A stretch of DNA of 61,367 bases, the filler included, from Fonticula-like sp. SCN 57-25 (Eukaryota): assembly GCA_001724245.1 (NCBI GenBank). It is 6 parts of 6 records of this genome, joined end to end, with 100 filler letters (N's around TTAATTAATTAA, not from the genome) between each part and the next. Parts side by side here need not be neighbours in the genome. Positions count along the whole stretch, not along the records: positions 1 to 10,902 come from MEDX01000246.1; 5 more parts are not named here. One strand, written 5' to 3'. A program made the position numbers and the translations under genes. Below are positions 1 through 61,367 of the stretch, in pieces; position 1 is the first letter of the stretch; every line of letters begins with the position of its first letter. Under the pieces are notes generated by a model, which searched no databases, was not told the DNA's origin, and saw nothing but the letters and a program-made list of their open reading frames with translations.

Positions 1-657
1 TTGTTGTTCGAGAATGTAAGACAATTCTGGAACGTCGCTGAACGGGTATTGTGGCAAGGGCTCGCTTCCGTGAGCGATTCCCACCGATGTTTCCAACGTC
101 AACTTGAGGCCCTCTTCTTCAACGTTCACCGTCAATTGTTCGTATTGGTTGACAATCCCTCTCTTTTCCGATGATGATGATGAAGGTGTGTCGGTAATGT
201 TGAGTTTTTCTTTTACTTTGTCGATCAATCCTCTTCCAAATCCCGTGGTGGATCTCTTCTGAGTGACATCGGAGCAAACGATTGCCACGTAGTGACAAGC
301 AATGTAGTCTCCTCGTTTGGACTCGTCGTTGTTAAACTCGAGTTCGAAGCACTTCAATACGGGCGCCTTTTGCTTCTCTTTTGGTACGTGAACGGTTCCG
401 TCGTCGAACAGTTGAGCGAGGAACGTATTGATGCTCTTGTCGACTTCTTTGACTGCAAATTTGACGGCATCCGACCAAGGTTTCTTCAGGGTGGATATTT
501 TGTAATCGGGGCTCGCATAGTCAAACTTGAAATCTACTACCACACCCTCGTCCAGAGAATAGAGCTTATTGATGCTCGTCAGATAACAATCTTCCTCGCC
601 CTTGACGAGGGATGCGACCAACACCGTGCAGAGCAAACACAGTATTACGCCTCTCAT
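1..657 (-). CDS. Secreted/surface hypothetical protein, runs off the window edge
   Basis: Absent from the ORF track. Hand translation from ATG 657 gives MRGVILCLLCTVLVASLVKG-EEDCYL..., open for 219 codons to base 1, with a signal-peptide-like N-terminus. Confidence 0.75.
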   Translation of the reverse strand, partial: MRGVILCLLCTVLVASLVKGEEDCYLTSINKLYSLDEGVVVDFKFDYASPDYKISTLKKPWSDAVKFAVKEVDKSINTFLAQLFDDGTVHVPKEKQKAPVLKCFELEFNNDESKRGDYIACHYVAIVCSDVTQKRSTTGFGRGLIDKVKEKLNITDTPSSSSSEKRGIVNQYEQLTVNVEEEGLKLTLETSVGIAHGSEPLPQYPFSDVPELSYILEQQ

Positions 658-713
658 TTTTACGATAGGAGTGCAATCTTACTAATCTAACAAACTTGGG
701 TCCGATGGTTTGT

Positions 714-1230
714 TTATTCTTCGAGTGTATAGACACGTTTCAAAATATAAACTAAAAAAATTAACACCAATAAACTCGCACCCACGAGTAAAAACCCGGC
801 TATTTTGGGCTTGACGTTCTTCCTCCTCTGATTCTTGAGGGGCACTGTGCTGGCAATAATGTTGTAGTACACGTTATCTCCTTCTTCTATTTCGTAAGCG
901 TACACTTCCGTCTTTGTAATGTCCTTGACTCGTTCTATAATATTTACAACAGCAATGGTGCTTATGGGGAGCACAGGAAAATGGAGGCCATCGTCGTACA
1001 AGCTAAAATCACCCGACATGTCGAAGCGCATACTGTCCGGAATGGCATCCTCGCCTATGAATNCGCATACTGTCCGGAATGGCATCCTCGCCTATGAATA
1101 GCACTAGTTTTTTTCGCAATAGATCATTTTTAATCTTCTCGAATAGCTCCTCGGGTGGTATCGAGCGGTAAAGCAAAGTGATGGTTGGTTTTTGCCCGTT
1201 TAAGGGATATATAGACAAGCCCTTTTTCAT
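714..1230 (-). CDS. Hypothetical ~159-aa protein with C-terminal TM helix, split by an assembly duplication
   Basis: ORFs 1009-1293 and 714-1085 join in frame once one 36-bp duplicate plus the N at 1063 is removed. Ends KIAGFLLVGASLLVLIFLVYILKR. Confidence 0.7.
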
Positions 1231-1311
1231 CTCTGACCCGCGATTTGTTCTAGCGGTCACAAAATTTCGTACAAAAGAGATAGAGTGAGACAAAAAAAAA
1301 TCTTTATTGCC

Positions 1312-4300
1312 CTATAGTTTGTCCTCCGTGAGAATCGTGGCCGACAAGAAGGGATAGTAATGATCGTTGTTTCTTCCCGTGGGATTGATGATGGCGCCTC
1401 TAACCCTGGACACGTTATGAGTGACAGTGTCGTCCAATCCTCCTCTTTGCAAGATTGTGCGAATCCAATGCAAGCCGAGTTGGTAGTCGTCGTCGTCGAA
1501 CAAGAAGCAAGGTTGGATGGGTTCGTTACCGAACGTATCCAACGTGAAAGTGGGGACGTGTCTGATAGACCACGAGGAGACACCATTGTTGACCACGGGG
1601 TAGGCGATCATGTTCTTCGCTTGGATCATAAAATGGTAGTGTTGCAACATGTTGAAAAGAGACACGTTGAACATTCTTTGCGTCACGGAGCTGCTCTTTC
1701 TTATGGTGGAGAATTTCCATGCTTGTCGCATCAATTTCCACAAGTGGAATCCCGGTACGATGGCTTCTTCCCTTTCTCTATTTTCCTTCTTGTATCCACC
1801 GAGGTAGGGCATATCCCACACGTTCTTTCTGTCCATCAAATCGAAGAGCACTTGATAGAACACTTGGTTAAACTTGAAAAAGTTGCAGGTGACACCCACG
1901 CAGTAGAGGGCGTCCAAGTAGAGCCAAAACATTTCGGTGTTTTCCATGCGAGTGTCATTGTCCGTGGCTTCTTTGCCTTCGTATATGACCTTCCAAAACT
2001 TGACGATGGACAAAGGGTACCGATCTGCGTCTTTTACGATTCCGAGGCCCATTGCCGCTTCCGTGCATGCGCGCGATAGTTCTTGACCGTTTTGTTCCGA
2101 AAAGAACTTTAGGGACGTGTCGATAAGGTACTGAACGTTGAATAATATCGTGGGAGGGATCTCCAGGATGTGGGACTTGCGCGTATTGTAGAGCAATCCA
2201 TCGTAGACCATGACAACCCTGATCGTGATGATGCGTTGCTCGTCGAGCGACATTTTACCCTCGACGTCCGGGTTCTGGAATTCGACCGCGTAGAGGAGCG
2301 AAATGCCGTGGGGATTTATCTTGAGGGTCTGTGCTCTCACTTCTCCTTCCCTGAATAGTGCCTTGTAGACTGGTATCGATTCTACGAGCGAATCGACGTT
2401 GTAAGACGATGAGGAGAAGACGTTTCCTACGACCCACAAGAGAGTGTTAAAGTCGAACAAACACTTGGCCCTGATGGTTTCCCAATTTCGTGAAATGTCG
2501 TTCAACGTATCTTCGGATCTTTGATGCGCAGGGTCGTGGTAATTTTGAGTAGTGTCTTCTTCGAACGTGAGCGCCAGACGCTCCAAGAACTCGGCGTGTT
2601 CACCATCCACCACCTTGGAACTCGGCGTTTTGAACGATGGAACTACGGACGATTCCACCAGCTGCATAAATTCCTTGTAGGTGGAGTAAAATTTACCGCC
2701 TTTGAGGAGCGATTCGCCTTCTTCGACCACTTCCATGGGATTTTCTCGCTGTTCTTTTGCCTCTTCTTTTTTACCTCTGAGACGGTTGATTATGCCGTTG
2801 AATAGACCCCAATTCGTAGTCTTGTTAGGGACACTTCGTTGTCTGGAGTTGTTCTCGAGGATAGAAACCATTTCCGAAATGGGTGTGTCGTCTTCGGATG
2901 CGTCCAGAACGTTTTTGAATTCTCCGTAAGTGCAGACGTTGAAAACGACGTCGAATGCAAAGGGACCGTCGTCCAAGTTGACCGATCTGGGATACTTTTT
3001 GGCACTTTGCTCAAAATCTGGTCCCGTCAACATGCGCATGACATTGACCGGCGTCTCTCGTTGATTTTCATTCATGGACACGAGCGCACTGAGCTCGTTG
3101 TGCGTCGTTTTTGGTACGGCGAGAAGTCGTTCAAAAGCCGTGTTGCCGATCGTTCTGTAAATATTGAAGAGCAAGTTGAGTTCCGTGAGCGTAAAGTAGG
3201 CGTAATAAACGTGTCCCGCACTCGTTGTACCAAAAAGTACGTGGTTTGGTCTGGCCTTTTTTCCGTACACCCGATTGCTGTACTGTACACCGAAATGGGC
3301 TGCGAGCTTGTCAGACCAATAAACGAGAGCACCTCCAAACGACGCAAAGTTGTTGGGAGGGCTCTTCGCTGTACTGTACCGCGCGAGTACGCTCTTGTTG
3401 GACGATTCGTCGATTATGTTATTGTCGAAACTAAACTCTTCTTGGGGGCTCTGTTGGAGTTCTTCTTCCTCTTCTCCGACGCGCTCGGGTTCGAGTTCTT
3501 TCTCTTCGTTTACGAGGTTAGTGTTCGACTCCATTTCCATAATTTGAGACAATGGCTGCGATTGAGATTCCTTGCTGTCGTAAACGCTGTCGCCGATGTA
3601 ATTCGTGACACCAAAACCTTGCGATTCGGCATCTTGAAGAGATTGATCTTCCACTACTGGGTTGACGACTGTGTTTACGGTATTTTTACCGTTGAGAATG
3701 TCTAGGATGCTCACACGCACTTCCACTGGTTCCTTTTCGGATTCTTCTGCTGGTTGTTCTTCTTCGTGGTCACTCGCGGGAACGTCTTCCATGGCAACGT
3801 CTTCTCGGCGAGGAGAGTTGACGCGAGTGTTGGGGAGAGTGTCGTCACCACCTAAAGGTTCTTCTTCTTGGACGCTGGGTGGTTGTTGTCGTTCTTCGGG
3901 TTCTTGTTGTTGTTGTTGTTGTGGCTGAGGAGCGTATATGTTTCTAATACTACCTCGTGTTACGTATGTGTCCTTGTATTTCGTGAGCATCGCCACTACA
4001 TTTGCTGTGTATTGTTCTACGTCACCCACGACGCGTGGTGCAGTCAATAGGTGGTACTGTTCCACGACCACGACTTCGTTATCTTCTCTAATGTGGTAAT
4101 TGTGCTCAAAATCTCTGGGGTACAAATTGAAACTGGCCGGTTGCTCTTGGTATGGGTTGACAAACGACTTTGCGTACCCAAAATCGAACAAATTTGCGTG
4201 TTGTGCATTCCTCTGCATTTCGGCCTTGGTAAACCTCTTTTCCACAAAGTTCCAGATGCTGAGGTTGCAATAGTTTGACAATATGTTGTTTCTTCTTTCG

Positions 4301-5358
4301 GTGGCAGTCCTGAGAACTTTAAGGTCCATTTCATTCGTTCCGAACAGTTTCTGGTTGCCTTTGCACATGAAATCGACGTAAACGCTCGGGTGCACGACGG
4401 GTGTAAAATCGACCTTGTAAATCTCTCCGAGTCCCATCTGAGAGAGACTGACGAACCACGCCATGCGAGCAAAGAACATGACATTGTTGACGTCGTTTTC
4501 GTTTGCACTGAGCTTTTCTGGAACGTTCAACAAGAGTACCGATCTGTGATACTCGTTTCCATTTCTACCGACGGGCGAGCTGAATTGCAAGTTGTCCATG
4601 AATACGTAGCACAATCCACGTTCCTTGTCGTCGAGCCTCTTCGTCGCGTAATGAAACAGGGATGAGTTTGTGTGGAATGCGTCTATCGTACTTTTCACGG
4701 TGACAGAGTCGAGTTTTTCGAAGAGCTTTTCCATCGTGTGGCGTGTCTCGGGTTCGGCAGCTCCGGCCTTTTTGACAAACAATTCGAGGAGTTTAATGTC
4801 GTGTCCAAAAAGCCTGCCCTTGTCGTCGTCGAGATAGAAAGCATCGTAGGGTTGATGTTGATCCCTGTAATTGACGAACCTCTTGATTCCTTCCAAAAAG
4901 CGAGTGAACTGCTGCTTTTCTTTCCGCACGTATTCGACCAACTTCTCTTCGAACAGACTGCCCCTAGTGAGAGTCGACGTGTAGTTGTACTCGTCGGTGC
5001 TTGCGTGAACGTCGTTCCAAAAGGACGATTGCTCCTTGATGGCCGTAATGTACGCTTCCAAGGGAAAGCCCAAGAAGATTAGCGACATGACTTCGAGCAC
5101 GTCTGCGTGTGCTCTAAACCACTCTTTGTCTTTGACTCCGTCGATAATGTCGACACCCCACACGTCTATGAGGTAGTGAAACTGGGCACCTCCGGAGACG
5201 ATGAACCAAGCGACCAAGTGGTGATCGTCAACGATGCCACTTCCAATGTCGTATAGCGTATTCAATATAGCAGCATTCCATGGTTTGAGACGCTTCGTAA
5301 TCTCGGGGTTGTCGCCTTGCGATGAGTGATCCCTCAAGATCAGAGGAATCCTGTCCAT
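1312..5358 (-). CDS. Large hypothetical protein (~1348 aa)
   Basis: Long ORF, first ATG at 5358 (MDRIPLIL). Two globular-looking halves around a Q/E/P-rich linker. No family recognised. Confidence 0.85.
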   Translation of the reverse strand: MDRIPLILRDHSSQGDNPEITKRLKPWNAAILNTLYDIGSGIVDDHHLVAWFIVSGGAQFHYLIDVWGVDIIDGVKDKEWFRAHADVLEVMSLIFLGFPLEAYITAIKEQSSFWNDVHASTDEYNYTSTLTRGSLFEEKLVEYVRKEKQQFTRFLEGIKRFVNYRDQHQPYDAFYLDDDKGRLFGHDIKLLELFVKKAGAAEPETRHTMEKLFEKLDSVTVKSTIDAFHTNSSLFHYATKRLDDKERGLCYVFMDNLQFSSPVGRNGNEYHRSVLLLNVPEKLSANENDVNNVMFFARMAWFVSLSQMGLGEIYKVDFTPVVHPSVYVDFMCKGNQKLFGTNEMDLKVLRTATERRNNILSNYCNLSIWNFVEKRFTKAEMQRNAQHANLFDFGYAKSFVNPYQEQPASFNLYPRDFEHNYHIREDNEVVVVEQYHLLTAPRVVGDVEQYTANVVAMLTKYKDTYVTRGSIRNIYAPQPQQQQQQEPEERQQPPSVQEEEPLGGDDTLPNTRVNSPRREDVAMEDVPASDHEEEQPAEESEKEPVEVRVSILDILNGKNTVNTVVNPVVEDQSLQDAESQGFGVTNYIGDSVYDSKESQSQPLSQIMEMESNTNLVNEEKELEPERVGEEEEELQQSPQEEFSFDNNIIDESSNKSVLARYSTAKSPPNNFASFGGALVYWSDKLAAHFGVQYSNRVYGKKARPNHVLFGTTSAGHVYYAYFTLTELNLLFNIYRTIGNTAFERLLAVPKTTHNELSALVSMNENQRETPVNVMRMLTGPDFEQSAKKYPRSVNLDDGPFAFDVVFNVCTYGEFKNVLDASEDDTPISEMVSILENNSRQRSVPNKTTNWGLFNGIINRLRGKKEEAKEQRENPMEVVEEGESLLKGGKFYSTYKEFMQLVESSVVPSFKTPSSKVVDGEHAEFLERLALTFEEDTTQNYHDPAHQRSEDTLNDISRNWETIRAKCLFDFNTLLWVVGNVFSSSSYNVDSLVESIPVYKALFREGEVRAQTLKINPHGISLLYAVEFQNPDVEGKMSLDEQRIITIRVVMVYDGLLYNTRKSHILEIPPTILFNVQYLIDTSLKFFSEQNGQELSRACTEAAMGLGIVKDADRYPLSIVKFWKVIYEGKEATDNDTRMENTEMFWLYLDALYCVGVTCNFFKFNQVFYQVLFDLMDRKNVWDMPYLGGYKKENREREEAIVPGFHLWKLMRQAWKFSTIRKSSSVTQRMFNVSLFNMLQHYHFMIQAKNMIAYPVVNNGVSSWSIRHVPTFTLDTFGNEPIQPCFLFDDDDYQLGLHWIRTILQRGGLDDTVTHNVSRVRGAIINPTGRNNDHYYPFLSATILTEDKL

Positions 5359-5522
5359 CTTTTTTTTCCTAAGCGCCGTTACGAATACAAACAAGTCGTT
5401 CGATTTTAATCGATGTGTTTCGTTCCTAGTCAAACTTTGTGCGTGTATCAAAATTTTATTTATTTAATTATCTCGGGTCGCGAGATTTTTGTAATAAAAA
5501 CATGTGCAAACGAGCGCTTCTT

Positions 5523-7133
5523 TTACTTCTTCTTCTTCTTGGGTCTTTCGTCTTCGGATTGGTCAATCTCCGAGGCCTTTCTCTTTTGAGGCGATTTTTG
5601 TTTGTTGTTGTTGTTGTTGTTGCTGGCCGTGCTCGGTTTGTTGGGAGCCTTCTTTTCCTTTTTGACTTCCTTCAGAGGGGCACTCTTCTTTTTGGGTGCT
5701 TGCTTCTTCTCTTCTTTGACCTCGGGATCCTTTTTGACCTTCTTGAGCTTGATGTTGGTGTTGTTACCACCGCTCGATGCATTCTCGTGGTCTTCCTCGC
5801 CAGGACCAATGATCATAGTGTGGTCTTGGTCGGTCTCTTCTTCGAGGTTGTTCAAGCGCACGGTGGGATCGCTCTGGGTGTTTTCACTTCGTTCGAGGTA
5901 GTGGAGCTTCTCGTTATCGTCCTTGACCTTACGCCAGTAGGTGGGCTCTTCGCGTTTGTCTATCTCTTCTTCTTTCATAAGCTCGGGTGACTTGTACTTT
6001 TCAGCAAAGCGCTTCAGGCCCAACTTGTTGAGTTCGTCCCGTCTCTTGTTAATGGCATCGAGGTCGAGCTGTCTTCGCTTGGTTTTCTTCTTGATGATGA
6101 AACCTTCCTTTTGCACGGCAAAATTAAAGGCAACACCCCTAGTCTTGGCAAATTCGGCAGCATAAACCGCAGAGCGCAAGTGAGGCACGGCAAGACCCTG
6201 AGCACCGTGCGCTTGGCGCATCTTGTCGGCGCGAGCAAACATGTCGGTCAAGTACTCTTCGCAGGCAGCGTGGAGAGCGGCAAACGCATCACCTGAGATC
6301 TTGATGGGCTCGTCGACGTCGGTGACGTCTCCTTTGTCGTCAAAGGTCGGCTTGAGGCTCTCGTAGAGATTCGGGCAGCGTTCGGGGTAATGAGCGATAA
6401 CGTTGGTGGTCACTTCTTTGATCATGCGCGAAATGTTCGACTTGGGAAACGCGCCTTCAAAGTAGCCTTCGTCCATTTCCTCGGGTGTTGCACCTGCTAG
6501 AGGCTCGATGCAACTGTTCACGTGCTTTGCCATGTCCTTGTCCTTGTTGATGTAGTACAATTTGTTCTCTTTGACCCAATCGTCGGACATGGGAGGAACG
6601 TCAAAATGTTTCAGCTCGTCGACGTGTTCTTTGACGGGCTTCTTCACGGCACCAGCCTTGGGTTTAGCCACCTTGGCAGGAGCACTCTTCTTGGGCGATT
6701 TGGTTCCAGGTTCTTCTTTGATCTTAACGGTCTTCTTGGGCTTGGCTTTGGGCTTTGGTTGCTCTTTCTTTTCTTCTTGCTCTTCTTCTTCGGCATCTTC
6801 GCTTTCTTCTTTCTTTTCTTCCTCTTCGTTGTCTTCTTCGTCGCCGTCGTCCGCTTTGTTGTCGCCGGCCTCTTGTTCGGGCTTCTCGGAGGACTCTTCG
6901 GCGTCTTCTTCGCCATTTTCTTCTTCGTTGTCTGCCTCTTCTTCCTTCTTTGCCACCTTGGTTTTGGGCACAACCTCTTCGGGAGAGTTAGAAGAAGACT
7001 CGTCTTGCTCGGAATGACCGTTGGCACCATTTTCGGATATTCCATTAGCGTGACCATTGGTCTTTTTTTCTTCTTCGACCAGCTTGGGTGTATCGGTCTT
7101 AAACTTACTCATGAGGGTTCTCAATGCAGACAT
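5523..7133 (-). CDS. 536-aa protein with divergent H3-like histone fold and acidic/Lys-rich tails
   Basis: FPKSNISRMIKEV...IKISGDAFAALHAACEEYLTDMF aligns with H3 IRKLPFQRLVREI...[23 protein letters not shown]. Confidence 0.8.
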   Translation of the reverse strand: MSALRTLMSKFKTDTPKLVEEEKKTNGHANGISENGANGHSEQDESSSNSPEEVVPKTKVAKKEEEADNEEENGEEDAEESSEKPEQEAGDNKADDGDEEDNEEEEKKEESEDAEEEEQEEKKEQPKPKAKPKKTVKIKEEPGTKSPKKSAPAKVAKPKAGAVKKPVKEHVDELKHFDVPPMSDDWVKENKLYYINKDKDMAKHVNSCIEPLAGATPEEMDEGYFEGAFPKSNISRMIKEVTTNVIAHYPERCPNLYESLKPTFDDKGDVTDVDEPIKISGDAFAALHAACEEYLTDMFARADKMRQAHGAQGLAVPHLRSAVYAAEFAKTRGVAFNFAVQKEGFIIKKKTKRRQLDLDAINKRRDELNKLGLKRFAEKYKSPELMKEEEIDKREEPTYWRKVKDDNEKLHYLERSENTQSDPTVRLNNLEEETDQDHTMIIGPGEEDHENASSGGNNTNIKLKKVKKDPEVKEEKKQAPKKKSAPLKEVKKEKKAPNKPSTASNNNNNNKQKSPQKRKASEIDQSEDERPKKKKK

Positions 7134-7328
7134 GGTTGGGGATTTTTGTTGGTGCCGCGTGTGGTCTCTTGTTGGTCGGATTTAAATAAAATGACTCGCT
7201 GCCAAAAATTTAACACAAAACAAAATTCGCACCGAAATTTTGGCATTGTCAGAACTACCGAAAATGTTCGATTCACGGTAACGCGACAAAAAAATAACAT
7301 TGTTCATTTTTCCCATTCGCCCTCCATC

Positions 7329-7631
7329 ATGTCAACACACACCATTCATTTCATCGTCAACGCATTGCACGTCGACGGCGGGGAGATGGAAAAAATGGTC
7401 TTCGAGGGTAAATTGGAAAAGCTCGCCGGCATCACCCCCGAGAATATTGCGTTTACGAAGGGGGCGTTCGATTATGCCCTTCGAAGACACATCATCAACA
7501 ACTCGAAATGCGTCGTGCAGGACGTTTACGTTGCCGTCGTGTCCGAGGAACTGGTGTCAAATTTCGAAGAAATTGTACAAACGTTTGAAGAAAAGTTGGG
7601 GTCGATCAAAATTGAACCCAAACACGATTAA
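7329..7631 (+). CDS. Hypothetical protein (100 aa)
   Basis: ATG 7329 (MSTHTIHFIV) follows an AT-rich divergent intergenic. The upstream part of the track ORF is antisense shadow. Confidence 0.7.
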   Translation: MSTHTIHFIVNALHVDGGEMEKMVFEGKLEKLAGITPENIAFTKGAFDYALRRHIINNSKCVVQDVYVAVVSEELVSNFEEIVQTFEEKLGSIKIEPKHD

Positions 7632-7661
7632 ATAAAAATACAGCGTTTATTTTTCATTCGA

Positions 7662-8225
7662 TCAATCCTTTGTAGACTTTCCGCGTGGGTTCTGAGGGGC
7701 AGAGTGCTGGACTTTTGTATTTAGCACGTTCAGGGAGAGTTTTGATTTTGCAATCTCTCCACCAAAGAACATTTCCTCGTTCGTTCGCGTGACGACCAGT
7801 TCCGAGTTTCCATTTTCCAGCACTTGAGAAAAGAGGGCGCTCGTGCTATCGTTCGAATCTATGAATTGTTGCTCTCCCAAGACCAACATGGAATTGACAT
7901 GGCGTGTGTCCATCGCCCTAGAATTTTCCAACTCTTTTAAATGCTCTTTTAAGCTCTGCGTCAGACCTTTGACCGCATCGGCGCAATTTTGCAAGGCAAC
8001 CGCTTGGGATGTGATCAATTTTTCGATATTCTGATCTACCGAATATTTTTCCCAAAAATTAATAACGTTGTCGCAGGCCTTCGCAATTTGTTTGTTTATG
8101 CCTTCTATATCGTGGTTAATTTTATTCACCCTGAGGGAGTGTTGATAATCGGTTGCTTCGTTGAGCATGGACCATTGATTCCAGACATCTTGAGGGTCTT
8201 GGTATTCTTCGTTTGTGGCGCTCAT
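7662..8225 (-). CDS. Hypothetical coiled-coil protein (187 aa)
   Basis: ATG 8225 (MSATNEEYQD); heptad-like helical composition. Confidence 0.75.
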   Translation of the reverse strand: MSATNEEYQDPQDVWNQWSMLNEATDYQHSLRVNKINHDIEGINKQIAKACDNVINFWEKYSVDQNIEKLITSQAVALQNCADAVKGLTQSLKEHLKELENSRAMDTRHVNSMLVLGEQQFIDSNDSTSALFSQVLENGNSELVVTRTNEEMFFGGEIAKSKLSLNVLNTKVQHSAPQNPRGKSTKD

Positions 8226-8431
8226 GTTGCAGGTTTGTTGTTGAATGGTGTTGTTGGGAAAATTGAAGTTCAAAAAAGACAAAAAACCGCTGACGTGGTA
8301 GGTTTTTTTTTTCGGGTTCAGAAAATCGTAAAATGCGCCACGTGAAGGAACGTCGCAAAATAATTTTTTTTTGTTATGCACGTCCCACGTCATTCGTCAA
8401 CATATTACCAAATAAAGACATACGCGGAACA

Positions 8432-9520
8432 ATGGCCCACGAATCGACACAATTTACTAAAGAAGAAAAAACTTCGAGCCCAGCTGCCCCGATAAAGTTA
8501 TCGAAGAACCCACCAAAATGGCTCAATAGCGTCATGAAATTCGGTTCGACCACCGATTTTTTCGTACTGGCAGTACTGATCGTGTACCATATAAAACAGC
8601 ACCTCTTACCCGAAGATGAAGCGCTCTGGCCCATCAGGCAAGCGTACGCTTTGCATAGCGCGCTCGTCATAATCAACGGTCTGGCGAGCACATGGAAAGG
8701 ATGGAGCGTCGACAATAACGCCTTTTATGCATTGCACCACGCTATAACACACGTTTTCTTTTACTACACCACCGCTGCGCCTTCCAACACTTCTTCAAAA
8801 TACCTGGCTGCCATGTTCATCTATCTATTCATGAGAATATTCAAGAGGCTAAAGGACGAAGGCTTATACACCGACAAAGAATGGGTCGTCTTCTACGTCT
8901 TGTACACTTACACCCAGACGATTACGAGCTTGTTTTTTACGCTTTGGATTGGACACGAGCACAAGCCCATCGACATTATCGGCTACATTGCACTCGTCGA
9001 CTCTGCGTACACTTCCAGAAGAGTAGATATTAGCAAGGAGTTTTTTGGAGGTCTGCCAATCTTCGTGACAGACAATGCACTTCAACGACCAGAAATACGC
9101 AAACTGCTTTCTATACTGGACGTGGTCATAGTGTGGGCAGTCACTGCTATTCCCCTATATCAAAACGCTCAAGGTGGAAACGGTTTGTCAGCTCTGACCA
9201 ACATTGATAGCTACAGATCGCTATTAGCCTTTGGATTTGTCGACTTGATCGTCAAACGCATACCAGCCTTCAAAAAGTTCAAACGCCCTCACGTTTACGA
9301 CCACATGAAGAGCGGCTCCTTCCCATCAGCGCATGCGGCTGTTGCGGTCGTGAGTTGTCAAACTATGGATCCTTTGACCAAAGTGGTCATGGTCGCTGCC
9401 GTGGGATTCAGCCGTGTATCATCGAGGTCTCATACCCCAGAAGACGTGTGCGCAGGATACATTTTTGGTGACATTTTTAACGTCATATGGATCATTGCCA
9501 TGACGCTAATAGGAAAATAA
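8432..9520 (+). CDS. Membrane protein: N-terminal multi-TM domain plus C-terminal PAP2 phosphatase
   Basis: PAP2 motifs K...RP (spacing non-canonical), SFPSAH and SRVSSRSHTPED (SRx5Hx3D). N-terminal TM helices contain LHHAIT. Confidence 0.85.
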   Translation: MAHESTQFTKEEKTSSPAAPIKLSKNPPKWLNSVMKFGSTTDFFVLAVLIVYHIKQHLLPEDEALWPIRQAYALHSALVIINGLASTWKGWSVDNNAFYALHHAITHVFFYYTTAAPSNTSSKYLAAMFIYLFMRIFKRLKDEGLYTDKEWVVFYVLYTYTQTITSLFFTLWIGHEHKPIDIIGYIALVDSAYTSRRVDISKEFFGGLPIFVTDNALQRPEIRKLLSILDVVIVWAVTAIPLYQNAQGGNGLSALTNIDSYRSLLAFGFVDLIVKRIPAFKKFKRPHVYDHMKSGSFPSAHAAVAVVSCQTMDPLTKVVMVAAVGFSRVSSRSHTPEDVCAGYIFGDIFNVIWIIAMTLIGK

Positions 9521-9595
9521 AAAATAATATTCAACTTTTTTATTGTGTCGAATTTTAAGCGATTGGTAAAACACAAAAAACTAAACACCTTCGCT

Positions 9596-9757
9596 ATGGA
9601 CATTTCACTAATCATGTTGATGGCGTTTGTCGCCTATTTCACGTCGCTGTCTTTTATTTACTACATTGCGAATAAGGACACTCACCACCAACCAAAAAGA
9701 GGTAAAAATTTTTATCACCAAATGGCCTATTTATTTACTTTCTCTTTGGCAGATTGA
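9596..9757 (+). CDS. Possible small single-TM protein (53 aa)
   Basis: MDISLIMLMAFVAYFTSLSFIYYIA hydrophobic stretch; overlaps the end of the convergent gene. Confidence 0.4.
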   Translation: MDISLIMLMAFVAYFTSLSFIYYIANKDTHHQPKRGKNFYHQMAYLFTFSLAD

Positions 9758-10902
9758 TGGCCTGGTTGGGATTCTGTTGCACGCCCTCTTTGGGCTTGAC
9801 AAAAAAGTACTTGTTCAGCTTCTTTTTTGCCGTTTCGTAGACGTCTGCGTCGACCCAAAATCTTCTGACGTTTGCACCGCTGTCCATCCAAACGATGCAA
9901 CACTTTACGGAGACGCCAGTGTCGAACATTTTTAGGAACATGTGCGTCGTGGCGATCAGTTGCATTTTTGCTTGATTCAACGGGGAGTTGGTAAGTCCCA
10001 CTTTCTTTTGCATGTTCTTCTCACCGACCTCGAAACAGCCATCGTAGCCAGTCTTGACTTCCACGAGAACGATGCGCTTGAACACCTTGTCGTAGACGAT
10101 AATATCCACCGCGGTGACCTTTTTGCTGCGAAGGTCGTACACGGGTGTTTCTCCGAGCAAAGGGACCCATTGCCATTCCTTGTCCATCATATTGAACAAG
10201 TTTTTGACGGAATCGTCCAGGGAGCCCTTGGTGCTCAAATAAACGCCCAATCCAAACGTAACCACGTCGTCTATCTGTTGGTGCAATCGTTTACCACGTT
10301 CCAATCCCATCAGCTTGGATTTGAATTGTCCGTTCTTCATAAACGTCTTGTCGCTCTTGTTCTTCTTGAATCTATCGCCAACAATGTCGGTATTCTTTTG
10401 ATTGTTTTTGTAAGAATGAATGGTCGCAAAGTCCTCCAATCTCGCCAAGTGTGACAGCTTTTTCTTCTTTTTGCCGCCTCTCTTCTCGACTTTGCCACCC
10501 ACGACTCCCAGGGGATCTGAGACCACCTTTTTGGTCCTCTTGAGCTTTGAAAAGTCAAAGTCGGGCCAAAAGACTTCTGCCAGTCCTGCCGTGATACCGC
10601 GTAAAGTGACAACGTTGTTGCGGTCATCACGGTAGATAAAACCCTTTCCCGTGGTAGAAATGAACTTCCTCCTGGGGTCCGTGACGACCTTGGTGATGAG
10701 CGCTTTTGCAGAAGCATCGTTTATGGAGTCTATTTTCACCTTTAACGAGGCAGGTATTTGAGCCTCGGTTTCGTCCATTCTCGTCACGTACTCTCTAGGT
10801 TGGTATCTCCTTTGCATCTTCTCGTACAAAAACAACTCTTCGTCCGTTGGAATAGGCACCATGCCGTCTTCGTACGTGTCTTGTTGGGGGTAATCCTCGT
10901 AG
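9735..10902 (-). CDS. PD-(D/E)xK (RecB/Cas4/MGME1-like) nuclease, possibly 5'-truncated
   Basis: RGKRLHQQI, LGETPVYD, AVDIIV, VLVEVKTG, MQL motifs. The frame stays open upstream of 10862 to the contig end. Confidence 0.8.
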
Positions 10903-11002
10903 NNNNNNNNNNNNNNNNNNNNNNNNNNNNNNNNNNNNNNNNNNNNTTAATTAATTAANNNNNNNNNNNNNNNNNNNNNNNNNNNNNNNNNNNNNNNNNN
11001 NN
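10903..11002. other. Artificial contig linker
   Basis: N44-TTAATTAATTAA-N44 (stops in all frames). Confidence 0.98.
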
Positions 11003-12892
11003 CGCCGCTCTCGACGAGCGCCTTTACTACATTCACCTCGCCAAAGCAGGCGGCGCCGTGCAGCGGCGTCCACCCGTCGTCGTCCGTCTGGGAGAGCGTC
11101 AGTGACACAATAAAGATACGCATTTCGGTACGTACGACGTTGATCTTGGCGCCGTTGCCGAGAAGGTACGTGACGACCGCGCCGTGGCCATTGCACGAGC
11201 TGCTGTGCAGAGGCGTCAGGCCCTCCTCATTGGGCTGGTTAACGTCGGCGCCAGACGCAATGCACTCTTTCACAAGATCAAGGTCGCCATCAAGTGCGCC
11301 ATCTGCAGGGAAAAATAATCAAAAGGCAAAAAAGAATCAAAAGCGCCCAGTTAGCAAAAAGGCGTCCAAGAAAAGATTTGTCGCACCAAGCATGAGAACG
11401 CGCTGGGCAAACTTGAGCCTGCGCAAGTTCTTGTTTGGCAGCCCGCTCGGCTTCAGGATCGACTTGACTGCCTTGCGGCTCACCGGGGCAGCGGGCACCA
11501 CCGCCGGCGAGGGCGGGTTGGACGACGACACGACAGTCGTCGCCACGACCGGCGTCGACGGGGCCGACACGGGCAGCGGCGTGGCGGGCCCGGCAAGTTC
11601 CGCGGCGCTCCCGCTCTGCGGCACAACCGCCGCCTCGGTGACCGAGCTCACGACGGCCGACTCTTCGCGCAGCTGCTCGCGCTGGAACAAGCGCACAGTG
11701 AGCCAAAGAACAACCAATTGGTGAACGAGGCGAGGCGTACCAGCCGCGACGACTTGCCGATGACGACGACGGCGTCTTCATCAGAGGGGTCCACCGCGTC
11801 CACGGGCGCCTTGCCGGCCTATTTCAAACGTCAGACAAAGCCATACAAAAAACAAAATAAAAGCACCTTTAACTCTTCCAGTTCCCGCTCGAGGCGGTCA
11901 ATGATGCGCGCCTGGCGCGAATTCTCCTTTTCGAGGCTCGCAACCCTCGTCTTGAGCTCAATGTTCTCCTTGTCCTTGGCATCGCGCAGCCGCTGCATTG
12001 CCTTTGTATCGATCGGCTGCTTGGACTCGAGCTGCGCCAGCAAGGCGTTCTTCTCCGCCAGCTCTTTCGTCGCCGCCGCCAGGTTCTGCGACGTCTCTAT
12101 TAAATTCCGCTCGACCAGCTGCAGGGACTCTTCGTAGAGGTGCATCCGGTCGCGGTTCGTCTGCCGCACGAGGCGGCTGCTGTCCACCTCCAGCCGCAGC
12201 TTGGACACTTCATTCTGGCGCTCCAGAAGCGCCTCTCGCAGCTGACGAATCGTTGTGTCGGGGTCTGCAGCACAAAAGGTCAGCGGCATGGCGGGCCAGC
12301 GCGGAGCGTACTCTCGAGGGCTTCAAAGTCAGAGTAGCTGCGCGACAGCGCCGTCTTCTTCTTCATGTTCTTCAAACTCGGCCTATCTACGTTGGTCGCG
12401 CCAATGTCACCCGAACTGGACATTTTCTAGCGGCACTCTGTCAGCCAGCCCGTTTCCATTGGCCGTCAACTACCGTACCCGAATGAGCTGATCCTGCTGC
12501 TCGAGCTCGTTGAGCTCCTCTTGAAGCACCGTCTGCATGGCGCGCATCTTGTCCTGAAAGTTCAGGGCCTCTTCCGGCGTCATACCCTGCATCGCCTCTT
12601 CCACCAAGGAGGCGAGGCGGCGCGGATCGGGGCCATCGTGGTCGTCGGGGTAGTCCAGCTGCGGTGCCACGGGGGCGGCGTTGAGCTTTTGAAGAAGCTC
12701 TGGAGGATGGGGGTGCGCGGGAGGCGCGCGCGGCGCGGTCGTAGAGGTAGGTGTAGTCGGCTTGACCGGCGTGGGGGTTGGAGTCGCGGCAGGCGCCGGG
12801 GACAAGAACGCCCTCTGGGATCGGGATCGCGCGTTAGAAAGGGGGGGAGGAGGCAAGGCAAAGACGAACCGAGAGAAGATTGCCTTTGCCAA
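11003..12892 (-). CDS. Coiled-coil plus ankyrin-repeat PP1-regulator-like protein (ASPP/MYPT-like); spliced, 3'-truncated, start uncertain
   Basis: KSILK and RRLKF precede DGALDGDLDLV...PNEEGLTPLH...DDDGWTPLHGAAC...LVESG. Confidence 0.7.
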
Positions 12893-13098
12893 ACATCTCG
12901 CTTACTACGCGGACAATTCCGCAGCGATACGGTCGTTGGCCTCAATGGAGAGTGTAGATGTGCAGTCGCTCCAGGGTCAAGCGGGGCCCAAAACTTTGAT
13001 TGGCAAGAGCCAAGCAGGCAGGAACGCTTGCAGCACACCAAACAAGACCCGGAAACTGCAAACTGCAAACTGATCGTGAGGGGTGCTGACCGCCAAAG

Positions 13099-14049
13099 AT
13101 GCCGGCCAAGCTCGACTTGATCCCGCCGTATCGCTATGCGATGGTGGAGGAGGGCATGTTTCGTGGCGCCTATCCGTCGAGCAAAAACTTTCGCTTTCTT
13201 TTGAGGTTACAATTGCAGACGGTGGTGTCGCTCGTACCGCAGGCGCCAACGGCCGAGCTCACCGAGTTTTGCGCGGCCAACAACATCAACCTCGTCCACA
13301 TGCGGGTGGACGTGTATAAGGAAAAGATCCCGATCTCGCCTAGCGGAGTCGCTCACGTATTAAGTGTACGCTTTTCTGCCTTGCGCGCCGTGTAGACTTA
13401 GCCGCGCTTGGCAGTTAATCCTTGACAAGACGAGGCATCCGCTCCTCCTGCACTGCATGAACGGCGCCGAAGTGACGGGCATCGTCATCATGTGCCTCCG
13501 CAAAATCCAAAATTACAGCCCCAACTTTGCCATTGTCGAAATTCAGCGGTGCGGCTTTTCTTTGGCGGTGCTTTCCACCCTGCTAAACGCTTGCAATAGG
13601 CATCTTCGCGAGGGCGTTTTCACGCACGAAATGCTAGAGTTTTACGAGCGCTTCAACAACGAGGTCACGATCCCGGCCGTCATCCCCAGCTGGCTCTGGG
13701 AGGGGCAGCGGCGAGGGCAGACAAGCAAGGCGGCGGTGCGACTTTTGTCTCTAGATCGCGCGAACGCTGACCTTTGGCGGCCAGACTACCGGGCAGGACG
13801 GCGACGCCGCTGCGAGCACCGCGACGGAAAGCGGGGCGCAGCACTGGCAAGAGTACAAGCACAGCCTGCTGGGCCAGCCGAGCGGCGCGTCGCTACCGGC
13901 GGCGCTTCGGCAAGGCTCTTTTGTGGACGAAACAGAGCTCTCTCTTAGTGCGGCATTCTTTTCCCCATGCTTTGTTTGCTCACTCTGTTCCTCTCGCAGC
14001 CCTGCGCGCGCTCTCACTCGAAGTCGGAAACAAGCAGCAAGACAAGTAG
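13099..14049 (+). CDS. OCA6: OCA6-like PFA-DSP/Siw14-family phosphatase-like protein (spliced)
   Basis: LIPPYRYAMVEEGMFRGAYP and LLLHCMNGAEVTG...CLRKIQ; the P-loop Arg is missing. Confidence 0.7.
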
Positions 14050-14266
14050 CGGCGCCACAGGCAGTGCGCACGCGGCAGCGACCAGGAAAGAGGCCATTTA
14101 CTGTATTATAAATTGTATTGTAAATACTTACATCGAACCTAATGCGGGAACTGTACAACATAAAAATCGCACGACTGGCTCTAAGCGATGCGCACAAACA
14201 TTCGAGGAAAAGGTAACAAACAAGCAAATATAAAGACGCGCAGCGTCAATGGGAATCATCGCTGGC

Positions 14267-14984
14267 TTACGAGTAGTGCACGCGCTCGCCGCGCACGGTG
14301 TAGTAGGTCATTTTCCCCGAGGCGCGGGGCTGGCCGGTCTGCTCGTTGAACATGCGGCACTCGCTGTACGGCGGCGTGTACAAGTGTAGCGAAAGGGCGC
14401 CCTTGGTGTGGCTCTTGTTCTCCACCCTGTGGAGGCCCAACGAGTCGTTAATGTAGGCGACCTGGTCGCGCTCGTAGTCGGTGACCTTGGTCTGGACGAG
14501 CGGGCCTTCGGCCTGGCCCTCGCTGTTGATCGGGTTGCGGTACTGCGACTCGGTCAGGGTACCGTCGAGCAGCTTCATCAGGCAGTGCGACCCCGAGTGA
14601 TCGTGGATCCCGCTACAGGCCAACCATATTAGCAAAAGAAATCAAAGCAATGGGAAAACGAACCTGGCGTGGCCTTCGCCCCAGGCGAGCACGAGCAAGT
14701 TAAACTTGCCATTGCCGTCGTCCACAAAGTTACGCGTGTACTTGTGGGAATCAAAGTTGGCATACTTTTGCCAGTCCTCGTCGTTGGACTGCACGGGGGG
14801 CAAAGGTGAGCAACTAAAAAACCCCAATAAGCCGCGTTCGCACCTTGTACGACTCCATGAGGTGCTTCACGCGGGCAAAGCGGCGCTCGTCGAGATCGGT
14901 CAAGCCATCCTCGCCGAGCTCGGCATTGAGGGCGGCAACGAGGCCTTCCAGGGAAGATGGGGCAGGGGGAAGGTCAAACTCCAT
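14267..14984 (-). CDS. CDO1: Cysteine dioxygenase (3 exons)
   Basis: [39 protein letters not shown]. Confidence 0.93.
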
Positions 14985-15745
14985 GGGTGGTTTGGGCGAC
15001 AGTGAGGAAAGTCGCAAGTGAGAGAGGGAAGCTACGAGTCGAGTCGCAGAGAGTTCAGCCGCCGGAAGGAGACCGAAACTCGCGAATAAGTAGTGGCGGG
15101 GCGCTCTCCGGGCAAGCGGACCGTCGGCGAATGTCTCAAACCGGATGGCCGTCGGTTTCAGTAGGTTACGGTCCGCTAGGTCGGTTTGGTCTGGTTCGGT
15201 CTGTCTCGGTCGGTCTCCGGCTGGTCATGGGTACGTCACGTGCGCCTCCGTGGGAATCGCGCGTGATCGGGATCACCGTCGGCAGCCCCTCTCGGAAGGG
15301 TGCATGACCAACATTACGCTATATTCCGTCATACACATGCATGTGACATACAGCGCGGTATATGGATAAAGTGTGTTGATAATGTGCAGCGGTGTTGAGC
15401 ACTGCTTGAAATGGGTGGCATATGTGACCTCCAGCATGGATAAGGCGGGGTAAAAAGCATGGCTTGTGGCAATGTTGTATGGTACTGTGCATTGGTTACA
15501 TGAATATATGCCATTCATGCCATGCATAATTATCAATATATTACTGTACTTTGAATCGCATACATGCCATGCCATGCATGTCATAGTACTGCTCCGTGGA
15601 TAGCGTGCCTTTCATGTATGTTGGCAATGTACTTTGAAAATAATCATTCTTCAATAAAAACATGGAACTCAAGCGATACAAACGAATAAATTTCTATGCA
15701 TACACGATGCCCGACGCGCCATCGCCGGCATTCTCTATCTTGTAC

Positions 15746-17328
15746 TTATACAATACGGCACCACTCTGGCACCGACTCGCCCACCTGCGCGGCGATCCCC
15801 TTGCCCCTGCCGTACTCTTTCGCCTGCAGCTCGGCGGCGATGCGCGCGTCGGCGTGGATATGCGGGTGAATCCCCGCGTCGCTCACCAGCTCGTAGAAGA
15901 AAATGTACCCGTTCGTGGCCATCTCAGAGTGCATCATGGTGGTCACCTCCTTGAGGCGGCGCTCGGCGTGCACCAAAGGGCCGTTTGCGTTGTCATCAAA
16001 GCGCAGCCATTGGCCGCCGTGGTTAGCCCACGTGGTGTAGTGGCCTCGGTCGACGCTGTTGCCTTCGTGGCAGACGACCGAGACGAGCCGAAGCGTGTAC
16101 ATGAGGTTGGTCGGGGGAGACGTGAGGTACACGAACGGCGTAAAGTCAATCTTCAGCACGGTTGGTTAGAAGAAGATGCGAGCAGTAAAACATGACACAA
16201 TAAGGGAAAACATGACAAATCACAACACAAATACAGCACATCCACAACGAGACACCACAAAAAAATCTCAACCCAACGCACCTCGGGAGGGACGATTACC
16301 CTCGCCGCGACGCGCTCCGGCCCCGACGGCCCGTAGCAGTACCGCTTCAGTATGATGGGAAGCACCAAACGCGTCGGCAACGTGTCCTATCGTAAAGTAT
16401 GAGCAAACATGACGCAAACCGCCCTGCTCGGTCGCACCGACGACGGGCCCGCCTCGCTGGCGAGCCTGATAAAGGGCAGCATCGACATCATGCGCCACGC
16501 GTCGACCTCCTTGACGCCCTCGGCAGTGCCGACGCGGCGGTGCAGGCCGTGCACAGGATTTGAAAAGTGCTCCTGGAGCAGCTGCTCGAGCGTGTACTGC
16601 GAGTGCGCGCCGCTGTTCTCGGGCATGCTCACCTGCAGCACGCGGTCCGCCACGCGCTGCTCGTCGCCGCCCTCAGCAACGCCGCCGTGAAAAAACATTT
16701 GTTTGAGGGTGAAGCTCGGCGCGCGAAGCGTCTCCATGAGAAAGATGAAAAGCTCAAAGGCGTCGTGCTGCTCGCGAAGCTCGCCAAGGCGGCAAAAGCC
16801 GGCAGCAAAGATCGCGTCGCGAAGCTCTTCGCCGACAGCGCGGGGGACGCGCAGGCCAGTGCGCAAAAGGCTCACGCAAAAGGAAAGTATCACCTGCAGG
16901 CGGCGCGCATTGGCTGGGGACGGAACGGGCGACAACAAAAGCACGTCAAACGCGTCAATCGTGGCAAACATGGCAAACACCAAAGAGTCAATGTAGCAAC
17001 TACAAAGCACACGGTCAGTATTCAGGTGCTGCTCCTCGCGCACGCACCTGTTGCCATAGTTGGGGATCCCTTGGTACGTCGCGGACTCGACGAGCGGGGT
17101 GACCGTCAGCGCCTGATCGGCGGGAACGCCGTCTACCAGCCGCCGAACCAGAGTAGCAAGATCGCCGTTCACATTCTCAACAAGCGTCTCTGCGGCGGGC
17201 TCCTCGTACCCAAGCGCCATGAGGACGTCCATACACTCTCTCCACATGCTGCGCGTAGGCGGCGGCATTGTTGTCCGCGGGAACCCACTCCGGTCCCAGT
17301 CTTCGTCCTCGTCCGACCAGGGCATCAT
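15746..17328 (-). CDS. CYLD-like ubiquitin-specific protease with N-terminal UBA-like motif (spliced)
   Basis: Cys box GIPNYGN/SCYIDSLVFAMF, QHDAFE, His box VVCHEGNSVDRGHY...WLRFDD. Confidence 0.85.
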
Positions 17329-17544
17329 CAAGGTGAGGCCGTAGAGCCGTGGTAGCAAGTCCCACGTTCGATGGTGCATTCCGTGTATCACCTTCCCTGC
17401 CTACCACTCCTCATATGGAAGCACCCAGAAGCTCTCTGCAGAGTGCGTGTCAGCACGAGTGCGTCGAGGTCTGGTCGAGGTGGTGACAGCGAAATGCTGA
17501 CTGCGCATAATCATCTTTCGGTTGTTGAGCTGCAGGCCGCCGTC

Positions 17545-18820
<1,276 letters not shown>

Positions 18821-19029
18821 CTGTGTTTGTTGAACTAACACCACCGCTTAGCGGGGGAGGTGGCGATGGCGAAAGCGAGTGATTCGTCGCCAGTTAGTTC
18901 CTTGTCAAATAAATTGAAGCAATTCCCTACCCGAAATATCCCAAAACGTGACTGCTCCCAAAAGCCCAGGAAAGAAAGGTTCGGCATGAAATTTTAATTA
19001 GCTATACACAATGCGCGGGCTTCCTCCAT

Positions 19030-19851
19030 TTAGATGGTCGAAGGGAAAAGCATCTGCAATAACGGAATTAGTCGTTGAAAAACGATTGGCAACAAAATTG
19101 AACGTACCACACGCACAGCGGCGCCAAAAGTCTTGGACGGGAGGTTGCTAGCGAAACGAGCGCGGACAACACCACCGTTGCCGTGGGGGCGGGTGATCTA
19201 TAGTAGGTCGGATTAGGATCAATCAAACTTTCGAAACAAATCTCGTACGCGGCCCCAGATGCAGCGGATCTTGCTGCCCTTGACGGCACGCTGGGCGCGG
19301 TACACGTAAGCGACGCGCTTGCCGAGGTAGTGCGTGGTGTCCTCCTTGGCGTGAACGCCCTCAAGCTTGATGAGGGAGTTGTTGCAGGACTGGCTGCGCT
19401 TGCCGCGCGTGTAGCCAAGGACGGCACCCTTGGTGTAAAGGCTAAATTCGAAAGCCAGCATGTAAGCAAAATATGTCACAGGCAAGCGGATGCTCCCCAA
19501 AGCGCGGATGCTCCATCGCGCAGAGCGGATGGATGCCTGCGCGGATGCGTCGGCCACAACATCGATGGCAGCACGCCATCCGTGGCGGCCATCAGGCATT
19601 TTCAACGCATCCAAATAGGTCCGCAGGTCATCCACCGCTCCGCCGCCATACTCCCATCCCACAGCGTCAAAGCGAGGCCGTACCGAACAGTCTGGCCGGC
19701 CATTTCTACGGCGATACAGACGACGGATGCGAAAGAGACCGAACACTCGCAGCAGCAGCACCAAGTTGTAGTTTGCAGATCGAAGTTTGCAGTCGATCGT
19801 GATTGGTCCACCGTTGTTTGGTCGGTCTGAAACCGACATTACTTGCGACAT
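19030..19851 (-). CDS. RPL35A: 60S ribosomal protein L35a (eL33), with 9-nt and 8-nt first coding exons
   Basis: [21 protein letters not shown]...[12 protein letters not shown]...[12 protein letters not shown]...MLFPSTI. Confidence 0.93.
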
Positions 19852-19980
19852 TCTTGGATTTGCGGGTTCCGGAGAGGTGGTCACAAACACAATGGCTACG
19901 CTACGGCGCCGGAAAGCCAACGCGGCCCTCGTACGCAGCACACGTCCTTGCTCTTGCGTTCTAACATTTGCCAATAGAAT

Positions 19981-20830
19981 ATGGAAGAGGCCGCTCGAAA
20001 CCCTGTCGTAGGGAGCTATGTACGAGTCAACTATTGTCGTAGGGCGCGCGCTTACCTTCGCTAGATCTTGGGCGACCTTTTGGAGAGCGGTTCGTCGACG
20101 GCTATCTATCGTGGCATCAACACAGAGAATGGTATTGCTACATATGTTTGTTTTATTGATGGCTTACACGTCTATTAGGCGAGATCGTTGCTATGAAGCA
20201 AATCGACCGCAACAAGCTGCCCGGCGAGGAGGTTCGTAGCAAATTTAAACGTTGCGCGCGACTTACAGTGACGCGCCGATAGCTTGAGAACCATCTTAAG
20301 GAGATTACGCGCCTAAAGGCGCTTGATCACCGGAACATTGTCAAACTCCTCGACACGTACCGGGGCCCTCGCTACATTTACACCATCATGGAATGTACGG
20401 CTATCGTGCTTCATGTTACAGATCGGCTAACGCTTCTTTTCCAGATGTCGAGAGCGGCTCTCTTGCGCAGATCATTGAAAACTTTGACGTGTTCCCCGAG
20501 ACGCTCACAGCGTTGTACATGTACCAGTGCCTGCGTGGCCTCGTGTACCTTCACGAGAACAATGTCCCGCACGGCAGCATCAAGGGCTCCAACATTCTGA
20601 TCACCAAGAACGGCCAGGTCAAGCTCTACGGTACGACCTACCCAAGCTCTTTGCCGTATGGCTAACGCGCTCGCAGACTATGGTCTCACGAAACAGTCCA
20701 AGGACGACGTCCCCTTCTGGAGCTCCCCCGACGTCATCAAGGGCGCCAAACCGACCATGGCCGACGACGTCTGGTCTTTGGGCTGCACGGCCATCGAGCT
20801 TTTTACCGGCGCGCCGCCGTACCAGCACCT
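19981..20830 (+). CDS. Cdc15/SepH-like kinase-domain protein, likely pseudokinase; 3'-truncated
   Basis: Spliced: [44 protein letters not shown]. Confidence 0.75.
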
Positions 20831-20930
20831 NNNNNNNNNNNNNNNNNNNNNNNNNNNNNNNNNNNNNNNNNNNNTTAATTAATTAANNNNNNNNNNNNNN
20901 NNNNNNNNNNNNNNNNNNNNNNNNNNNNNN
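20831..20930. other. Artificial contig linker
   Basis: N44-TTAATTAATTAA-N44. Confidence 0.98.
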
Positions 20931-20990
20931 ATACAAAAACAAACCAGCCACGTGGCCACAATCGCTTTTTTCCTCCCTTCCTCGATCATC

Positions 20991-22036
20991 ATGTTTGCTG
21001 GTACGGGCGTGATGCGCGTGATGCGGCCGAGCTAAGGCGCCTTTCCACCTTTCCCTACAGCTCGTGTTGCTGGTCGCGCTCTCGCCGTCCGTCAGCTTTC
21101 GACCTCGTCGTCGGCTAACGCGACCCCCCGCTCCGCCTGGGGCAAGGTCGCCGCCGTCGGTGCCGCCGGTGTCGGTGCTTTTGCCGGCTACTGTACGGCC
21201 CTCTTTTTTCCCGTCTAGCGAGTGTCTTATTGACGTTCTTTGCTTTAGCGTTCTTTGGCAACCAGACCTTCCTTGAGCGCAAGGCCAACGCCGGCAAGGC
21301 TGGCTCCCTCTCGGAGCGCACCTACATCATGATCAAGCCTGATGGTGTGCAGCGTGGCCTCGTCGGCGACATCATCAGCCGTTTCGAGAAGAAGGGCTAC
21401 AAGTACGCCTTGCGGTTTTATTAGTGAACTAGTTTATGTGCCGTGCAGTTTTTTGCAATGTTCTTGGTGCTTATTTTACCCGTTTTTTGGTGTTAACCCT
21501 CCTTTCCAGGCTTGTCGCCCTCAAGATGCTCACGCCCGACAAGGCGCTCGCCTCGAAGCACTACGATGACCTGAAGACCAAGCCCTTCTTCAACGGCCTC
21601 GTCTCCTACATGAGCAGCGGCACCCCCGTCGTCGCCATGGTCTGGGAGGGCAAGAACGTCATCAAGACTGGCCGCAAGATCCTCGGCGCCACCAACCCCG
21701 CCGACTCGGAGCCCGGAACCATCCGCTTCGACTTTGCCACCACCATCGGCCGCAACCTCATCCACGGCTCGGACTCGCACGACTCGGCCAACGGTGCGTA
21801 CTTTTATGGACAGGGTGGAAAATATGCAATTGGGTATCAATTTCAGTTTGCTTTCTCTTTGGTTTCAGGCTAGTTGGGCCTATTCTGAATAGTCCAATTG
21901 TGTCTTCTGTCTATATGTGCTGCTGAATGGTACTGACGCCCGCTGTGCTCTAGACGAGATTGGTCTCTGGTTCACTGATGCCGAGATCAACGACTGGCAG
22001 CCGACCCTCCACAAGTGGATCAACGAGGACAACTAA
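20991..22036 (+). CDS. NDK: Nucleoside diphosphate kinase with mitochondrial-type N-terminal extension (spliced)
   Basis: [38 protein letters not shown]. Confidence 0.95.
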
Positions 22037-22164
22037 ACCGTCCCGCGCGACCAGCCGCCTGCTGGCCACTAGCGTGTAGCGAATGCTCACACATACTTAT
22101 CAATATAATATAATTATATATACCATTCCACGCGTGTGTACACTATACAAAAGATGCCGTCGCC

Positions 22165-25100
22165 TCACTTGCGGTTCTCCAGGAACGCCTTGACCTTGAC
22201 GTACGGGTTGTCAAGCAGCTTTTCGTCGTTGACCTGCTGCGCCTTTGACACGAGATCAGAGAACATGGAGATGTACTGCTCCTCCTTTTCCATCTTGAAC
22301 AGGTCCAGCAGATACACGCTCGCATGACTGCGCAATAATGTTAGGCATACAGAAAGGTAAAACACAAGGTAAATATGTCGTACTAGACGATGGCGGGGTC
22401 GCGTGACGAGAGCAAGTTTTTAAAGAAGAGCAGGCCGATACTGTCGCGCTTAATTTGTGACCGCGTGGACAGCTTGATGATCATGATGAGCAGCACGGTG
22501 CAGATCTTGGAGTGCGACGGCTTGCCGAGCGACGAAAAGAGCTGATTCAAGATGGAAATGTTGATGCCCTGCAGCAGCGAAAAGGGAATGTAGGCCTGCC
22601 CGCTCAGGAAGCGGTCACAGTCAAGCTCAACCACCTCGGTATCATCCCACAATTGCCCTAAATATTGAAAGTGAGCACGCAGTACAAAAGATGGAAAAGA
22701 GGCGCACGTGTCCCGACGGCAAATAGCCGGTAGATTGTGTTGAAAATGTACACCATATTAGAGTCGCCCTTTTCCTGCGTGGTCAGTGTGCGGCCAAGGC
22801 GCTCATTCACAATGGCAATCACGCTCGCCACGTGGGCCTCGCTCCACGTCGGGCCCATCTATCGGCGGCAGTCAGCCTCAGCTAGAAAGTAGCACGGCTG
22901 CGTACCTTGTACACGCGGCTGTGAAGCTGCTTTTCGCAGATGCTCAGGTACACGCGGCGCTCCTTGGGCGACTTTGACAGCACGAGGCCGTTCAAAAGGC
23001 CCTCTACTTGCCGCCCGAGCGGCGTCTCGGTCCACTTGGCAGTATCCTCGGCATTGAACCGGTGCATCAACTCAAAGAGCCACGTCTGTGAAAGGCAACG
23101 AAAAGGCAAAAAATGGCAGATAGGAAAGGCAAAAAGACCAAAAAAGACACAGAAACAACCAAAACAAACCAGAAAAGAAGCAAAAAATCGGCAAAAAAGT
23201 TAGTTCTGACAATCACAATCATCATTCCTCGTACCGCCGCGACACGACGCTCGTTATCGTGACTGGACTCTGCCAGCTTCTTGATGACGTTCATGTCGTC
23301 TGGCGAGAGCTGCGACGACGCGACGGAGCGGTTGAACGCGGCGATAAAGTCCGGCGCAATTGCATTGTACGCCGCGGCGAGTCGCTCAAACTCGTACAGA
23401 ATTGCGACAAAGAGCGACTTGTTGACGCGGCCAATGAGCGGCTCCAGCACGGGGTCCTTTGCGAGGCACTCTGTGTACACAAACTGCAGCGTCCCATCAA
23501 CAAAGTCGGGCGGCGTGAACACAAAGAGGCGCGGGAAGACGCTCGGCGCGTCCACCAGCGACAGCAGCTCAAGCACAAGCGACGCGTCATCTGAGTTTAC
23601 ATTGCGTCAGCAACAAAGAAAAAACAGGAAAAACTATTCAAACGCACCTCTTGATGGAGCGTTCGGGGCCGCCTGGCCGATGCGCGAAAAGCAATAGTCA
23701 AAGAGGACGAGGAAAAGATTGTCGCGGCTCTCGGCCGAGTCGGTCGACATGTACAGGCCAATGATAAAGTTGGCGCCGCCGATGGCCTCGAGGCCGTCCA
23801 CGTCGAGCTCGGCGGGGTCGGTCGGGTACAGGCAGTTGACCAGCATCCGCGTGAGGTACTGACGCAGCTCGTGCGACATGTCGTGGATCACCGTCAGAAG
23901 CGTCGGGAACACGCGAATATCCAGCATAAGCAACCTAAAAGGTGTTCTAGTTAGGCCACAAACGGACGCAAAGCAAAATCACGCACTTTTCCTTGTCGAC
24001 GTGCGCGTTGTGGCAAATCATCATGAGGATGCAGTTGAGGGCCGCGAGCCACACTGGGCGCTCCGTGACGCGGCGGTGAAGGATCCACAGCACCATTTCG
24101 CACAGCTTTTCGTACAAGTCGTCCATCAGGTCCTGCACGCGCTCGTACTCTGCCGCGCACAACATTAGCGTCAGAAATGATGCAAAAAACACAGCGTACC
24201 TGCAAAGTATTCCTGCGGAGACTGCGGCGCTGCGTCCCCGCCAATCTTTTCGCCACCGACCTTTGGAAAGTACTCGGCCATCATGTTGGCGTGCACGACA
24301 ATGTTGAAGAGGAGGTTGAAGGCATGCACCTTTGACTCGGTGCTGCTCTCGTCCAGCAGCTCAAAGAATAGCGATAAAAGCTGCTGCTGCGCGGCGACCT
24401 CGCCAAAGCAGTACTGGTCCATAGCGATCTTGATCATGATCGAGCTCGCAGTGACGCGCGCCTCAATCCGCTCCTCGGGGTCCATCAGCGCATTCACAAT
24501 CTATCAAAAAAGCGTTAAACAATACAAGGCTAATGGATAATCATACCTCGTTGAGCTTTTCAAAAGGAAGGTCCAGCGCGAGCTGCTTCTTGTAAAATTT
24601 GTACGCAAACAGCTGCGGCGCCTGGCGCATCATCGCCATCGAGTTCACCTGCTGCATTTCCGCCTTCTTCACCTCCTTCACCATTGAAATGCGCTGGCGG
24701 ACCAGCGTCACATTCTCGATACGGACCACGTCGTCCATGACAATTTCGGGCCACGATTCGGGCGGCGACCGCTCGCGCTTGAACTGCCCGCCAAATAGAT
24801 CCGACCGAAGGAGCAGCGGCGCACCGCGCAGGATCTCTGCTTCTAAACGGCGCCGTCAGCACAATAAAAGTATAACACCATGAGCGGTAACGTACGGGCT
24901 TCCTCGGCGGCAAACACGCGTGGCCGCTCCCGCAACAGGTTGTGCACAATAAACTCGGGCTCGGGCAGATCATCAAAGGGATCGTCGCCGAGATCAACCG
25001 GCTCCGGCGCCTCCGAGATCGTTGGGCTGGGCGTGGTTTCATTAAAAGGCGTGCGTGCTGCCATCAGCGGCGATGACCCGCCGAGCGCGCCGTTTGATGC

Positions 25101-25484
25101 GCTCACATCCTTGGAGGGGTCTGGGTCGGACGTGCGGCGAATGTGCTTGGCGATGAGCGTCCGTAGCAAGTTGGCACTCGTCACCAGCGACTCGCTCTCC
25201 GTGCGCGCCGTTAGCTTCTTGCAGAACGCGTCCAGACGGTCGAGCGTGTCCCTACTCGGCACATACTGCACCAGGAATGTCCGCACGATCTTGAGGACGC
25301 GCCCGTGAGTGTCCACATCGTCCGACGCAACAGCGCGGTCCAGCAAAGCGCCACAGGCGAGATTTACGGTACTGGGGTCCTCAAAGTACCTCTGAAGCGT
25401 CTGTAGGTCGTCCCGCGTAGGCTCGTCCACCATGGTGCTCGTGAGCACCAGGCGCTGCAGCTGCTCATTGAGCGCGCCCGACAT
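22165..25484 (-). CDS. Conserved helical protein of unknown function (multi-exon)
   Basis: Chain of minus-strand exons bounded by GT-AG. SKVHAFNLLFNIVVHA and VWLAALNCIL recall the plant At3g12590-type family (from memory, unverified). Confidence 0.75.
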
Positions 25485-25730
25485 GCCTGCTAGCGAGTTA
25501 TGTTGATGTGATCCAACAGGCCTGTGGCAGGCATGTGTGATGTATTCCCCCGAAATGGAATACCGACAAGGGAACTGCATGGACTTTATAGGCGACTGAA
25601 TTCTGTTCTTTCCGACTGTCTTCGCACGCCCTATGTATGCCAAGACACACCCAGTATAGTGAACTGACTATATTATGATAGACTAATGCAATGGGCACGA
25701 GGCCTAGTCGTTATGTGATATCATATCTCC

Positions 25731-27029
25731 TCACTGGAGAATGCATGACCTGGACGGGTTTTCCTTGAGCTCGTCTTCCGGAGCGCTGCCTTCCTCGTCG
25801 TCCTCGTCCTCGTCGTCATCATCATCGTCTTCGTCGTCTGCGGCGTCGTCCTCGTATTCGTCCGCCTCGTCCTCGTCCTCGTCGTACTCGTCTTCTTCGT
25901 TGCGCTGCGACCCGTCGTCCTCCTCGTCGTCCTCCTCGTCGTCGGTCTGCTCGCCCTGCGCCGACGAGCTCGCATACGGCATAGGCGGCGGCGCTGGCTG
26001 AAACGTCACCTGAGCTGGCTGGTCGCCCGTGGCGCCGCTCACGAGCGCGGCGAGCTGGTCGCGCGCAGCTTCGTACGCGTCAGCCGCGGCCTCGCGCCAC
26101 GCGCGGTGCAGCGGGCCCGTGCTGCCCTTGGGCACAACGGGTGCAATGTCCAGCAGCTGGACGCCCATCAGCGACGCCATGTACTGGAGGTCAACGCCGG
26201 TCTGGCGGTCGCGCGCGGTGGCCTCGACGTCGTCCCATTCGGCGAGGCCGCCGTACTGGAGGGCGCCAAGCGGCGTGCGGCGCGCAGAGAGGTTGCTGCC
26301 GGCGCGCACGCGAACTACGACGAGCTGCTCGCCGGGGAAGAGGCGCTGCTGCGCCTCCTGCATCACGTAGAGGGCAAAGGCCTCGCGGCTCCACACGCGC
26401 GATGCGTCGGCGAACCAACGCGCAGAGTTGTCAGCGCGCTGTTGCATCGCTTTGCTTCGGATGCTTGCCGACTCGGACAGCCGCACGGGGGCAAACGAGC
26501 CGGGAGTGGCAGTGAGCACGTCGGCGAAGCGGCCCACGGCCAGCGATACATTGTGCGCAGGAGAGTGCGAGATCGGGACAGCAGCGCGGCGGCGAATGTC
26601 AAGCAGGCCGGTCACAAAAGGAACCTTGAGAGTCGACAAAGCGGCCGGGCCAAAGGCCTCGCGCATGAGCGCACGCTTTGCGCGAGCCGCTTGGACGGGG
26701 TGAATGGCACGCGCAGAGCCAAAGAGGCCTGAGGGCTCGGTCAGAAAGCTGAAAACAGTTTGTTAGTAGATCGGCACCAGCCGCTGCCAAGCGTACTGGA
26801 AGCGAGGGCCCAGCGCAGTGGGGCGAGCGCTGTCGGGGCTCACCACAGCCAAGGCGACGGCGGCGCCCCAGCCAAGGCCAGCGGCGGCATCAACGACCTT
26901 GGTCAGCGGGACACCCGCCTCCTCTTCCCACAAGCTTAGCACATGCACCGACGCCGCGGCAGAGTAGGGGCTGCCGCCATCAACAAGAAGCAGGACGCGC
27001 GGGCGTCCTTCCTTTCGACCGCCCTCCAT
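25731..27029 (-). CDS. Degenerate patatin-like protein with acidic C-terminal tail
   Basis: RVLLLVDGGS, VDAAAGLGWG (at the GxSxG position), ATPGSFAP, FADAS (at the DGG position). Confidence 0.6.
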
Positions 27030-27186
27030 AGGCGCAGACGACAAATGGAAAGGCACCCCAGGGCATAGCCAGTTAAGTATCCATGCACGTCAGGGCGCGT
27101 TGAAATTTCCCGCCGTCATCGTTGTGGTGAGTCAGCAAATACCTTGCCCGCCGCCTGACCGCCGCGCCAGCCGCCTCGCCGCCATC

Positions 27187-28686
27187 ATGTCAATGTATGC
27201 TGCTTCGCGGGAGCAGGGCAAAATGATCAAGAAGCTCATGTATGAGCAGCGACTTCGCGCGGAGCGTCGCCGGGAATACGCGTATTCTCAAAAGGGCGAT
27301 CCCAACCAGACGCTGCGGGTTGTTGGTGTACCGCTTCGAATCCATGCCGATCTCTCTGCGCACCAAGCGATCGAGAGCGGCGCGGCGCTGATGCCGTGCC
27401 CCGCTGCGCCTTCTGTAAAAGTAGACCGCTTTGACGGCCGCAACTTGCTAGACACCCTGGGTGACTCGGACCCGCTTACTGGAGCGACCGCGCGGCCCAA
27501 AGAAGAGGATCCCTCGCTTCCCTTTGAGCGCTACCGTGACCTGATCGACGCGGATCGCCGTCAGGTGTCAGAGATCTCGCGCCTCTCCGAGATCGAAGAG
27601 TGGTGGGAGTCTGTCTTTGAGCGCCCCAAGCGGCCGAACGCCCCGTCGAGCGCGCCGCCGGCCGCCGCCATTGGCCACGACTATGGCGCCGGCAGCACCG
27701 CTGGTGTGACCCAGTTGACGCCTGTTGCCGCATCATCCGTCTCTGGCTCTTCCCACCAGTCGGCGCAGTACGAGAATGAAAAAGAGCTTGACAAGAACTG
27801 GAGCAAGCTGCCTGAGCGCGAAAAAGACTGGCTTGGCCAGGTTGCGCGCCCGTACGGCGTGAACCACTACGTGACGCTCCTGCGTGAAGCTCTCCGGCGG
27901 GCGAGCAGCCACGATGACCCGCTCGACGCCACCCAGCGCCGCCAACTGTCGCGCGACGACCGCAAGCGCATGCGGAGGCTGCTCAAGGAGCGCGCGCGTG
28001 CAGGCGACGGCGCGTCATCGACAGCCTTTCACGGGTTCGGCGAGGACGAGTCGGGCAGCAGCGACAGCGACGACAGCGGGTCCGACGACGGCGAGCGGCG
28101 GCACAACAACGGCTTCGTCATTGAAATCGCCGGCACAGCAGCGTCAATGCCCTCAGCGCCAGTGCCTGCGGCGCCAGCGCCCGCTGTCCGCCCGCCCGCA
28201 CCGGTTGTTCGCCCGCCACCGCCGCGACCGGCACAGGCGCCCGAGCCGCCCAAAAAGTTGTCCGCCATGGAGATGCTCAAGTTGCGCACGCGCCAGGCAC
28301 TCAACGCTTCGAGTACGTTACCGTCGCGTTTAAAATGAATCGCTAACGTGCATACAGTCGCCGCTGACCACGACAAAACGCAGTCAAAGAACGCCGAGCG
28401 CGAGATGATGCGCCGCATGGAGACGATCTCCAACCCGCCACCGCCCGCTGGGCGCCGGAGGTCGCAGTCCCGCTCGCGCTCTCGGTCGCGCGGCGGCCGC
28501 GGAGGAAGGCGCTCGCGGTCACGGTCACGGTCAAGGTCGCGCTCGCGCAGGGACTCGTACCGGCGGTCGCGGTCGCGGTCGAGGTCACGGACGCGTCAGC
28601 GGGACAGGTCGCCGGGCGCTTACCGGCGGCGCTCGCGCTCGCGTTCGTACGACAGGGGGCGCGGACGGTCGCGGGATGCACGCTAA
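27187..28686 (+). CDS. CLASRP: CLASRP/SFRS16-like SR splicing regulator
   Basis: RAERRREY...DP...DRFDGRNLLD...FERYRDL; C-terminal RS domain. Confidence 0.85.
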
Positions 28687-28808
28687 AAGCCTACATTGTA
28701 CATTCACCAGTCGAAATTCAGTTGCATTTTCATAGTTTCAGCTTTATTTCATTTCAATTCAGTTACATTCTCATTATAATAGTGGATAGTGTACAAGTGA
28801 CAAGCGAT

Positions 28809-29523
28809 TTACATGCGCGACACAGTGCTCGGGTCCGCGGGCCCGTCGAGCATGGGCGCCTGCACGACGTTCTTGAGGAACGTGTGGAGGAAAAAGGCGG
28901 TCAGGCCCCACACGTCGCGCGGCCCGCCCTTGAACACGGGGATATTTAATGTCGAGTTGCGGAACGCCAGCCAGTGCAGGTTGGCCGGGTCCGTGAGCGT
29001 CCGGATGGACATGCAAAAGGGAAACTCCACCTCGGACGAGTTGATGAGCAGCTTATTCGGCTCAACACTACACCGTGGTCAGTACGGAAATACATTGCGC
29101 GTGCCATGCGTACGCTCCAACAAACCCTACAAATGGGTACACGCTCAGCGTAGTGCCCTTGTTCGGCAGCGGCGGGAGCGATCCGAGAATGGTGATGTTG
29201 CTCGGCAGGATGCCGACCTCCTCAAACGTTTCCCTCACGGCCGCATCCTCCAGCGTCCCATCCGTTTCGTCCTTGTGCCCGCCCGGGAAGCTCACCTCCC
29301 CGCGGTGGGCCGTCATCAGCGCGCTGCGCACTGTAAACAGCACGCTCGGCTCGCCGTCGCACATGCACAGGGGCAGCAGAACGGCCGCCTCCCGCTTCGG
29401 CAGCGTAGCCGGCATGAGATGCGAGGGGTATGACAGAGAGCCCGAAAGGCTACCGAGGCGCGCTGACAGCGCCGACAGGCCCGCCGCGTCAAGCGTTATC
29501 AAAGAGCCCATGCCTCGCTGCAT
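28809..29523 (-). CDS. CoA-pyrophosphatase-type Nudix hydrolase (NUDT7/8, PCD1 family)
   Basis: AAVLLPL, VLFTVRS, HRGEVSFPGG...AAVRETFEEVG, VWGLTA. Confidence 0.9.
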
Positions 29524-29585
29524 CCCCAACAAAGAATGACAAAGCACGAAAAAAGCGCGCGAAAATCAGTCATCATTTGGTCGCC

Positions 29586-31970
29586 ATGAGCATCCGCGCC
29601 ATCGACAAAGGGGCGGTGCACCGGATCTGCTCAGGGCAGGTCGTGCTGGACCTTGCGACAGCCGTCAAAGAGCTGGTCGAGAACAGCATGGACGCTGGCG
29701 CCACCGTCGTCGAGGTCGTAGTGCGCGACAATGGCCTAGAAGGTTTTGAGGTGAGCGACAATGGCTGTGGGATCGATCCCGCCAACTACGAGGCGATTGG
29801 TGCGCCGCCCACTTTTCGGCATTGCTTGTTGCTCACAGTCCTCCCCGCACATAGGACTGAAACACTACACGAGCAAGCTTCGCGAGTTTGACGATCTCTC
29901 CCGTATGGTCACCTTTGGCTTCCGCGGCGAAGCCCTCTCGTCGCTCTGCGCCATCGCCGAGGTCTCGATCGTGTCGCGGACGTCAGAGCAGACGATGGGG
30001 ATGCACCTGACGTTCAACTCTGACGGCGTGCTCGTGTCGCAGTCCCCCGTCGCGCGCCCCGTGGGCACGACTGTCACTGTGCGGAACCTGTTCCACTCGC
30101 TGCCCGTGAGGCGGGCCGAGTTCCAGCGCAACGCCAAGCGCGACTATGCGCGCTGCGTGGCGGTCCTCACCGCCTACGGGCTCATCTCGACCCACGTAAA
30201 GTTCTCCGTTTCCCACATTGCGGCCAAAGGCGCGCGTAGCCGCGTCATCAGCACTGCAGGCGGCGCCAACGCGCGGCTGCGGGACACCATCATCGGCCTC
30301 TTTGGGTCGCGGCAGCTCGCGTCGCTGCTGCCGCTCGACGTGTCGGTCCCCCTTACGGGCGGCGGGGTGGCGCACATGTCGGGGTACGTCTCGGGGCCCG
30401 ACCACGGCGCCGGCCGCTCCACGTCGGACCGCGAGTTCACCTTTGTCAATGGCCGCCCGGCGGACCTGCCGCGCCTCACAAAGGCCGTGCGCGAGGCGTT
30501 CCACGCGTTTAATTCGACACAGTCTCCCTTTCTGGCACTGCACATTCAGCTTCCGCCCGACGCGCTGGACATTAACGTCACGCCCGACAAGCGCACGCTG
30601 CTGCTCCACGACGACCGGCGACTCTTTGACGCGCTCCGCGAGCATGTTGCGGAGACTCTAGGACAGGTGGCGGGCGTTGCAATCCCGTCAAATCCGCCAG
30701 TGAAATCTACACAAACCCGCCTTTCCAGGAGCAGCAGCACGCCTTCAACAGACTCTTCAGATGCGCCGAGCGAACCAGATAGAGTCGAGTCAGACATGGC
30801 CGAGTCAGATAGAGTCAAGGCAGACAAGGCTGAGCCAGTTGCAGCTGAACCTATTCCAGAACCACTTCAAGTCGAGTCAGTACAAGCAAAGCAAGTTGAA
30901 GCAAAGCACGTTGAAGTTGAGCCTGTCGAGGAAAGCGAGACAGTCGAAGCGAATGATACAGTTACCAAGTCAAAATCGAATGAGTCAGGTCTGGACAGCG
31001 CGCCGGTTTCCGCCGTCAAGTCAATACCCATTTCAAGCAAGGTAGATGTACGAGTAGAAGACGACGAAGAGGAAGAAGAAGATGAGAATGATGATGAAGA
31101 AGAGGAGGCGGAAGACGAGAATGATGAAGAAGAGGAGGAAGAAGACGACGCCCAAGAAGAGGCGACACAGAGCCGGCCGGTCCGCTCTGCGCCCAAGCGT
31201 GTTCGCGAGCCAGTAGAGGAGGAGCCGCGTCAGTCGTCTCGGCCACGCATCGAGTCCCTCGCTCACACCGCTCGCCGTGCAGCACCACCTCCCGCTGCTC
31301 GCAACTGGATCGTCGGCCTCGACCTCGGGCGCCGATCACGGCGATCCGTTAATGTCGAGCCCGAGGAGGAGATCGCCCCTCGTCCATCGGCAATTTCCCG
31401 CTCATCCCGGCCATCAGCTTCACTTTTGTCTGCCGCCCGCCCTGCTGCTTCCCGGCCGGTCAACCTCGAGGATAGCGCGCTCAGTGAAGAAGAGGAGCCG
31501 GCGGACGAGGCCGATCTGTGCTGCGACGCGCCGGAAATTGTCGTCGAAGTTGACGTGTACGCCTCTCTGAATCGTATTCTTTTGTGCTTACTGTTTATAG
31601 TGCGCCGCCCGCCGCCGACGTGAGCGGCGATGTCGATATGACGTCGGTCCCGGTAATGGACACGTCGCGTCTCGCCGAGCGGATTCTCAAAGCTCGCCCG
31701 TCTTTCACTGCGCCGAGCGTTGGCGAGAGCGGCGGGTTTTGCGTCGCGCTGCAAGAGACGTCGCAAAAAGCGGCGGAAAAGGAGCTCAGTCGCCGCTTTG
31801 TCCAGTCCGATTTTGTTCAGATGGAGATTATTGGCCAGTTCAACCTCGGCTTTATCATTGCGCGGCGCGGCAGCGACCTCTTTATCATTGACCAGCACGC
31901 GACGGACGAAAAGTTCAACTTTGAGCAGCTCGTGCGCGACACTGTCATCCACAGCCAGCGCCTCGTCGTG
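29586..31970 (+). CDS. PMS2: Mismatch repair endonuclease PMS2 (yeast Pms1), 3'-truncated
   Basis: VHRICSGQV...[43 protein letters not shown]. Confidence 0.95.
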
Positions 31971-32070
31971 NNNNNNNNNNNNNNNNNNNNNNNNNNNNNN
32001 NNNNNNNNNNNNNNTTAATTAATTAANNNNNNNNNNNNNNNNNNNNNNNNNNNNNNNNNNNNNNNNNNNN
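31971..32070. other. Artificial contig linker
   Basis: N44-TTAATTAATTAA-N44. Confidence 0.98.
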
Positions 32071-33919
32071 ACAAAGTCGTAGAGATCGCCGACCGTCTCT
32101 GACGCGAGGAAGCGCCGCGTGACGCTCTTTGTCGGCAGCGTGAACGCAATGAGCGTCAGCTCGCCCTCGGTCGGCTCGGGCTTGAGCTGCCGCGTCTTGG
32201 ACTCTTTGCGCTTCTGCAGCGCCTCTGCCTGCTGGCGAGCGCGCTCCTCGGCCTCGGCCTTGGCGCGCGCCTCTTCCTCGCGAACGCGACGCTCCTCGCG
32301 CTCCTTTGCCTCTAGCTCCTCCTGCTTGCGGCGCTCGCTCTCCTGCTCGGCGCGAACAGCCTCCTCGTACTCGCGGTCCTGCTGCTCCTTGAGCAGGCGA
32401 GCCTGATCGCGAGCCTCACTGAAATAGAGTCAGTAAAAGTGTTCATCGTACATCAACGAAACAGGGAAAACGATGCTTAAAGAACATAAATTGCACGAAC
32501 AAACCTGAAATCCGTATGCCATCACACATACCAAAAACCCACAATATCCAGCACAATACACGAACCAAGATGTGTCCCCAATTGTGCTCATCACTGACCC
32601 TTTTCTACCCCTAGCCCACGTGCGCACCGCTCACGCCTGGACCTCTCGAGCACTGCGCCGTACCGCTCGACGACCTCGCTGAGCGCCCCCACGAGCGCCG
32701 TGGCCGATACCATTTCCTCGCTCTTGAAGAGCGTGCTCCACCTCCCCGCGGCGTTGCTCCTCGCGGCCTGCGGACTCGGCCCGCGCGCGAGCACCGCGAC
32801 AAACGGATACGACGCGGCGTTGAGGCTGACGCCGAGCTCGTACGCCTCGCGGTCAGCGACGTCGGCCGCCCAGATGACGAAGCGGTTGTCGGCGAGGAAC
32901 TGCGAGAGCGCAGACGAGCTCATCGTCTGGCGGCAAAAGGCGTCCGTGTCCTGGTGGTCCGTGCAGTGAAGGTACACAAAGAGGAAGCGCTGCTCGCGCT
33001 CAGCGAGGGAGCGCGCAGAGGCAAAGCTGCCCTCGTGGAAGCGCGGGTGCGACGAGCCGTACTTTTGGTCAAAGTTTAGCACGAAGCGCGAGGCGGCGGC
33101 AGAGGGGTCAGAATGGCCGCGGTCGCTCGCGCTGCCGCCGAGAAGCATATTGATAAAGGCAAATACTTGTGATGCTATGAACGAGGGAGGAGATGCGTGA
33201 GAATACCAAAAACATGTCAGAATCAACTTGAACACGGCCACAATGTTGGCAACAAGAAACAAGCAAAAAAGGGACACTCAAGAGCAAATCCATATTTGCA
33301 CACACTTCAGATCAAAGAGCACAAAATATTCAACAACATCAATTCACGCAAATATGCGCGCTGCACTCTCATCCCGCATTTCTAGTTAAGTGTTGTGATC
33401 GCACCTACAAAACTGACGAGCGCCCACGACATGTTCACTGGAAGGCGCAGCAGCATCGGCCCTGACGTCATCAACTGCGCGCGCTCAAAGATCATAGGGA
33501 GCCGAAGAAGACCCGCGGGACGCCGCGCGTTGACGGCCGACCGCGCAGGCGTGGAGCTCAGGATGCCGCTCGCGTCATCGGCGGCATCTGCACGCGACGA
33601 ATAGGCCGATGAGCTGCCGGCCCCGGACGATGAAGAAGAAGAAGCGCCGGACGAGTAATTGCCTCGCCGGCTGGAGGAGGCCGAGCTGTGAGCTGAAGCT
33701 GTCGCACCGGGATCTTCCAGCGCCGCATTGACGGCCGCCTGAATATCCCAATTGAACACGCCCATGATGGTGCGGCACTCTTCCAGGCTGTCCTTATTTG
33801 TAATCGCCTGGCAGAAAATATGTCAGCCGCTAAAACTACACCAAGCACAAAATCAGCTCGCCGCATACCTGAAACTGTAAAAGCAGCTCGTTCTGCTCGG
33901 GCGAAAGATCGTCCGCCAT
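32071..33919 (-). CDS. FAF2: FAF2/UBXD8-like UBA-UAS-UBX protein, 3'-truncated
   Basis: LLQFQ...WDIQAAV (UBA), RFLFVYLHCTDHQDTDAFCR (UAS), EQDREYEEAVRAEQE, TRRFLAS (UBX start). Confidence 0.85.
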
Positions 33920-34172
33920 GTTGACAAACAGCTGATGCTGCTCTCCTGCAAGCAGCCTCTTACGTAATCGAAAGAACTTTACCGAAACGCTGACATCATA
34001 TTTCGTCCCGATTTGCAAATCGTCTCACTAATGCTGACAACGACCATCATCCCACCATATTGCCCTATGTTGTCGACGTCACCGTGGAGAGCTGTTTTTC
34101 AACCATCGTAGTCTCTTTCCACGCGCTCACTTTTTTCTGCGCGCGAAGGGAGATCCGGAATCCCCGCCAGCC

Positions 34173-34671
34173 ATGCCGAAGAATAAGGGTACGTTCTTTC
34201 GCGCTCTTGCTCTCTCTTTATTGTGCTCGCACGAGCCTGTTTCTTTGCATGCTCATTGTGTGCAAACTAATAGGAAAGGGAGGTAAGAACCGCCGCCGCG
34301 GAAAGAATGAGAATGAGGGCCAGAAGCGCGAGCTGGTCTTTAGGGAGGACGGCCAGGAGTACGCGCAGGTGACCAAGATGTTGGGCAACGGTCGCCTCGA
34401 GGCGTTCTGCTTTGACGGCGAGACGCGACTTTGCCACATTCGTGGCAAGCTGAGGAAGAAGGTCTGGATCAACAACGGCGACATCGTGCTCGTGGGTCTC
34501 CGCGACTACCAGGATGCCAAGGCCGACGTCATCATGAAGTACAATTCCGAGGAGGCGCGCAGTCTCAAGACGTACGGTGAGCTTCCCGACACGGCAAAGA
34601 TCAACGAGACGGATACGTTCAACGAGGAGGAGGACATTGAGTTCGACGAGGCCGCTATCGACGACATTTAA
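34173..34671 (+). CDS. EIF1A: Translation initiation factor eIF1A (one intron)
   Basis: [18 protein letters not shown]...[14 protein letters not shown]...[12 protein letters not shown]. Confidence 0.97.
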
Positions 34672-35091
34672 ATAAAGGAGGCGCAAAAGTTGAAAGTGGA
34701 CTGGAATCGATACAATTAATCGGTGTCGCTTTCAATTATGCTGCGCTGGAGCCGGCAAGTGATGCGACGCGATTACAAAAAGCACCGTTTTTCAATACTT
34801 TTTATTTTTTCCGTTCTCTTTTTGTGATATGATGGTCACTTTTGTTTGCGGTCGGGTGGCTGATCATGATGTGACATGTCTTGACCTCGCTGTAATCTGT
34901 ACATAGTCAGAATGCTGAACGAATGCTATAAGCTTCTGTCCCCTATTCCATTCCACCACAAAAATGCCTGCCAGGGCCGCCAGCTTCATGTGTCTCATAT
35001 AAATATATTCTTAAGGATATGGCTGCTTGGCCAATACATAAATCAAGGTAATCGAATTGGATGCAATAATAAATAACACTAAAGCAGCACA

Positions 35092-38000
35092 CTACGTCTT
35101 CAAGATTGTGTTCTTTTTCTTTTCGTTTGCCTGCGCGACCTGCAGCGCCATCTTTTCCACGTAGAGCGAGATGATGTGGCACACCTCCTGCCCGTGCGGC
35201 GTGTACCCCCTAATGTTCCTCTGCACCTTTTGCACGAGCCCACCAATCTTGATATTCACGTGGTCCGGTCCGTAGCGCCACGAAGCAACCTCCCTGTACC
35301 CGTACGTGATGAGCGTGACATTTGTCTTGAGGTCGACAAACTTGATCCCCGACGAGCTGACGCAGAGGAGCGCCTCCTGTGGCAGGTTGACGCGGTCACA
35401 CTTGGGCTTGTGCACGCGGAAGAACGACGCGCCAAAGAGCGGCCACGTGGACAGCGTCTCGACGAGCTCGCGCTTGCACTGGTGGGCGGTCTGCTTGCGC
35501 AGGTCGGGCATGCGGCGGTCGATCTGGCGCGCCCACTCGACCATCGTGACCGAGTCGAGGTGCATCGCCAGGATGTATTTCTTGTAAAAGGCCTGCCGCG
35601 TGGCGTCGGTTCCCGCGCAGCGTTTGTCGAGGTCAAAGTCGGTGTTGGACGTGCGCACCATGACGGCGGCAATGTCAAACGCCTCCTCGAGCGTGCAGCG
35701 GTACTCGCCGCGCGTGAGGTGGTTCATCATCTGCCAGAAGACCATGTTGGTCAGCGCCTCGTTCTCGAGGCCGAGCGGCTCGTCGGGCGAAAAGATGACG
35801 CGGCGGAAAGTCAGGTGCGTCTCAAACGCGGTGATGTGCGGCCGCGGCGACGACTGCGTGCGCAGATTCTGGAGAAGCTGCATGCGCGCCTCGTGCTCAA
35901 AGCGGTGGCGCGCAATCACGTCGAGAACATACTCGCGCTCAAACATCATGAGGTCCGATTCGTCCGAGCGAGAGTACACGGCATAGTACTGCGGGTTCTC
36001 AAAGTCCATACGCTTGCAGACAGACTCGACAAAGCTGCCGGCCGTCGTGCCAATCTCAAGCTGGATGGCCTTGCTCGAGCCATCGGCAAAGTGAACCTTG
36101 ACTAGAAGGCGGCCGCGGCGGAATGACGTCACCTCGTCAAGCGAGGGGGCAAGCTTGCGCGCGCCATACTTTTTGACCTGGCGAAGGTGCGACTCGCAGC
36201 GAGCGGCGACGACGGCGTAGTCGGTCGCGCGGGATGACGTCATCGAGTACGTCTGAAGGTGCTTGCGAAGGTACGGGTCAAAGGTGGGCGTGGGGGGGAA
36301 GGTGCTCACGCACATCTCGAGAAGCTGCCAGCCGCGGTCGCACGACTCGCTGGAATAAGCGAAAGCGTTAGAATGAGTAATACGTCGGAAACGTGGCACA
36401 AAACGTCACGTAAATTCGCATAAAATAACACGAAAGACACAAAAACCCATTGCGTACGGGTGCTTTGACTTGTTGGAAGTCGTCTGCTTGATGATCTGGC
36501 AAAAGATCTCGTCGACGAGGGTCGGGCGAGTGACGCCCATCGAGAGGACAAACCGCGCCGACTCTTCCACGGACTCGCCGCGAATCACCGTGTCGCCCAT
36601 GTAGTGCTGGACATCTGCAATGATACATTAGCATAAAGCAAAACACTCATATCAGTTCGTACGCTTGAAAATCTCGATGGCGGTCGCGTTGTCCTCTTCC
36701 TTGAACAGCTTGACGAGCGACGCCTTGATCTGCGACTTGCTGTACTTTACGCGCTTGACGAGCGCGTGCCACGCGGCCGCGTCCGTCTCGGTGGGCGCCA
36801 CGAGCGACGGGTTCGACTGCTTCTTGTCGACACCGCCGCGGAAGAGCCCCGAAAGCGTGTTGCGGCCGAGCGTCGAAAGCGTCTTTCCGCCGAGCGTCCG
36901 CGGCTTTTCCGTCTGCGGGCTCCTAAAGTAGTTCTTTGCATAGTTGACCATGGAGTACTGCTGCGCCATCGGGTCCTTGATCTTTGCCTCGTTGCGCGCA
37001 GCGTCCTGCGCCTGCCTCGTCTGGCGCACCTTTCTCTCGGCCACGGCGCGAGTCATGTTGTCATCCATGCGGCTGCGCTCCTCCTCTTCGTCGTTGATGC
37101 GAAGGCGCGCGACGATCGGCTGCACGAGCTCGGCGAGGAACCATCCCTCGCGGCCCGCCAGGCGGCCCTTCCACCAGCCCGTCTCGGCGTTCTTCTCAAG
37201 TACCTCGATGACGTCATCCTTTTCAAAGTTGAGCATCTCGGGGTCGCCGAGGCCGTCGTGGCGCGCGAGCGCGACGGCGGTGCGCGCCGTGTGCACGAGG
37301 CGCTTGAGGTTCGCCTTGATAATGTCGCTGATGAGGCGCGCGTCGGCCGTGCGGAACGACATCATGCCTTCGACGCCGACCGACTCGAGCACAAACTCGC
37401 CCGCGGCCGTCGGGCCAAAGTGAACAAGGTCATAGTACGTGACACGCTTGTAGAGCGCCGCGGCGTCGCGCAGGTGGATGCCCGTGGCGTCCACGACGAG
37501 CTCGAGGGTGGCGCCGCGCTCGCAATGCAGCTCGTGGTGCGTGTCTTCGGTGGGCGTCACGCGGAAGCGGTCGCCAAACTGCGCCGGCCACGTGCTCGAC
37601 GCGAGCGCGACCTGCTGCAGGTACTGCGACTTTGGCGCCTTGCCCCAGCGCAGCAGCTGCTCGCGCACCTCCGTCTCCCACTCAATCAGGTCGTGCTTTT
37701 CGATCACCGTCTGGGGGAGGTACGACGTCAACAGCGACGAGAGAATGGGCGCGTCGATTGTCGAGCTGTACGCCATCTCAAACTGAGCCGCCGCGAGCAT
37801 GGCCGCGTCGTCGGCAGAGCACTTGAAGTTGCTTAGCTTGCTCGCCGCCAGCAGCGCCTCAAACACAAAGATCAACTCAAACTCGCTCGTAAACTTGTCG
37901 TCCGGCCACATGTACACGCGCTGCAGCTTGAACGCCACCACAGGCGACGCTTCCGCGCCATTCTCGAGCCGCGCCACATGGTCAAGCAGGCGGTCCTCGG

Positions 38001-41000
38001 GGCGCAGCTTTGTCGATGCACCGCTCTTTTGCTGCGCAAACAGCGCATACGCGCGGTGGTTGGTAATGCCCCAGTGGTTGCACGCCGCCGCCACAACCTC
38101 GTAGGTGAAGAGGCGCGCGCACAGCTTGATGGTCACCGCGTGCCCCGCGCCCGCATCGACCGAGATGGCCACCTGCGCGGTGCGTGACTGACGCAGCGAT
38201 TCAAATTCGCGCTGCGACGGCGCCTGTGCACGCACGCCGCCCTCGACAACATCGGCAAGCAGGCCGAGCAGCACTGTCGCCCACGCGGCCGGCGTCGACG
38301 CATTACTAAACTTGCGCGCAAACGGCTCGAGGCCCTTTGACGGAGGGAACGACATGAAGCACAGCGCGAGCAGTTCGCAGCCCGCATCAACGTCCTTGCA
38401 CGCGTCATCGTCGTGCGGCATCAGCTGCTTCATGATCTGGCACAGCACTTCGTCGCGCAGTGTCGCATACGTCAGGGCGATCGTGATGAGCTGGCGCGCC
38501 CACGTGTCGCGCGACTGCTGCGCAAGCGGGCTACCGGCATCGGGAACATAGTCGCCCATGTACGCCATCACGAGCTGCGAGGCGCGCAGCGCCTCATTGC
38601 GCGCGGCCGCCTCCAAGTGCTTGAGGAGAGGCGCGCCGAGCGGCTCGGGCACAAAGAAGCAGTCCGCCTCGTACTGAAAGTGGAAGCGTGCATACTTTTC
38701 AAAGTCGTAGCCGGAGCGCGCGCCGTCCGACGCCTCGGACACGCTGCGGCGGCGAACAGCCGCGGCCGCAGCCGTCTTTTGGATCTGTGCCATCTGCTCC
38801 TCAGAAATGCCGCTCACGATGCCGTCGTCTTCAGCAGGCGCGTCACCCGCATTGTTCAGCATGTTTTCAATGTCCTGCTCGAGGCTAAACGTCAGCGCAT
38901 CCACCTCGGCCCAGTCAACCGAGCGCGAGTCGGGGATCGCAGAAGAACGGCGGCGCGCCGTCGCGCCAGACTGGCGACGGCCCATGGTAAGGGCAGACAT
39001 GCTGCCCTCAACATCAAAGTTGGAGTCGCGGCGGCGGTTGATATCAAACTGCGAATCGCGGCGACGGTTGATATCAAACTGAGAATCGCGGCGGCGGGAG
39101 GGGTCAAACATAGATTCGCGGCGGCGGTTAAGGTCAAACTGCGACCCGCGGCGCTCGCGGAGCTCGCCCGAGCGGTCGCCCACAAAGATGGACTGGCGGC
39201 GGTTCTGGATGACCTGGCCGACAACAGCCGCGGCGGTCTTTCCGGCGCGGTCGGCGTTGAAATTGCCGCCGCCCTGACGAGCCTGCATCTGAATAAGGCG
39301 GCGAAGAATCGCAGCATTCTCCTTGACAGCGCGGTAGCGCGACCGCAGCAAGTAGCCTCGAATCACTACGAATACGTTAGTGATAAAGTACAAAGAAAAA
39401 AAAAGGCGCACTTTTCTGGGCAAAAACGATCATTTTGAGCTGGCGGCGCGCCTCCTTGCGACCGAGATGACCGCGGTAGCCTAAAAAATGTCTGTCAGCA
39501 ACACACGCATAAGGACAATAAACGTACAGCTCTGGATGGTGATTGCGGCGTTCCGCATATTCTGGTAGCGCTTCTGCGCAAGGCACCTCCTAAACGTCTT
39601 TTGCAGCGTCACGGCGTAGCGCTGCAGCGCCTTTTCGCGGAGCACCTGAAGCGCCCCGCTGACGCCCGCCTTCATAAACACCTTTGTCAGACCAATGCGC
39701 GTCTGCTCGCGCGATGCCGCATCGAGGCATCCAATAATGAGCTCGCACGCGCGGCGCGGGTCGGTCCGCGCGATCGCCCCCGCGTCCTTGTGCAGCACGG
39801 CAAACTCTGCGGCAACGTCCTTTTGGAGGCGGCGGACGGGGAAGCCCGCCTTGCGGATGCGCACCGTCTCGAGCATGCCGCAGTAGCGCAGCTGCGCGGC
39901 GACGAGTGGGGCGTCAAATTCGTTCGGCCGCTGGGTCGTGTTGGGCTTGATGCAGCGAACAAAGAACGACTGGCAGGCGTTGAGCGTCGCCATGAGGCTC
40001 GTGAGGGAGTCATTGAAGCGCGAGCCCATCGTGGCGGCGCGCTGCGGCCCGCGCGGGGAAGCGGCGGCGGGCGTCGACGGGCTGGCGGCAACATCGGCAC
40101 CGCGCGCGCCCTGCAGCACTCCCTTAAAGTACGCCGACGTCGTCAGGAGGCAGACCGCCTGCAGGTCGTCGCGCAGGTGGTCGCTGTTCTTTTCGAGAAA
40201 GTTGTCGATCTGGTAGACGACCGTGCCCGCGTAGTGCACGACGCCAAACGACGTCTTGGAGAGCTTGGGGCGCACAAAGCACTCGTGCTTGCCGTGGTTC
40301 ATGAGCAGCTTTTCCATGAGCGAGGCGTCCGTCGCCTTCGGGAACGAGCACTCTTCATCAATGAGGTGCAGCAGGCCAAGCGGGCGCTTTGAAATAAAGT
40401 CGAGGCACACTTGGTTGTCCACAAAGCCAACCGTCGTCCATGACACCTTTTCGCTCTCGTACTCATCCTGCTCAAGCTTGAAAATGTGCAGATTGAAAAA
40501 CTGCTGAAGACGCTCATTCGCATAGTTGATGCAAAACTGCTCCAGCGAGTTGACGGCAAAGTCCTCAAAGCCAAAGATGTCAAGCACGCCGATAAACTTG
40601 TTTGACTTGTCGTCATGCTCCGCCGCCGACATGCGCGCATTGATGCGGCCCACGAGGCTGGCGAACAAGAGGCCGTACACCCACTTGGCGAGCGCCTCGC
40701 GCGACTCGCACGCGCGTGCGGGGAGCAGCGGCTGCACAATCTTTTCACCGCGCGTCACTGAGGAGCGGTGTAGCAGGGCAAAGCAGAGCTTGTCGGCTGG
40801 CACGCCCAACAGGGACGCGGCGGTCTTGGCGGCGTCCATCGTGCGAATCACGCCGCACTCTTCGCCATCCTTGCTCTCAATCACAATGTTGCCAATGTGA
40901 AGAACGGCAGAAAGGAGACGGAAAATCTCAAGCTGGTCCTCCTCGCTGATATCAAGCGCTTCCATCGCGTTCTGAAACATGTTTAGCGAGAGAGAGAACA

Positions 41001-41833
41001 AATATCAAACATGTCGCACAGTAACGCGATCAAATTCATCCTCCTCGTCGACGTCGGGAATCGACTCGCAGCCGCTCGTGTTCACATAGCGGTAGTCCTT
41101 GACGCTCTTCAGGTTCAGTTTCGCTAAACAAAAAGAGGTGAGCGGCAAGCGACCGAGGACGGTTTGCGTACCCTTGAGAGCAGCGGGGGCGCCATTTAAA
41201 AGGTTGTAAAAGATGTGGTAGTTGCGCTCGTTGGTCGCCTGGGATACGACGCGCGACTTTTCCAGCAGGTCTGCGGCGACATTGCGTCAGCAAACAATAC
41301 AAAACATCGATCGTCGTACAGTCCTGGACACGGGCGCCCTCAATGCTGCCGTCGGTCGCAAACTGAATCTCTGTAAATTTGCCCTATTGCAGAAAGCGTA
41401 CAACCATAAGCAAAAATAAGCAAAAAATAGTGTCACGTACAAAGCGACTCGAGTTGTTGTTGCGCATTGTCTTTGCGTTTCCGAAGGCTTCGAGCACGGG
41501 GCTCGATTCGAGGAGCTGCTCCTCGATCTGCGAGTGGCGGCCCGACAAGTGCGTTAGGTACGAAAGGATAAGCTTGGTCGACTCTGTCTTGCCGGCGCCG
41601 CTCTCGCCGCTGATCACCACGCACTGATCCCGGCGATCTTGCATGAGCGCGCGGTACGTCTCGTTGGCCACTGCAAAGACGTGCGGTGGGAGATCGCCGA
41701 GGCGGACATTGCGATACTGCTGCACGATTGCAGGGGAGTAGAGCGGCAGCATCTTGCACGGGTTCACGGCAATGAGGATCGTCCCGGTGTACGTCTAGGG
41801 GGGCACAGTGGTTAGACGATGCCCGTGCAAAGT
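35092..41833 (-). CDS. MyTH4-FERM myosin (motor, IQ, MyTH4-FERM-SH3-MyTH4-FERM; class VII/XXII-like), 5'-truncated
   Basis: [39 protein letters not shown], two MyTH4 motifs ([24 protein letters not shown]), SH3 GWWKG, FERM LFGASFF. Confidence 0.93.
39011..39160 (-). repeat. 30-bp coding tandem repeat ([10 protein letters not shown]-type, about 5 copies)
   Basis: [50 protein letters not shown]. Confidence 0.9.
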
Positions 41834-41933
41834 NNNNNNNNNNNNNNNNNNNNNNNNNNNNNNNNNNNNNNNNNNNNTTAATTAATTAANNNNNNNNNNN
41901 NNNNNNNNNNNNNNNNNNNNNNNNNNNNNNNNN
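41834..41933. other. Artificial contig linker
   Basis: N44-TTAATTAATTAA-N44. Confidence 0.98.
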
Positions 41934-42119
41934 GTCCTGGATGATCTTGAGTCGCCGGGGCCAGTCGGTATCGGTGACGTGGACATCCTTGCGGTCAGGC
42001 TCCACATTGAGCGCCTTCCAGTGTTGCTGCAGCACAAGGAGCGGAGACTGGGTGGACGTCGCGCTCTTCACAGGCGACGAGCTGATTAGCCGGTTGCCTA
42101 GCTTTTTGAGCGCCTGCAT
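41934..42119 (-). CDS. N-terminus of FHIP2/FAM160B-like protein, truncated
   Basis: QHWKALNV...VTDTDWPRRLKIIQD resembles FHIP2 YHWKAIT...VTDTNIPSHLEQMLD. Confidence 0.55.
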
Positions 42120-42417
42120 CTGTGTTGGTCCCCAAGGCTGACTGCTGCCCCTCCAGTGAACTTATGGTTGAGCCAATCATCATCTTGCATTTTGCGTTGT
42201 TTTGAAAAGCGGCACGATTGGATCATTGGAAATTCCCATTGACTAATAAGAGCTGATTGGTCGGAAATCTTGCCGTTCTTGAAAGGACGTGAGCTTGCTC
42301 TTCGTCCGATTTCAACCGTTGCGTGAGACGCCTTTCGTCGGCAGCTTTTTTGGGCGCGAACCGTCTCTGGCGTGTAATTGACAGGAGTCGCATTCGGCTT
42401 TGAAAAATTTGGCGGCC

Positions 42418-43901
42418 ATGAATTATACGCACGACGACGACCACCAGGGTGGCTCTGCCCCCATTCAGTCGTCCGTGCTTCCGCACCACCAGCATCCTCA
42501 CGCCCACCACCAGGTGCACCACCTGCATCACCATGAGGAGGTGGACGACGGTCGGGATGACCTGGAGGACATGGAGGACGACCTCGACGGCGACCACGGT
42601 GACATGGGGCAGTCGCACATGGGGCACGACATGGACGGCCAGATGGGCGACGAGGATGAGGATGGTACGAGCGAATGCTACCCACCGATCGGACCCGATG
42701 CTGACATTGTGCGCGATCGTAGGGATGCGTCGCCCTCGCAAGGCGACCACCAAGCGCCGCACCAAGTCTGCCCAGCAGCTCATGATGCTCATGAGTCATT
42801 TCCACCGCGATCCCAAGCCGAAGAAGGTTGCTATCAAGGCGCTGGTGCTGTCGACGGGTCTCACGTACCCCGAGATCTGCCGCTGGTTCCGCAATCAGCG
42901 TCTGCGGAGCAAGCAGGCGCCGCACATGCCGCAGCAGAATGCCATGCAGGTTCCCAACCACAGCGTTATGAGCCAGCTGGGCATGTCCCAGGGAATGCTT
43001 CCGGAGGACTGTGCGTTGCCCTTTTCGTACGTTTCTTGTCCTCACACCTGTTTTCGCTGTAGTGCACAAGGTGTCGAACGTGCAGCAGATCGCCGGGCTC
43101 ATGCTCCCGATCGGGCTTCCCGTGGGCGATATTCCCCAGGTTGTGAATGACCACAACCGAGGGCTTATGGCGCTTGCAGGAAGTCAGGGTGGCATGGTTG
43201 TCGACGGCAAGGAGGACAAGGTGTGGCGCGCGTCGTCAAAGTTCCGGAGGACGCGCGACACGTTCCTCAATATTTTCAGCGACTTCCCCAAGGGCTCTGC
43301 CGAGCGCGAGCAGCTGATCAAGGACCTTGTTCGCATCATGGGCCGCGCCGACCGCGACGTCATGCAGACGCACATGCGCCCGCGCGGCCCGTACCGCGGG
43401 TCCGCTGATCCCGCGCTCAAGATGACCACCAAGCAGGAGCGCGCAAAGGAGGTCTGGGTGGATATGGAGCGCAGGTTTGGCGCGCACGGCCGCATGGACG
43501 ACGACGAGAACCCGAGCCCCGTGGTGACGCAGGCCAACGGGCTGGACGCAAACATGATCGAGGGCCTCAAGGTGCTCTTCAAGCCGCACCGCGACTACCT
43601 CTTTGCTGTCGCGCGCGAGCTCGAGGTTACGGACATGCTCAAGCCCGAGGTCGAGACAGAGTTGAAGAAGAAGTTTGCCGTCAAGCAGCAGAGGCGCCAG
43701 GAGCTCGAGCGCCAGAAGCGCGACAAGCGCAAGATCGCCCCGGTGTCATCCACCTCCCTTCTCAAGAGCCCCGTGAAGCGCGTGCGCACCGAGCTCACCC
43801 CGCCGCCTTCGTCGTCGATATCGCGCGGCCAAATCCCCCCGATGCCGACGAGTTACCTTCAGCACGACCCGCATGGTGTGCCGTACGGGGCCGAGTATTA
43901 G
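42418..43901 (+). CDS. Homeodomain transcription factor (3 exons)
   Basis: KRRTKSAQQLMMLMSHFHRDPKP...TGLTYPEICRWFRNQR; His/Asp-rich exon 1. Confidence 0.8.
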
Positions 43902-44153
43902 AGTATTCGCGCGAGTTTCGAGTTGTTCCATTTTTGCTGTAGGTGCCGCGTCACACTTTTCGTTTTGGCTCTTTATGCTTTTCTGTTTTTCTGTCGGTTT
44001 CTCTGTTCGTTCCATTCGAGCATAGCAGTTGAACGAGCCGTTGGCTTTCGTTGATAGTTGTACTATATCATATACACCTTTTCATGTTGTCAATACAATA
44101 GTAGCTTCATTGAATTATTTACACCGTCAGAATTCTACATTCACGCAAATAGA

Positions 44154-44609
44154 TTAGTAGAGCTCTGGCTGGCGCATGACCACTTTGTCCTCGTTGCGCG
44201 CAATCGCCGAAATCCGCTCAAAGACCTTGGATGTCCTGTACACGTCGGGGACCGGCCGCACTCCGGTGGCCCAGTAGTAAATGTCCCAGTCGTTCTCTCC
44301 CAGCAAGTCGTCATACAGCTTCAATTCGTCGCCCGACATCTCCGAGAGATACTTTTGCGCAAACTTGCTAAGGATCAAATCGTTCTCGACAATGCCACGC
44401 TTGCGGCTCTGGTAGAGCAGGCGCTTGGCCTTGACATCGTCGGGCTCGGCTTCGCGCGCAGCTGGCCGCTCAAAAGAAAAGTCTGGAAGCGGCGCCTGGT
44501 CGTCCCACGAGCCGCTCGCTGCACCTGCAGAGAAAGCACGGCGCGATGCAGCCAGCCGCGAGGCCGGCTGCAGTGTGCGGACCACCTGCGCACTCACCCG
44601 CGCCAGCAT
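44154..44609 (-). CDS. SDHAF2: Succinate dehydrogenase assembly factor 2
   Basis: KRLLYQSRKRGIVENDLILSKF...ENDWDIYYWATG; mitochondrial presequence. Confidence 0.95.
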   Translation of the reverse strand: MLARVSAQVVRTLQPASRLAASRRAFSAGAASGSWDDQAPLPDFSFERPAAREAEPDDVKAKRLLYQSRKRGIVENDLILSKFAQKYLSEMSGDELKLYDDLLGENDWDIYYWATGVRPVPDVYRTSKVFERISAIARNEDKVVMRQPELY

Positions 44610-44680
44610 CTCCGATGTCACCGAGACGAGTTTGCAGTTTGCAGTCAAACGATCCCGATCTTTGGATCCGGATTCGATCT

Positions 44681-44695
44681 TTTCCAGAACTTTCG
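44681..44695. promoter_or_regulatory. Heat-shock element (nTTCnnGAAnnTTCn)
   Basis: tTTCcaGAActTTCg, about 310 bp upstream of the Hsp110 ATG. Confidence 0.55.
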
Positions 44696-45002
44696 TTGGG
44701 GCCGCGTGCGCACAAAAAATAATCCCCTTTTTGTATGAGCGAGGGAGAACACACTTGGTGGAACTTCATCACCCGGGCACCTAAAGCAACTGCGACATCC
44801 ATCGCCGCTGCTGGAGCATACATTAGAGACTCGCTTCTTGGCAGTTCGACACAGGAGACTTATTCGAGCCCCGTTCAACGTTCCGTTGGTCCGCTTTTAG
44901 AGTCGATCGGATCTGTACGTTGTTTATTGCAGCATCTGCCACGCGTCACCGTCACCTCGCTGGTTACTCACACACGGCTCGTTCCACTGTTAGGAAACCA
45001 AC

Positions 45003-47376
45003 ATGGCTGTGGTCGGATTGGATCTTGGCAGCTTCAAGTCTGTCATTGCGGCTGCCCGCAACCGCGGTATCGACATTTTGACGAATGAAGTGTCGAACCG
45101 CTTCACTCCGTCGGTCGTCGGTTTTCTCGGCAACCGCCGCCTCCTCGGCGAGGCCGCCAAGACGCAGGTACGTGACATCCCCGTATGCTTGCTTGATTTT
45201 TTCAATCTGACACGCCTTATTTTAGGAAATCATGAACGCGCGCAACACTGTCGCCAACGTGAAGCACCTGCTCGGCCGCGACTTCACTGAGCCTGGTGTT
45301 CAGAACACCGAGCGTCACTTTGTTACCTGCGAGCTCACCGCCGCCGAGGACGGTGGTGTTGCCGCTGTGGTGGATTATTCCGAGGAGAAGGCGACGTTCT
45401 CGATGATCCAGCTGCAGGCCATGTACCTGCACCAGCTCAAGAAGACCGCCGAGAATGAGCTGCCCAACCCTGTGCACGATGTGGTCATCTCGGTTCCCGC
45501 CTACTACACCGACCGCCAGCGCGCCGCTCTTCTCAGCGCGGCCCAGATTGCTGGTCTCAACCCGCTCCGCCTTATGAACGACAGCGCTGCTGCCGCGCTC
45601 CAGTACGGCATCACCCGCGCCCCTGAGCTCCCCGAGAAGGACCCGCGCCACGTCGTCTTCATTGACGTTGGCTACAGCGCCATCACCGTGTCGGTGACCG
45701 CCTTCACCAAGGAGAGCGCCATCGTCAAGGCCACCTCGTGGGACCGCTCGGTTGGCGGCCGCGTGCTGGACAATGTGCTCGTCGACCACTTTGCCGCCGA
45801 GATCATGAAGAAGCACAAGGTGGACGTCAAGACCATGCCCAAGGCGCTCCTGCGCCTCCAGGTCGCCTGCGAGCGCGCCAAGAAGCTCCTGAGCGCCAAC
45901 ACCCTCGCGCCGCTCAATGTTGAGAACCTCACCGACTCGATCGACGTCAACTCGTCCATCACCCGCGAGGATCTTGAGAAGTACATCGAGGGCCCCCTGA
46001 GCCGCATCATCCCCACGATCCAGCGCGCTCTTGAGATCGCTGGCATCACCAAGGAGCAGGTTGATTTCGTCGAGCTCTGCGGCGGCACCGTTCGCGTGCC
46101 CTCTGTCAAGGCCAACATCCAGAACTTCTTTGCCGACCTCGGCCGCGAAGTCATCTCGACGACGCTCAACTTTGACGAGGCCGTTGCTCGCGGCTGCGCC
46201 TTCCAGTGCGCCATGATCAGCCCGCTCTTCAAGGTGCGCGACTACTCGATCAAGGACAACGTCTCGTTCGACATCAACCTGTCGTGGAAGAACGCCGGCG
46301 ATGCCGAGGCTCGCTGCGAGCGCCTCTTCAAGGTCGCCGAGCCCATGCCGTCGACCAAGCAGCTCAGCGTGGCTGCCAACGAGCCCTTTGAGCTCGAGGC
46401 CACCTACGCCGACCTCTCGCAGGTGCCCGAGGGTACCCGCCCGTCGATCGCCCGCTTTGTAGTCCAGGCCAAGCCCAACAAGGACAACGAGAACTCGGAC
46501 GTCAAGGTCCGCCTCCGCGTCAACCCGAGCGGCATCCTCACCCTCGAGTCGGCCCAAGCCGTCGAGGAGGTGGAGGAGCCCGCCGGCTCCACCCCGGCCG
46601 CCGCCGCCGCGCCCGCTGAGGGCGAGCAGCCCAAGAAGCGCAAGGTTCGCAAGACCGACCTGACCACCCAGGCGCTCTCCCTTACCCTCAACGAGAAGGC
46701 GCTCCTCGAGTTGACGGACCGCGAGATGCAGATGGCTGCCAACGACAAGCTCATCTCGGACACCCTTGAGAGCAAGAACAAGGTCGAGGAGTTTGTGTAC
46801 GAGACGCGCGACAAGCTCGAGACGAGCCATGCCGAGTTTATGGCCGAGGATGAGCGGACAGCCTTTTTGAAGGAGCTCCGCGACACCGAGGACTGGCTCT
46901 ACGGCGATGGCGAGAATTCCACCAAGGGCGTCTACGTCGAAAAGTACGCTGCTCTTTTGCAGAAGTTCAACCCGGTCCGCGAGCGCTACATCGAGGCGGA
47001 GAACCGCCCGGCTGCCGTCGCGGCCTTCAACGCCTCCGTCACCGAGTGGATCACGGCCGCCAGCAATGCCGAGGAGCACATTACCGCCGAGGAGCGCCAG
47101 AAGGTCATCGATGAGGCCAACAAGAAGCTCGCCTGGCTCAACGGCATGCTCGCCAAGCAGAACGCGCAGCCCAAGACGGCCCCCGTCGCCGTCAACGCCG
47201 CGCACATCAATGCCGAGGCCGGCCTGCTCGCGCACTTTGCCCGCGGCATCCTCAACAAGCCCAAGCCCAAGGTTGAGCCCCCGAAGGCCGAGACCCCCGC
47301 CGCCGAGTCGCCAAAGACCGACGCCGACGCCATGGACGTCGACAGCACTGCCCCCAGCGCCGAGGACCTTGATTAA
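45003..47376 (+). CDS. Hsp110/Sse1-family chaperone
   Basis: VVGLDLG...[56 protein letters not shown]. Confidence 0.95.
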
Positions 47377-47630
47377 GCCGGTAAACTATGAAAAGGAATA
47401 GTATTTCAAGAGAGGGCGAGCCGTTGTCGGCTCCGCACTAATTTGGCGTTGCGTTTTTCTTTTGTGTCGTCACCCTTATTAGAAAATGAATATTATTTTG
47501 TCGTACCTGCTTGCCTTTTCCAGAACAAACAGAAATTACACAATGAAAGAGTAAAAAATGTACAGCATCCATCCACATATGGTATAATCATGATAATGCA
47601 AAGGGGAAATTGCGTCTTGATTGCTTGCCT

Positions 47631-49099
47631 CTATTGCGTCTCGCTGCGTTGCCGCTTGGCGAGCGGGGCGTCGTTCGTAGCGCCGTCAGCCTGGCGCTTT
47701 GCGGCTGTATCTTTGCTGTCCACCGCCTGCTCCTCCCCCTCCTCGTCCGATGACGCAAAGTGAACATGCTCGGCCTTAAGTGCCTTTCTCCTCTCCTTTC
47801 TATTCGCGCCACCCGCCGCAGGCGTCTGCTCCTCTGGCTCGCCGGCGCTCTTGCTCTTCTTCTTTTTCTTCTTCTTCTTCTTTTCCGTCGTTTCGGCGCT
47901 CGCGAGCTCAGCCACGGCGACCTTGGCCGCTGCCTCGCCCTCGCCCCCTCCCCTTTTCCGCTTCCTTGCCTCCTTTGCTTCTGCGATCTTTGCCCAGTAC
48001 GCGCGCTCCTCCGCTCCCCCAAGGACCCTCGCGGCCATAGCGCCCTTCTCGGCCTCCTTGGTGGCGGGGTCGCCGTCAAACCCGCGCGGCCTCTCCTTGA
48101 GCCGCGCAAGCAGTACGCGCGCCGCGCCCTCGTCCCGCATGCGCACAAGGCACTGCGTCGTCTTGCGCTTGTAGTCGACGTACTCGACCGCGCCCGGCGC
48201 CTCCGCCACCGCCTCGAGTACCTCCTTGATGCGTGCAGAGTTCGCGTCCGAGCTGATCCCTTCGACGCGCACAATCACATTCGGCGGCCAGTCGGGTGAA
48301 GATGGGGTCTCTGGCGTCACGGCGGGCTCGGCGCGCGTCTCGGCGGGCTCGCGCGGGCGCCGGTTCCGCTTGGCCTCACGCAGGTGCGCTAGATACTCTA
48401 CGTATTCGGCACGCAGATCAAGCCACCGCTGCCTGAGAAGGAAAGTACAAAAAAGAGTCGTCAGCGTCCACGTGAAAAGCTCACGCGCGCGTACTTTGTC
48501 ATGACGCGCAGGTGCTTGAGCTGGCGCGCGGCGCGCTGCTCCGCGGGCGGCACCGGGGCGGCGCCCTCTGTCTCTGCCTGGTCCGCGGCCTGGAGCCGAG
48601 CGATGCGCGCCAGCGCGCTTGCTGCCTCGGCGTCCGTCGCAAACTCCACAAAGCAAAACCCCTTGACAATCTGGCTGCCGGGGATGCGCGGCAGCGACAC
48701 GTACGCGACGCGGCCGACGCGCCCAAATAGCGCAGAGAGCGACTCGATGGTCGGGTTGCGAGGGAGGCTCTCGGCGTACAGCGTCCGCGAGTCAAACCCG
48801 CGCGGCTCGGGCAGCGGGGCAAGGCGGCGCACCGTCGCACCGTCATCGCTCACGGCCAGGCCGTCGACGTGGCGGAGCGCGGACGCCACGGTGGCGGCAT
48901 CCGACGTGTGCGCTGCCACGCGGTTGAAGCGCAGCAAGACCGAGACGGGCATGCTCAGATCAGCTGTGGCGCTCAGCTCGCGGCGGAGGAAGCGGTCTTT
49001 TGCAAGGTTGCTGTCGGAAAAGTAGAACGCGAGCTGCTCAGCAAGGGACGCCGACGCCAGCGGCGGATCGCGCTCGTCGGGCTCGCCCGTCGACGGCAT
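47631..49099 (-). CDS. LARP7: La-related protein 7 (La motif, RRM, xRRM)
   Basis: QLAFYFSDSNLAKDRFL, VAYVSLPR...KGFCFVEF, VEYVDY...EERAYWAKI. Confidence 0.85.
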
Positions 49100-49196
49100 C
49101 GTTCGAGTTTGCGCGGGCTCCAACAACGCACTGTCAGCAAATCGTATGATTGTGACAGGCCTGTGGCAGGCGAGACTTTGCTGATCACCCGCGACC

Positions 49197-50322
49197 ATGG
49201 CGGCGACGAACGAGCGTAATCAGGGTACGCCGGCCTTGTGCTAGCGCGGTGGGCTTGTTGACTGACGAATGCGGGCGACAGATGCGACTTGTTATGTTGG
49301 CAACTTGGACGAGAAGGCGTCAGAGGGGATTTTGTGGGAGCTTTTTCTGCAGTGCGGGCCGGTCGGTACGGATGCCCGTTTTTCTGCGGCGCAGTCTCAC
49401 ACTTTGATGGCCACAGTGAATGTATATATTCCAAAGGACCGCGTAACGTCACTTCACCAGGGCTTTGGTTTTGTCGAGTTTATTACAGAGGAGGATGCCG
49501 AGTACGCCACAAAGGTGCTCAATATGGTCAAGCTCTTCAACAAACCTCTGCGCGTCAACAAGGTGCGGCCTCCTCTTCCTGACTCTACCTCGCTTCACTC
49601 TACTTCTTTCGGCCTCTTTATTGCTCACACATGCGCTTGTCAATGCAGGCGTCGTCGGATCGCCACGTGTTTGATGTCGGTGCCAATCTGTTCATTGGCA
49701 ATCTCGATCCCGACGTTGATGAAAAGATGCTCTACGACACGTTCTCTGCGTTTGGCACGCTCACGCAGACGCCCTCCGTCGGCCGCGACATGGACAGCGG
49801 CCTTTCCAAGGGCTACGGCTTTGTGAGCTACGACAGCTTTGAGGCGGCCGACGCCGCGATTGAGTCGATGAACGGCCAGTTCATGCTGAACCGGCCGGTC
49901 GCCGTGTCGTACTCGTTCAAGAAGGACTCCAAGGGCGAGCGCCACGGGTCCGCCGCCGAGCGTCTCCTCGCCGCGCAGAACAAGAAGACGGCCGCCGTCG
50001 CGGCGGGCGTCCCTTTGCAGGCGGCGCGCCAGCCCGCCATGCAGCGTGCGTCCTGATGGCTATCATACTCTTCGCTGACTTTTCTCTAGGGCCGCCGCCG
50101 ATGCAGATGCCGCCGATGCAGGTGCCGCAGATGGGCATGGCCGCGCAGCAGCCGATGATGCCCGGCATGCTGCAGATGGCGCCGCCCGCCTTCGGGGGGA
50201 TGGTACCGGGCGCCGGCATGATCAACACGGCGGGCATGATGCCGTTCTACGGCGCAGGCATGCCGCAGAATCAGTTCCAGCAGGGGGGGTATCAGCAGCA
50301 GCCACCACCAACGCAGCGGTGA
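49197..50322 (+). CDS. SF3B4: Splicing factor 3B subunit 4 (spliced)
   Basis: [14 protein letters not shown]...[44 protein letters not shown]. Confidence 0.96.
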
Positions 50323-50543
50323 GGCGCATAAAAGCAAATTTCTTGTTTAATATAGTTTTGATTGTGCATAAAAGTTCATTGGAATTCACATTAGCACGGC
50401 GCTATGAGCACACTACCTTTCCTTTCCCGCACGTGCCATCAGCGCACTATTCTTTGCTGTTTTACTGTCAACTCTTTCTGCCCTTTCCATAACCATATAC
50501 TCTCATTTTCTTTCTACATTATCGCACTGTACACCGCCGCCCG

Positions 50544-51610
50544 TCACCTCCCACCCGCCGTCACGACCCGCAGCCCAACCATCGCGACGACCGCAGCCGC
50601 CACCGCCCTCTTCCACCACCACATGGTCGCATCCTCCTCGCCGCCCTCTTTCCCGCTGTGATGCGCTCCGTCATCGTCCTCCTCCCGCCCGCCGGGGTAG
50701 CGCGGAGCGTCATCGCCCCTCCTGAACGCGCGCGGCGTCTTGAGCGGTGACGCAAACGTCACCTCGGGCTGCCAGTCGCCAAAGAAGCGCGCGCCAACGC
50801 GCTCAATGTGCGCCTCGAGCGTCGAATATGACCGCAGCGCCGTCTTGAGCGGCATTTCAGGCAGCTCGAGGTACAGCGCCACCGCCACGTGCCCATAGAC
50901 GATGGCATCGAGCTCGTTGGGAGAGTCGCCGCCAAAGTACGGCGACGCGCCCAGACGTGCGGCGAGCGTTTCAAAGCATTCGGACGCGGTCGTCAGCGCA
51001 CGCGAGGGGAGCGCAGCCAGCGGGGATACGTGGCGCGTGGGCGGCGGCGGGGGGGCCGATGTCGACGGCACCAGATGCTGCGTACGCGCGGCGACGTGCG
51101 ACTCTACGGCAGAAAGGATCGCGTGCCTGTACGGGAACGGGGCAAGAGACGAGAGGTAGCCGCGCATCACCTCGTAATTCTTCGGAGAGTTCCAAGCAGA
51201 GTGAAGCTGTGCGAGATCAGGGGGGATGCCGGCAGAGGTCAGCTACGACGACAAGGGTAAACAAGATGGGACGCACCCAGCAATCGTGGAGCGTCTCCTC
51301 AACAAGCGCGGAAAAGGCGCGGTCCGCTTCGAGGGACACATCTTCGGCGGTGCGCACAAGGTGACGCATCACGGAGAAAGGGCCGCTAAAGATCTTGTCG
51401 TCATCAAAGAGGACGGGGAGATGCACTAGCACAGACGAGGATTAGCGGCCGAGTTTGTCAGAGATGAAACGAACGAGAGGGGGATTGGAGCGGATTGCTG
51501 GACGGCGTCACAGTAAAATTGATCTGGCGGATGCGCAGCATCGTCTGCACGGCGAGGCAGTGCGGGTCGACCGACGCGAGCCGGCCATGCCCGCCCCAGC
51601 TGTACAACTG
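50544..51610 (-). CDS. MTX1: Metaxin-1/Sam37-like protein, 5'-truncated
   Basis: LYSWGGHGRLASVDPHCLAV, LGASPYFGGDSPNELDAIVYGH, C-terminal TM. Confidence 0.8.
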
Positions 51611-51710
51611 NNNNNNNNNNNNNNNNNNNNNNNNNNNNNNNNNNNNNNNNNNNNTTAATTAATTAANNNNNNNNNNNNNNNNNNNNNNNNNNNNNNNNNN
51701 NNNNNNNNNN
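51611..51710. other. Artificial contig linker
   Basis: N44-TTAATTAATTAA-N44. Confidence 0.98.
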
Positions 51711-52997
51711 GCATGCGATAGCCAAAAATCTCGCTCTGCTTCACGGCTCGCTTCTTCTCCGCGACAATGTGCTCCAGCAGTTCAGCCAGGTCGGCAACCT
51801 GACCACGCAGCTCGATGCCGGCGTTCGCCGCCTCTCTCTCGATGTTCACTATGTGTCTCAGCTGTCGCCTTCGCTGCGCCTCTGCCGCACCAACCTCGAC
51901 TATGCCAACCTGTGCTCGCTGATTGAGGTCGCGTACCCCGATGACCCGTGCAACAAGACCCTTGGCATGAACGACTATGGCATCCACACCGGCTGCACGG
52001 CCGAGTCGACCACGTGGCAGGCGGGCCTCGCCGAGATCAACGCGTGGCTCGTTGCTAACCCGACCCAGTTTGTCGTGCTCGAGATCCGCAACTTTGCCGA
52101 CGATGCGCCGGCCGGCGAGGTGCTCGGCGCCGTTGCCTCTGCCTTTGGCAGCCGCCTCTTCACCGAGGCCAAGCTTGCCTCGTTCCGCAGCACGCGCACT
52201 ACGACGTCGTGGCCCACCCGCTTCGAGGCCGTCGACGAGCTCAAGACCAACGTCGTCGCCTTTATCAGCAACGCGCACTCGCTCACCGGCGCCGCCGACG
52301 CCGTTCTCAACGTCACCCAGTCTATCATTGGTACGCATGCGCTTGTGCCACTGCTTTTAATTAAACTCTTTTTCTTTCAGTGAACGACGCTCGCAACTTT
52401 ACTTCCTACATGGGCACGTGCCCGAACAACCTCGGCAGCTTTGAGTCGTACAAGGAGGACGCCACGTTCTTTGTCTTTACGATGCTTGGCTACAACCTCG
52501 TCCGCGACGGCCGCACGGACACTGGCGTGCTGACCGAGACCAAGGCGCAGCAGATCACTGACTGCGCTATGTCGGCGTGCTTTGACCTCATCTCGGACGC
52601 CAAGCTGCGCACCGTGACCTGGTCGTGGGCGGAGAACAACTACCTCTACTCGTGCTCGGTCGACCACACGTGCGTGTACGTGACGCAGGACGGCTGGAAG
52701 AACGGCCTCTGCGAGAACATTGTCAAGGCATGCGTCAACGAGACGAACCGCGTCGACTGGGTCGCCGCCGGCACGTGCCCCGACGGTTACAAGAACGACC
52801 ACCCGCGCAACGCGCTCGAGGCCAAGGCCGCGCGCTTCCTCGTGTCGCAGGGCGGCCTCTCGCGCATGAAGCTCGACATTGTCGCCGAGTACGACCCGGA
52901 GCGCGCCTATTGCCGCGATAGCTCGAGCGCGCGCACCGTCGTGTCGTCCGTCGTCGCCATCGCCGCCGTCGCCATCGCCGCCTTCTTCACGGCCTAA
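51711..52997 (+). CDS. PI-PLC X-domain-like phosphodiesterase with Cys-rich C-domain and GPI/TM-like tail, 5'-truncated
   Basis: QLDAGVRRLSLDVH, EINAWLVANPTQFVVL, WSWAEN, hydrophobic C-terminus. Confidence 0.75.
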
Positions 52998-53232
52998 TTG
53001 ACCCTGTTTTTGTTTTCTGTGCTGGCAACCTTGTGATATTTCTATTTTCTGTCGTGTGCTGGACACCGTTTTGTACCTGACAAGCCGGGCGCCCGCCCTT
53101 CACCTGTAGTTTAATTGATATCAGCCCGAGGCGGTGCCTCGCTGTCCTATCAGTGTCTCAATATTAGCCTTCCGCCATTATTATTGATACACGTTCCGAT
53201 ATTATACAAATACACGCTGGGGGCGGCGGCGA

Positions 53233-54573
53233 TTACGCACCCAGCTTGAGCTGCTTCTGCATCCGCGAAATGTCCTGCATGGCTGCGAGCGCTTTTAGGA
53301 CGCGCTGCCTCGCGGCGGTGAGGTCGGGCTGCAAAAAGTGGACGCCCGTGAGCGTGAGCACGACGAGCTCGTCCAGACCGTCGCCCGTCACGTCGCACGA
53401 CCGGAGCTGGTAGAGCGGCGCCACAAACGCCCGACGCGCGACGAGCTCGTACTCGCGCGCCGCCGCAGCTGCGGGCTTGTATACGAGCAGCTCCTGCCCG
53501 TATGTGCCGACAAAGATCTCGGGCGCGCCAGCACCGTGGCCGTGGGCGACGTGGCCGCACACGACAATGTCGAACGCGTCAGAGTGCGGGAGCCGCGAGC
53601 ACGCCGCCAGGCCCTCTCGGCGCACGTCGTGGTACACAAAGGCGCCATCGAGCGCCGACCCAACCAGGAGGTGCAACTGCTGCGGCTGCTGCGGCTCGTC
53701 TATTTTAAGATACGGCGCGAGCGAGGCGGGCACCGCAAAGTCGTCCCGCGTGTCGGAAAAGAATGATACAAATGATATTGTCCCGTCGAGGACGACGCTG
53801 AGCGTGGTGGCATCCGCGTCGGCCGCCTCTACGGGTATGCTGATGAGCGTGAGCGTGCCGTCTTGCCCGCCGAGCGCGATGAGCCGCCCGCCATCTTCCG
53901 TGCTATGGAGCGCGAGGCACGTCGTCTTGGACGGCGGAAGGCGGTCTAGTGCGGGAAAGTGGTCCGCAATTGGCTGCTCAAAGAACTCGTGCGACGCGCG
54001 GTCCTCGCGGTACAGATGAAGCCGCCCGTCGCTCCCGCTCGCCACAAAGGCCATCGAGATCTCTCCTGTAAGAGCATCGGTCACCGCCATGTGCGTCAGC
54101 TGGAAGGGCGCGTAGCCAATTGAGATCGGCTGGCAGTCGCTCGCGAGTGCGGCGAGATCAAAGGGGCGCTTCTTCTTGCCCGACGCCGCGATCGACGCGC
54201 CGTACACATTTAGGAAAAAGACATCGGGCTGATTGGCTACCGACTTTACTAGCGTCACGCCCACAATAAACATGCCGTCGCGCTGAAACGAGTCAATGGA
54301 AATAACCTCGGCGTCCAGCGGGATGTAGTTGAAGGCAATCTCCTGCGTCGACCAGCGGCTGTCAGAGACGCTCACGCACACAACCTTGATGTTGTCCGTC
54401 GAGTGCGTCCCAACCAAAAAGTGCGTCGTGCGCTTGCCATCCGCCGCAACATCCTCGATTATCGTGAGGCCGTACAAATTCGTGCGCGCCTGAAGGCGAC
54501 AGGCGTGAACCTCCTGGTACGCAAAGTCGCTCGCCAGATCCCGCGGCAGCTGCGCACCGCCCTGGACCGACAT
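53233..54573 (-). CDS. KPTN: Kaptin (KICSTOR subunit)
   Basis: [52 protein letters not shown]. Confidence 0.9.
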
Positions 54574-54704
54574 GCCTGGAAGGGGCAGGAATATGGCGGG
54601 AAGGATCCGTCGCGAAATGCAGCGTAAATCGTCTCACGATTCTGAGACGATTTCGCGCTCGTGGCCGGTCTGCAGGGCGACGAACCAAGAGCCGAACCGC
54701 CGCC

Positions 54705-55031
54705 ATGATTATTCCCGTGCGCTGCTTCACGTGCGGCAAGGTCGTCGGCAACAAGTGGGAGCAGTTCCTTACGCTCCTCGCCAACTACGACGAAAAGTAC
54801 GTTTTTTTTCCTTTTTTTGGCGCAGAGATCGAATGGCGCTGACCAACCGTGCCATCTTTCAGCGAGTGCCTCAATGCCGTCGGCCTTACGCGGTACTGCT
54901 GCCGCCGCATGCTTCTGACGCACGTGGATCTCATCGAGAAGCTGTTGCAGTACAACGGTGCGCATTTCCTATGCGGCGCAGTTCTTTGCTTACCCCATGT
55001 TTCAGTTCTCGAGCGCCGCCGCACTGTATAA
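54705..55031 (+). CDS. RPB10: RNA polymerase common subunit RPB10 (3 exons)
   Basis: [18 protein letters not shown]...[19 protein letters not shown]. Confidence 0.97.
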
Positions 55032-55216
55032 CATGGCCCCGAGGTTGGTGCGCGTGGCGTTGGACCGCGCGTCCGAGCAGTGTGCACTTGTTCACTCAAA
55101 AATATCCCCTTTGTTTTCGCATTTCTCTTGTACAGGACAACAATAACAACTATAATTATATTATTTTGCATATTTGTTATCACCTATGATTGACGACTAT
55201 CCTTCCCTCCTCCTCT

Positions 55217-57424
55217 CTATACGACGGGGATGGTAGTGAGGCGCGCGAGGTCGCAGTCGGCCTGCACGACCTGAATCGCCTGGTGGAACTCGAGCCAGTC
55301 GCGCGCGTCCTTGAGCCAGTCGCTCGCGACGTGGTGCGCCCAGCCGGGAAGCTGGTTCATTTCGCGCGTGGCGCTGTCGACATCGCCAATGTCCAAGTAG
55401 TAGTTTGCCCTCGAAAGAATCGCTGCAGCCACATGGTTAGCAACGGAAAAGCACAGGCACAGAAAGTCGAAAAAGAGGCAAAACGAGGCAAAAAAGCGGC
55501 GAAAACATGCGAAAAGAACCCAAAAAGCAAATCGTTCTTCCAAAAGCGTACATTCGACGTCGGTTCCAGCGACGAGGCCGGTCGGATGGCGTGAGAGGAA
55601 GGAAAGCCCGTACGAGAGCATGTGAGAAAGCAGCCCCCCGTTTGGCCCGACGTACGCGGCCTGCCTGACGGGCGCCTTTAGTCCGTTGAACCGCTCGACG
55701 AGCTGGTCCATCGTGGGAATGCCGCGCGCGGCAATGTCGTGCGAGATTGCGTCGATGGCGGTGACGCCGAGGGACGAGTTGGCGCGCATGAGCGCCTTTG
55801 TAAGCTTGTCCTTTTCGACCTGGAAAGGCGCGCCGGTCGTGGCGGCGTGCTGCATGCACTCGAGGACGAGCGCGACGTCGCGTATCGTCTTGAGGTGGTT
55901 GAGCTCGCTGAGCTTTTGGCGGGCGATACCCTCAATCTCCTTGAGGACGCGCTGCAGGCGCAGCACCTCGGCGGTGCGGCGCATGCGCTCCTCCGACATC
56001 TTGAGCGTCGAGCGCCGCTCGTGGTACGAGATAATCTCCTTCTCCTTGCTCGCTACAGCCGCCGACAGCTTGGCGTCAAACTCGTGCTCGAGGCGCGCGC
56101 GGTCCTTGGCGAGCACCCGCTCGTTCGTGCGGCGCACATTGTCGAGCTCGGCCGCCATCTCGCGCAGCTTTTCAACAGACACCTTCTCCTGCACGGCCAG
56201 GTCGTGCTTCAGGATCGCCTCCTGCGACTGCAGGCGCGCAAGCTCGCGCTCGAGGTCGGCCACGTGCGACTTGGCAGCTTCCAGCCACGCCTCGGGCGTG
56301 CTCGTCGACGCAGAGTCAATAAGACCGGTGAGCGTGCTCATGTCGGCGGGCGGCGCAGCAGGGGTGGCAGCATCGGGGCGCGACACGGACGAGCCGGCGC
56401 GGCGGCGGGGGGCCGCGTCCGACACGGTGACAGTCACCGAAGTCTGCTGCTCGGCAGGCGTCGACTCGACAACGGCCTCCTTGGCCTCCTTGGCCTCTTC
56501 CTTGACGTCCTCCTTGACCTCCTTGACGTCCTCCTTGACCTCTTCCTTGGCCTCCTCCTTGGGCGACTCTGCGCTCGCGGCCGGCGGCGTAGGGAGGTCG
56601 AGAATGAGCGGCTTGGCCATGGGCGACGCCGGCTCCGGCTCGGACACGATCATGACGGGCTCGTCAGACTGCCACGCCGAGGCGAGCTGCTCGTCGGCCT
56701 TGGTCGGCGCGGCGGCGGGCGTCGGCGCCGACTCGTGCTCGGTCACATTGGGCGCCAGCGTCGGCGAGCCGCTTTCTGTCGAGTCAACAGAGTCGGGCAT
56801 CACCGTCTTGTGAAGCGACTCGGCAAGCGAGCCTTCGCTTGAGGCGTCGGCATCAGCGGCATCGTCGCTCGATTCGGGTTCGACCACGATGGGGGTGGGA
56901 GGGGGCACAAGCGGGCGATCGCCGAGCGAAGGCTCCGCAGATTCGCGCGACGCATCGCCGCGGCCAAAGTAGTAGTACGCACCGAGAGCGCCGCCGGCGA
57001 CGGCAAGCGCGCCAAAGAGGTACGGAGTCGAGGATCCGCCCGACGAGCTCTTTGGCGCCGAAGATGATGGGCCGAACGGCGGCGACGGCGGCTGAGGGGG
57101 AGACGGGGGCTTAGGGGGCGACGGCGGCGGCGGCGGGGCAACGGGGGAGGTGCGCTTCGCCACAACCTGAAGCGGCTCTGTGTCGCTGCGCGCGCTGATC
57201 TCTTGGACGACGCTCGGCTTGGAGGAAGGCGCGGACGCCGATCCAGCGGCGGATTGCGGCGCGGCGGTCGGGTTCACTGGAACGATGCGGGGGGGCTTAA
57301 TAACATTCTGCGGGCGGCTTCCTCCCGACGAGGGGGAGGAGAGCGCGCGGCGCGAAAAGGCCACGACCGAGGTCTCGGACGTGCCTGGCCGCCGCAAGGC
57401 CGCCGACAACCCGACACGAAGCAT
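55217..57424 (-). CDS. MIC60: MICOS subunit Mic60/mitofilin
   Basis: Presequence, TM, coiled coil, ILSRANYYLDIGDVDSATREMNQLPGW...DWLKDAR. Confidence 0.9.
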   Translation of the reverse strand: MLRVGLSAALRRPGTSETSVVAFSRRALSSPSSGGSRPQNVIKPPRIVPVNPTAAPQSAAGSASAPSSKPSVVQEISARSDTEPLQVVAKRTSPVAPPPPPSPPKPPSPPQPPSPPFGPSSSAPKSSSGGSSTPYLFGALAVAGGALGAYYYFGRGDASRESAEPSLGDRPLVPPPTPIVVEPESSDDAADADASSEGSLAESLHKTVMPDSVDSTESGSPTLAPNVTEHESAPTPAAAPTKADEQLASAWQSDEPVMIVSEPEPASPMAKPLILDLPTPPAASAESPKEEAKEEVKEDVKEVKEDVKEEAKEAKEAVVESTPAEQQTSVTVTVSDAAPRRRAGSSVSRPDAATPAAPPADMSTLTGLIDSASTSTPEAWLEAAKSHVADLERELARLQSQEAILKHDLAVQEKVSVEKLREMAAELDNVRRTNERVLAKDRARLEHEFDAKLSAAVASKEKEIISYHERRSTLKMSEERMRRTAEVLRLQRVLKEIEGIARQKLSELNHLKTIRDVALVLECMQHAATTGAPFQVEKDKLTKALMRANSSLGVTAIDAISHDIAARGIPTMDQLVERFNGLKAPVRQAAYVGPNGGLLSHMLSYGLSFLSRHPTGLVAGTDVECTLLEERFAFWVLFACFRRFFASFCLFFDFLCLCFSVANHVAAAILSRANYYLDIGDVDSATREMNQLPGWAHHVASDWLKDARDWLEFHQAIQVVQADCDLARLTTIPVV

Positions 57425-57638
57425 CGCAGGCAAACTGATATGGTGAAAATATCAAGATCCATCGTGAAAGTAGCGGGCCGTCAAGCAAATAATGCCAGAA
57501 GAGCAGAATAAGGAATGAAACATGGAATTTACATAGGATATCAAGAATACATACACGTGGTGTCGTATATCTAATTCAATTTTATGGTATTTCAAAGGCA
57601 GCTGTATACATGAAAAGTCTATTTGTACAATGCAAAAC

Positions 57639-59656
57639 TCAGAATGAAGTGTGCCGCCTGACCCAGCGAGCGACGCGGCGCGCGTCCAGCACCCACCTGT
57701 CAAACGACCCGTTGTCTGCCGCAAGCTGGATTGCGGGCATGAGTGCAATGAGGAGCAGCACGAGGCCCAGCAGCACAAGCAGCGGGAGCAGGCTGTACAT
57801 CGACTCGACCATATCCGGCGCTGCGCACACACAGTCAGCATCACCACAAAAAAGGTTACAATGAACGCACTCAGGTGACGGAAGCGCAGCCGAATCTCGA
57901 GGTCGTCTTCCGTCAAGTCCGTGTCGGCGCCACCAATCGGCGCCGTCCTTTCCATCGCACCCTTGCCGACATCCGCCGACGCGCCCGCCGCCCCAGCGTC
58001 CGCGGCGAACGAATGGTCCGCCTCGAGCTCGGCCACAATGCCCTGGACCTCGCGCAGCACCGCCGCCGTGTCGAGCTCGTCCACCGCCAAAGTCGGCGGA
58101 GGAAGGGACGGCGGCGCCTCGGGCTGGGCGTCGGTCGCCTTGGCGCGCAAATCAATCACGGTCGCGTCGGGCGAGAGCGTCGCGTCCAGCATGCTGACGT
58201 CGTCAGCAGCGTCGGTGATCGTGTCGGCCGCAGTCGATTCGCTCAACGTGGTCGCAGTAGTCAACTCGCTCGTCTCGGCCGCAGAATCGGCAATTGGCTC
58301 GGTCTGCGTGGCCTCATTCTCGGTATTCGATTCATTCGTCTCAGTCTTCTCGGCATTCGACTCGGCCGGTGCGTCGTCGTAGATATCCCACGAGGCGGCG
58401 GCGTCACTTGACTGTGCTTCATAAATATCCCACGTGGAGGCTGCGTCGCTTGCCTGCGGCACGAGGGTGTCGTCGTGCACCTCCTCGTCGGGCTCGCCAA
58501 ACACGGCGCCGCGGTAGACGTGCATGTCGTCCACGCTGTCGTCGTGCAAAACAGATGTCGACGGCACCAGGTGGTCAACCACGTGGTCAGAGGGGAGCGT
58601 GCTAAAGTACAAATCGGCCGTGCCGCTGTTGGCGGACCGCTTTCCGCCGCCCGTGCGCGACTTTCCGCGCCGCTCCTTTTTCCCGCGTGGCGTCGACTTT
58701 GCCGGTGTTGACTTTGCCGGTGTCGGCTCTGCCGTGCGCTCCGCCGGCCCCGCGGCCTCCTCCCGCTCGACCTCGTTCTTTTCAGGTGCCGCGCCGGCCA
58801 CAAGCTCGCCCTCGCCGTGCGCCCAGTGGCAGTACCGCCCGAAGGCGCAAAAGCCGCTCTCGGCAAAATCGGTACAAAGACGCGTCTTTGTCGCTGCCTC
58901 AGACCACGAGATGGGCCACGTAGACTCGGGCGGCGCACGCTGCTCGTCGGCCGAGTGCGCAAACCTGCAAGCGGCGCCGTAGCGGCAGTTGCGCTTCACA
59001 AGGTGCCCGCGGCACAGCTTTGCCTTGTAGGACGGGTCCACGCGCGGCTCACCAGCGCCGACGCGGTCACTGTCCGACACCAGGTGCGCGTCGTCATGAA
59101 CCTCGTCTTGGTCGGCCACTTCGGGATCGCGATCCTCGCGGCGCCACGCCACAAGATCATTGACATGCACACTGTGGCAAGCGCGTCGATGCGTAAGCAC
59201 TAAAATCATAACGAAAAAGGGGCGTACACGGCGCGCGACGGCGTCGACTGGGTAGAGGTGACGGCGGTTGCGACACTCCTCGGCGTGTCGTGCTGAAGCA
59301 GCTGCTTGAGACCGATTCCGCGCGGGAAAAGATCGCCCGAGGGAGGCGTCGCCGAGGCGCGCGAGATTTGCCGCGCAATCGGAGACGCAGTCATCTTGTC
59401 CTCTATTGAAACACAAGATGCAAGAAGAGAGGGAAGGGAAAGGGGAGATGCCATGCGGCCACAAAGACGTTAGTCGACCGCAGCCAAGTTCAAGAGATCT
59501 TTGCGACGTACGGCGAGCAAGGGTCTTGAGTAGAAGAGAGGCAGGGCTCCGCGCTACGCCCAAGCCGGACGTATGGACCGCGCGAAGGCTTAACCCTGAG
59601 CTGTTCATGGTCCCGGCCGGGGCGGGCCCCTTGGCCGGCGTAACTGGCGCCGACAT
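57639..59656 (-). CDS. Tandem CCCH zinc-finger protein with C-terminal TM helix (spliced; start uncertain)
   Basis: YKAKLCx8Cx5Cx3H and TKTRLCx8Cx5Cx3H; last exon LLPLLVLLGLVLLLIALMPAI. Confidence 0.75.
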
Positions 59657-60152
59657 CGCCTACGCGGAGCAAGTGGCTATGATCACGTGATGAAAAGATG
59701 CGTCAGCATTTACAGGTGTGCAATGAATGTTGCCGTTCCGTATATTGGAGGAAGTGGAATGCAAGCGTGGGGGTCTTGGTAGCAATATGCATGAATAGTA
59801 TCACATTTGCGTAAATTTCTGTTTTATTTGTGACACAATTTTTTGCACTCCTCAATTAATTTCGTACTTTTTAAGTACTCTATCCAGTCACATCACATTG
59901 CCTACTTGATGCTTATGTCGAGACGTGTATTATTTACAAATCAGCAAAAAGGGTGTTCGAGGCACAGAAAGCGGGCTATAATATAGGGCTTACTATCGAG
60001 TAGTCGGTTTGCTATCTTTCCAATTTATAATAGCAGTAATGGTGTCCGTGCGCGCCAAATTGTGACTTTAAACCACGATATCACGTGATCATAAACAAAG
60101 CAAACTAATTTGCACTTCTCTCGGGCACATTCCTTTCGCTGGGTGGGTCGTC

Positions 60153-61367
60153 ATGGCCAGCCAGGTCGGGGCCGCTGCGCCCGATGGGGACAATCCGCAC
60201 CTCGCCATCATGCAAAAGTTCAGCCGCAAGGCCGAAGAGGAGCGCCAGATTGAGCAGGAGCGCAAGCGGCTGGAGGGAACCATGCTGGAGTCTAAAAAGG
60301 TGCAAGAGGCCGTGATTCAGGATGGCGCCAACCTTCACCACGTCATTCTCGGTAAATTATATGCATGCATGAAAAGATCTTTCTCACGCATTGTTTCTCT
60401 CTTTTGCAGCCCGATACGCCGAGCGGAAGCGCCAGCAAGAGTTGGCCGAGCAAGAAAAGTGCGCTCCCCTTGTGTCCATTGCATGTTCTCACCCATCATC
60501 CCAGGAGAGCGCAGCTCGAGCAGCGCCACTCGCGGCGGAATAGCGCAAAGTCGGAGGAGATTATCGAGCGCCCTCCGGGGCCCGTCCTCGAGGTGCGTGG
60601 ATCAATTGCGTCACGCCCGAACACTGTTGCTGATCCCTGTTTGATGCCAGACCCTCACGGCGAGCGTCGATGTGCATGCTGGTGGGCAGGGTCATGTCGG
60701 CCGCCGCCGCATTTCGATGGAGGATCGGTCGCCGCTGACGCTCTTTTTCTTTGAGCTGGGCGAAGACGACACGCCCGCCAAGGTCCCATGCGACGTACGC
60801 CGCCAACTTGTTTTGGTGTTTGGCGGGACTAACGGATGGTAAAACAGACGCTCGTCCTCGGCCCGGCCACGCTGCTCTTTGACAATATCCCGGTAGCGAC
60901 AGATAGCAAGCACGCGCAGACCCGTGCGCACTGTTTTCAGCTCTATTGTATTGTGCCTAACAGACCCTCGCAGAGGCCAAGAAGCAGAGCGTTTTCCAGA
61001 CGATCCGCAACGCGACCGTCCGCAGCGCGCGCGCCTTCAAGGTGACCGAGGTGCCCACGGCCATGATAGAGACCGGCTCGGCTAGCTTCTATCTGACATT
61101 TGGCTCGGTGGCGGAGCGCAGCGCGTGGCACTCTGCGACGCAGGCGTTCTTTTCAAAGTACAGCATCCTCGGCGAGGCGCCCAAGCGGTCACTGTCGCTC
61201 GATGAGACGAGCATGAAGTTGGGCGAGGAGGGGGACGCGTCGCCCAGCCAGACTCGGCGGTCCTCTACGCCCGCCGGCCGGCGCTCGTCAAAGGCGCGGC
61301 CCATTTTTGCAGCCCTCGAGTCAGACGTGCTCGTCAACCCGCTCGCAGAGGAGGTCGAGCCCGATGC
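60153..61367 (+). CDS. Coiled-coil plus PH-like domain protein, runs off the window
   Basis: Plus-strand exons with GT-AG introns; SFYLTFGSVAERSAWHSATQAF resembles the terminal PH helix. Confidence 0.5.

Follow-up and report, generated by a model that had tools for sequence, protein, structure and literature searches.

The histones of medusaviruses and clandestinovirus are among the closest described systems to the protein considered here (P0001). They are singlets with extended tails which are recognisable as H2A, H2B, H3 or H4, with 25-43% identity to host histones in the cases described, and occur as full sets. P0001 differs from them in that it fits no histone class, has no partner nearby and is only putatively viral. 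Among cellular histones, a longer loop 1 often marks CENP-A (PMC11633173). P0001 resembles CENP-A in this longer loop 1, in its long divergent N-terminal region and in having Drosophila Cid as best PDB match (E 0.24, not significant), but it carries 206 residues after helix 3, its match to the Pfam Histone family lies below the cut-off, and the H3-type residues of loop 2 and helix 3 are absent under colinear alignment.

Another likeness is with the NF-Y/archaeal-type histone fold (PF00808), which provides the best profile match. The helix-1 spacing and the loop-1/helix-2 motif fit this type, and the ESM Atlas model of P0001 can be superposed with entire archaeal/bacterial histones of 71 aa (TM 0.82-0.84). 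The differences are a score below the cut-off, a 32-aa insertion in loop 1, a total length of 536 aa including charged tails of about 430 aa, and an acidic fold with neither the basic/Thr pair of loop 2 nor the Arg-Asp clamp. CENP-T and the Pol-epsilon/CHRAC-type subunits also carry a histone-fold dimerisation module within a long protein with disordered or acidic tails, as P0001 would if its fold dimerises; P0001 has no significant sequence match to them, and we take their domain order to be different. Finally, the linker histone H1 resembles P0001 in the K/P/A-rich composition of aa 126-170 and of the C-terminal tail, and in nothing beyond composition. The description of these segments as H1-like, made in an initial sequence-only reading of the locus, is one of composition alone; no winged-helix or linker-histone globular domain was matched in Pfam at E up to 1 over the whole protein.

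The gene and the one related lineage found

The window, that is, the whole stretch of DNA analysed (61,367 nucleotides, filler included, from assembly GCA_001724245.1 of Fonticula-like sp. SCN 57-25), consists of six joined pieces, and the gene for P0001 lies in the first of them. The coordinates of all features are collected in Table 1. A public gene call places the start at Met8, which gives a product of 529 aa (P0002). Read from the N-terminus, an acidic tract and a K/P/A-rich block precede the conserved core (210 aa), and behind it come another acidic block and the lysine-rich tail. The K/P/A-rich block (45 aa) contains 16 K/R, 8 P and 6 A, with PAKVAKPKAGAVKKP inside it, while K/R account for 28 of the 81 residues of the tail, which ends in PKKKKK; AHGAQGLAVPHL is placed at aa 308-319. 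All the motifs and tails claimed in the sequence-only reading (the D/E tract, the K/P/A segment, AHGAQGLAVPHL and the PKKKKK end) are therefore present. The bipartite-NLS-like end, aa 517-536, may direct nuclear import.

Table 1. Features of the P0001 locus, with positions along the window
Feature	Position	Strand	Basis
Piece 1, 42-50% GC, ~8 intronless genes, bounded by N44-TTAATTAATTAA-N44 spacer	1..10902	.	Composition, gene reading
Whole ORF of P0001, 536 aa + stop, ATG start	5523..7133	-	Read directly from sequence
N-terminal acidic tract, aa 43-125, D/E 41/83, net charge -31	6759..7007	-	Composition
K/P/A-rich basic block, aa 126-170, net +13	6624..6758	-	Composition
Domain shared with homologous lineage P0004, aa 184-396	5946..6584	-	BLASTP
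Putative helix 1, aa 229-248, N-terminal FPKSNISRMIK	6390..6449	-	AlphaFold helix aa 233-248
Loop-1 insertion, aa 249-280, short helix + strand predicted	6294..6389	-	AlphaFold, P0004 alignment
Putative long central helix 2, aa 281-313	6195..6293	-	AlphaFold; sub-cut-off Pfam matches
Putative loop 2 + helix 3, aa 314-330 (LAVPHLRSAV...)	6144..6194	-	AlphaFold + direct reading
Conserved basic post-fold extension, aa 331-396, FNF..GF.I..TKRR.LDL	5946..6143	-	Model + alignment
Second acidic block, aa 401-455, net -9	5769..5933	-	Composition
C-terminal lysine-rich tail, aa 456-536, net +17	5526..5768	-	Composition
KRKASE...PKKKKK, aa 517-536, bipartite-NLS-like	5526..5585	-	Direct reading; similar P0004 ending
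P0017, small ORF, 100 aa, divergent to P0001	7329..7631	+	Weak likeness to P0001

The evidence for selection comes from strain differences and from a single homologue. When the window was compared with a 42,601-base contig of sequencing run X6, nine substitutions were found within the ORF, namely eight synonymous third-position changes and the conservative replacement M386L; four of the nine recur in run X11. Searched exhaustively with phmmer, 1.84 billion representatives yielded one related lineage, P0004 (459 aa, E 2.7e-30), which is carried by contigs of 23-26 kb. Both proteins have the same block order, and their overall identity is about 39-40%. Over aa 184-396 of P0001 it reaches 38% in 217 columns (BLASTP, E 4e-40), and in the post-fold extension, where a helix is predicted from about aa 352, it is 39%. 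The best conserved segment is the loop-1 insert, which aligns free of gaps with 16 of 32 residues identical (50%). The C-terminus of P0004 likewise reads KRKASE ... KKKAKTK. Since the strain differences are mostly synonymous and the homologue keeps the block order, the gene is more than a product of chance: it is real and conserved.

Five of the seven phmmer matches (P0005-P0009, 1074-1630 aa, with 4-8 short matched stretches each) were left out as repeat noise because they consist of TPR/CHAT-type repeats. Moreover, no relatives were found in IMG/VR (four scans), in JGI metagenome contigs or in GTDB genome contigs, and a word-index search with the alignment of the fold as query gave 48 candidates, none of them at E up to 10. 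As regards expression, there is no RNA run among the sequencing runs listed for the gene.

Resemblance of the core domain to histone folds

The profile evidence for a histone fold lies close to, and below, the family thresholds. When the domain alone was searched, CBFD_NFYB_HMF (PF00808) gave 20.3 bits, where 21.4 are required (E 7e-4, over profile positions 20-65 of 65). Pfam Histone (PF00125) gave 18.2 bits (cut-off 26.4), falling to 11.3 bits with the whole protein. Positions 69-100 of the 122 of the Histone profile map to the helix 2 region, as does the CBFD_NFYB_HMF match. Two unrelated families match the same residues, PTS_EIIA_2 with 19.9 bits and LigA_Halo with E 0.004. No match to a histone family was obtained with P0004 alone, nor any match with helix 1 alone as query, and PHROGs and NCBIfam returned noise only. 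In sequence and profile searches of the PDB the best E values were 0.11-0.3, none significant, with a BTB protein, a MaoC dehydratase and an SDR ranking level with Cid or higher. The spacing of FPKSNISRMIK, which we take to be the helix-1 signature of histone folds, is kept in both lineages. The helix-1 pattern and the loop-1/helix-2 pattern, both drawn post hoc from the consensus, have a single occurrence apiece among the 122,730 residues of the six-frame translation of the window, in both cases at P0001.

Two AlphaFold models of the core were made (256 and 127 aa), both of low confidence; that of the 127-aa domain (pLDDT 58.4, pTM 0.52) has a first helix of 16 residues (aa 233-248), then the insert, a second helix of 33 residues (aa 281-313) and a third of 14. 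In this low-confidence model, 32 residues separate the first two helices. In the ESM Atlas, histone-fold families were found in seven of the eight rows shown by the feature search (top score 0.82, to be taken as a lead only) and in nine of the ten rows shown by the structure search, although in one of these they make up only 14% of the members; the scores fall below that tool's own bars. Two clusters of 71-aa archaeal/bacterial histones were aligned over all 71 residues (row-normalised TM 0.82-0.84, query span 225-328), the alignment skipping about 33 query residues. The neighbours span CENP-S/X/T, TAF (TAF13/TAF11), DNA polymerase epsilon subunit D, archaeal and H4 families. With the AlphaFold models as queries, no significant match and no histone was found by Foldseek against the PDB, by VIA-align wide (best Z 4.7) or in BFVD, results which are uninformative because the models are of low confidence. 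A homodimer prediction for aa 219-353 scored 0.02, which gives no verdict and is evidence neither way.

Taken together, these results make it probable that aa ~229-330 adopt a histone fold of a very divergent kind, which carries a large insertion in loop 1 and is flanked by acidic and lysine-rich tails, as had been proposed at the outset. The loop had originally been counted as 35 residues, and the present estimates come close (32 from AlphaFold, about 33 extra from the ESM Atlas), although they derive from low-confidence models. The more specific proposal, that the fold matches helices 1 and 2 of H3, holds only in part: the Histone profile score is below its cut-off, the phmmer alignment to H3t has an i-Evalue of 290, and Cid is not significant. 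An H3 identity is not supported, because the best profile is the generic NF-Y/archaeal one and the ESM neighbours are spread across many families. Likewise, the reported loss of H113, R116 and D123, which in H3 belong to the four-helix bundle and the clamp (end of helix 2, loop 2, helix 3), holds only if the H3t alignment is extended without gaps, and this alignment is itself not significant.

Direct reading shows that loop 2 lacks a basic/Thr pair and the start of helix 3 lacks Asp in both lineages; the Arg-Asp clamp is absent from the fold of P0001, and aa 229-330 have a net charge of -3. With this net charge and the lack of the usual DNA-contact residues, the suggested role in genome packaging is not supported. 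P0001 contains one putative fold only, and no doublet, triplet or full histone complement is present in the window.

Genomic context and competing interpretations

In composition, piece 1 is foreign to the remaining pieces, all five of them eukaryotic. Its tetranucleotide correlation with pieces 2-6 is 0.12-0.20, compared with 0.94-0.96 among these, and its GC3 is 0.52-0.64 versus 0.68-0.88. Its genes are almost all orphans, none of the eight scanned products reaching a Pfam cut-off. The neighbour at 9735-10862 found PD-(D/E)XK clusters in 26 of 30 feature matches (score 0.96), the three such clusters shown being 82-100% viral; it had no match in the PDB or in phage records and a weak one to SduA_C (E 0.003). 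For a neighbouring protein of 1348 aa, no relative was found among the candidates scored. The label "viral-type" given in the sequence-only reading is not supported: piece 1 is foreign, orphan-rich and carries a virus-like nuclease, but there is no viral hallmark gene in its 10.9 kb and no relative was found in IMG/VR. Neither an H4-like partner nor any other histone-fold partner gene was found in piece 1.

The sole paralogue-like match in the window is the weak and partial one of P0017, whose aa 29-89 resemble aa 209-267 of P0001 (BLASTP E 2e-4, for a single pair; hhalign probability 1.1%). As a histone-fold partner it is a doubtful candidate in view of this probability and of its length, too short for helices 2 and 3. 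AATAAA-like signals follow several stop codons. An AT-rich hairpin between convergent genes (7626-7668, z -1.8) was set aside. A AAATTTTG motif upstream of three genes of piece 1 was discarded, as its three matches in the window are equalled in 29 of 100 shuffles. Rfam gave no match in the window.

The explanation that we prefer, with a probability of about one half, is that P0001 is a real, maintained orphan of about 530 aa whose core has a divergent histone fold, and which is chromatin-associated, targeted to the nucleus and encoded by an unsampled virus or mobile element. The core would consist of helix 1 (aa ~229-248), a structured loop-1 insert of about 32 residues, helix 2 (~281-313) and helix 3 (~316-330), followed by a basic helix. 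Given a net acidic fold with no basic/Thr pair in loop 2 and no Arg-Asp clamp, we infer a dimerisation module, self-paired or paired with another histone-fold protein, rather than a nucleosomal histone that wraps DNA. Contact with DNA and import into the nucleus may fall to the lysine-rich blocks; the acidic tracts may bind basic partners (e.g. histones) or mask the basic blocks. The source DNA would be that of a large DNA virus, or another mobile element, of a microbial eukaryote living in bioreactor or wastewater communities. The dimerisation, the nuclear targeting, the role in chromatin and the viral origin are all putative.

Three other explanations have to be weighed against this one. The core may hold no histone fold at all and be a new helical domain in a charged, mostly disordered protein of nuclear or nucleolar type, the histone-like matches being compositional noise. 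All histone scores are indeed below their cut-offs and tied by unrelated families, the homologue has no histone match, and P0017, which covers only the pre-fold and helix-1 part, would, if the likeness is real, suggest that this part is a unit of its own. We regard this as rather unlikely, given that Pfam profiles, language-model features and ESMFold neighbours converge on the same 100 residues and on one superfamily, that the predicted helices have lengths and order suited to the fold, and that the helix-1 spacing is conserved in both lineages. Very unlikely, in turn, is a genuine nucleosomal histone of H3 type, encoded by a virus for packaging its genome and combining in one chain the functions of chaperone and linker. 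It would suit the foreign, orphan-rich context and the weak colinear alignment of loop 1 and helix 2 to H3t and Cid, but it is at odds with the negative charge of the fold, the loop-2 and helix-3 residues missing from both lineages, the Histone score, and a piece that carries neither an H4-like or other histone gene nor a viral hallmark gene.

The histone fold is also kept by the third alternative, a cellular protein (CENP-T-, CENP-A-, TAF- or Pol-epsilon-subunit-like) with long disordered tails, from an unsampled compact eukaryote, piece 1 being a contig of another organism. The CENP-S/T/X, TAF13/TAF11 and polymerase epsilon subunit D clusters among the ESM neighbours, Cid as top PDB sequence match, the longer loop 1 often found in CENP-A (see above), the AATAAA-like signals and the conserved NLS-like end, fitting for a nuclear protein, all agree with it. 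CENP-A ends just past helix 3, and the fold of CENP-T is C-terminal. The roughly 200 residues that follow the fold of P0001 are unlike these layouts; together with the lack of Pfam matches for all eight products in 10.9 kb, the 1348-aa neighbour with no relative among the candidates scored and the adjoining virus-type nuclease, they make a cellular origin improbable. A bolder version of the preferred explanation, in which unsampled large DNA viruses of wastewater protists possess a new family of single-chain chromatin proteins, is likewise improbable. In these proteins a histone fold with a conserved, structured loop-1 module of 32 residues would lie between acidic tails like those of chaperones and basic tails like those of linker histones, and the protein would enter the host nucleus and pair there with histone-fold proteins of the host, remodelling or hijacking chromatin.

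At present the orphan gene is well supported, its fold probable but unproven and its function putative, which is not yet a discovery. If the fold is confirmed, this family of two lineages would widen the known range of histone-fold architectures with a singlet of about 530 aa, whose acidic fold carries a conserved 32-aa module in loop 1 and whose tails are acidic and basic in alternation. If the element turns out to be viral, the viral chromatin repertoire would gain a histone-fold protein of a non-nucleosomal type, with a bearing on the debate over how viruses have acquired and reshaped histones.

The gene of P0001 and its single homologous lineage

P0001, the 536-residue protein that the sequence-only reading had described as a giant H3-like histone of viral type, is the product of a real gene. 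The claimed ORF is present, running from ATG to stop, with an alternative public gene call beginning at Met8 (529 aa). The sequence observations previously made on the protein are sound: all the quoted strings were found, as were an acidic tract (aa 43-125, D/E 41/83, net charge -31), a K/P/A-rich segment (aa 126-170; 16 K/R, 8 P and 6 A per 45 residues, net +13) and a basic tail (aa 456-536, K/R 28/81, net +17) with C-terminal KRKASEIDQSEDERPKKKKK. Long plus-strand ORFs overlapping the gene were rejected as shadows of low-complexity codons, no supporting evidence having been found for them.

For strain comparison, contigs from four sequencing runs were aligned to 5300-7700. One contig of 42,601 bases, from run X6, covers the whole region (record 13, contig positions 31307-33705); thus, the element carrying P0001 measures at least 42.6 kb, far more than piece 1 of the window, in which the gene lies. 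This contig differs by 12 other letters and 4 gaps in total, positions being listed for 11 substitutions and one insertion, while three further gaps have no position and a repeat at 5592-5632, within the part encoding the C-terminal tail of P0001, was skipped. Among the differences listed, nine substitutions fall within the ORF, eight of them synonymous at third positions and the other being M386L; four of the nine are also present in a second run, X11. The P0001 stretch, whole or mostly, is present in runs of six studies with a bioreactor or wastewater metagenome label, although three of the runs may be the source itself, and no RNA run is among those listed as carrying it.

The word-index search with P0001 returned only the self-match. 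Exhaustive phmmer comparison of aa 165-420 with 1.84 billion representatives gave seven matches at E up to 0.001, including P0001 itself and a single true homologue, P0004 (459 aa, E 2.7e-30, 39% identity), whose five-member cluster lies on contigs no longer than 25.9 kb. The other five (1074-1630 aa, matched over 4-8 short stretches each) were discarded as noise, their sequences being TPR/CHAT-type repeats. By BLASTP, aa 184-396 of P0001 are 38% identical to P0004 (E 4e-40). In both proteins the blocks follow one another as acidic, K/P/A-rich, core, acidic and lysine-rich, and the C-terminus reads KRKASE, then acidic residues, then a run of lysines. The best conserved segment is the loop-1 insert, an ordered element under selection rather than a slack loop.

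Features of the window, of piece 1 and of P0001 (positions in the window, or in P0001 where marked aa)
Feature	Position	Strand	Remark
Spacers	10903-11002, 20831-20930, 31971-32070, 41834-41933, 51611-51710		regular, separating pieces of ~10 kb
Protein with signal-peptide-like N-terminus	1-657	-	by reading
C-terminally membrane-anchored protein	714-1293	-	gene apparently broken by assembly join at N 1063
1348-aa orphan	1312-5358	-	no relative in any search
P0001	5523-7133	-	536-aa ORF
P0017, 100 aa	7329-7631	+	divergent from P0001 gene, 195-bp spacer; hidden within longer spurious ORF
Orphan	7662-8225 or 8393	-	below Pfam cut-offs
Multi-pass membrane protein	8432-9520	+	by reading; weak PAP2-superfamily match at C-terminal end, E 0.0025, below cut-off
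PD-(D/E)XK nuclease-like protein, 375 aa	9735-10862	-	language-model features
Pre-fold			P0001/P0004 identity 12/45
Helix 1	aa 229-248		identity 8/20
Loop-1 insert	aa 249-280		identity 16/32, gap-free
Helix 2	aa 281-313		identity 14/33
Loop 2 and helix 3	aa 314-330		identity 6/17
Post-fold extension	aa 331-396		identity 26/66
Second acidic block	aa 401-455		net charge -9

The fold of the P0001 core

The core of P0001 is probably a histone fold (probability about 0.7), under every formal threshold. Among Pfam families, the whole protein matched CBFD_NFYB_HMF (E 0.013) and Histone (E 0.41). With the domain alone, the first rose to 20.3 bits, short of its cut-off of 21.4 (E 7e-4, over profile positions 20-65 of 65), and the second to 18.2 bits, for a cut-off of 26.4. 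Histone-fold families (CBFD_NFYB_HMF, TAF13, CENP-S, CENP-T_C and Histone) appear in 7 of the 8 matches listed by the feature search of the ESM Atlas, which includes P0001, and in 9 of the 10 listed by its structure search, one of which has the family in 14% of its members only; these scores lie under the Atlas's own bars, and both searches count as one source. Among the Atlas structures, two 71-aa archaeal/bacterial histone clusters can be aligned over their full length (71/71 residues) with P0001 225-328 (row-normalised TM 0.82 and 0.84), which implies about 33 inserted residues. Furthermore, the AlphaFold secondary structure of aa 219-345 has helices at 233-248, 281-313 and 316-329, and an insert with a short helix and a strand. 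The long loop-1 insertion claimed previously is probable on these extra residues and on the helix-insert-helix order, both taken from models of low confidence.

The helix-1 start (FPKSNISRMIK in P0001, IPNSHMGRLIK in P0004) shows a Pro/hydrophobic/Arg/hydrophobic-hydrophobic/Lys spacing, as is typical for helix 1 of histone folds, and KIS.DA...L....E.YL is the common signature of loop 1 and helix 2. Each pattern occurs once in the 122,730 six-frame residues of the window, at P0001 in both cases, which is weak support since the patterns were composed after viewing its sequence.

Against this reading, every profile score for histone families is below its cut-off, and the composition of P0001 yields chance matches at that score level, as the unrelated Pfam family PTS_EIIA_2 reaches 19.9 bits over the residues that match the histone families and unrelated NCBIfam families are matched at E 0.004-0.06. 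Pfam matched nothing with P0004 alone, its core alone or helix 1 alone. Sequence searches of the PDB with P0001 gave no significant match, the best for the fold alone being Drosophila Cid (E 0.24), and PDB profile searches rank first a BTB protein, an SDR and a MaoC dehydratase. Moreover, the two AlphaFold models of the core have mean pLDDT values of 41.7 and 58.4, and searches with them by Foldseek against the PDB, by VIA-align wide (best Z 4.7) and in BFVD produced neither a histone nor any significant match.

If a histone fold, that of P0001 is not specifically H3. The H3-like assignment drew no support from what could be tested: among profiles, the generic NF-Y/archaeal model matches best, the ESM neighbours span many histone-fold families, and the H3t alignment has an i-Evalue of 290. 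In DNA-wrapping histones, the loop-2 basic/Thr pair and the Arg-Asp clamp provide the usual DNA contacts and loop-2 clamp, and they are often missing in dimerisation modules of the TAF or CENP-X type. Loop 2 of P0001 (GAQGLAV) and of P0004 (SSVIGLN) lacks the basic/Thr pair, and the helix-3 start (PHLR and VHLR, respectively) lacks the Asp of the clamp. Loop 1 retains one basic residue and Ser/Thr (IKIS and IKIT). The net charge of aa 229-330 is -3. P0001 contains one fold, not a doublet, with 206 residues C-terminal of helix 3.

Origin of piece 1 and its other genes

The window consists of six joined pieces (1-10902, 11003-20830, 20931-31970, 32071-41833, 41934-51610 and 51711-61367), separated by spacers of 44 N, TTAATTAATTAA and 44 N, so that neighbourhood across a spacer is meaningless. 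Piece 1 has 42-50% GC against 55-65% in pieces 2-6; its GC3 is 0.52-0.64 (0.68-0.88 in the others), and its tetranucleotide correlation with the other five is 0.12-0.20, compared with 0.94-0.96 among these. By its divergent profile and GC3, piece 1 either belongs to a different genome than the other pieces or is DNA foreign to them. Pieces 2-6 encode ordinary eukaryotic proteins, including a myosin head with MyTH4-FERM, Hsp70, mitofilin, a MutL-type domain and a splicing regulator. At 35092-41001 (minus strand), three consecutive long ORFs (myosin head, MyTH4 with SH3, and MyTH4-RA-FERM-PTB, in this order) resemble exons of one MyTH4-FERM myosin of the high-GC eukaryote of these pieces, suggesting few, short introns.

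Piece 1 carries about eight intronless genes on both strands, and none of its eight products reached a Pfam cut-off. The favoured source, with some reserve, is a microbial eukaryote's virus or other mobile element. The 375-aa nuclease-like protein has a language-model feature score of 0.96, with PD-(D/E)XK clusters, 82-100% viral in the three listed, in 26 of 30 matches; it also has a D...E.K-type motif (DIIVYD ... VEVK) and a weak Pfam SduA_C match (E 0.003), and gave no match in PDB or phage records. Neither the viral claim nor the proposed role in genome packaging drew support from what could be tested; piece 1 has no capsid, packaging or polymerase gene, and four IMG/VR scans gave no relative. 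Alternatively, piece 1 may come from an unsampled compact eukaryote.

The N at 1063 is flanked on both sides by the identical coding string FIGEDAIPDSM in two frames (ORFs 1009-1293 and 714-1085, minus strand), and seems to mark a place within a single gene where the assembly failed to merge two ends. The X6 strain carries an extra T (at 5359) just upstream of the ATG at 5358, so the 1379-aa ORF from TTG 5451 most likely starts at this ATG, which makes the protein 1348 aa long. The string AAATTTTG occurs three times in the window, always in piece 1 (1260-1267 and 5449-5456, minus; 7235-7242, plus), each copy lying in the orientation of the gene and some 30-90 nt before a likely start codon; three copies are not a significant number, being reached in 29 of 100 shuffles. 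Finally, P0017 aa 29-89 share 30% identity with P0001 aa 209-267 (BLASTP E 2e-4 for the single pair, tblastn E 0.044 in the window), hhalign gives a probability of 1.1%, and the protein stops before any helix 2 or helix 3. As a lead only, it is a possible partner of P0001.

Comparison with known histones

For medusavirus and clandestinovirus histones, N-tails that are extended and acidic, C-tails that are lysine-rich and run to ~90 residues, and a lengthened loop 1 are already on record (PMC9145170). CENP-A, too, is often marked by a longer loop 1 (PMC11633173). None of the types set out in one section of PMC13681535 has the architecture of P0001. Keyword searches of the open-access literature gave no account of a ~530-aa singlet whose fold is acidic and whose loop 1 carries a 32-aa insert, which, given their scope, is not proof of absence.

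In the likeliest mechanism, the core would use the histone-fold handshake to form homodimers, or heterodimers with a different histone-fold protein, and the conserved loop-1 module and basic post-fold helix may lend it a specific surface. Entry into the nucleus and contact with nucleic acid would come from the bipartite-NLS-like end together with the lysine-rich blocks, while the acidic tracts could hold basic proteins such as histones, or mask the basic blocks of P0001 itself. If the fold is true, P0001 would be best placed as a variant within the histone-fold kind.
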